Notes under the pieces: generated by a model
What the model was told of the DNA's origin: nothing
The model's database searches: none
What the model saw: the letters and a program-made list of their open reading frames with translations, nothing else
In this document: positions 1 through 64,000 of the stretch, piece by piece
How positions within the stretch are numbered: the stretch's first letter is position 1
How the letters are laid out: the number at the start of each line of letters is the position of its first letter
NCBI RefSeq assembly: GCF_031769215.1
Contig: NW_026782156.1
Location: 62,001-126,000, forward strand
Length of the DNA: 64,000 nt
Source of the DNA: Ylistrum balloti
Lineage: Eukaryota
Reading direction: 5' to 3'
Translations under genes and position numbers: made by a program

Positions 1-464
1 GAAAAACAGACAATATGTACACCTGAGCAGAATGCCACTCGCAAAGAGGTAGAAATTTCAATAGTTCTTCAGAGGACAAGAACACACACAGTTTGCACTT
101 TTATTGAAGTTTTTGATAAATTATTAGAAAGACATATTCTGATGTAAATCAAGGTTTTAAGGGCAAATTTATTGGAATTTTTGTTGGAATCTGTTATCAC
201 AAATGATCTCCTGACAAACAAGACAACTATAAACCACGTAACAATCTAATAATGGTGACCTACAGAAGCTATATCTAAAATACAGCACAGTAATTACATT
301 ATTTTAATACAAAATGTAAACAACATAATGACAAATTTAAAGTAATTGTATCCAGACAAATTGTTTGTGTAGGTTTTACAAGAATAGATAATGAATTGAA
401 TCTCTTTCTTTGTAGCCACTAACTGCTGAGAAAACGAAATGGATCTAGATCTAGATAAAAGACA

Positions 465-552
465 AGTAATTCTGTGATGGTTCCAGCTTGTCTCGGTACA
501 TGTACGATCAATAACTTCCTCTTGTGAACTAAAATACTATCGGGAATATGGC
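465..552 (-). pseudogene. Possible decayed third copy of PKA-C exon 6
   Basis: By-eye alignment to exon 6A shows co-linear blocks tctcggta.atg, aataa, aatactat (27/50 identical without gaps), then cgggaat.tggc (11/12) after a 16-nt deletion. It reads ..YMYRD.. but has in-frame stops and no acceptor AG. Confidence 0.3.
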
Positions 553-1812
553 ATAAGAAAGGGTAATTATGTAAATTTGTGGCATTCGGCTCCAACTCCA
601 CCCCCACAATAACCAAAACTGCCTTTAGCAACACTTAAATAAGCTACAGCAAGTATATGACTGGATTATATTATCACATATAACTACAAAATATGCATGT
701 ACTACAAATTAGACCTGAAAATCTCCTTCTTTCAGAAAACTGGGTATACATCTTGAAAAAAATATCAACCCAAATAATTTACTGTATTTATTATAAACTT
801 GCAAAGGTAAGAAAATCTATCACCATAAGCTTTACAAGTAATCTTTGACTTTTGAACCTCTTCAAAGATAAAGACTAAACAAACCAGAAAAAAGACATCC
901 TGTTTAACACAGAGAGATACATGCATTATTGTAGCATTATCTGAAGCATTCACTTTGAGTCTAATGCACTTGATGCATTAACCTTGGTATTAACACATAC
1001 AGTAGATTGGGGATCCAGAGGGGCTGCCAGCTGCTGCATCATGTAAGCTGCCAAGTTATCAAACCTCTGACTGGACACAACTAAAGGGCAGGATTTTGGT
1101 CTATCTTTATGTCAGCTAGTCATGCTATAAAAATTTTCTTCATGCAGATCCGTGGCCTTTCTGAATGATAACTTAAATTCCAGCCTTTCAAGGCAATATA
1201 TTAATCTAGAAGCTATACCTGGTCATGCTGCCTAAGATGTTTTCAGGTAGATCTCAGGTCTTGATGTTCCAATGATAACTTACAGTCAAATCCCTCAGAG
1301 CATCACAATCATCTAGAAGCTATACCTAAAAATTCTTACATATATTGAGCATACAAAGCAATTAAACACAAAATGATAAATTTGGTTTGAGATTTCAACA
1401 CAGATCTGACAGTACACACATTCAATACATGCACACATTCAACACATGCAGTGTTATCTAAGCATTTAAGCACATAAAGCAACCTCTACAAGCTGAAGAC
1501 ACCTACATGCTACAGGAAAAGCAAAGAGATAAGGTGAGGTCAAATGGAAAGCAATTACATGCCACAAGACATTAAAGCTCAAATGAGAATTGAGGTTTAG
1601 CTTGCTACAAAGACAAGAATTGTGAGAAATCAGGTAATTAAAAGAAAACCAGTCATGTTCCTTATGTAAGTACCCTTTCACCAGACACTGGACGTTAAGC
1701 ACACACTGAAAGCTTACCCTGGCCTAGGGTAAGGTGTATGTCAGAGCTAGAGACAGTTGCTGTCAGAATATAGCAACAAGTCCTACTGTTTCAGAACAAC
1801 ACCACACCGTAC

Positions 1813-1939
1813 CTTCAGATAACCTTGGGTATCTACGAGTAGGTTTTCTGGTTTTAAATCACGGTACATACAATCCAAATTATGTAAGTATTCCAAGACC
1901 AATACTATTTGTGCAGCATAAAACCTGGAATGCGGCTCA
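1813..1939 (-). CDS. Pka-C1: PKA catalytic subunit, mutually exclusive exon 6B: (S)[42 protein letters not shown]
   Basis: 127 nt; acceptor ctttttgacag, donor AAG|gtacgg; contains the YRDLKPEN catalytic loop; same length and phase (2 in, 0 out) as vertebrate PRKACA exon 6. Confidence 0.95.
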
Positions 1940-2114
1940 CTGTCAAAAAGAAAAAAATGCACAATACATATGTATAGCATTCTATAACAACATGATGCAT
2001 CAACCAAACTATATTAAGGGAGTGAAGGTTAGAGGGACACTGGGAATTGGGGATCACACATATACCACAGGTTGGAAACATTCCTCATCAGCACAGGCAA
2101 AACCTCTTACTTAC

Positions 2115-2241
2115 TTTAAGATAGCCATGAGAGTCAATTAGTAAATTCTCTGGCTTGAGATCTCGGTAAATGAGATCCAAATAATGGAGATATTCAAATG
2201 CCAATACTATTTGAGCTGCATAAAACCGGGAATGTGGCTCA
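2115..2241 (-). CDS. Pka-C1: PKA catalytic subunit, mutually exclusive exon 6A: (S)[42 protein letters not shown]
   Basis: 127 nt; acceptor tttttcctacag, donor AAA|gtaagt; YRDLKPEN loop; paralog of 1813-1939. Confidence 0.95.
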
Positions 2242-4248
2242 CTGTAGGAAAAAAAGACACATTGATGATTAGTACAGGCGGTCAGCTATTCTACCAAGAA
2301 AAAGGGCATATGGGGATGTGTTATTGAATGTGGTCAACTGTGGTCAAGAACAGTAAAAAAAACCGGGTCAAGATAAAATTTGAAATGATAACTCTTTCTC
2401 CCTCATAACATGTCATTTATATATTTTTTTAAAATCATTTAAAATTACATTTAAAATCTGAAAATATTGTTTCCAAAAAAAAACAGTTCCATTGGAAATG
2501 TTCAAGTATAAGTAAGGTAATAATAATTTTCTTTCTTTTAACATTTCCTGGTTTCCCATATAGACAGGGCTTGAAGTCCATAATTCACAAGTTAACTGAT
2601 TATAAATATTATAAATGATTATTTCCACCATGCTGCTCAAACATTTGACATCTGAGACTTGAAATTTAAGTACAGCCAATTAACACAACCCCATCTCAAA
2701 GAAGGATCAGAAATCAATGTTGATGTTTAAACATTTTCGGGCAATGATGTTTGTGAAGACAATCAATAAACACTGTTAGAGTTGAATTGTTCATAGCAAT
2801 GAAAACTACAGTAGATCAAATGTACACGTATTATAAAATTTCAAATTCAGTAAAGTTTTGAAAAATGTATACAACTAATTCATAGTTTTAAATTAGTTTT
2901 GTGGGTTTCAAAGATTAATTTCCTAGGAAACATTCTTCCAATTTCCAAGATTTTCCTATATGTCAGAAATGAGTGACAAAAATCAATACTATAAATTCCA
3001 GATGTGAATGCTTAATGTGAAAATAACATAAATGTAGCTTTCTATTATACAGAATTATATTCTGTACTATTTGATAGTTTCTGTAGTAAAAAACAATCAT
3101 CTGTTTTATATAAGAGTCCTATTCAAGAATGTTAACATTTGACCTACAAAGGAAATGTCACTTTTAAAATTATTTCCATTAAAATTGCAAATTGACTGAA
3201 AACCATCTGTAAGATACCATAACAGAGAAAATATTTTCTCTGTCTTGTATCAAAGAGAGTATAACAATCTGAAAATAACTGTATATCAAACGATAAATGG
3301 ATATGAAGAAATAATTTCACAACTCGAGTCTAAACAAATGGGAGAAGAAGAAAAGAATGTGATGTATATTATAAAGTGCTGTATGGTATGACAGAAATTG
3401 GATTATGAATGATATGAATGACTAACTGAAAATGAAAAGTTTTAATTAATGGCTCTGGTATGTTCTCACCAAGTGACCATAGCTGAATATGAACCTATAG
3501 TTAGAATGATTTAGAAAGATAACTCAATATTAAAGCAGATCCATACAATAATATGTATAGATACACAGAATCACAAGAATCCGTTGTTTTGCTGAAACTT
3601 ACTACATTGTGTTCTCCCCTTATAATAAGCAAATAATCATAAACAAGGGTCTGCATTCTGTTCCCATAATCTGAATTTTAGAAGAAATTCCTCAAGGTTT
3701 AAAAACTCATATTAATCTCCAAATTTTCCTTTTTTTCAACAATTAAGCCAAAACTTTTTCAAAATTAGATTTTTCTGAATAAGGATTAGAGAGTCATTCA
3801 GATTCCATACTTTGTGTTGCAATGGAAAAATACAAAATTTGACAATCTTTGAACAGTTCATTTAATGAAATGTTTACAATAAAAATTATCATAATCTTGA
3901 TCTATGTCACTAGCTCAAGCTGCCAAAATTATCCCTTATCTTCATCTATTTTTCCCTTCTCTCTCTTATATAAGGACTTTACTTGTACATTACACATGTA
4001 ATCTGCAATCATTTTAAAGCATGTATATATATTTTCTTATATCCCTGCATATATATTTATTTCTTTATGTACTCTTAAATGATTGTACATGTACAAAAGA
4101 CAGTGAATAACACCTTTCTATACAAATTTAATTTATTCATATTTATCAAAATTCTGATCTTGAATTCATAATTCATAAGTTACCACTTTAAGGTAATATA
4201 ATCACACTGATGTTTACTCAATTCAATTCATCTATCAGTTGCTTAAAG

Positions 4249-5057
4249 AAGGGCTGTAACGAGTACCCATGTACCAGTATACGGGTCGGTTTTGAGAAAT
4301 AACCAGTCTGAAAATATGTACCCAGATACCTGTCAAAATAGGAAACATTCTGTCTTCCCTCAGTGTTTACATTTCAGATCATTTAAGTAATACAATATCT
4401 CACTCAATTGTTCTGTTTTCATTTACTTTGGATGACACTTTATCTGTTTGTTTCATTTCCACATTCAACATTGTCATACTTTAGTCTTCTCACTACCACA
4501 ATTCATTTTGGGAACCGTCAAACATGTGTTTACACAGCAGACTTGTGTACTGTATTTTACCCTGTTACCATGGATAACATGCAAGGATTCCCGAATTTCT
4601 CGTTTGAATTAAACAACATTCTTATTCGTTTATCTATGTTTTGATTACAGGTTGTTGGTGTTGTTGCTATGATGTCATTGTCGAGCACAATAACAATGTC
4701 TCATTCTCATTCAACTTCCTGTTGTAAGCAACATCATTGTACCATATTTTCGATAAGCTTGAGGGGGTTACGTTTTGTCAACTTTTGATCCAATGTGATT
4801 TGTCTCGAGATCATGTAAATTACAAAACAGTTGATAGATGCAAAGAAATGAACATAATAATATCATAAGTGAAGCATTGTGTTCATACAATGTATGGTAT
4901 ATGGTTGATTTTTATTCGTTACTGAGGTTACAAGCCCTTTTCAACATGGTAATACGATGTTTCATTATATGTCAGATAAAATTTGGGTACCTAGGTATCA
5001 GTCGGGTAATAAAATTTGGGTACCCTGGCCCAAAATTTTGTACCCGAGACAGCCCTA
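4249..5057. mobile_element. Non-autonomous hAT-like DNA transposon (MITE, about 810 bp) in PKA-C intron 5
   Basis: Imperfect terminal inverted repeats aagggctgtaacgagtac ... gtacccgagacagcccta; flanking 8-mers gcttaaag / ctttaaag (6/8 identical) consistent with a hAT 8-bp target site duplication; no transposase ORF. Confidence 0.65.
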
Positions 5058-5207
5058 CTTTAAAGCTTATTCCAGCCATTTCCATTTCAAAGGATTGTCC
5101 TTTGATTAATGTTTTCACTAAGTTTAGAGCTTCCATTTCATCCAAGTCAGATTTTCATTGCCCTATAAAACAGGTTACTTATTTCTGTGTTAGCTTAAAT
5201 AACATAC

Positions 5208-5290
5208 CTGAATCTTCCTATTCTCCTGAGATGTGAAAACATTTCTCCACCTGTCACAAACTCCAACACCATATACAAATTTGAGTTGTC
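5208..5290 (-). CDS. Pka-C1: PKA catalytic subunit exon 5: [27 protein letters not shown](S)
   Basis: 83 nt; acceptor atttcctcag, donor AG|gtatgt; near-identical to the PKA-C hinge region. Confidence 0.97.
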
Positions 5291-6229
5291 CTGAGGAAAT
5301 AAACAAAAAGTACAAAATCTTAGTGAAAATATACATAATATTTATAATGACAATGAAAATGACTCTATCACTTAATAGACCCAGAAAATTTTCTCACACT
5401 GACTGTAATGAGATCAGATAAACTCAGCCAATACAAAGCAAAGCACTACATTAATTATATATGCAATCAACATCTTTGGCCAATTTTCAGAGGGAAAATG
5501 GGCCTTATCCTTAATTGTGTATCGTGGGACAAGTGACCTGAAAGATTGAAGTAGTCCTTCTTCTAGAGATTCTCAGATCCAAACTCAGCAATTGTAGGCA
5601 ATTAATGAACTACAGGATGTAACGCAGAGCATAGTTGGGTAAAAGATAAAAGTTTTGTGGATACAGCATATGGGGTATGCCTCAAGCAAACAGACTGTGA
5701 ACAAAGGGCTTTAACTCTGTATACCGAGATCTTCATGGACTTTTTTTTCAGTTCTGATTGGTAACAAAACTATTAACAATCAGATAGAGCAATAACTCCA
5801 TCTGATCATCAATTCATATTTACACACTCTTCTTATTCTCATATTCTTTTTAATAAAGCTACAATAAGATGCCAGCTTAAGTACAACACTGGCAAGACCA
5901 TTTGACAAAATATCAAAATCATTGTCGATAGGTATCAATTAAAAAGTTTCAATGATTATCAGTATTATAAGGGCTTCAACAGGACAACACAAGGAACAAT
6001 GTGTACTTATAAATAGATTAATTCATAAATATGACTTACACAACAAGGGTTCATGCAGTATGTGTTGGGAGTTTCTAATGCACTGACATGTATTGGTAGG
6101 TGGCCAAGCTTTGTAAGCTTTGTTGTTTTCTAATTTGTTGGTTTACCAACACTTAAAAATTGTTTAGTATGACCTTCTGACCTTAATGGCATGACTTTGA
6201 TAACTAAATGGTAGAAAAATGTGACTTAC

Positions 6230-6328
6230 CTTGAAATGATACTCTAAACTAACAAGGAATGGAAAATTGATGGCTTGCAAAATCCTCTTTTCATTCAAAG
6301 TATGCTCTACTTGTTTTAATTTCACAAC
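6230..6328 (-). CDS. Pka-C1: PKA catalytic subunit exon 4: [33 protein letters not shown]
   Basis: 99 nt; acceptor cctattcag, donor AAG|gtaagt; alphaB/alphaC region of PKA-C. Confidence 0.97.
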
Positions 6329-7220
6329 CTGAATAGGAGAAAAAAAATATCTCCATTATTCACATCATAAAGGTAAATGTTCAGGAACACACACCATGAA
6401 ACCTAATTATGGTAACAAGTTAATAATTCAATCCTCATTCTATTAGTACATTCTGAATTATTCAGTGTAATTAGCAGTTACAATGTTGGCGTTGAATACA
6501 TATGGATCCATCTCCTTTAAGGTTTCTACTCCACGTGTGAACATATTACCTGTATCATGTCAACTCATTGAGCAAGATTCACCAAAGTTTTTTTAAAAAC
6601 AATATTTTTAGACAAAATATATCAACTAGGTCTCTACCACATGTACTTTTACATTAAGTTTCTAATCATGAAATCAATCTCTCCTGTAAGTCATTATCAG
6701 AAGACTGCTAACCAACTATAAATCAAGTATCAGAATAGTCATGAGGCTCATTTTTAACGATCGCATGTTTACCAAAGTAAAATGCACCAGTTATCCTTTG
6801 ATCATTATGAGCTACAGATGGACAAAAAAAAAAATAATAATCAAAATTGCTGACACTTAAACCAATGCATGACCTGTGATATTTATATATATTGTTTTAT
6901 GTTAGTTATATAACAAAAAAGGTGTCAGCATCTTAACTTTACTGAGACACCAAAAAATGTTTTTGAAGACATTTTGTATGGTGACCACTTATATTTTTGT
7001 GTGTTACTATCTTTTACTACTTATAGTTAAAGTGTTGGAAGATATTGTATGCGCTTCAGATGTATGAATTGACTATCAACATTTTGTCGTTGAAAACGTT
7101 TCTAAATAAACAATAATATAAATTGCTTCTCAAACCGTATTAAATGTCCTGTTAAATGCATGTCTACCCAGGAATCTAGAGGTCAAAACAAATCATATGT
7201 TCAGTCACAAAGAAACCTAC

Positions 7221-7349
7221 CTTTTGTTTGTCTAAGATTTTCATGGCATAGTATTCTCTGTTTTGCTTATGTTGCACCAACATGACCCGACCAAATGACC
7301 CTGTACCCAGGGTCTTTATCCGGTCGAAGTCATCAAGGCAGGCTGTGTT
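7221..7349 (-). CDS. Pka-C1: PKA catalytic subunit exon 3: [43 protein letters not shown]
   Basis: 129 nt; acceptor cctttacag, donor AAG|gtaggt; glycine-rich loop GTGSFG and the AMK catalytic lysine. Confidence 0.97.
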
Positions 7350-8227
7350 CTGTAAAGGAAAATAGCACGTATTATTTCAATTTTTCACTTTCCTTGTTGT
7401 ATCAGACATTCTGAACAATACAATTCTTGGGTGTAGCCATAGTTCATTCCAATCACAGACTGGAAATTACAATATAAATTTTAAATCCAAAGTACATACA
7501 CATTTCATGTGTACCTGTGAGTGGCCTCAGTATGAAATTTAAATTTCTTGTAAATAAAAACATATATATGCAAATTTGTGGTATCATACTTTTTTTAAGG
7601 GTCTTATTATGAGCCCCTATTCCTTAAACTGGATTTATTTTGTAATATGGCTGAACTCCCAAACAACATAGTTTACTTCTAAAAATTACCTACCCAATTA
7701 TATTTTTTCTTCCCAAAATGAGATAAAAAAAGCCCATGCAAATGGGTGGATATATAACCTTGATGTATTTAAGGAATTACTGCTCATTAAAATGAAATCT
7801 TGTAAAATTCATCAATACATCATCAAAATATAATATTATACTGAAGCAGTCGAGATATTGTGAAAGTTGTATTTAAAGATTTACTGCTCTTTAAAACTGT
7901 TGCAAGATTTATCAATACACCATTAAAATATAATATTCTACCAATACATTGAAGATTTTTCACCTTTTCTACACATTTATTCTATATATAATTCTTTTTT
8001 GCACATTTATTCCATATATAATTAATTTTTGAACTGATGTTAAAATTTCCAATTGAAAAAAAAGCGACTTTAGTCACTGGAAAGGCATAAATGGGTTTGA
8101 TCTGCTGTTTTAAGTGTTCAGTTTATGTAAATCATTTAAACCATGAATATACAAAAACATTCATGACGTTCAATATACGTGTATATTAAGATTCCCATCC
8201 ATATACATCTATTATTATAGCTACATG

Positions 8228-8584
8228 ATTAATGAATTAACAACAACAGTAGGGACAAGTGAATTGTCCAATTTTCCAATCGTCCCTTTATCAGGACCAA
8301 AATATTACATAAACTACATTACATACATAGAATATGAAACAAACACAAAGTTATAAACTAAAACTGAGAACAGTAGTGAAGAAATGATCAAGACACATAA
8401 ATTTACACTATGTAATGTAATTTATGTGATATTATGTCTTTATAAAAGGGCAGATTGCCTCAAAGTTTGACAATTCACTTGTCCATACATACTGTTGTTG
8501 TTACTTCATTAATTATATATCTATTCTAGTTATATGCATCCAACAAACATTTGTTTGTTAGGATCCAGTACCAATATTGGACCA
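8228..8584. mobile_element. Fold-back/MITE-like element with about 45-bp inverted repeats plus a conserved 3' segment
   Basis: attaatgaattaacaacaacagtagggacaagtgaattgtc (from 8228) is the inverse of gacaattcacttgtcc...actgttgttgttacttcattaat (8469-8513). The following segment, to ..gtaccaatattggacca, recurs at about 47710-47796. Confidence 0.6.
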
Positions 8585-9271
8585 CACTGCTGTCACATAC
8601 ACCTAATTTTACAGTTTACTTCATTGCTTGGTTTAAATGTATCCAATTTATTTTGAAGGTGCTATTCACCTATCTTTTCTATATAGTATGTGTAACTGAA
8701 AACATATAATGCCACTTAACATCATTACAGTTCACAACACTATCTAAACCTCCTGATCATGAGCAATGTGTATATATAATTCACTGACAATATGAAACAT
8801 TTTCTATAACTGACCTTTTCAATTTTCTCCAAAAACAAAATCAATTACTACAAAGGATATATCACCTTGTAAATAAGCTACAATTTTGTAGATTGGCTGA
8901 TATTATTAGGACAAAGCCTTCACTATCCAAACATGGTATACTGATATCTTGTTCGCAGGATTTCAGTGCAATTTACCAATTACAGACTATTGATAAAGAT
9001 GAATGATCATAATAATTACATACTGTTGTTCCTTTTAAGTTATCACTATCAACTGAATGTCACATCAGTAAATAGAGACATTCAAATCTATTAATCTGTT
9101 TATGCATATTAAAAGGATCAAATTTGCATGCCAATAATGAAATAATTACAAATATCCTAATTAATATCCCTTTTTTAAAGCACAGAGATTCAAAAGGATA
9201 TGGGAATACATACCGGTACTTATATCGTCTATGTAAACTTATAGTTCCATCTTTCTTACATATATATTTAC

Positions 9272-9333
9272 CTGTTGCGGGTGATCCCATTTGTGTGTGA
9301 AATCTTCTCTGGCTTTAGTTAGAAACTCCTTGA
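9272..9333 (-). CDS. Pka-C1: PKA catalytic subunit exon 2: (x)KEFLTKAREDFTHKWDHPQQ (alphaA helix); shared acceptor for all alternative first exons
   Basis: 62 nt; acceptor cttttattttcag, donor CAG|gtaaat; starts in phase 1 with TC; same size as PRKACA exon 2. Confidence 0.96.
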
Positions 9334-12300
9334 CTGAAAATAAAAGAAAAATACCACTGAATCTTTCATTTTCATGTAATGTGGATAAAGTTTTCTAAAC
9401 TCATTGTGGTTATAGATGTATTTTCAAAATACCATCTTAACAGTTGAGATATTTATAACTTTAAAGCAATGAATGATGATCAAAAAGTGGATGACAACTA
9501 TATATATGCCAAACTGCTACCCTTCCACAAAAAAAGAACACCACCAAAAAAACACAACATTGTCTTTATTACTATACATGTATAACTGCATATTCTTGTC
9601 TATAATGAAATATGTGACAATAATGAAAAAAAAATCTATCCCAATACAATTACAAAGCTTTTGTACTGCAGAAATAGAATTTAATTTCTTTGAAATCCGA
9701 TTCTACCATAGACAAGTTCAGTTTTCCAGCAATTATGTCCAACCCAAAAGAATCTGTAAATGTGCACACCAACTAAATAATTTCATTCACATATGGTCTT
9801 AGCTTCCTATATCTAGCTTCAATTTCCAACTTTGATTAAAGTATTACACAGGAATGGGATCAATATGGAAACACAAAATTTTTAATATCTTGTTAACAGC
9901 CACATAAAGAACACTGTCTGATGGGAAAGGATTCTAAACATACCAATTAATATGACTATGTGATATCCAGTATCATAAAAGTTATCAGTGATTTCTAAGT
10001 ACAGGTAAAAGTGACTTTATCTCTTCAAATTCAATGGCAACTGATTAAGAAACCACATGTACACCACAACAAAGTCAGATGAAACATTCCTATCTTAGTA
10101 ACAAAGATATGATCATGGGGCCAGATATATATGAAGGTGCTTATATTGATAATACCTGTAAGTAAGAAAAGAGGGGGCTAAAGTTGGACAGCCTAGTACA
10201 AAACATTTCTACAACAGCAACAACTCCTGTATGGAGAAGACTTCTTTGTACATTAAAATAAGAGCACTTATTAAGTATAATTATAAATAAATCTATCATT
10301 GTTCTACAATAACTTCATGCATGTGTTTCAATGATCAATGTTAATCAAATGAAGTTTTGATTAACCATTATATGAAGGTGTTAAATGAGACAATTTTTTC
10401 CAGGTTTTATCATCTGGTTAAGTGTAAATATATTCAATATTTATTATAACTATGAACATTACTCTATATTGTCCTTTTTATCATTGATTATACTCCTAAA
10501 AGATCCATTTATGACAGGTGTAATATACCCTAGTTTACATCAAGCAGAAATTCTTTTATAGACATATATAAAAATAAAAATTATCATTCATGACATGTCA
10601 GGTGTATTATAGTGTATAATAACTTGAGGTTTAGAAACAACCATCATTAGAAAATATGTATTTAGGATTACAGTGTGTAAGTATGTATTATAAAGTTAAG
10701 CTAGACCGACCCTGCATACACATATGCAAGTCAGGAAATTGAATTTACAAGATAAATTGTACCCTTTATAGTACTAAATTCAGAACAAGCTGTTTATTTA
10801 CCTCTGTTTACATGTGTATCAGGAATCACTCTGAGGAAAGCTTTAAGTAGTGTTAACAATGATCATTCCAAAATCTCATTATATTTCTCAGAATGAACAC
10901 TTTGTATTATAAATGATATATTAATATATCCACTTTCTGCAAATCTTTAAAATCTATCTCCCCTTATCTTGACCCAGAGTTTCCTTTCTATATATGTTCA
11001 GCAATAATTCAAATGATGTACAAACTTATTAGGAGTGAGCTAGCACTTGACATACAATATGAACTTCTTGATGTAATAGGAATTGTCCACTTGTCAAGGA
11101 GTCAAATGTGAATTTGTGTTCTCCTTGTGAAGGTTGTATATAAACTGCATCCATTAGGTTACTCTCCCACTGTTTTAGTAAACTGTAGCAAAGACAATGT
11201 GATCCTCATGAAGAAAAGATAAACACTTCAGTTTTTATAAACTTATAACAGGTCAAAATGTTACAAGATTACCAAGATATTTCACAAGCAATGTACACTG
11301 ATCTAGATGGATAACAACTGAACTAATGATGATATGAAGAAAATTCTCAACTCAAGCATTTTCAGTACGATTTTCAATTATACATCCATATTCAAACATG
11401 TTTATAAATTTGTATAACCAATATCAAATTACTGAACCATTAAGCAAGAATGAAAATCTTAACATCTGGCACATCAAAGGATCAAACCGACAATCGTCCA
11501 AGTGTGGTTTACATTTGCATATGGTATCACCTGGCATCATCAATGAATGAATGAACACACACATCCAGTGGACTTTTGACATTTCACTTTAAAACCCACA
11601 AAGCAAAACTCATTAGGGTGTCAAAAATACACTCTCAATGGTCTACTGAATGATCTGGCAGACAAACTGTTAGAGAAAATGTTGACAGAATTTCACAATC
11701 ACTCAAATGCTATTGTATTTACAGTGTTAAAAAACTTTGCTTCAGTGTTTATGGTGTGTACTACCTAATGCTGTTGATGAGTGCAAGTACGTGCATATTA
11801 AAGGGACTTACTAAAAATTTTAGGAATCAGTTTAGTGATATCTAGGTCACATTTGAAAACCAAATATACAATCAACAATTTGCAAGATTGAATTGTGGAA
11901 AATTCAGACAATTTCTGATTGAGAATGCCAACCATACCTTAAGTATATCATATATGCAGGAATGTACCTGTATGTTGTTTTGCAATGTTTAGTACAATGT
12001 TTTGCATCATAATTATACATGTTATTTATACTGTCACACCAATCATTTCTTACTTTAATTTTCTTCTAAAAAGCAGATAAATTAAAATCCTTTGTTTTAT
12101 TATCAAATGTCATCAACTATTGAAATAGAGCAGAGACTTTCCATGTATATCGATAGAGAGAGAAGCACAATATCATACTGTCAAATGACTGATCATGAAA
12201 AACTCCCTTACAGTGTTATATATGTAATGACGTGAACCGGTATTGCATTTTACACTACTTACTTTCGTAAAGAATACAATATTATCCAACATATTCATTT

Positions 12301-12660
12301 AATATGTTCTTCACAACAAGGTGCTTACGTAAAATCTGAAACTTTTCCCCTAATTTACCACGTTAGATTGATTTAATTTCCCAAGCAACATGACAGCAAA
12401 GTAAATGACGTTTGATTATCATAATTAATGAGGGAGAGAATGTAATCACACAATTACGGTACGATGGACAATTTAAGTTAACTATTCTGATGTAATAGTA
12501 GGGATTAATATTTCCTAGTTGTCAAAACTTTTAAGGCTAATAACACGTGAGAATATTTGGATGTTTGGTAATGCTATTTCCCTAGCAATCGAAATTTTGT
12601 CGATGGCCCATCAACATCTTAGCTCGTATGCGGCTTTTAGAAACCCCATATTACACCTAC

Positions 12661-12706
12661 CGCTTTCTGCAGAATCTCCCTTTTTCGATGCAGCAGCATT
12701 GCCCAT
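12661..12706 (-). CDS. Pka-C1: PKA catalytic subunit first coding exon N1: MGNAAASKKGDSAES(V), Gly2 myristoylation type
   Basis: 46 nt, ATG..AGC G|gtaggt, phase 1; matches the MGNAAxxKKG N-terminus of C-alpha and invertebrate N1. Confidence 0.95.
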
Positions 12707-12899
12707 GGCCTCAAGAAATTATAAAGTGATGAAAACGTGATGATCTACGAACTGAATTTTCTGAATAAACACTTTCCTCTTCGTGAATGGTATAATCTAC
12801 GTCCATGAACCGAAACTCAGCTAATATATCCTTACTCGGTTCTGAATTTCATTACGACAACGAGGGGAAAATAAATCAAGAATTCATATTGATGCTTGC

Positions 12900-13170
12900 A
12901 ATAATCATAACCAGTCAACTCGAATATACGAGTGCAATACCGTGATATGGCATAAAATACGATAACATATAATATATTTACGAGTTTACTCCTCCATTTT
13001 GACTACAAAAACACAGACTACTTTCTTCTGCGCGCGTATAAAGCAAGTGCTTGCGTGATGCGGTTCCTCCATAATAGTTCTTATCAAAGTTCACAGTGGG
13101 TCAAACTAACGTGGGCCCGACAAAAATAGTGTATAAACACAGCCGGCAGACTCGCACAGAGAAGAAGTAA
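12900..13170 (-). promoter_or_regulatory. Probable promoter / 5' end for the N1 isoform
   Basis: Locally CpG-rich segment just upstream of the N1 ATG (ctgcgcgcgtataaagc, gtgggcccgac, gccggcagactcg) with a YY1-like caaaatgg on the minus strand. Positional inference only. Confidence 0.4.
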
Positions 13171-14393
13171 TCTATTTTTAAACTTCTTTACACTAGGGAT
13201 ATTTTCATGTGCGTGTGTCTCATGTTATATACCGTTCTGTTATTTTAACGGATCGATACAGAGTACGTTATAAATGTGTTTGAGAGACAAAGTGAATTGT
13301 GATCTAAACGATCAAATCGATAAAATATTAAAAAATATACTAATTATAATCACCGATGTTATAAATGTAAAACACATTAATTTTTCATAATATGTTATTT
13401 CGGTCTAGTACAGATCTATTACTAGCCGTCAGAGATTAATTGCATGAAATTACAACGGGACTTTTCCTATTTTCAGAGTAAATTTTTGCAAAAGATATTG
13501 ACTATATTTAGATAATAAGAAAGTAATCAGATATTACACTTGGGCACTAGTTTAGTAGAAAGCTAAAATTAAATCAAATTTAATTCCATTAATTTTATGA
13601 ATTTCATCCCGTTGACAGCAGAGTCAAAATCTTTTGCACATTATGATATTAGGAAATTTACGTAAAACTATAATTGGTTGATCAGACATTGTTCAATAAT
13701 GCAGCAGAAGGGAGGTAACACCCGAGACTTTCACCAAAATTAACTGAAAATAAAACTTATTGTTCTAGGCCTTGTCAAGTCTGGCCATTTAAAAAAAAAA
13801 CAAACTTTTACAACGTGCTACATGCAAATAACTTGTCCGCGTTGACTACAAATTAGCATGTACAGGTGCTTAGCTGCGAGTTTTAAAATGCCGGTACCGT
13901 ACACCCATTAAGCTTGTTAGGCTGTTTAAACCATTTCTGGTTTAGATACGAATTCTTGATTTCTTTCAGATTTGATGTTGGATCTACACAAGGCTTAGCA
14001 TTTAATTCCTATGTGGCCAGGGGCTCGAGAGGAGACGACTGAGGGGTGTCCACTAGTGAAAGTAAGTTAACATATGAGAGTTTTATTTAGGCTACCTATG
14101 TAGGCCTACTCATATGATGTTTTAAGGCCATACGATCATCCCATTAACTAAAATCACACACATCCCGATTAAGTCATAGTGACATACATTCAATAAAACA
14201 TCAATAGGCCCACTTGTCCTCACAAATATCCTACGTCAGCCATGTTGACCTTAGTGCATGGCGTTATTATGCAAACTTAGCGTAAAATATAAAAATAATA
14301 ATTGTAACAGACTCTATTGTTCTGTGGTCTTCCATATGAAACTTAAAACCAAAAATATATATTGAGCATATTGCAAACAACTCCAAAACATAC

Positions 14394-14427
14394 ATGCAGG
14401 TGGAAATGGTTCTGCATCGTCTACCAT
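14394..14427 (-). CDS. Candidate alternative first exon of PKA-C: MVDDAEPFPPA(F)
   Basis: aaaATGG context, first ATG after an in-frame TAA at 14518-14520, 34 nt ending in phase 1 at CAT|gtatgt; CpG-rich sequence upstream. Confidence 0.45.
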
Positions 14428-16489
14428 TTTGTCAGCAGATGAACTTCCCGCTTTAATCACTTTACGGAAAACAACGAAGAGTGCGAGAATATACGAGAGT
14501 TCAGCAATCGAGGGGGATTAGACAGGGCGAGATTCCAGATTACGAGGGGAACCAGACAGGAAACAAAATCATTTCCATGGTAGCGTGGAAGACCTCCCCC
14601 GTTCACTGTTCACCAAGTGTCATAGCAATGAAATAATTTGGTTATTACACATAGATATTTCAGCGAAATTAAACAAAAGATATAAACAGTTTCCATGAAT
14701 TCAGTACACAAGACTAATTAGTAATTTTACACGGGGGTGACAATGTCCTTTATCACATTTTCAGCACTCGTCGACATCCTACCCAATAAAGATTTCGTCT
14801 AACCTTGCTTCCGCATTACTGGTATCTGCATAAACAGTCACAGCGCTGAAACAATTGTGTTGCACAAATAATGGCCCACGTCAGTCATGAATTAATTACT
14901 TTCCTTTTAAACTTTAATATATATCGTGGAAGCGTTAGTTAATGAAATCAACAATGCTATGCTGGTTATTTTATTGTCTTGTAAAGGTCATATGCTAAAA
15001 GTTAAAAACAAACAAACAAGCAACAAAAAAAACCCCAAACAGACAAGGAAACATTTATCTTAATTTTTAAAGCAAGATTACAGCAAAAGAGTGTATATAT
15101 ATATAGCAGTATCATACTAATTCCCAGTATACGACAACCATGGACATGTTATATTTAGCCAATTGTCCATCTTGTCAACTTATCACATGTCAGTCTCAAA
15201 AGGTAACCCCGAAGGCCATACAGACACCTGATTATGATAAACAAATGTACATATGACGATCAATAACGTCGGGTCAATGATAATATCTCCTGCTTACCAT
15301 CACTTGTGTACCATTACCAGTTTCACCTGGTAAACTGTGTTGATAATGTTTATATAGACGAACTGTCTGATAACGATTTCGTTATTTACAGTTTGGACAG
15401 TGTGCAGCAGAACGACTTAGCATCGGCAACCTTCGGCAGTTGACGTAAACGAGAAAATAACGAAAAGTGGTAAAGGTTCCCGATTGGATGACGAATTTGT
15501 ATGATGTTTCTTAGATGACTCATTACAAGGACGGATTCTCAAATTGACAAGCCACATAAATTTTACCCTATGATTTTCCCATCATGGATGTGAATTATCG
15601 ATACTTCTACCGGTTTGCGAAAAATCACAATTAAACCTGTTTGAGCATAAGATAACATCTCGCGCGTCATCCACTCATTTTCGACCTAAAGGATGTCATA
15701 ATCAAAATGAAATCATCTCACAGTTGTCTTTCTGACAGATATATATAACATTAAGACAGATAAACAAACAAATAAACAAAAAATACAGTACAATCCCATC
15801 GAATTGAAGGATTTGAGAAAAAAAAAAGGTAGCTGACATATAGTTGACATGTGGACGTAACATTCAGGTGCACATACCGAGAAAGAAAATCTATTTGCTC
15901 TTATCAGGGACGTTCATAGAGATATACACATATTTAAAAATCTACAATTATTTAAACAGATTTTTTTTCTAACGTGACCAAAGTGTCAGAATTTTGTAGC
16001 CTTAGGCTATCATACAACAGGAAAAGTTTGGTCGACAGTCGAAATGTTGCAGCAACCAAAGAGTGCTATCGATAAACATGATAGTTAAAAGTGATAACTT
16101 GCAATATATATCGATACAACAATCGATTCTCATGTCAAATATTTATATGAGGAAGGAGCAGATGGCGGATCAATGGAATAGGTTTGATTAAAGCTATACA
16201 CATATAATTATATATATTTGTCTTAAACAAACAAACAAAACGACCGAGGTCAAATCCACGTTATGTAGGATATCCTCTTGCGTCATGTCATCATTTGCAT
16301 ACGTGATCTTTTGTTACTGTCTAAATATGGCTTCACAGGGCTTGCAGTAAGTGTAAAATAAATGTACGTACAATCCCAATATGCACCTTTTAATATGTAT
16401 ATACGACGTCACACAATGTCGACCCTTCTCTATTCACAGGAAGCATGACGTGCAAGTATGCTGTGTGCGTGACCTCCTCCGTGAGCGTA

Positions 16490-17225
16490 TGACATCAGTC
16501 GCTGTGTTGCCTTCCTCAGTGTCATGACATCAGTCAATGTGTTTGCCTCCTCCGTGAGCGTATGGCATCAGTTAATACGTTGCCTCCCTCTGTGTCATCA
16601 TGACATCAGTCAATGTGCTGCCCTTCTCCGTGTAAGTATGACATCAGTCGCTGTGTTGCCTTCATCAGTGTCATAATTACATCAGTCAATGTGTTGCCTC
16701 TCTACGTGTTGGTATGACATCAGTCGCTGTGTTGCCTTCCTCCGTGTCATTATGACATCAGTCAATGTGTTGCCCTCCTCTGTTTCATCATGACATCAGT
16801 CAATGTGTTGCCTCCCTCTGTGTCATCATGGCATCAGTCAATGTGTTGCTCTTCTACGTGTTATTATGACATCAGTCGCGTCACTGTGTTGCCACCCTCA
16901 GTGTCGAAATGACATCAGTCAACGTGTTGCCCTCCTCTGTTTCATAATTACATCAGTCAATGTGCTGCCCTCATCTGTTTCATCATGACATCAGTCAACG
17001 TGTTGCCTCCCTCTGTGTCATCATGGCATCAGTTAATGTGTTGCCTCCCTCTGTGTCATCATGACATCAGTCAACGTGTTGCCTCCCTCTGTGTCATAAC
17101 TACATCAGTCAATGTGTTGCCTCCCTCTGTGTCATCATGACATCAGTTAATGTGTTGCCTCCCTCTGTGTCATCATGACATCAGTTAATGTGTTGCCTCT
17201 CTCAGAGTCATCATTACATCATTCT
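16490..17225. repeat. Minisatellite, 38-nt unit tgacatcagtcaatgtgttgcctccctctgtgtcatca, about 19-20 copies
   Basis: Directly visible tandem array; about 13 exact TGACATCA plus TTACATCA/TGGCATCA variants. Confidence 0.95.
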
Positions 17226-17851
17226 ATGTGTTGCCATGCTTCATGTCAGTATGGCATTAATGAGTGTAAAATAGATAACATAAATGCACAGCGATTAAAA
17301 CTTGCCATATTAATCGAACCACGGATAATTGACAATGCCTTATATCTGTGGTATGTGTAGATCTGTATTACGTGCCTTCTTTATCCCCGGTAACATCCCT
17401 GCAATGACCACTCGTACAGAAATACATACCTAACAATCTAACTATCCATTAGCAATGCCCTGTCCCTATTTGCTTGTATGCGGCACTTGTTCCCCTACTT
17501 CTTTCTACACTGACAATTAGATCCCTGTAAATGCCACAGATATTAGATCAGGTGATCGATGCCGTAAATAATCCGTCTGGGGGTGGTAGAACCGTTTACT
17601 AGGTAATCAGCATGTTTCCATTTGACAGAAAATGCCAAAATAGGGCTTCACTGTTAATGTTTGGAGTAAGACTTTTAAAACACTGATTTCAGGACTGCAA
17701 TGTTCCACGAGACAGGCGCAAAAAAATCGACTTTCCTTTTTCAAGATTTTTTCTTTCGAAAGCGAGATACAATAAATTACATAACATTGCATAAATAGAC
17801 ATTCAAACATGTCAATGGAGGGCACGTAGTATGTAAAACACTGTAACAACT

Positions 17852-19314
17852 AGGAGGGACATACTGTTGTGTTGTATCACGGGAATCACAGGGAGGGACA
17901 TACTGATGTGTTGTATCACGGGAATCACAGGGAGGGACATACTGTTGTGTTGTATCACGAGGAGGGACATAATGTCGTGTTGTATCACGGGAATCACAGG
18001 GAGGGACATACTGTTGTGTTGTATCACAGGGAGGGACATACTGTTGTGTTGTATCACGGAAATCATAGGGAGGGACATACTGTTGTGTTGTATAACGGGA
18101 GTCATAGGGAGGGACATACTGTTGTGTTGTATTACGGGGAGGGACATAATGTTGTGTTGTATTACGGTATGACAGGGAGGGACATAATGGTGTTGTATAC
18201 AGGAATCATAGGGAGGGACATACTGTTGTGTTGTATAACGGGAGTCATAGGGAGGGACATACTGTTGTGTTGTATTACGGGGAGGGACATAATGTTGTGT
18301 TGTATTACGGGGAGGGACATACTGCTGTGTTGTAACACGGGGAGGGACATACTGTTGTGTTGTATCACAGGGAGGGACATACTGTTGTGTTGTATCACAG
18401 GGAGGGACATACTGTTGTGTTGTATAACAGGAATCATAGGGAGAGACATACTGTTGTGTTGTATCACGGGGACCACAGGGAGGAACATACTGTTGTGTTG
18501 TATCACAGCACCACAGGGAGGGACATACTGTTGTGTTGTATCACAGGAATCACAGGGAGGGACATACTGTTGTGTTGTATCACAGGGAGTGACATACTGT
18601 TGTGTTGTATCACAGGACCACAGGGAAGGACATACTGTTGTGTTGTATCACAGGGAGGGACATACTGTTGTGTTGTATCACGGGAATCATAGGGAGGGAC
18701 ATACTGTTGTGTTGTATCACAGGGAGGGACACACTGTTGTGTTGTTTCACGGGGATCACAGGGAAGGGACACTATAATGTTTTATCACATTGAGGGGCAT
18801 AATGTTGTATCAAATTGACCACAGGGGGGGATACTGTTGTGTTGTATGACAGGGAGGGACACACTGTTGTGTTGTATGACAGGGAGGGACATACTGTTGT
18901 GTTGTATGACAGGGAGGGACATACTGTTGTGTTGTATGACAGGGAGGGACATACTGTTGTGTTGTATCACTGGGAGGGACATAATGTCGTGTTGTATTAC
19001 AGGAATCATAGGGAGGGACATGGTGTTGTGTTGTATCACGGGAGTCATAGGGAGGGACATAATGTTGTGTTGTATTACGGGGAGGGACATACTGCTGTGT
19101 TGTATCACGGGGAGGGACATACTGTTGTGTTGTATGACAGGGAGGGACATACTGTTGTGTTGTATCACAGGGAAGGACATACTGTTGTGTTGTATCACAG
19201 GGAGGGACATACTGTTGTGTTGTATCACGGGGAGGGACATAATGTCGTATTGTATTACAGGAATCATAGGGAGGGACATAGTGTTGTGTTGTATCACGGG
19301 TATCATAGGGAGGG
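17852..19314. repeat. Minisatellite, 30-nt unit agggagggacatactgttgtgttgtatcac with an optional 9-nt insert (39-nt variant)
   Basis: Directly visible; a degenerate break at about 18770-18830; both unit lengths are multiples of 3, which explains the long repetitive ORFs. Confidence 0.95.
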
Positions 19315-20247
19315 TTAAGGTTTGTTAAGGACATTATGAGGGACTATTAGATATGTTTAATCTAGGATCGGCATTTCACGTGAACACTTACAAAGTACAC
19401 CTATTTCGTTGGCCATTTTTGCTGACCTTTACGAGGAATCCGGACATTCTTTGACAGCTAATTTAAACAGACATTTACTTTTCTTTTGTTGTAGGTGACA
19501 TTTAGCTTTAAACAATTTTCCGACTTCAGTTTTAGGAGAGATATTTCAGTTAGACTAAAAGCCAGAGATTTCCATGTCGTGGCTCTAATACACTCAAACA
19601 CGTCATTTAGACAAATGACTTCATCAGATATCGCGGCTGATGTTGTGTTGTACTAAAGTAACAAGAACCCAAGGTTAACCGACGTCTAAGACCAACAAAC
19701 ACTGTAAGTTGATAGACGATCGGCTTTACAGATGCAATATATACTTCTGGAGAATCCCATGATCCCTATATACCGTACAAAATTATTTCTAAAAGTGTAA
19801 ATGCGACATAGAATATTTGTTATTGTCTGACAGAACATCCTCCGCATTTGCAAATACGTACGTTTACTCTAGTATTGTCATTGAAACGCGAGTAGAGCAT
19901 TGACTATTGTCCTGTTCGATCTATAATGGGACCTTGCTTTTGTCTGAAGAGTTGGAGGCCTCTGGAAACAATCAAAATTCTAATTTTAGACGTAATCTAC
20001 GAAATAATCTCGACACGAGTCATTAACGAGATTTAAGAAACCGACGAATATGACTCATGTCGTATACCGTGGTTTTTACAAAGGATAGGCCGACGAAATG
20101 TTTACGAACATTAACGGCCAATGATAGTGATATAAAATTAATGCTTGAAATAATTCAAGCTTTTATTGATAGTAAGTATCCACTATGCTAGTTTCATACA
20201 AAGCACTTCACACAAGCCAATGAAAGCCCCCCTTACATAATACTTAC

Positions 20248-20473
20248 TATCCCATAAATACAAACGGTGCAATTCCCGCTTTGTTCGTTCGTCTCGGACA
20301 CGATTCGTATCCCGTGTGTCATATTTTCTGAAACTAAAAGCATGATGGCCCCTTCCTTCGATTCTGAGAGGGGGTAGTTCGCCTCCACTTCCGGTCCTGT
20401 TTCGATTGTCTGCCTGCTGTTGGGCTGCCCTTCTCTTCTTTTCAGAATCAAATAAGTCGAAAAAGAAATCCAT
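20248..20473 (-). CDS. Candidate long alternative first exon of PKA-C (75 aa): MDFFFDLFDSEKKRRAAQQQ...RELHRLYLWD(I)
   Basis: aataATGG context, 226-nt open frame with higher GC than its flanks, ending in phase 1 at a consensus GAT A|gtaagt donor; joins exon 2 in frame as ..LWD-IKEFL. Confidence 0.7.
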
Positions 20474-21843
20474 TATTTACAAAGTATTGGTTGAAGATAA
20501 TACACACTCTCTTTGTATACGGTTCACCAACTTCTACGTTACACTATGGGTCACACACGGGGCACATATTTCCAGAATTAATTCACTACCAACACAAAAC
20601 AAGATGCTAGCCTTAGCCGATAACAGCTTGAGAAGTAAGGGCTTGCTTTTCCTTCGGGTCCTGTAATATGATCCTCCCCTTACAGACGCCGTCCGTTGGG
20701 ATAACCTCGTTCTTTACCGTAACACGTGTGTGTAGTAATATTTTAGTTTTCCCTTGACGGGACATCCAATATAAAGTTGCGTGATAGGCCAAGTCCTATG
20801 TATTACGGTGTAAATTTGATGGTGGCGAATCCCTGACTAACTAACAGTAGGACTTTCTCCACCATTGGGCCGTACTTGGGAAACCAGGTGTGACTAAACT
20901 GGAACCTGACACTCTTGATTGATGTCCCATTCACACTGTCACACGCTTGTAATATATAGATACACAGGTATATCCGTCTGCTAGCAATAATTGTTTTTGC
21001 ATTCTATTGAGCGACAAAATGCCAAAATAACCTAGTCTCGTTTCCGATCTACCAATTATTTGATTCATATATAATGCCTGTTCATTTGAGATAAAAAAAG
21101 AATAAGACACGGTTCGTATTATCGGTGCACTATAAAAGCTAGACATGCGTATTTCGGCGGGATCCAGTTACGGACCCACTGAACCCAAACAATGGCCTTT
21201 AGGTTGTGTTTACTATTTATAGCGAATAAAGGGACAAAAATAGGTATGAAAGGAGCCATTTCCCGGTTTAACTTAAGTGGCGTGTGATATTGCGTGTGAA
21301 ACCGCTCGGAACAGAGAGTCGTTGAAATTGCTTTTTAAAAATTATTTTTGATAAAAGTGCAAAGCATATTAATACAACACTTCCACCGTTACATGTACAT
21401 ATGTAAGTTAATTAATGGCACTGTCAGTCATCATATTGGCATATATATACCACGTAATGACGGAATTCATATTACATAATCTGGTAGAGAGTATCTGGCG
21501 TGCAGCCATTTATCACATGTGCAAGTATGGAAACTTAACACATCAAATAAATAAACGTCCTGTGCTTGGTTGTCTCATTCACTGAAGTTATTAAATGGTT
21601 TTGTGGATGTAGGAGTTCTCCGTCTTGTATGCGATGTGTTGATAATCGTTATATAGAAACCAAAAACCGTCGTTAATGGAAATGGCCAAACATTGTTTAT
21701 AAACGATTACATGAGAGTGTGCCATAAGTTTAATTTAAACACATACATATAGACCAAACTCGAGGAACTGACTATTAATCTAGAGACTATACATGGCACA
21801 TACCGAAAGTAATCTAACGACCAGCACGCGTAGACTGTGAAAT

Positions 21844-22170
21844 GGAAACTATTCCAGGATAATTTCGCCACCCGCATCATGTAACACGGAAACTATTCCA
21901 ACGTAATTATGCCACCCGCATCATGTAACACGGAAACTATTGGAAGTAATTTTGCAACCAACATCATGTAACATGGAAACTATTCCAAGGTAATTATGCC
22001 ACCCGCATCATGTAACACGGAAACTATTGGAAGTAATTTTGCAGCCAACATCATGTAACATGGAAACTATTCCAAGGTAATTATGCCACCCGCATCATGT
22101 AACACGGAAACTATTGGAAGTAATTTTGCAACCAACATCATGTAACATGGAAACTATTCCAAGGTATTTT
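21844..22170. repeat. Tandem repeat of alternating 44/43-nt units (87-nt higher-order repeat)
   Basis: catcatgtaac starts at 21875, 21919, 21962, 22006, 22049, 22093, 22136 (spacing 44,43,44,43,44,43) with alternating sequence variants. Confidence 0.92.
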
Positions 22171-23592
22171 GGCAACCCACATTACGTGACCGCAACCAAT
22201 GCATGGGAACCTGGCGACCATTTTACTATGAAAACTGAGGTGGTAACCACTGTTTTACTGCCTTTTTAAGATAAAAAAAGTGTTGCTAGGTAACCGATTT
22301 GTCAAAACCGATATATATGAAAATTATTGATGGTAAAACAGCGCTTACGGTGTATTCGATAGGACAACTTTGCCGAGATAAGCATTACCATAGAAGTATA
22401 CATGTCTTGAAATCGATTTATGCTAGATATCCTGTCTGGCCTGCTGCTGTTTCCCTATCCCGTGTTACAAATAGAAATTTAATAGGATTTTATATAATTG
22501 AACAAAAGTTGTAGCTGATAACCCAAAACCACACAATATAGGCACGCCCTTCATGTAATTTTTATTGCCAGGAGTTCCATTTGCGTGTTAGCCAATCCTA
22601 CCTCCATAAACACATACCTATGGACATGTAAACACAAACCTCAGTGTTGAAGGGAGGAAGGCAGCATGGCGTTGTGTGCTTACTTACCTTACAAGTTTAC
22701 AAGGAATTAATGTAATTATTCAGTATGGGACTTTGTTGAAATTATTAACAGTATTGATGTAATTGACGAAACACACATGAAAATGGGGTAATTTGTACAC
22801 TTCCTAATTTTCTGTCTGATAAATAATTCATTTGAGAAGAGGAAATCACGCAATTACAGATACACTGGCCATAATTAGATTTTAACCTTATTACACAGAT
22901 TGGTGTCCTGATGATGTCATGTTACTTGTTGCCAACGGACACTTATCTTCGCCAAACGAGATTCGAAGCTCAGCAGGGACAGATTTTTTTATATCTTTCA
23001 AATATCTTTATTCTGACAATAAACGGATTGAAGTAAAACATTTTTTGATAGATAGTAAAAGAAAGAAAGAAAAAAAAATTTAAAAAATTAAATCTCATTT
23101 TTATTTTCGTACCAAGTGTTGAATCCTCATACATCAACAACAACTCGACCACCATCACGTTTACAGGCTTCCACCAGCTTCTACTCTCTGCTTAGGCTGA
23201 GATCAGATTGTGCAGCACGTTCCCTAAAGACACGTGACGGATTGGAAATCCATGCCTAATACTCCAATCCGATTCCGTGGACATATTTCCGGATTGTCTC
23301 GAGGACGCTTGAGAGATTGGGTGGTGGCTGACCCAGGCTTTAGGATAAAACTTCCATTAGAGTGGAATCTAATTCCAGCTAGTATTCATTTACCTCAAAT
23401 TAGCTTCATCATTCTTATAGAGGTACTCCAAACAGTGGGAGATCGGACGCATCTCAAAAACGGATTTTGGTCCAAAAATAAAGAGACTCGTGACAAAGTG
23501 TTCCAAAATCGATCTTAAATGATCTTCTTTATCCACTGGTAGTAATTTTTTATGCAGACGCTGTACAGGTCAACTAATGTTTAACAATGTAT

Positions 23593-23775
23593 GGATGGTT
23601 GGGTAGCGCAGTTATAACGCTTTCGCTTTTCACCTAGCCGTTCGGGGTTCGATTTCCAGGAACGGACGTTAAAAGGTGGCGGAGGCACCTAACCAACCAC
23701 GTGGGGTTTCCTCAGATACTTCAGTTTCAACCCACAATAAAACCTCCCGCGTGCTTATATCTCATCATCTAACAT
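23593..23775 (+). mobile_element. tRNA-derived SINE (V-SINE-like core)
   Basis: A-box-like tagcgcagttat (23604), B-box ggttcgatttcc (23646), then gtggggtttcctcagatacttcagtttc..cccac resembling the V-domain motif; a related copy lies at 60625-60759. Confidence 0.7.
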
Positions 23776-24127
23776 TGTATTTTTTTAATCGATTTTTACT
23801 TTCTTTTTCCCGCCATAAGGCTGGATAAATTGACACGTAGGAATTATCTTAGCTATTCTCATATACAGCTAGAAAGTTTTGAAGGTTTAATTTGTACATG
23901 AAATTTCCATCGTGCAGACGGCGCGGTATTGTTAGGTGTTAAAGAAACCAAGTAGAATAATCCTGACTTTTAATGTTTTGTATTTAAAGATAAACTACAG
24001 GTTGGACTAATCTGAAATCCTTATAGGTCCATTATTGTAAATAAACGACTCACATGAAGGCCGTGTGTTGCGTACAGTGTACTTCCGGACAAGAACTTCA
24101 CTGTGGTCTTCCGTATGTTAAGATCAA

Positions 24128-26816
24128 CATGACCTGTGAGATGAAGACATCCTGTTGGGAAGTTAAGGACAAGAATTACTTGTATGATGAAGACATCCAG
24201 TTGTGGAGTTAGGGACCAGAATGACTTGTGTAATGAAGACATCCCAGTTGTGGAGTTAGGGACAAGAATGACTTGTGTGATGAAGACTCCCAGTTGTTGA
24301 GTAAGGGACAAGGATAGCGTCTGGGATGAAGACATCCTATTGTGGAGTTTGGAACCAGAATGACTTGTGTGATGAAGACATCCTGTTGGGGAGTTAAGGA
24401 TCAGAATGACTTGTATGATGAAAACATCCTGTTGTGGAGTTAGGGACCAGAATGACATGTGTGATGAAGACATCCTGTTGTGGAGTTAAGGATCAGAATG
24501 ACTTGTGTGATGAAGACTCCCAGTTGTGGAGTCAAGGACAGGAATAACATGTGTGATGAAGACTCCCAGTTGTGGAGTTAGGGTCCAGAATGACTTGTGT
24601 GATGAAGACTCCCAGTTGTGGAGTTAGGGACCAGAATGACTTGTATGATGAAGACATCCTGTTGTGGAGCTAGGGACCAGAATGACTTGTATGATGAAGA
24701 CATCCAGTTGTGGAGTCTAGGACAGGAATGACCTGTGTGATGAAGACTCCCAGTTGTGGAGTTAGGGACCAGAATGACTTGTATGATGAAGACATCCTGT
24801 TGTGGAGCTAGGGACCAGAATGACTTGTATGATGAAGACATCCAGTTGTGGAGTCTAGGACAGGAATGACCTGTGTGATGAAGACTCCCAGTTGTGGAGT
24901 TAGGGACCAGAATGACTTGTTTGATGAAGAAATCCTGTTTTGGAGTTAGGGACAAGAATGACTTGTATGATGAAGACATCCAGTTGTGGAGTGAGGGTCC
25001 AGAATGGCTTGTGTGATGAAGACATCCAGTGGTGGAGTTAGGGACCAGAATACTTGTATGATGAAAACATCGAGTTGTGGAGTTAGGGACCAGAATGGCT
25101 TGTGTGATGAAGACTCCCAGTTGTGGAGTTAGGGACCAGAATGGCTTGTGTGATGAAGACATCCTGTTGTGGAGTTAGGGACCAGAATGACTTGTATGAT
25201 GAAGACATCCTGTTGGGGAGTCTAGGACAGGAATGACTTGTGTGATGAAGACATCCAATTATGGAGTTAGGGACCAGAATGACTTGTGTGATGAAGACAT
25301 CCTGTTGGGGAGTCTAGGACAGGAATGACTTGTGTGATGAAGATATCCCAGTTGTGGAGTTAGGGACCAGAATGACCTGTGTGATGAAGACATCCTGTTG
25401 TGGAGTTAAGGATCAGAATGACTTGTGTGATGAAGACACCCAGTTGTGGAGTCAAGGAAAGGAATAACATGTGTGATGAAGACTCCCAGTTGTGGAGTTA
25501 GGGTCCAGAATGACTTGTGTGATGAAGACTCCCAGTTGTGGAGTTAGGGACCAGAATGACTTGTATGATGAAGACATCCTGTTGTGGAGCTAGGGACCAG
25601 AATGACTTGTTTGATGAAGAAATCCTGTTTTGGAGTTAGGGACAAGAATGACTTGTATGATGAAGACATCCAGTTGTGGAGTGAGGGTCCAGAATGGCTT
25701 GTGTGATGAAGACATCCAGTGGTGGAGTTAGGGACCAGAATGACTTGTGTGATAAAGAAATCCTGTTTTGGAGTTAGGGACCAGAATGACTTGTATGATG
25801 AAAACATCGAGTTGTGGAGTTAGGGACCAGAATGGCTTGTGTGATGAAGACTCCCAGTTGTGGAGTTAGGGACCAGAATGGCTTGTGTGATGAAGACATC
25901 CTGTTGTGGAGTTAGGGACCAGAATGACTTGTATGATGAAGACATCCTGTTGTGGAGCTAGGGACCAGAATGACTTGTATGATGAAGACATCCAGTTGTG
26001 GAGTTAGGGACCAGAATGACTTGTGTGATGAAGACATCCTGTTGGGGAGTCTAGGACAGGAATGACTTGTGTGATGAAGATATCCCAGTTGTGGAGTTAG
26101 GGACCAGAATGACCTGTGTGATGAAGACATCCTGTTGTGGAGTCTAGGACAGGAATAACATGTGTGATGAAGACTCCCAGTTGTGGAGTTAGGGACAAGA
26201 ATGACTTGTGTGATGAAGACTCCCAGTTGTTGAGTAAGGGACAAGAATAGCGTCTGGGATGAAGACATCCTATTGTGGAGTTTGGGACCAGAATGACCTG
26301 TGTGATGAAGACATCCTGTTGTGGAGTCTAGGACAGGAATAACATGTGTGATGAAGACTCCCAGTTGTGGAGTTAGGGACAAGAATGACTTGTGTGATGA
26401 AGACTCCCACTTGTTGAGTAAGGAACAAGTATAGCGTCTGGGATGAAGACATCGTATTGTGGAGTTTGGGACTAGAATGACTTGTGTGATGAAGACATCC
26501 TGTTGTGGAGTCTAGGACAGGAATGACCTGTGTGATGAAGTCTCCCAGTTGTGGAGTTAGGGTCCAGAATGACTTGTGTGATGAAGACATCCTGTTGGGG
26601 AGTCTAGGACAGGAATGACTTGTGTGATGAAGATATCCCAGTTGTGGAGTTAGGGACCAGAATGACTTGTTTGATGAAGAAATCCTGTTTTGGAGTTAGG
26701 GACAAGAATGACTTGTATGATGAAGACATCCAGTTGTGGAGTGAGGGTCCAGAATGACTTGTGTGATAAAGAAATCCTGTTTTGGAGTTAGGGACCAGAA
26801 TGACTTGTGTGATGAA
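24128..26816. repeat. Minisatellite, about 46-nt unit gatgaagacatcctgttgtggagttagggaccagaatgacttgtgt, about 58 copies with block duplications
   Basis: Directly visible; diagnostic variant blocks recur (gaaatcctgttttgg near 24930, 25620, 26680; gagtaagg...tagcgtctggg near 24300, 26230, 26415). Confidence 0.95.
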
Positions 26817-29319
26817 TGCTTTTCATGTATAGAGTATAGGGCAGGAACTACGTGATGAAGACCTCAAGTTGTTGAATCATGAAACTTGCAAAGACATATC
26901 TTCATACTGATCACGGGGTATGCACGTAAGGAGATTTATACTAATTGTATGTCCATCAAATGTCTTGGACGGGATTTTAGTGTCCAGATATGAATTTATC
27001 ATAGCGCAGGGATCATGTCTGTTGCATGACGCACGTCTGGAGGAGCTACCATCCACATAATATTTACATTTACTCTCAGCTGTTATAAATTCCGTAGCAT
27101 CCAACATCACAGAACTAGCAACACATCTCATAACAAAATGACTAACTGGTTATAAATATGTGCATGAAAGTAGTCGTATTTTTAATACCATCACTTGTTA
27201 AAGTAGAAACCCTTCGAGTGCAATATTTTCCAATGCAAGGGGAATAACTCGAAATGGCTATGTGTACGACGTTGTATAGATAAAACATATTTTACACGAT
27301 ATTATGGCTTCTGAAGTCTACTGTCGATCATTTTTTAAAATCACAATATGTTTGATAATATTTGCAAAGGTTTTAAAAAGTTTATATTGAATCCCGGAAC
27401 ATCCTCAAGTGTTCTGTCATGATAAATGTTTACTTTGTTCTTGTTCACTTAGTCAGTTTGGATGACACTACTTTACAGGTTTACTGCTTTTTAGACCGTG
27501 TTTACAGGCAGTATCCGCTATCATATTTCCTAATTAAGGCACTTAAACAATTAAAATGTTTATATAATTTTCGCATATTTTCTGGGTTTATCCAAATTTA
27601 ACTACTTTCATTCTAAAGGGAACTGCAATATAATATTCTTCCTAGTGTTGCTAAGTGTTACAAGCAGTAAGGCTGTCATGTTGTTCTTATAATGATATCA
27701 GGCTGTGTGATTAGTTTCTATTAAGATATTCTTTTATCAAGATATTGAAATTACTTTCTAAAGGAGGAGCCCCCGTACAAAAGACTTTTCAGTCTGAAAT
27801 CGTGTATTTTTGCATTGCGTACACTAGCTCAATACAACATATCAGTGTATTACCACTATAAGCTCTATCCACAGAGGATGAGAAGCATTCTCAACGTTTC
27901 CGTTCGGTGTTGACGACCGAGAACCGGAACCGGAAATTGGTCTATGGCCTTGTGGCTGATAGCAAGGTGTATATATATGTAAAGTATTGTGTCTAAATTG
28001 ACCGACGTCAAAAATATACAGTCTGTTGTTCGAAATACAGACAATGGAGGATAATCTGGATATAACAGAAAACGTTTTGAAGGGGTTGCAGAGCAGGTTA
28101 ATGGCCTCAGAACCTCTAATTCAAAATGCAGGCTTCTTTTGATGTGATTTTTCTATGTACACACACGATAAATAAATAAGGATTAATCGCCTGGATGACA
28201 CCTAGCGTAATATCAGGTGTATCTCCTGAGATACTGTACGTAAACAGTTATCGTTCTACAAACTCTACTGTAAACAGCACCCAGTCTGTAACGAACATTA
28301 TTACCACTATATCTCGTTTTTTTCTTCTTCTTTTGTAAAAATAGACGAAGCCAGAGCAGTTGTGACTAGAGATAACACAGGAACTGCTAAAGATAACATC
28401 ATGACACAGAGAGAAAGCCTCCAAACTTGTGGTGTAGTGAAGTATGCGTGTTTATAACGTAACGATACTGCATGTTCACGTGCATCTGACAGGTAATGTA
28501 CGTGTACACTGAAGGAGGAGTGACGTTAGAGCATGGCGCTACCTCATTATGGCCGGCCTTGAGTTCCAAGCTCAGTCGAACAATAATGGGGATACCGTGC
28601 TGTGGGCTGATGAGGGAAACCTCCATCACAGGCCATTGTTAACAAGAACATCTTTATCTAAATCTGCTCTTATTACCGTTGACTCTCTTGCCAACCAGTA
28701 TGGTATAGTATGGTATGGTATATGAATATAGATTTGTAGAAAACGAGGCTTTCTTTTAATTTTTATCACCTGTCATACTGGACTGAAAATAGATCCCCAC
28801 GCTCATAATGTGAATTTTGTCGAGTATGATATGGAGATCAGAGTGAATCCTGCAAAAAGTGTGTTCCAGTTTCGCACGTGCCTGTGATGTTATCAGCACT
28901 GACAGTAGTCCAAGAAATGTCCAACAAGAAGCTGGAAACATCACAAATGTAACCAAAAATAGCGTTCTGCTATCGGGACATTACGGTACACGCCTGGTAT
29001 GTATCTACACAGGAACTACAGACTATGACTAATATTAAAGTAAACCAAACAAAACGACGGAATGCCTTCCAACAGAGACCAAAACAAATAATTATGGTGT
29101 CACTGGGTTAACCCTATCGACATTACTGTAAATAGACGTGAATTTACTCGCGGACTGGAAGAAGTGTGTGGAGGTTTATTGGGTGGAAACCAATTTGTTA
29201 TTTAAAGTATCATTAACCTTGATAGTTTATCTTTTGACAACAAATCAATCTCAAGCAAACACTTTCGATAAATAACAGAGAATGTTGTTTAAGTGTAAGC
29301 GGTCCACTTGCACTTGCGT

Positions 29320-29425
29320 TATTTTCAGGAATGGTGACGTGGACGAACGGAGGGACAGACAGACCCATTACAACGTAACAAAGTACAGTTGTCCTATCAC
29401 ACCAACGCAATACCCCGGATAGTGT
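29320..29425. mobile_element. Fragment resembling a bivalve non-autonomous Helentron/pearl-type element end
   Basis: ggacgaacggagggacagacagacccatta microsatellite-like motif typical of such elements; recognised from memory only. Confidence 0.3.
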
Positions 29426-29500
29426 CATGTTGTTATGTCCATGACAACTACATTGTCATGATGATATCACTGAAGTGTCATATCCAGCATTCGATGTAAT

Positions 29501-29527
29501 GACGACGACGACGACGACGACGACGAC

Positions 29528-29563
<36 letters not shown>
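29501..29563. repeat. Compound microsatellite (GAC)9(GAT)12
   Basis: Counted directly. Confidence 0.97.
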
Positions 29564-29564
<1 letters not shown>

Positions 29565-31023
29565 TTCCAATGTGTGGCATAACCAGTATATTTTTACATT
29601 TTAGGGAAAAAAACAAAAATATGGAAAAAACACCCAAAATATTTTGTAAAGTTATCACCACTACATTCAGTAATGCCATATTCCTTAAGCATTCCATACG
29701 ATGCAACACTCAATACACCACATGTCCAGTCCATCCGAAAACGTCTTGCAATTATATTTTATTAAGAGGTGTAAACATGAGACCAACAGTCTATTACAAT
29801 CAATCTGGCACCAGATTAACTGGTAAACCTGCTGGAGTTAATCAGACGATAAATACATTCATTCAGTTTGTTGTCTCGACCGTACTGACCAAGGGTCAAC
29901 AAGGTATCGTACTAATCTTAACAAGAAGTTCACTCATGTTTGATCAAAACGCCCGCTGTACATTATACACAAAACATGTGGGCAATTATTGCGTAAATCA
30001 ATCAAATTGGTCATAAACGCATTAATGTGATAAACAGCCATGACCCTGACGTGACCACGTGTCCAAGACATACCTAAATTAATTCCTCAAACACTATAAT
30101 CAACACATTGGAAAAACGATTCAATGTAAATATACAGAAGTAGAATTTCGGAAAACATAACTTTATTCTAAGACGTTTGACAGTATACCCTATATCGAAC
30201 CAACTTTTTGTGTTTACGAACTGAAGTTTGGAATTATTTGTCAGTTTAGCACTTTACTACAATGCAATAATGAGAGTCAGAACAATTAGATAGTTATTGA
30301 GAAGTTGACCCAAACCAAAATTGCGTTTCGACGAATTTCATCAATGTCCGTATTTTTATTTAACGCTTACCTAACAGGAAATTTTATTTCAGTCAGGTAC
30401 AACCAATGAGAAGGGATGATTATTGCGTGCATTACTGCATGACACGTTTTACTTAATCAAGGGTAAAACGTTTCGCCGAAAAATATATTTGAAATTCAAA
30501 CATTTCCATAATATTTAGTATTTCTGGGTTTATATGTGCATTTGACAGAAAATGTGAATTCATTTGAATATCGTTGACACGATCTGTAAAGATTTACATT
30601 TCACGTTTCGGTTAGATTTATTAATACTTTTCGTAGCCAAACGACCGATGGTTCTTTATAACTGCAGATCCATATTGAACTAACTTCCTGTTTCAGCTGT
30701 CACTGTAAGAATATTAAATTGATATCTTCTGTTTTTATTTTAACATTTTCATGTGCTGAATATACAATTGTATGACACGGAATAAGGCATAAGTTGCCAC
30801 AACTAAGAAACTTCCCCTGAAATACACTTTCACCTAATTACATATACTCCACACGTCTATGGTTGATACAAACTTGGCACTTCCTAAAAGCCGAGAACAA
30901 TGTAGATTGTGAAATGCCTGTTCATGGGTTCACTCCAATTGTTTATACATCGATTAACAAGAAAATTCATATATTTATGTATCATTGTATGAATGCAACG
31001 AAGTGTATGAGGCGAAGCGTTTA

Positions 31024-31068
31024 CGGAAGTGACGCAGGTTTCCGTCTTAAACCGGAAATCAGGTAAGC
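31024..31068 (+). promoter_or_regulatory. ETS-CRE composite motif followed by a candidate short first exon and splice donor (antisense to PKA-C)
   Basis: cggaagtgacgca at 31024-31036, a second ETS site accggaaat, then CAG|gtaagc at 31062/31063. Confidence 0.45.
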
Positions 31069-31155
31069 ACGAACAGGTCGTTTTGCTGTGAATTGTGTGG
31101 TATTATTATTACTATTCAGCACAGTTTTGTAACACGCGTCTCAAATCAATAATTT

Positions 31156-31210
31156 ATACGTTTGTTCTGTTTGTATAATTTGTTCTGTTTGTATAAGTTT
31201 GTTCTGTTTA
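31156..31210. repeat. Short tandem repeat, about 19-nt unit tttgttctgtttgtataa(g), x3
   Basis: Directly visible. Confidence 0.85.
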
Positions 31211-33266
31211 TGTCGATTACGTAAGGCCTAAATATATTTTTACTTCTGCACGAAGGCTTTAAAGCATCTTTTGTTCAAGATGTTTATTAATATCCAATCA
31301 AAAGGTCGAAAATTCTCCGCCCATTCTGCGATCATATAGGCAGTTCGCTGGCATTGTTGGTTTTTAAAATCTCTTCGAAGCTATAAAGAAGAGTATATAT
31401 TCAAACCAGTGACAGTTGAATTGCTGAAGCCAGGGAAGAGATAGAAAGCAAGCAATAAAGTAAAACAGTATTAATCAGCATTAAAAGTCCCAGTACTGAA
31501 TCAACAATAAATGTATCCGTTTTATTCGTAAGATATACAGTGTACATGAAATAGATCATGTTAACATATACATGGATACAATATAGCGATGTTCAGATTC
31601 TAGCAAATCATCCTTTTGTCTATCATGGACTTACCAACTCTGTTAAAAATAAAACGTTTTTTCATAGATATAGAAAAAAAATCTCAACATTATCGATTGA
31701 TCTTTTCTTGGTACAAAACAGTTAAAAACTTTACTTGCATAATAGAATGTCCAGGTTTTCATTTTCTCAAATTCACCATTGCTGGCCGGTCGCAAAAATG
31801 ATAATACAAATCGAAAATTTAAAAACAATTGACTCATAATAACAGAAAATGTTTCAGTCCTTATCTCTAATTTTCAGGTTAAAATATTTTGGTTAATATT
31901 TTAATTATATCAAAATGACACAAGGTGAATGTCACGTATATAGATAGACAAGTCTAGGGGACACTCGGACTAATAAATTGGACAGGATCCAGTTGTAATT
32001 GTCACAAAATGTGTTCAAGCATTAAGTATGAAGAGGTGCCGTCCTATATAGAGACAAGGTGCCAGCTATAGATCTGATAGCATCTGAGTAGCTGTTAACT
32101 CAATGTGTTGTGGCCTTGACACCAGTTGGCTACAGTTGAAACAATGACACACGAAAACCATGGCTCTTTAAAGAGATATGATGTTATCAGCGATCCAATG
32201 TTTCAAAGAGAACATTTCGAGCATTGTAATATAACTTTGTGGCACGTGTGTCCGACATGAACATGAACCGGAAAAAAATACTAGAATTTCGTTGTCGGTA
32301 AATGATATCGAGATTCTACAGTCTTGTATTAATTAAACTGGCAATGATCTGTACGGACTTTTAGATATCGTTTAATTGTTATCAATCGTAAAAGACTCTA
32401 GATGGGAATTACATTTTATTAGAAGAAAAAAACAGAAAATGATTTTCCGTTGAAATGGAAACTCAATTCGTAAACGTTATTGAAGGAAAGGTAATTTATG
32501 GTGGCCCCTCCCTTACAATTCTGCGGCTAACTTTAACCCTCTGTGATGTGATAGTATGATTATAATTAAGGACGTCACATCTTTATGTTTCATTCCATTT
32601 ACTGGCAACATTTTGCTCCACTATTTTACATCATATTTGTCTAATATGACGTGAGATATTGACATTGTGACAGCAATATTAAAGAACCGAATTTAAAAAA
32701 AACGTTTCTTCACAAAAATATTTATATTTGCAGGTGATATAAGTTTATACTGTTGAAAGAAACACGTTTTGAAGGACATAAATACAGAAGCATAGCAACA
32801 GATAATCCGCTTCATCAGGCTTTATAACATCACAAAAGTACAGGTGCTCGCTCATACCTTCCTTATCCGAGCTGCCACCCTACTATCATACATACAGGTA
32901 CAATTATAATGGTAAGCAACAGCAAATACGATGTAAACAGACTCACAAGCAAGCAAGGTACCATATTAAGTTACCTCTTTAATCTCGCCTATACCCTAGA
33001 CGATATTGATTTTAATCAATTAAACACCTGTCATAAACATATCGAATGAAATCAACTGTAGATTGCACAGGTGTATTCATTCCCACAGAAAAACCAACAT
33101 GTTTTAAACCAAGAGAACATGTTTTATACGAATCAACACATGAGAACATTTCAGTTCATTTAGTTCACTTATGTGCTATATGTGTTACTGTGTAAATACA
33201 TATACAGGATGCTGAAATGACACAATAGACTTAAAAGAATTCATTTAATAAAACAAAGGTACTTAC

Positions 33267-33315
33267 ATAGATCTTTGTCCTTGCTTCCGGATGATTTTTT
33301 AGAATTTTTACTCAT
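33267..33315 (-). CDS. Candidate alternative first exon of PKA-C: MSKNSKKSSGSKDKDL(F)
   Basis: caaaaATG, 49 nt ending in phase 1 at CTA T|gtaagt; basic/Ser-rich and similar in length to N1; joins exon 2 in frame. Confidence 0.55.
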
Positions 33316-36300
33316 TTTTGTTCCGTTTAAGTTTTATATATATATATTATCCAGACAAAATAATATCCCACGAGCACTTTGGAATGAAATCCCAGACGAA
33401 AACGTACAGGATGTAATGTTGTGTACTATTAGGGATCAAATCATGATTAGCCGTACTAGTGCAGGAGTGGTAATACACACCAGACGATAGGTTTAACGGT
33501 ACTACCCGGGTAGACGTGCCAAACATTTAAAAACCTTTCGTGGGGGCCAAACAAGGGACAATCGTCATACACACACAAAGCATAGCTGAGTAAAATATTG
33601 CTTTATACATGGTGCACAATAGTTTTGTCTCAGACTGAATGTTTAACTTATGATAATGTATGTAAATCTAAAGAACATATTCTGAGGAGTTTGTAATTGA
33701 AATGCCCCCCATATCCTCACTATATGGTACCCGTAAATTAGAGGCTTTGACAGGTCGGGGTTTTTCTCTGTATTTGATAATAGGTGATCATGTATATAAT
33801 TGCTTATCAGATTTACTTATCTATCATTCAGTATAACGATAACACAGGGGTTGGTGAACCGAAGATTTATTTCTTCCTGTTGCTATTGTTGTAGTTATCT
33901 CCCCTCTTTAATTTGTTTTTATTAATCAGAGAGTATTGAGTGTATAAATGATGTAAATAAACGCATTATCGAATTTCTTTAAAACTGTAAGCCAAACCTA
34001 TATTATCATTCAGTTTATGAGTTATCAAACATGGAACTTATTTTGGAGAAGATTGCTATGGCAGTAAGGTAGCATACATCCTTAAGTCAACCGATATCAA
34101 ACGCTGCCTTAATTAGGGTGTAATAGGTTTAGGCAGTCTACAGAAACAAGTCTTGTTCACAAGTGCCTGTGTGTCGTATTCCTGGTTGACACAATATATA
34201 TCATTGTATCAAGGTAGACGACAGAACCGCTCTGATTACTTAAAACAATGGGGAAAATCTTGTCGACATAAGAATTCTTCAACCTGTGTGATTATATAGA
34301 GAGGAACAAAACCATGGACTATCATTCTGTTAGCAAAACAACAATTGTGTGAGTTGAACTACTTTTAGAAATCCTGATTCTCCGACGTTTAAATATATGT
34401 CTTGATAAGACAATGGTATCGGTATTGGTCTATTGATAACATTGACAGTGTAGACTTATTTACCGTGAGCAATGGACAGCGCTTCGACGAATCGTGGTAA
34501 GGTCGTTATGCAGAAGACGCACAAATGAACGGAGTGTTACAGAATGACCTTGACCTACAGGTCATTTCACCTTTCTCTAAATATAGGACTGAGCTACATA
34601 TGTTACGTATGAGAGGACAGACAGAATTGTATAATCTTTTTAAACACGACCGATTCCAAGGATACAGTTTCTCATATAAATGCCGAGGAACCTTGAATGA
34701 AGGTTTTGAAAAAAATCGAAATAACATTATAGAACTGTTTCTGACCGAACATGTACTGAACAGACGGCAGTCTAAACCCTTGATTACGTTTTGTATTCAA
34801 TGTTGGACATGACGCTGTTGGCAATTCATACAGTTTACAACTGTATATCAACCTTATGTCTTAAACATGTCTGTAAAATATCGATTTCGCAATGTAAGTA
34901 AACACGCCACGAAAGAAAAAGGCGTGACAACGTTTATTGCATATGGGGACTTCGATCTCGATCTGACGCTATGGAGCAATCACAAACAATCACACTGCGT
35001 ACAATATCTACGGGTAGCGAGGTGTACCTAAGGTCATCATAAGGCAGGAACCCGTGCTTCAAACGCGTAAACAATATACAACAGAACGAGCATTAATATT
35101 GAAGTAGGATTAAAAATTTCAATTGAAACTTGAAAAGGTAGAAGAAAAAAGTATGGCCTTGAAATGGCATCACGAGCGTTTACCGTGTATTATACAGTGA
35201 CAAGACGAATGTTTTGGGATAGTCATGAATGTGTTAACGCAAATGGGTCTGATCCTTATTCGATTTAATCCCTTTATTGTTAAAAAGTATACTTTAATAA
35301 GTCTTCACACCAATCTGAACTGTTCATTATAAGAAGAACATGGTTCTCCGACAATCTAAATCACTTCAGCGATTGATTCACCTCTGTTATTGGAAACATA
35401 TTGTCAAGCTTCACATTGTCAAAAACCGACACCATTTGCGTTTATAGTAGTATGAACACAAAAAGTGCTGTATTTATTACCTCAAGTATACACATTGGAT
35501 ACTTTCATATACGTGGATTGTGACGTCATGAATGTGACTTTTCCAGTTGCATATTTCATTCCAAGGAAGAAATACCATCTTTCGACAAATTCAACATTTA
35601 CAGGATTCTATTCAATACACATACAACCTCTTGATCGAAAGTTTTAGTTTTCATTAATTTAGATAAAGATAAAACAAATTTCAGCCACATTATATATAAG
35701 AAACTTGTTTTGCATGTTGCAAATTCTGATACCAGTTGAAATCGTTTAAAATGATGATTTAGGGTTCCGGATAAGGTACACAGAATATAACCACCAACAT
35801 ACCAAATGCTTCAAATTGAGAATACGACAAGAGAGATAAACGGTAACGACTGATGGCGATAAAATCTTTCTAGAACGTGTCATTGTAAACGATTGTAAGA
35901 TGAATGCTTCTGCATCCTTAATGAATAGTAGTGATCTTGCATATGTCCCTTCCCTTAATCATCAATTTCAGATCCTCGTTAATGTAAATGGTCTTAGGTT
36001 CTATCTGTCCTGACATTGTTAAGGGGCCACGGGTATTTATGTCATATTGCTTCCATCCTCAAGTAAATTAGGAAATCCTTTTCTAATTATACATTATCTG
36101 TCGTACTATGGCACTAATGACGTCAGAAAGTAATAGGCATTCCACAGTCACAAGAATAGATCTCTGCCCCCTCCCCCCTCCAAAAAAACAAACAAACAAA
36201 CAAACACACAAACACACACTCTTATATCGGAAAGGTGCAGGCCGCCTAGCCTTCCTTCATCACCTGTGATTTTAAATCCTTGCAACGGCTTAAGTTATAT

Positions 36301-38516
36301 GAAGATAGATGAAAACAATTTCAAACAGGTATACACAGGTAAAAATGTTTCGTTATTGGACACCATCGGTGGTGTAGTTCGGTCATAAATCTAAATAAAC
36401 TTATTTGAATTTACAATAAATATGAGGCACGTGTTTACACACGTCCTCCCAACAGCATATATCTATATTATATATATGTAACCATTGAAGCGATTTGTTT
36501 ACAATCAAGCTTTCATCTTGTTTACCCTCCATCAAACTTTTTAAACAATCTGAGATGAATGGGCTCGGTCGATTTTATTTTAAATATTTTTTTGGGGAAT
36601 CCAAACATCTCAAATAACACATAAAAATGTGCCAGTCACAATTTTATTTTCTCGCGTGCAACACTGAGCAGACGACATATCAACGATCCATCGAGATTGT
36701 CGTTTACTTTTTCTATTTTTTTTCTTTTATTCCATCATCTAAACATTGTAAACGAAAACGCATTTGTTTCATGAAAAAAAAAATGTGCTGTTTGACTCCG
36801 ATACCAAGGAGATAATGACCGGGTTTCCAGTAATATAAAATAAAGTAGACAGTTTATCCAAACGCTTTCTCATGGACATTTTTTAAAAATGTGGTTAAAA
36901 AAATCATAAGTTAAAAAATGTTGATATTATCATTTCAATTGATGTTTGAAGTTTTTTTATTTGTTTACGACAACATCAGTATCAATATCAAATGTACTGA
37001 ATATCCGGGTACTGAAGCACGCTATACCTGGGTACTCGTACCTGTTATTCACCTTCAGAACACATTCAGTTCGGTAAGGTAAACACTTCTGCTTCTACAA
37101 ACTTTAACGTTGATCTAATAAATAAATTGACAGATATGTCGTGTAACATTAAAATCTGTGCGATTTCAGATAACATAGTTCGTGTTTAGATCTGATATCG
37201 AGCACAAACATCATCACGCGCACTGTGATATTTCCAAACGAGCGTAATTGATTTCATTGCCTGCTAATACATGTAAACAGTTCGAGTCTATTTGCAATCG
37301 GTCAATGCACTATATGTACCTTGAGTAGTGGTATCTTACGTCACAGCTGCGAGAGAAGGCATGTTCCTTGAATATTACAGGACAACTTTACAAAGCCATT
37401 TCGATTTCTGTAACACATAACTGTGGTACATTTAGTTAAAATCTGACGTCAGTTAAGCCAAGCGGAAACTGATCGATGTGTTTTTCTTCACCTAGAAACC
37501 TATCTATGGAAATCAATCCTCCCGTAATTGTACGTGCACAGTTGGCGCTAGTTTCCAAATGTATTTGTATATAACATAAAAAAAATACGTGGAAGTGGTT
37601 CTGATGATTTAGGAAACATTTTACCATAAATAATCTTCTGTCTTAAATAATAAAATGTCTGCCACCAGCTCATACAGCTCATTAAATACATCACTATTGA
37701 TTTCTGATGTCTTTGGTATGCCTGTGTTTTCTATTTTCGTATGATTCATTTTAAATAGAAATGTCGGTATCTATGTTTTTCATATCACTGTACTGTAAGC
37801 TTTATTTTTTTGTAATTGTTGCTGTTTGTATTGTTTTAATACTGTAGAAATAATATGCGATATCTCTGGCATTTAGAACCAATGTAATTGGTATCAACGA
37901 AAGCTTTAATATTTTTTTATTGATATAGACCAATACTGTTGAACTACGTGTCGGAATGACTTTCCACATGTGACATATTACATTCTGACATTTGGTACGT
38001 ATTATTTGTACCTTTATAATATATATATCTAGTAAAGGTAAGAGGAAGTATAATATACAAGTATGGTAGAAAAACATGACGTGTTGTCTATGGTAACGCT
38101 GATGATACGACTATTATACCTACATACACGTATTCAGGATTCCTCTCTTGATAACATGGAATGAATACAGATATGCTATACTATAGATTGTTATTATTTC
38201 CTTCGTATTATTGAACAGATATCTTCGTACGAAGCTGTCAGCATAAAACACAACGTGAGCTATATATACAAATCTATCAACTAAGGGGAGGTAATTCAAA
38301 TTTAAAGGTTACTTGGTACGATTAAAATGCAATATAACGACGTGTATATTAAGTGAAATACAACGACTAATACCTACTTCAGACGTTAGTGGTTTTTGGA
38401 CTGGAGGGACCTACCGATAAGGTTACGACTCAGGCTTATAACATGGGCGTCCTGTACGTCAAGTCACTGGTGGAATACAGGGTTACGTTTTTCGTCCGCA
38501 GTCTTTAAGGATCTTT

Positions 38517-38547
38517 TGTGTGTGTGTGTGTGTGTGGGGGGGGGGGG
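38517..38547. repeat. (GT)n microsatellite followed by a G run
   Basis: Directly visible. Confidence 0.9.
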
Positions 38548-40182
38548 CGTTTTTTTTTTTATTTGTTCGTTTTCTGTTTTCCGTCTCTTAAATTCAAAAC
38601 TGATCCGGTTTTGAAAAACGGTATCTAAAATTCATTATCGTGCCTCTTCGAATACTGATAGTTAAGTCCCCAACCATCTCTGTGTCTACACAAACAACTT
38701 TAGTTAAGTCACTAACCTTCGTGATCGTGTATATGTGGGAAGGGAGTGACTTATCCCCTTCTCTCAATAATCGGCTGTTGTCAGTGCGCCTGGGGTGACA
38801 GATTTGGTCTAATATACAATGAATGACTAATTAATCTAGCATGTAATCTACTTACAACAACAAAGAAAACAAAATGTGGATAAAAATATATTTATACGTA
38901 ACAGCGGGGTTCAATTGTATTCTATATAGTTTATTTTTACGTAACTGCGGCTTACGTTTGTGAGGTTGTTTAAGTCGTACCGTTGATACGTGTAATAATG
39001 AGAGCTGAGGTGGAGTAAGTACTAAATCATACCAATGGTAGAACTTTTGTACCGTAAATACTTATCACTTTCCTTCAATGATTATAATGATATAAGACAC
39101 TGACGAACAAATACACATGGATCACCTAGTCCTAATATAAGGTACTTTGATTTGATTTGTTTGTAGCATAATTTACATTTTACTTTAACTTTCTGCAGGA
39201 ATATACTATTTATTGTTTTGTTATTACTGATATTTTTAATAAAGTTGCCATACTTTCATCAAGGGTTCAAGGTCAAGGCTGACTGCAAAGACGACAGTTC
39301 TCATTTTCTTTTAATGCGGAACTCTTTTGTAAAGAAGAAGGCTAAAATGGTAAGCGACAATGATGCCAGCATTTGCTGGATAAAGTCCGGCTCCTTCTGT
39401 TTATAAATATGTATTTAATATATAAGTGTGGTTATGTGCAGTTTTCTCACAAGCAAAAACCATTTGCAACTGATTACAGCAATATATACCAGAGATGCTG
39501 ATCAGATGTAGACTGACTGAAGTGGTTGTATAAAAGCCGAGCTTTCAACATCTTTAACAAAGTCTTAGTAATACAGTCATGATCGTGTACGGGACGGAGG
39601 AAATCACAGCCGATCTAAAGCTGTAAAACACATCTGTGTGGGCTTTATTTACTCCAAATATATCCCACAATTTGTCACCTTGTCAGGTGTTCATTTCTAC
39701 CAATATACCTGGATTCGCCAATACATATCAGTCACTTTTATAGTTTCCTTTACTGTTAACCAAAATAAACCTTGTTATTTTTAGAAACGATATTTTGGGA
39801 TGTTTTTCATATAGTTGAAGTGAAGCGCTTATCTCGGTAAGATTTAATAGAGCGAGCAAATGTCGGTCGCAAGTCTAGTTTTGAAAATGATTATCTTATC
39901 TTGAGAACTAAGGGAAAGGTTGTAACGTATAAACATGGATACTAGATACTCAATATAAATCTCATAACAACGAACACGTGTAATAAAACCCGAACAAAGA
40001 ACACAGAGATGGATATAAAAATCCGGATTATAATATCAATGCGGGACAAAATATCACTAACACGGAGATTGTTAATCAACTCCGGATTAAGTAACCTACA
40101 TAAAACGGATAATAAAGTATTTATTAAATAAACTTAGCATAGAAACGACAAAAACATATTCGGATTCCGGAATAAACAACGT

Positions 40183-40860
40183 ACGGACAGGAGACGGGAA
40201 AAGATATCGGATTAGACAACACATGAATAGGGGACGGATACAGATATCGGATTAGACAACACACGGACAGGGGACGGATACAGATATCGGATTAGACAAC
40301 ACATGGGTAGGGGACGGATACAGATATCGAATTAGACAACACACGAATAGGGGACGGATACAGATATCGGATTAGACAGCACATGGATAGGGGACGGATA
40401 TAGATATCGGATTAGACGACACATAGATAGGGGACGGAAACAGATATCGGATTAGACGACACATAGATAGGGGACGGAAACAGATATCGGATTAGACGAC
40501 ACATGTATTGGGGACGGAAACAGATATCGAATTAGACAACACACGGATAGGGGACGGATACAGATATAGGATTAGACAACACATGGATAGGGGACGGAAA
40601 CCTATTTCGGATTAGACAACACATGGATAGGGGACGGATACAGATATCGGATCAGATAACACATGGATAGGGGACGGATACAGATATCGGATTAGACAAC
40701 ACACGGATAGGGGACGGATACAGATATCGGATTAAACAACACATGGATAGGGGACGGATACAGATATCGGATTAGACAACACACGGACAGAGGACGGATA
40801 CAGATATCGGATTAGACAACACATGGATAGGGGACGGATACAGATTCTGACAACACATGA
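40183..40860. repeat. Minisatellite, 40-nt unit ggacggatacagatatcggattagacaacacatggatagg, about 17 copies
   Basis: gggacggata recurs at 40231, 40271, 40311 and onward. Confidence 0.95.
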
Positions 40861-41887
40861 ACACGAAGACGGAATAAGATTTCGACCCTAACAACACATC
40901 GATAAGAAGACGGAAAATAGATTTCGTACCAAGAATACTTAAAATATACATTTAATTTTTGTACAGAGGTTAAGTCTTTTCAGACAAAATTGATTAAAAT
41001 TCAAGTTCAGACGAAAGTAAAACAAATTTCATTCTTCTTACATTGTATGTTATTCTTATTGTGTAACTTACAACTTTAGTCAAGCTGGACAAATAAAGAA
41101 ATCATTCAGGACAACAACACAATCGTTCTGATGCCAGATGTAAAGACCCCATTGATATTCAAACGTAGTGGTATTAATTTTAATTGACCTATTGTTTTTT
41201 CGGACCGAACCAGAATTTCCTCTCGTCTCTATATATGTATCTATAAAACAAAGCAGACAGGTATATTTGCACCTCCGAAATGTCAGCTTTAATGTTTCTT
41301 ATATATCCGTAATGATTGCGAACTGCCTTAATTACAACTGGCATCAAATGTTTGTCAGGAATACTATGTACCAAAAATAGTTGCGGATTTTATTTGTAGG
41401 TTCTATGAGGGTGAGAGCCTAGAGACGTTGGGTTCGGACGCCTATGGACAAAAAGAATATTAAAAAGACTGTATAATATTATTCATGGCATATGTTTTTC
41501 ATCGTTTCTGTGGCTACAGAGTAATGATTTATATACACTGGTTAGCATTAGAACAGAGGGCGCCAAAGATCAGACATGTTTACATGCAATTATGTGGATG
41601 TGACTCTCAGGAAACCTTAGGCATAGAATTACACGTTAAAGATTGGAGAAATCTAAACGATAAACAGAAATTTGCTAGCGGCTTTAGATCAGCTATCTGG
41701 TACCCAGGCTTTACATGAAACGGTATGCAAGAACAGCTCGGGCCCTTAAGCCTAATCTATCCTCATTTGTGCTAAAAATAGAATATCACTAATGACCCTT
41801 CTTAGTGAGGTTCGGTTGTCAATGGATGTAATTATTGGCAGGGAAATGGAATGTACATTCATGTTCGGTAAATGATCGAGAGATGAA

Positions 41888-41940
41888 CCGGAAGTGCAAT
41901 TTAGTTTCCTGAAGAGGTCTACAGGTAACCGGAAGTACAA
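41888..41940 (+). promoter_or_regulatory. Paired ETS sites (accggaagt x2), promoter-like
   Basis: Two CCGGAAGT motifs about 40 nt apart, upstream of plus-strand donors at 42133 and 42440. Confidence 0.4.
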
Positions 41941-43330
41941 TTCATGCAGTCGATGACTTCACAAAGGCCTGTGTCATCTCATAATTAATCACAATTTTTA
42001 CAACTTTTACAACATTTGTCGATTTTGTTTTGAATAATTATCTTCGTACTACGTTTCACACGCCACAGGTCATACAGCGTGGAAGCTACCGACATGTGTC
42101 TGGTAAATTATCGCGAGGGTTTGCAACACCAGGTAAGTTTTAAGGACTATCCCTTGTTTGTTGATTTTAAAACGATAATCTAGCGTTAAAGCATTATTAT
42201 GCTGTAAATACTCCTTGAGCGTAAATTATTACAAGCATGGCCTAGTTTTGAAAAAGGATAAAGCCGAAAGCTAATACATTGTCATGTTTATTAATACAAA
42301 TATGTATTAATTATTTTTGCCATTCTGATAGTTTATATTTTTTTAAACTTGGACATACGGTTTTAGAGAAAAAGATCTAAGAAATTTTGCTTGTATTCGT
42401 CGTGTGCTGTTTGTTGTTGTCGTCGCCGCGGTCCTGGCGGTAAGTATCAGAAGTTGTGCACTGATTACACTTGAGGTAATATGAAAACATATTTATCACT
42501 ACATTTCACTGTTTTTATACTGATATATATCGTGTCAAATAAAAATTGTCATAGATATACATATACATGTAGATACACATCTACTTCACAATCTAGATGC
42601 AATACATTACACTAATGTAAAATCTATATATACCAGGGCGTAATCTCTGTAATTATTTCATTTCTTAAGTCGCTGAAAACCGCATTGTCGTTCAAACTGT
42701 CGCTCTTCAATTACACCTGACGTGAACGTGTATATAGTAAATGACAATTCATGTAATTGAACCGATAATACACAAATCAGATTTCTGTACAATAGCACCA
42801 TTTACAGGTAGAATGTATTAGTATTTTAAAGGCAATTTTTTCTTTAACTTCCATAGTTAACAGATATAAACCAGGACAAATTCCATTGAGACGTGTACAT
42901 TGTATGCTACATATAATACCACAGGTCCTGGTCAGAATTGCTATATATGAACTTTGTTATATTACATTTGTATATAGTAACTATCAGAAATCGATGTTGT
43001 GACCAGAACCTGTGAGTAGAAAAACTGAGTACTTTTTATATAGTACTTTTGTTACACACATTATGCTGTATAACGTTAGAAGTAACAGTGTGCACTATAG
43101 ATCCTCAAATCATAGAAATGATTCGGAACTTCAATACATGAAGTGAAAACAGACCCAATACCAGCCTCAGTATTAATAAGACCGCTGTGAAAATGTGATA
43201 CCCTGGTGAAAACTAGTCTGAAGTATCCTGTTGGAGGTAGGTGAAGAGAGGGGGACCACCCATGTATACTCTTCATGAGATGTTTTTATCTTTAAATCAT
43301 GCCGTTTGATAATTTGTTTTGATTACTTAC

Positions 43331-43346
43331 AAAACTCTTCCGCCAT
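43331..43346 (-). CDS. Candidate short alternative first exon of PKA-C: MAEEF(F)
   Basis: atcATGG strong Kozak context, 16 nt ending in phase 1 at TTT T|gtaagt; CpG-rich sequence at 43350-43560; gives the same EF-FKEFL junction as the N2 exon. Confidence 0.6.
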
Positions 43347-44394
43347 GATCCAACTGCAGTAGAATCAAAAGCTCGGAAAACACACAGTATATAAACAGAA
43401 GGTCCGGGAACAGAAACTCCTCGGTCAGGTTAATTCCGGATCCACAGAACCGGTCCCAAACATACAGTTAGAAATGACTTATGACCTTCCCAATATATGT
43501 AAAACAGCTTATGAGTTATCGTTCCTCCACTCGCTTGTGCATCGAAACGAAATCTCCGGGGAAAATAACTTTGAGAAGTTTTTTACACCTTGTATACGTT
43601 TGCTTGAATTGGATAGCGAGTATTAAGGCACCAATACCATGTGTATATATATCTGTATGTACACCCCTCTCTGTGCTCCTTCCTCCAACTCTTCCTCTTA
43701 GTCCTTAACCAAGTCTATATATACATACAACGCTGCGTTCTATCACTGTTTACACTTCACCGTACGTGTTTAAACCACCAGAGGAAAGCAAAGATTTGTT
43801 TTAAAGTCGCATGCCTTGCTAGGAATAGATTTACAAGCCAAGATTAAGACGATTCGAATTCTAGGTCGCTACCTGGCGAAAACTTCTGACCAAGGGGTTG
43901 TAGGTTTTATAAGTGGGGCGATAAGGCGTCATAGTGGGTGTTATTTGTAGTTTTAAAAGTTTGACCAGAACGTTAAGACATGCCAGAGTTAACTTTAATC
44001 TTCAGTGATAATTGTAGTGAGTTACGAGATAGCGAGACCAAGTCCGACGTCTGATAACGATGGACAGATTGTTTACAGCCAAGCAATACACAACATGGAT
44101 AAAACTTTTTTCTGAATATGAAGGTTAAACGGACGTCGCTAAAATCCGGAATACGGCGCATTTTTCGATCTTTTTAAAAATTAGAATGGAAACCTGCTTC
44201 AAAAATCCGAATTATCTTGATTCCACACGTTATGTTTGTGAATAAAAACCTAAATACATTTATATCAAAACAACTGCACAAGTTTAAGTTCAACATCAAC
44301 ACGTGTTACAATCCGGATGTAATAGTCTGCATATGTACACATTTTATTCCGTGACATATCGTGTTTCATTAATCCGAATAAAGTTTGCCCCGCA

Positions 44395-45230
44395 GCAATC
44401 CTGTCTTGTACTGCCCCCAGTTTGGACATAATACGTCCCCCAATTTGGACATAATACATCCCCCAGCGCAATCCTGTTAGATACTGCCCTCATTTAATGT
44501 AGGGTTTCAGGATAGGTTTGGACATAATACGTCCCCAGAGCAATCCTGTCCGATACTGCCCCTAGTTAATGCAGGATTTCAGGACAAGTTTGGACATAAT
44601 ACGTCCCCAGAGCAATCCTGTCCGATACTGCCCCTAGTTAATGTAGGATTTCAGGACAAGTTTGGACATAATACATCCCCAGAGCAATCCTGTCTGATAC
44701 TGCCCCCAGTAAATGTATGATTTCAGGTTAAATTTAGACATAACACGTCCCCCAGAGCAATCCTGTCTGATATTTCCTCCAGTTAATGTAAGATAAGTTT
44801 GGACATAATACGTCCCCAGAGCAATCCTGTCCGATACTGCCCCTAGTTAATGTAGGATTTCAGGACAAGTTTGGACATAATACGTCCCCAGAGCAATCCA
44901 GCCAGATAATTCCTCTAGTTAATGTAGGATTTCAGGATAATTTTGGACAGAATACATCCCCAGAGCAATCCTGTCTGATACTGCCCCCAGTAAATGTAGG
45001 ATTTCAGGTTAAATTTGGACATAATACGTCCCCCAACGCAATCCTGTTAGATACTGCCCTCATTTAATGTAGGGTTTCAGGATAGGTTTGAACATAATAC
45101 GTCCCAGAGCAATCCTGTCTGATACTGCTCCCAGTAAATGTAGATTAAGTTTGGACATAATACGTCCCCCGAAGAATCCTGTCAGATACTGCCCCCCGTT
45201 AAAGTAGGATTTCAGGTTAGTGTGAAAATA
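44395..45230. repeat. Minisatellite, about 72-nt unit gtttggacataatacgtccccagagcaatcctgtccgatactgcccctagttaatgtaggatttcaggacaa, about 12 copies
   Basis: gtttggacataat recurs at 44516 and 44588 (72 nt apart) and onward. Confidence 0.93.
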
Positions 45231-45879
45231 TGACAAAAGTTTTAAGCAGATTAAGATTAAATGTACGCTAATCTGGTAAACTGGACATTTTGACCTTAGA
45301 TTTTCTTTAGTGAGCTGTTGGATTTTCTTGACCTTGTGTGTGTACCGATAAGGTAAGTTGTATACTGTATATTTTTCTGATGACCTTAAGCACTGAGTAC
45401 ATTAAGTATTAAGTATCTGTCGCTGTACCTTAATCACTGTTACAGTCCACGTGAAAATGATGAAATAGGTTATTTAATTATTAGTTACTAGGGATGTGGT
45501 GGCATATCAAACATGGACGTGCACATTTTTTAGGAAGTTTTTTTTATGTTATGAACTAACAAGAATGTGCGACAATTTAATAAAATGTATAATTATTGAA
45601 ATTGTCGAAATTCCACATCATTGGTAGACAAAATAGCTCACTGTATGAAGGCAAGAATGTTTTATTAGTACTTTATATAAAAGGAGATTCCAATATCTGA
45701 CACGTTCACTTACCTCTTCATACATACAACATGTGATAATTTCAATAAAAATATGTGATATCGTAGAGAAATGTAATAATTCACAGAGCGGTAAACCAAC
45801 CAAACAACTACCAAATACACAAAAGAATAATGAAAAAATGAAAGAGAGTTTGATGCCCTCAAATTGGAAAATTCCCCTG

Positions 45880-46073
45880 NNNNNNNNNNNNNNNNNNNNN
45901 NNNNNNNNNNNNNNNNNNNNNNNNNNNNNNNNNNNNNNNNNNNNNNNNNNNNNNNNNNNNNNNNNNNNNNNNNNNNNNNNNNNNNNNNNNNNNNNNNNNN
46001 NNNNNNNNNNNNNNNNNNNNNNNNNNNNNNNNNNNNNNNNNNNNNNNNNNNNNNNNNNNNNNNNNNNNNNNNN
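45880..46073. other. Assembly gap (194 N)
   Basis: Run of n characters. Confidence 1.
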
Positions 46074-46289
46074 CGACGATATTAAAAAACAACAAAAATA
46101 AAACAAAACCAAAAACAGAGAAACAAAACGAACAAAATCAATCTAGTTTGTTTTATTAGTAATAACTTTTATTTTATTATGTGTGATGATACTTTTTATA
46201 TGGGTTTTATGGAGATCAAGAGGAACCTACACATGAAATATGAGAAAGGCCCATAACGGTCAACCATTACTCCTCCATAAAAAGCGAAA

Positions 46290-46740
46290 TCAAGGTTTGT
46301 TTACGGATGGACAGACGGATGGACAGACGGACGGTAAATGTTTCGATTGGTATCATGTTCAAAACATCATATTGCTGCTTGAAATGATCCTTTTAGGATG
46401 AAAATGTCGACCAAGGTATTGACCATATAATTCTACCACTCACGGCCATCTTGAATATCAATAATGTAGAAAATGTGCCATGAAGATATAGGATCCCTAT
46501 TGAACATGATGACAAAGTATTCAGAATATCTATTCAGTCGTTTTTTTTTAAGAAATAATCACTCGTTTTAATGCTTGAAACTCATGGCTGCAGGCTGTCA
46601 TTTCAGATAGTCGACGCAGAAGCTTAAAATATTGCAATTAGTATCCATGCTGAACATGTTCGTTAAGTTTCAAGAGAGCTGAAAAATTCAAATATCAAAA
46701 TCAAAACTGCATGGCAGCTTGCTTGACGAAGATCATAATG
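46290..46740. mobile_element. Probable fragment of a bivalve non-autonomous DNA element (Helentron-associated type)
   Basis: acggatggacagacggatggacagacggacgg microsatellite plus cggccatcttga motif; family recognised from memory only. Confidence 0.35.
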
Positions 46741-47610
46741 CAGCTTATATATTCCTCTGACTTCTGCACCAGACGTTAGACATTTTGTCGGACAAATATC
46801 CGCAATCTGTCTGTTAAAATCTCTAACGTCTAGCGTAGAAGCAAAAAGAAACTAAAGCCAGCACAACTAGACACCATTCTAACAAAATTCCTGAAGGTTG
46901 AAGAACATGCCCACGAATTACTGTAGAAGCTTAAGAAGTATTACAAATCATTATACATGTACATCTCGCGCGTCACCCGCTTCTCCATATCGTCAGAATC
47001 ATACTGTTCTAAATAGCGTAAAACGTCAAATTAATTCTTAAAATATTATTTAACTGCTATATTTTAAGAAAAAAATACGAATTGTATATTTTCCAAAAAC
47101 GCACTACGTGTAAAGAGTTACATTTCAGCTAAACGCAAAACTTCATCATTATAATTAATTAACAATATCTATACTACGTTCAACAGTAGATGGAATTCTT
47201 AATGAATAAATGGGAGGATGTTCCAGGTTTACATATATCAACTCAACACCGAGCTACTCGTAAAACTTAAAAGCTTTAGCGTTGATTTGAAAATTAACAA
47301 TCTCCTAATAACCTTCATGTAGTGGCTAAGATTATAATTTGTACCATGTGTTGAGATAGTCTCATTTACATGCAACTGTAACACGTAATTATTTCAATAA
47401 AGACGCCCCTGGAGAAACAACGTTTTTGTCCCGCTCCACGACTCCACAGTACGTCGGTATGAAATGTACAAAATGTGCAGGACCGAAAAATTAAATTAAC
47501 AAATAATGAAATTAAATGTACAGCAAAGTTTACACAGAAAAGGATGGAAAAGTTAAATCAAGATTAAGAAAATATGAAATATATTATATATATATATATA
47601 TATACAGTGC

Positions 47611-47796
47611 GGACAAGTGAATTGTTAATAGATAAGATCAATGAGGTAATAACGACAGCACGCTCAAGTGAATTCGAGGCAATCTGCCCATTCATTTGCA
47701 CGTACTCTCGTTATTACGACATTGATCATATATCTATTCCAGTAATACGCATCCAACGAACATTTGTTTGTTAGCATTCAGTACCAATATTGGACC
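47611..47796. mobile_element. Second copy of the fold-back element family seen at 8228-8584
   Basis: Shares ggacaagtgaattg, gaggcaatctgccc (inverse of 8448-8461) and the segment ending ..cagtaccaatattggacca; has its own internal inverted repeat at 47628-47737. Confidence 0.6.
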
Positions 47797-49440
47797 ATAC
47801 GATCGATATTACTTACTAGATTATACATACATATATATACGTTAGGACTTTTACATAGCATTTTTTCACCTATCGTGAGAAAACGGTTCATCGGAGACAA
47901 AATGTTGTTTTGATGACCCCTGATATAAAGCGTAACCTTTTATTGTCAAAATGTGAATATACATGTTTGCTTCCTTTTTACATTTTAAGAGGAATTTGTA
48001 ACAAAAATCCACATGTGCCAGCCCCGGTATTGTGACTATGTATTCAATATGTGCCGTTCCCATACCATACGTCTACTTCTGAACAAAACAAGTCGTTTCC
48101 CTTTTTATTCGGAATTGATATAACGAATCTACTAGACCCTTCAACCACTATCTAATATCACTTTGATATTGAAATCATGTTTACAAAATACTTGTATATG
48201 TAATTTGAGGCCACGGTAGAACCCTGCAGAGTTTGATATTTCCTTTTAAAAAGAGATTTGTTTACTTCCGTCTGAATGTTGACAACTCGCTAAGGTCATA
48301 TTACAAGTTTTACTAGAATAACTAATAGTAATGTATTACATATTTTAGTTAAAGATAAAAAAATCCAAACTGCATGTGTTAAATCCAAAGTAAAAACATA
48401 TCATACTATTTCTTCTAGTGACATTTTTTCTGATAGAGTACGTTTGTCAAAATGTTTAACGTCTGGTGTCAGAAGGAAATTTAATAGAAAAACTAGTGTC
48501 CTGAGTGAGATAAGTGCTAAAAGTTCATTTCAGGATAAAACGTAAAATCATAAGAACAAATGAAAACACAGAAAAAACAAAATCTCTGTACAAAAAGGTA
48601 AAACAGGGCTGGGGAGGATATGGAGAACAGTGCAATGTACCTGTATGTATAAACTGAAAAGTCACATTAAATCATGTTCGTGGAGATAGACAGGATGTGG
48701 GAGAGAAGAGCTAGCAGTATTTTGTACACGAGTTTGTTTACAGAAGGGCAAGTGATTGAACTTACCATCCTGACTAAGGCTTTCAAAATGGATTTCCCTC
48801 AAGAAGATAACACAGGTGATAGCTTTGTTTACCTCCTCTTTGATTGATGTTTTCTGGGTTCGTGTAAGCACGTGCTGAAGTACATAAAGGTATCAGCGCT
48901 GGGGCTTTAACTAAACTGTTTATATGTTGTATAGTCTGTCCAATTTTATCTGAATTTTAAAATACAACATAGAAACAAATTGCCTTCTGTTAAATGATAC
49001 GTGGAAAATAAGAAGCCATCTTTTCGAAATTCCATATATCTGTTGTGGTTTTTCTCAACTGAAACGACCGGGATTTCGTACTGATGAAACTTTCACTAGA
49101 AAATATATATCAGATGTACTTTTAACGGAGTAGTTCATTTTCTGATTTCACAAAGGGTGATTAGCTTAAGCAGACAAGTAAATGGTAATATCTTATACCG
49201 GTATTGTCAAACGTTACACAATCTCTTCCAATCATCCAACTTCCGTTTGTTAAAGCCTAGTCTCATTTAAGTACGTTCGGGCCGATGTTGCAGCCGAAAC
49301 GAAATCTTGAGATCAATGAAACAGCTGTTTGCACTCAAATATTTTTACTATCATTTTTCATTATCAGTTTCATCAATTTCTGATACCTTTTCCTCCTAAC
49401 ACTGACTTTTAAAGACATACATTACAATTAAAGGGAGATG

Positions 49441-49485
49441 AGGGGGGGGAGGGTGTGTGTGTGTGTGTGTGGGGGGGGGGGGGGG
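49441..49485. repeat. G run / (GT)n / G run compound repeat with G-quadruplex potential
   Basis: agggggggga gggtgtgt...gggggggggggggggg seen directly. Confidence 0.85.
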
Positions 49486-63440: not shown

Positions 63441-63705
63441 TTTTTGCTAACCAGACTTCTTATTTTTTAATAGACCTGATATTTATAAAAAATCATTGGA
63501 ATTATTGAAAAGATTTAACATATTTGACAGTTCTGACTTTATAAATTCGGAAGTGGGTTAACGTCAGGAGAAATGACGTTGCCATACACCGATCTTTGTT
63601 GAAAGTTTTAGTTTTCGACCGAACACAATATCGTGAATCTTCGTTAACACGAACGACCTTGACCCAGTTCAAGTATAACTACTGATTTTTTTAGCTTCGA
63701 ATCAT

Positions 63706-63746
63706 CATTTCATCCGAAGAAGATATAATTGACGCCGGATGAAATG
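63706..63746. other. 11-bp inverted repeat after a T run, possibly a non-autonomous transposon end
   Basis: catttcatccg ... cggatgaaatg, preceded by ttttttt. Confidence 0.5.
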
Positions 63747-64000
63747 GCATCGCCCACAGCAAGTATTACCGCCATATGAGATGAAAACAATTATAAGTTT
63801 TAGTTAGAACGTCTGCTTTCTTCACAATGTACCCATGAATCTATAACCACACGAAAACCGAAATAAGGCGAAACTTCAACACGAGACTCGTATTTCTCAT
63901 AACGTTCAAATGAACAAAGAAATCAGTTGTTGTTAATTGGATCGTATAGAAACAGAGATTGGCCTACGTAAGTTTTAATTGGCAAAGAAATCGATTTTTA

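What the first reader, a model, noticed from the sequence alone, without database searches (positions are those of the whole stretch)
20248..20473. 75-aa N-terminal extension ending in LWD, reminiscent of vertebrate C-beta2
Seen: a long open frame with a consensus phase-1 donor giving ..HRLYLWD-IKEFL. As I recall, human C-beta2 has a long non-myristoylated N-terminus ending ..HTALWDRS-MKEFL. A shared H..LWD just before the alphaA helix could indicate an ancient or convergent docking motif in a mollusc.
Basis: partly seen in the sequence, partly recalled or inferred. Interest (0 to 1): 0.7.

Follow-up and report, generated by a model that had tools for sequence, protein, structure and literature searches.

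The report
Conserved long alternative first exon of PKA-C
This is a real, strongly conserved alternative first coding exon of a mollusc-type protein kinase A catalytic-subunit gene that swaps the short lipid-modified N-terminus for a 75-residue leader; its resemblance to the vertebrate C-beta2 leader is one of architecture, and common descent is not shown.

Summary
On the minus strand, ATG 20473 opens 75 codons plus one base and ends at A|GTAAGT. That phase-1 donor fits the phase-1 acceptor of PKA-C exon 2 (9333), giving ...HRLYLWD-I-KEFL.

It is the only such ORF-plus-donor in the window (0.12 expected by chance). Thirteen related copies exist elsewhere, including Potamilus streckersoni (bivalve; KAK3575920.1, an orphan "hypothetical protein, partial" ending at the same donor). 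Conservation starts at the ATG and stops at the donor. Substitutions are overwhelmingly silent: 35 of 41 against the closest relative, pS 0.74-0.99 against pN 0.13-0.19 in distant pairs.

The exon lies 7.7 kb upstream of the canonical myristoylated exon 1 (MGNAAAS..., 12706). The leader has an invariant N-terminal M-D/E-F-x-x-x-L-F-D helix, a variable Q-rich linker, RxRxxS with invariant Ser29, and a confident helix (53-74) running into the A-helix.

Splicing to exon 2 is inferred, because no RNA data were reachable.

The link to vertebrate C-beta2 is only partly supported. Trp is kept in 12 of 14 copies but sits at -2 from the junction, against -4 for human Trp59 (the invariant Tyr72 is at -4). 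The exon order differs, and no sequence similarity beyond chance was found. This is a new member of a known kind, of moderate interest.

The parts
20248..20473 (-). Alternative first coding exon ('exon 1L') of the PKA catalytic-subunit gene. It runs from the ATG at 20473 through 75 codons plus the first base (A, 20248) of the split Ile codon.
   Evidence: sequence. (unique in the window; 0.12 expected). (13 homologues). (conservation confined to the exon; silent substitutions dominate). (the only within-species variant in the exon is synonymous).
20242..20247 (-). Splice donor GTAAGT, phase 1.
   Evidence: The same position and phase are kept in other genomes as A|GTAAGT, A|GTGAGT, G|GTGAGC, G|GTAGGT and A|GTAAGC. 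Protein similarity ends here.
20447..20473 (-). Codons 1-9, MDFFFDLFD: the invariant N-terminal hydrophobic/acidic helix start (M1, F3, L7, F8, D9 invariant). There is no Gly2, so it cannot be N-myristoylated.
   Evidence: alignment A3. (AF2 helix 3-26). (A at -3 of the ATG in all 9 loci).
20387..20404 (-). Codons 24-29, R-N-R-T-G-S: a basophilic RxRxxS motif with invariant Ser29, followed by ELPP. It is a candidate phosphorylation site inside the disordered linker.
   Evidence: Ser29 invariant in 14/14; Arg at -3 and -5 in most. (pLDDT below 50 for residues 27-33). The function is inferred.
20249..20317 (-). Codons 53-75, ...NRVRDERTKRELHRLYLWD: a confident amphipathic helix that abuts the junction and would extend the A-helix of the kinase. 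E67, L68, L71 and Y72 are invariant; W74 is present in 12/14.
   Evidence: helix 53-74, block pLDDT 86/79. (hydrophobic moment up to 0.75)..
12661..12706 (-). Canonical first coding exon 1-1, MGNAAASKKGDSAES + G|gtaggt (myristoylation-type N-terminus), 7.7 kb downstream of exon 1L.
9272..9333 (-). Exon 2 (TC + KEFLTKAREDFTHKWDHPQQ). It has a phase-1 acceptor (AG 9335-9334) and holds the start of the A-helix with the FxxxW anchor.
1813..7349 (-). Further kinase exons: exon 3 at 7349..7221, exon 4 at 6328..6230, exon 5 at 5290..5208, and two mutually exclusive 127-nt exons at 2241..2115 and 1939..1813. The rest of the gene lies beyond the window start.
   Evidence: (the 2243..2112 translation matches PKA C-alpha residues 139-182, E = 3e-20).

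Best explanation
The stretch 20473..20248 (minus strand) is a genuine alternative first coding exon of the single PKA C-alpha/beta-type catalytic-subunit gene.

How it works, with shown and inferred steps marked:
- Transcription from its own upstream start, about 7.7 kb 5' of the canonical exon 1, is inferred.
- Splicing from A|GTAAGT to the phase-1 acceptor of exon 2 is inferred from phase and position.
- The product would be a kinase whose 15-residue myristoylated N-terminus (MGNAAAS...) is replaced by a 75-residue leader that cannot be myristoylated (Met-Asp start, no Gly2).

The leader is modular:
1. An invariant N-terminal hydrophobic/acidic amphipathic helix (M-D/E-F-x-x-D/E-L-F-D) followed by a basic cluster.
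2. A variable-length Q-rich disordered linker carrying an invariant Ser in RxRxxS-ELPP, a likely phosphorylation switch (inferred).
3. A C-terminal amphipathic helix (...RELHRLYLWD) that continues directly into the A-helix.

The most likely mechanism is that the C-terminal helix lengthens the A-helix. It would place invariant Leu68/Tyr72/Leu73 on the core-facing side, over the empty myristate pocket. The tethered N-terminal helix would serve as an inducible docking or targeting element, giving an isoform-specific pool of PKA. This is the same logic proposed for vertebrate C-beta2/C-alphaL.

What is shown: the exon is protein-coding and under strong purifying selection in many lineages, including a bivalve. 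What is inferred: the splice partner and the function.
For: Sequence and chance. The ORF, the donor and the acceptor phase fit, and it is the only such configuration in 64 kb, with 0.12 expected.

Conservation.
- Thirteen homologues share 38-95% identity over the full length.
- Similarity begins at Met1, with non-conserved in-frame upstream residues, and stops at the donor.
- The donor is kept in the same phase in every locus read.
- Nucleotide identity is 0.63-0.84 inside the 225 nt against about 0.2-0.5 in the flanks.
- Differences by codon position are, for example, 13/7/41, with pS 0.74-0.99 against pN 0.13-0.19.
- Against the closest relative, 35 of 41 differences are silent.
- The one polymorphism in the exon in run X1 is synonymous.
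- A stands at -3 of the ATG in 9/9 loci.

Independent annotation. The GenBank annotation of Potamilus streckersoni ends a partial CDS (KAK3575920.1) at exactly this donor, split-codon base included.

Context. The exon is on the same strand and upstream of PKA-C exons 1-1, 2, 3 and onward. No other gene-like ORF lies between them. Joining exon 1L to exon 1-1 would be out of frame with exon 2 (my reading).

Structure. AF2 gives helix 3-26, a disordered 27-52 and a confident helix 53-74. The hydrophobic moment is high over residues 60-72 and continuous with exon 2.

Precedent. Alternative 5' exons are documented for vertebrate PRKACA/PRKACB, for invertebrate deuterostomes (some located 5' of exon 1-1) and for mussel.
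Against: - There is no direct transcript evidence. The only public run holding the stretch is genomic DNA.
- No protein in the searched libraries shows the leader fused to the kinase. The length filter and 50% clustering could hide such isoforms.
- In Potamilus no kinase exon lies within 10 kb downstream, and the exon is annotated there as an orphan hypothetical protein. Linkage to PKA-C is therefore shown only in this window.
- No conserved promoter motif was found upstream.
- The functional model (pocket cover, docking helix, phospho-switch) rests on analogy and on a prediction for the isolated leader only.
Confidence: 0.78

Rival explanations
1. The exon is the protostome orthologue of vertebrate PRKACB exon 1-2 / PRKACA exon 1-L. 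On this view a long, non-myristoylated PKA-C isoform, with an N-terminal inducible helix and an aromatic residue before the A-helix, already existed in the bilaterian ancestor.
For: - The overall design matches what Soberg et al. describe for C-alphaL/C-beta2: a long leader, no Gly2, a predicted helix, a disordered linker, and Trp close to the junction.
- The intron phase is the same.
- The invariant F3...L7-F8 here recalls the ...F-x-x-x-L-F30 stretch. Its L-F30 part is printed in the mouse peptide SRLFHRHS, and Phe30 is stated to be universal.
- LWD is shared.
Against: - The C-beta2 fragments score no better than shuffles against the family.
- The exhaustive profile search found only short invertebrate-type ORFs and one low-complexity hit.
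- The Trp register differs by two residues, -2 against -4.
- The helix has an acidic face here. From my own recollection of the sequence, unverified, it is basic in C-beta2.
- There is no equivalent of the conserved K/R21, because the helix starts at Met1.
- The exon order relative to exon 1-1 is reversed.
- Soberg et al. found no homologue in the invertebrate deuterostomes they examined.
Confidence: 0.2
2. The exon is a conserved first exon of a different, unannotated transcript, or of a small independent gene, that merely lies upstream of PKA-C and does not splice to exon 2.
For: - No junction evidence could be obtained.
- In Potamilus it is annotated alone as a partial hypothetical protein, with no kinase exon within 10 kb.
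- No full-length fusion protein was retrieved.
Against: - The CDS never ends in a stop. It ends in a conserved phase-1 donor, so it needs a downstream partner.
- In the window the only phase-compatible coding exon downstream on this strand that I could identify is PKA-C exon 2. No other gene-like ORF lies between 20.2 and 9.3 kb; the long ORFs there are minisatellite artefacts.
- The C-terminal helix is continuous in amphipathic pattern with the A-helix.
- Long alternative leaders are an established feature of this gene family.
Confidence: 0.1
3. It is a chance open frame, or a fragment of a repeat or transposon next to the minisatellites.
For: The exon lies between tandem-repeat arrays, and no family library recognises it.
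Against: - Contigs of run X1 cover it singly.
- It is conserved in many genomes, with silent substitutions strongly in excess and the start and donor conserved.
- Only 0.12 such ORFs are expected by chance.
Confidence: 0.02

Closest known systems
Vertebrate PKA C-beta2 (PRKACB exon 1-2) and C-alphaL (PRKACA exon 1-L) long N-termini (Soberg et al. 2017, PMC5526564; Soberg and Skalhegg 2018, PMC6143667)
   Same: Both are alternative 5' coding exons spliced in phase 1 to the invariant exon 2. Both encode a long leader (62-63 residues against 75) without Gly2. Both are predicted as a conserved helix followed by a disordered linker, with a conserved Trp-Asp just before the A-helix. The proposed role is also shared: an isoform-specific docking helix plus an aromatic cover for the empty myristate pocket.
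   Different: - The exon lies upstream of exon 1-1 here, and between exon 1-1 and exon 2 in vertebrates.
- Trp is at -2 rather than -4 from the split codon (Tyr72 occupies -4).
- The conserved helix starts at Met1 and has an acidic face.
- This leader has extra conserved blocks (RxRxxS-ELPP, FSFRKYD).
- No sequence similarity beyond chance was measurable.
- The authors found no invertebrate homologue.
Aplysia CAPL-A catalytic subunits with alternative N termini N1/N2 and internal cassettes A1/A2 (Beushausen et al. 1992 PNAS, cited; the 1988 Neuron paper is from my own knowledge)
   Same: It is a single mollusc PKA-C gene with alternative first exons. It also has a pair of mutually exclusive internal exons covering the RDLKPEN region, and the window shows the same pair (2241..2115 and 1939..1813).
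   Different: I could not read the paper (PMC48508 is not held). Whether N2 equals this leader is unknown. If it does, the exon itself is already described.
Mytilus galloprovincialis PKA-C isoforms from alternative 5' exons, including the sperm-specific isoform A0A8B6GIP6 (PMC13425070)
   Same: It is a mollusc, with one gene and several alternative 5' exons. The canonical MGN-type isoform exists alongside non-myristoylated ones, and the FxxxW A-helix anchor is kept (FTQKW there, FTHKW here).
   Different: The mussel sperm leader is 17 residues long, acidic and unrelated in sequence. No counterpart of it was found in this window. The 75-residue leader is not mentioned in that paper.
Invertebrate deuterostome 5' exons L1-L3, 1V2, 1V3 and p (Soberg et al. 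2017, Fig 1C)
   Same: They are long alternative first exons, some located 5' of exon 1-1 as here.
   Different: The relationship to this family is untested.

Membership tests
Alternative first coding exon of a PKA C-alpha/beta-type catalytic-subunit gene | Lies 5' of the invariant exon 2, on the same strand, within the gene's upstream region | tested here: met
   Exon at 20473..20248, exon 1-1 at 12706..12661, exon 2 at 9333..9272, all on the minus strand. The kinase identity is confirmed.
Alternative first coding exon of a PKA C-alpha/beta-type catalytic-subunit gene | ATG-initiated open frame ending in a donor whose phase (1) matches the exon 2 acceptor | tested here: met
   75 codons + A|GTAAGT; acceptor cag|TC AAG. 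The phase is conserved in all homologous loci read.
Alternative first coding exon of a PKA C-alpha/beta-type catalytic-subunit gene | Protein-coding constraint (purifying selection) limited to the exon | tested here: met
   identity drops at both exon ends, third-position changes dominate, and 35/41 differences are silent.
Alternative first coding exon of a PKA C-alpha/beta-type catalytic-subunit gene | Transcripts that join the exon to exon 2 | not testable with these tools
   Only one public run holds the stretch, and it is genomic DNA. The protein searches cannot see full-length isoforms from a 75-aa query, and the 50% clusters may hide them.
Vertebrate C-beta2 / C-alphaL long N-terminus (exon 1-2 / 1-L) | Long leader (about 60 residues or more) lacking the N-terminal Gly needed for myristoylation | tested here: met
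   75 residues starting Met-Asp.
Vertebrate C-beta2 / C-alphaL long N-terminus (exon 1-2 / 1-L) | Exon located between exon 1-1 and exon 2 | tested here: not met
   Here it lies 7.7 kb upstream of exon 1-1. The vertebrate order is taken from PMC5526564.
Vertebrate C-beta2 / C-alphaL long N-terminus (exon 1-2 / 1-L) | Disordered leader with one conserved inducible helix carrying a universal Phe (F30) and a K/R (position 21) | tested here: inconclusive
   A helix at 3-26 is predicted with moderate confidence, and F3/L7/F8 are invariant. No residue can correspond to K/R21, because the helix begins at Met1.
Vertebrate C-beta2 / C-alphaL long N-terminus (exon 1-2 / 1-L) | Conserved Trp four residues before the split codon (Trp59) | tested here: inconclusive
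   Trp74 is present in 12/14 but at -2. Position -4 holds the invariant Tyr72.
Vertebrate C-beta2 / C-alphaL long N-terminus (exon 1-2 / 1-L) | Detectable sequence homology to vertebrate members | tested here: not met
   The exhaustive HMM search returned no recognisable vertebrate sequence. Printed C-beta2 fragments gave p = 0.82, 0.08 and 0.80 against shuffles. This is a limited test, because the full vertebrate sequences had no tool reference.
Canonical myristoylated N-terminus (MGNxxxxK, C-alpha1/C-beta1/PKA-C1) | Gly at position 2 and the MGNxxxxK consensus | tested here: not met
   The leader starts MDFFF. The canonical exon is present separately at 12706 (MGNAAASK).

The most novel reading that the evidence does not exclude
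The leader family (M-D/E-F-x-x-D/E-L-F-D ... RxRxxS ... RELHRLYLWD) is the lophotrochozoan orthologue of the vertebrate C-beta2/C-alphaL exon. On this reading a long, non-myristoylated PKA catalytic isoform, with a tethered docking helix and an aromatic plug for the myristate pocket, dates back to the bilaterian ancestor. That is contrary to the published view that the long exon arose in vertebrates or has no invertebrate counterpart.
Probability: 0.2. Interest if true: 0.7.

Novelty: new member of a known kind. Interest (0 to 1): 0.45.

Why it matters
PKA catalytic subunits are almost invariant from exon 2 onward, so isoform-specific behaviour comes from the alternative first exons. The function of the long vertebrate C-beta2/C-alphaL leader is still unknown.

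This finding adds a second long leader, independently conserved and probably unrelated in sequence. It has the same layout: a terminal helix, a flexible linker, and an aromatic-rich helix abutting the A-helix. That gives a comparative handle on two open questions. One is which features are functionally required: an aromatic residue at -4, a tethered helix, a phospho-site in the linker. The other is what occupies the myristate pocket in non-myristoylated isoforms.

There is also a practical point. At least one annotated mollusc genome (Potamilus streckersoni) carries the exon as an orphan "hypothetical protein, partial", so PKA-C gene models in molluscs are probably incomplete. If the leader is already the Aplysia "N2" terminus or a routine RefSeq-predicted isoform, the novelty shrinks to the conservation analysis.

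Tried and rejected
1. RNA evidence. The look-up of sequencing runs returned a single run of unknown kind. Laying it showed a uniform 2.7-kb genomic contig, so it carries no expression or splice information.
2. Word-index protein searches. I queried with the 75-aa leader and with the 156-aa member P0009. Both returned only genomic read-through ORFs. The length window (at most 131 and 273 aa) cannot see a roughly 410-aa isoform, so the blank is uninformative.
3. Exhaustive HMM search with the 8-sequence profile. It gave 9 hits. All are short ORFs except one 1994-aa low-complexity protein, P0013, which I dismissed. No kinase-fused representative appeared, possibly because isoforms collapse into 50% clusters.
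4. Metagenome scan. The only hit, L009, is a GC-rich bacterial membrane-protein ORF that shares ELHRLYLW by chance. I rejected it.
5. Pfam gave nothing.
6. Synteny in Potamilus (L012). No kinase exon lies within 10 kb downstream, and the contig ends about 4.7 kb further on. This is inconclusive.
7. Upstream promoter conservation. No 8-mer is shared by five or more loci.
8. A counterpart of the mussel sperm leader, and other ATG/phase-1-donor candidates. There were none with support. The two weak candidates at 31665 and 11935 are unsupported.
9. Literature. The Aplysia 1992 PNAS paper and the 2021 C-beta review are not held. No held paper prints the leader motifs.
10. Steps left out. I did not run a full alignment with the human or other vertebrate C-beta2 leader, or AF2 of the spliced full-length isoform. 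Neither sequence has a tool reference, and I did not type long sequences from memory.
11. A FFAT-like reading of FFFDLFD (VAP binding) was considered and set aside. Position 5 is Leu rather than a small residue, and the pattern is not kept in the divergent members.

Full report
**1. What is at the coordinates.** The feature is on the minus strand. Reading 20473 to 20248 gives an ATG, 75 sense codons (MDFFFDLFDSEKKRR ... RELHRLYLWD) and one further base, A. GTAAGT follows directly at 20247-20242. The window carries a PKA catalytic-subunit gene on the same strand:
- the canonical first coding exon MGNAAASKKGDSAES+G|gtaggt at 12706..12661;
- exon 2 at 9333..9272, with acceptor ttttcag|TC AAG GAG TTT CTA;
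- exon 3 (GTGSFG) at 7349..7221, exon 4 at 6328..6230 and exon 5 at 5290..5208;
- two 127-nt alternative exons that both encode [14 protein letters not shown]...RDLKPENLL..., at 2241..2115 and 1939..1813.

The translation of 2243..2112 matches PKA C-alpha residues 139-182 at E = 3e-20. The donor leaves one base and exon 2 supplies two, so A+TC = Ile and the predicted join is ...HRLYLWD-I-KEFLTKAREDF. With the canonical exon it is G+TC = Val.

**2. More than chance.** I searched both strands of the whole window for ATG-initiated frames of at least 50 codons that run without a stop into a phase-1 GTRAGT donor. This is the only one. Markov-simulated sequence of the same composition gives 0.12 such cases at 75 codons or more.

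**3. Conservation.** The word-index search with the 75-aa translation found eight ORFs of 81-103 aa with 63-95% identity over the full length. An exhaustive HMMER search with a profile of these added much more divergent copies (P0009-P0012, P0014). A further search added P0015.
- All are genomic read-through ORFs.
- In every one the similarity starts at Met1. In-frame residues upstream, where present, are unrelated.
- In every one the similarity stops right after ...LYLWD. The next residues are S-K, S-E, G-K, G-E or G-R, which are the translation of A|GTAAG, A|GTGAG, G|GTAAG, G|GTGAG and G|GTAGG.

So the donor is conserved in position and phase. At the DNA level, identity to three distant loci is 0.63-0.79 inside the 225 nt and 0.2-0.5 immediately outside. 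Differences fall 13/7/41 on codon positions 1/2/3. Synonymous sites are saturated (pS 0.74-0.99) while pN is 0.13-0.19. Against the closest relative (95% amino-acid identity) 41 of 225 nucleotides differ and 35 of those are silent. The single variant inside the exon in an independent DNA run of the same species is synonymous (Thr64 ACA>ACG). All nine loci have A at -3 of the ATG.

One family member is KAK3575920.1, "hypothetical protein CHS0354_034682, partial" of Potamilus streckersoni (Unionida, Bivalvia). Its annotated CDS ends at exactly this donor, including the split-codon base. The exon is therefore a bona fide coding exon kept under purifying selection in many lineages, at least one of them a bivalve mollusc. 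I could not determine the species of the window. Its exon 3 lacks the one-residue insertion after Lys63 that Soberg et al. 2013 report for Lymnaea and Aplysia, so it may not be a heterobranch gastropod.

**4. Anatomy of the leader.** Alignment A3 has 14 sequences. It shows these blocks:
- An N-terminal block M-[DE]-F-[FI]-[FL]-[DE]-L-F-D, with M1, F3, L7, F8 and D9 invariant.
- A basic cluster, followed by a Q/H-rich segment of variable length.
- R-x-R-x-x-S with invariant Ser29, followed by E-L-P-P.
- F-S-F-R-K-Y-D, with D52 invariant.
- N-R-x-R-D-E-R-x-x-R-E-L-H-R-L-Y-L-W-D, with E67, L68, L71 and Y72 invariant.

Trp74 is present in 12 of 14 members. It is Cys in Potamilus and Phe in the most divergent member.

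AlphaFold2 on the leader alone, using this alignment, predicts a helix at 3-26 (pLDDT about 60-70), a disordered 27-52 (below 55), and a confident helix at 53-74 (block means 86 and 79) that ends at the junction. The helical hydrophobic moment peaks at residues 60-72 (up to 0.75) and continues through exon 2. There is no Gly2, so the product cannot be N-myristoylated. From general knowledge, Met-Asp and Met-Glu starts are typical NatB acetylation substrates.

**5. Most likely mechanism.**
- Shown: this is a conserved coding first exon with a phase-1 donor, upstream of PKA-C.
- Inferred: it has its own promoter and splices to exon 2. That bypasses exon 1-1 and produces a long-leader, non-myristoylated C subunit. 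Joining exon 1L to exon 1-1 would be out of frame with exon 2.

On an ideal alpha-helix continuous with the A-helix, Ile76 (equivalent to Val15), Tyr72, Leu73, His69 and Leu68 lie on the same side as the FxxxW anchor (Phe87 and Trp91 here). That side faces the kinase core and the myristate pocket. Leu71 and Trp74 lie roughly opposite. My reading is therefore as follows. The C-terminal helix lengthens the A-helix and covers the unoccupied pocket with Tyr72/Leu73. Trp74/Leu71 form a second hydrophobic stripe for another contact. The invariant N-terminal helix is a tethered docking or targeting element. Ser29 in RxRxxS is a regulatory, possibly auto-, phosphorylation site. These functional statements are hypotheses.

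**6. Comparison with C-beta2.** Soberg et al. 2017 (PMC5526564) and the 2018 review (PMC6143667) describe the vertebrate exon 1-2 (C-beta2) and exon 1-L (C-alphaL) leaders. They are 62-63 residues long, non-myristoylated and predicted to be disordered. The most conserved segment is an inducible amphipathic helix, with K/R at position 21 and a universal Phe30. Trp59 is nearly universal and is proposed to lid the hydrophobic pocket.

The architecture is the same: a long leader, helix, linker, then an aromatic residue plus Asp before the A-helix, with a phase-1 join. Four things do not fit homology or an identical docking role:
- Trp is at -2 here and -4 in human. That is about 200 degrees apart on a helix, and the invariant Tyr72 is the positional equivalent of Trp59.
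- The vertebrate long exon lies between exon 1-1 and exon 2, whereas this one is 7.7 kb upstream of exon 1-1.
- The printed fragments and the quoted tail score no better than shuffles against the family (p = 0.82, 0.08, 0.80), and the exhaustive profile search brought in nothing recognisably vertebrate.
- Soberg et al. found no homologue of exon 1-2/1-L in the invertebrates they examined. They did note other long invertebrate exons, some 5' of exon 1-1, which they did not study further.

I did not align the complete vertebrate leaders, because I had no tool-given copy of them.

**7. Other known relatives.** A 2026 paper on Mytilus states that multiple C isoforms can arise from one gene by alternative 5' exons. 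It verifies a sperm-specific 17-residue acidic leader (PMC13425070). That leader is unrelated, and no counterpart exists in this window. Aplysia C subunits with two N termini (N1/N2) were published in 1992 (cited), but the paper is not held, so I cannot exclude that N2 is this leader. A 2025 survey of 640 PKA-C sequences across phyla discusses N-terminal variants in arthropods only. No held paper prints the leader motifs.

**8. Limits.**
- No RNA data could be reached.
- No leader-kinase fusion protein was retrieved. The tools' length window and clustering make that blank uninformative.
- Linkage to PKA-C is shown only in this window, because the other contigs are short, or in Potamilus end too soon.
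- The metagenome scan gave only a bacterial chance match.
- The search of earlier findings returned nothing for this genome region.

**9. Verdict.** This is a real, deeply conserved alternative first exon encoding a long non-myristoylated PKA-C leader (confidence about 0.8 for that reading; splicing inferred). The specific claim of a shared H..LWD docking motif with C-beta2 is only partly supported. The parallel is architectural, the register and exon order differ, and homology is unproven (about 0.2). It is a new member of a known kind, of moderate interest.

Noticed in passing
window 2241..2115 and 1939..1813 (minus strand): Two adjacent 127-nt exons both encode the [14 protein letters not shown]...RDLKPENLL...GYLK segment of the kinase, with different residues ([12 protein letters not shown]...IDSH against [12 protein letters not shown]...VDTQ). 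Each has its own acceptor and donor. The length is not divisible by 3, so they must be mutually exclusive. This matches the A1/A2 cassette pair known from Aplysia PKA-C (from my own knowledge).
   Followed up: partly
window 16489-17235, 17853-19314, 21844-22182, 24129-26816: Large minisatellite arrays flank the leader exon: 38-bp x 20, 30/69-bp x 43/21, 44/87-bp x 8/4, and 46-bp x 58. They explain the strong GC-skew peaks at 18-20 kb and 24-28 kb and all the long 'ORFs' there. Run X1 shows raised, fragmented contig depth over 18.6-19.3 kb, as expected for a repeat.
   Followed up: partly
L012:10001-10223 (Potamilus streckersoni, JAEAOA010002039.1; protein KAK3575920.1): The GenBank annotation carries the homologous leader exon as an orphan 'hypothetical protein, partial' of 74 aa. 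It ends at the phase-1 donor and is followed by a (CT)n run. It is probably an unlinked first exon of the PKA-C gene, that is, an incomplete gene model. Here Trp is replaced by Cys (LYMCD).
   Followed up: partly
window 7349..7221 (exon 3): The segment ...[14 protein letters not shown] has the same length as human ...LVKHKETGNHYAMK. It therefore lacks the one-residue insertion after Lys63 that Soberg et al. 2013 report for the two heterobranch gastropods Lymnaea and Aplysia. This hints that the source organism belongs to another lineage.
   Followed up: no
window 20560-20585 and L014 about 640-670: An upstream patch (GTGAATTA..ATTCT..GGAAATATGTG), about 85-115 nt 5' of the ATG, is shared with the closest relative only. 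It could be part of the promoter or 5'UTR of the leader exon. It is not found in the more distant loci.
   Followed up: partly
window 31665..31635 and 11935..11812 (minus strand): These are the only two other ATG frames that end in a phase-1 [AG]|GTRAGT donor upstream of exon 2 (MKKRFIFNRV|G, and a 41-codon hydrophobic frame). They have no supporting evidence and are probably chance.
   Followed up: no
window 45880-46073: A run of 194 N (assembly gap or mask). I left it untouched.
   Followed up: no
window 63049-63414 (minus strand): This ORF is made of a degenerate tandem peptide repeat (...NRDRSVVQQRSISCSTNKD...). It is probably another minisatellite rather than a gene.
   Followed up: no
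L009 (Ga0070740_10053275): A GC-rich bacterial membrane-protein ORF contains FRELHRLYLW by chance. It was the only 'hit' of the metagenome scan and is unrelated.
   Followed up: yes
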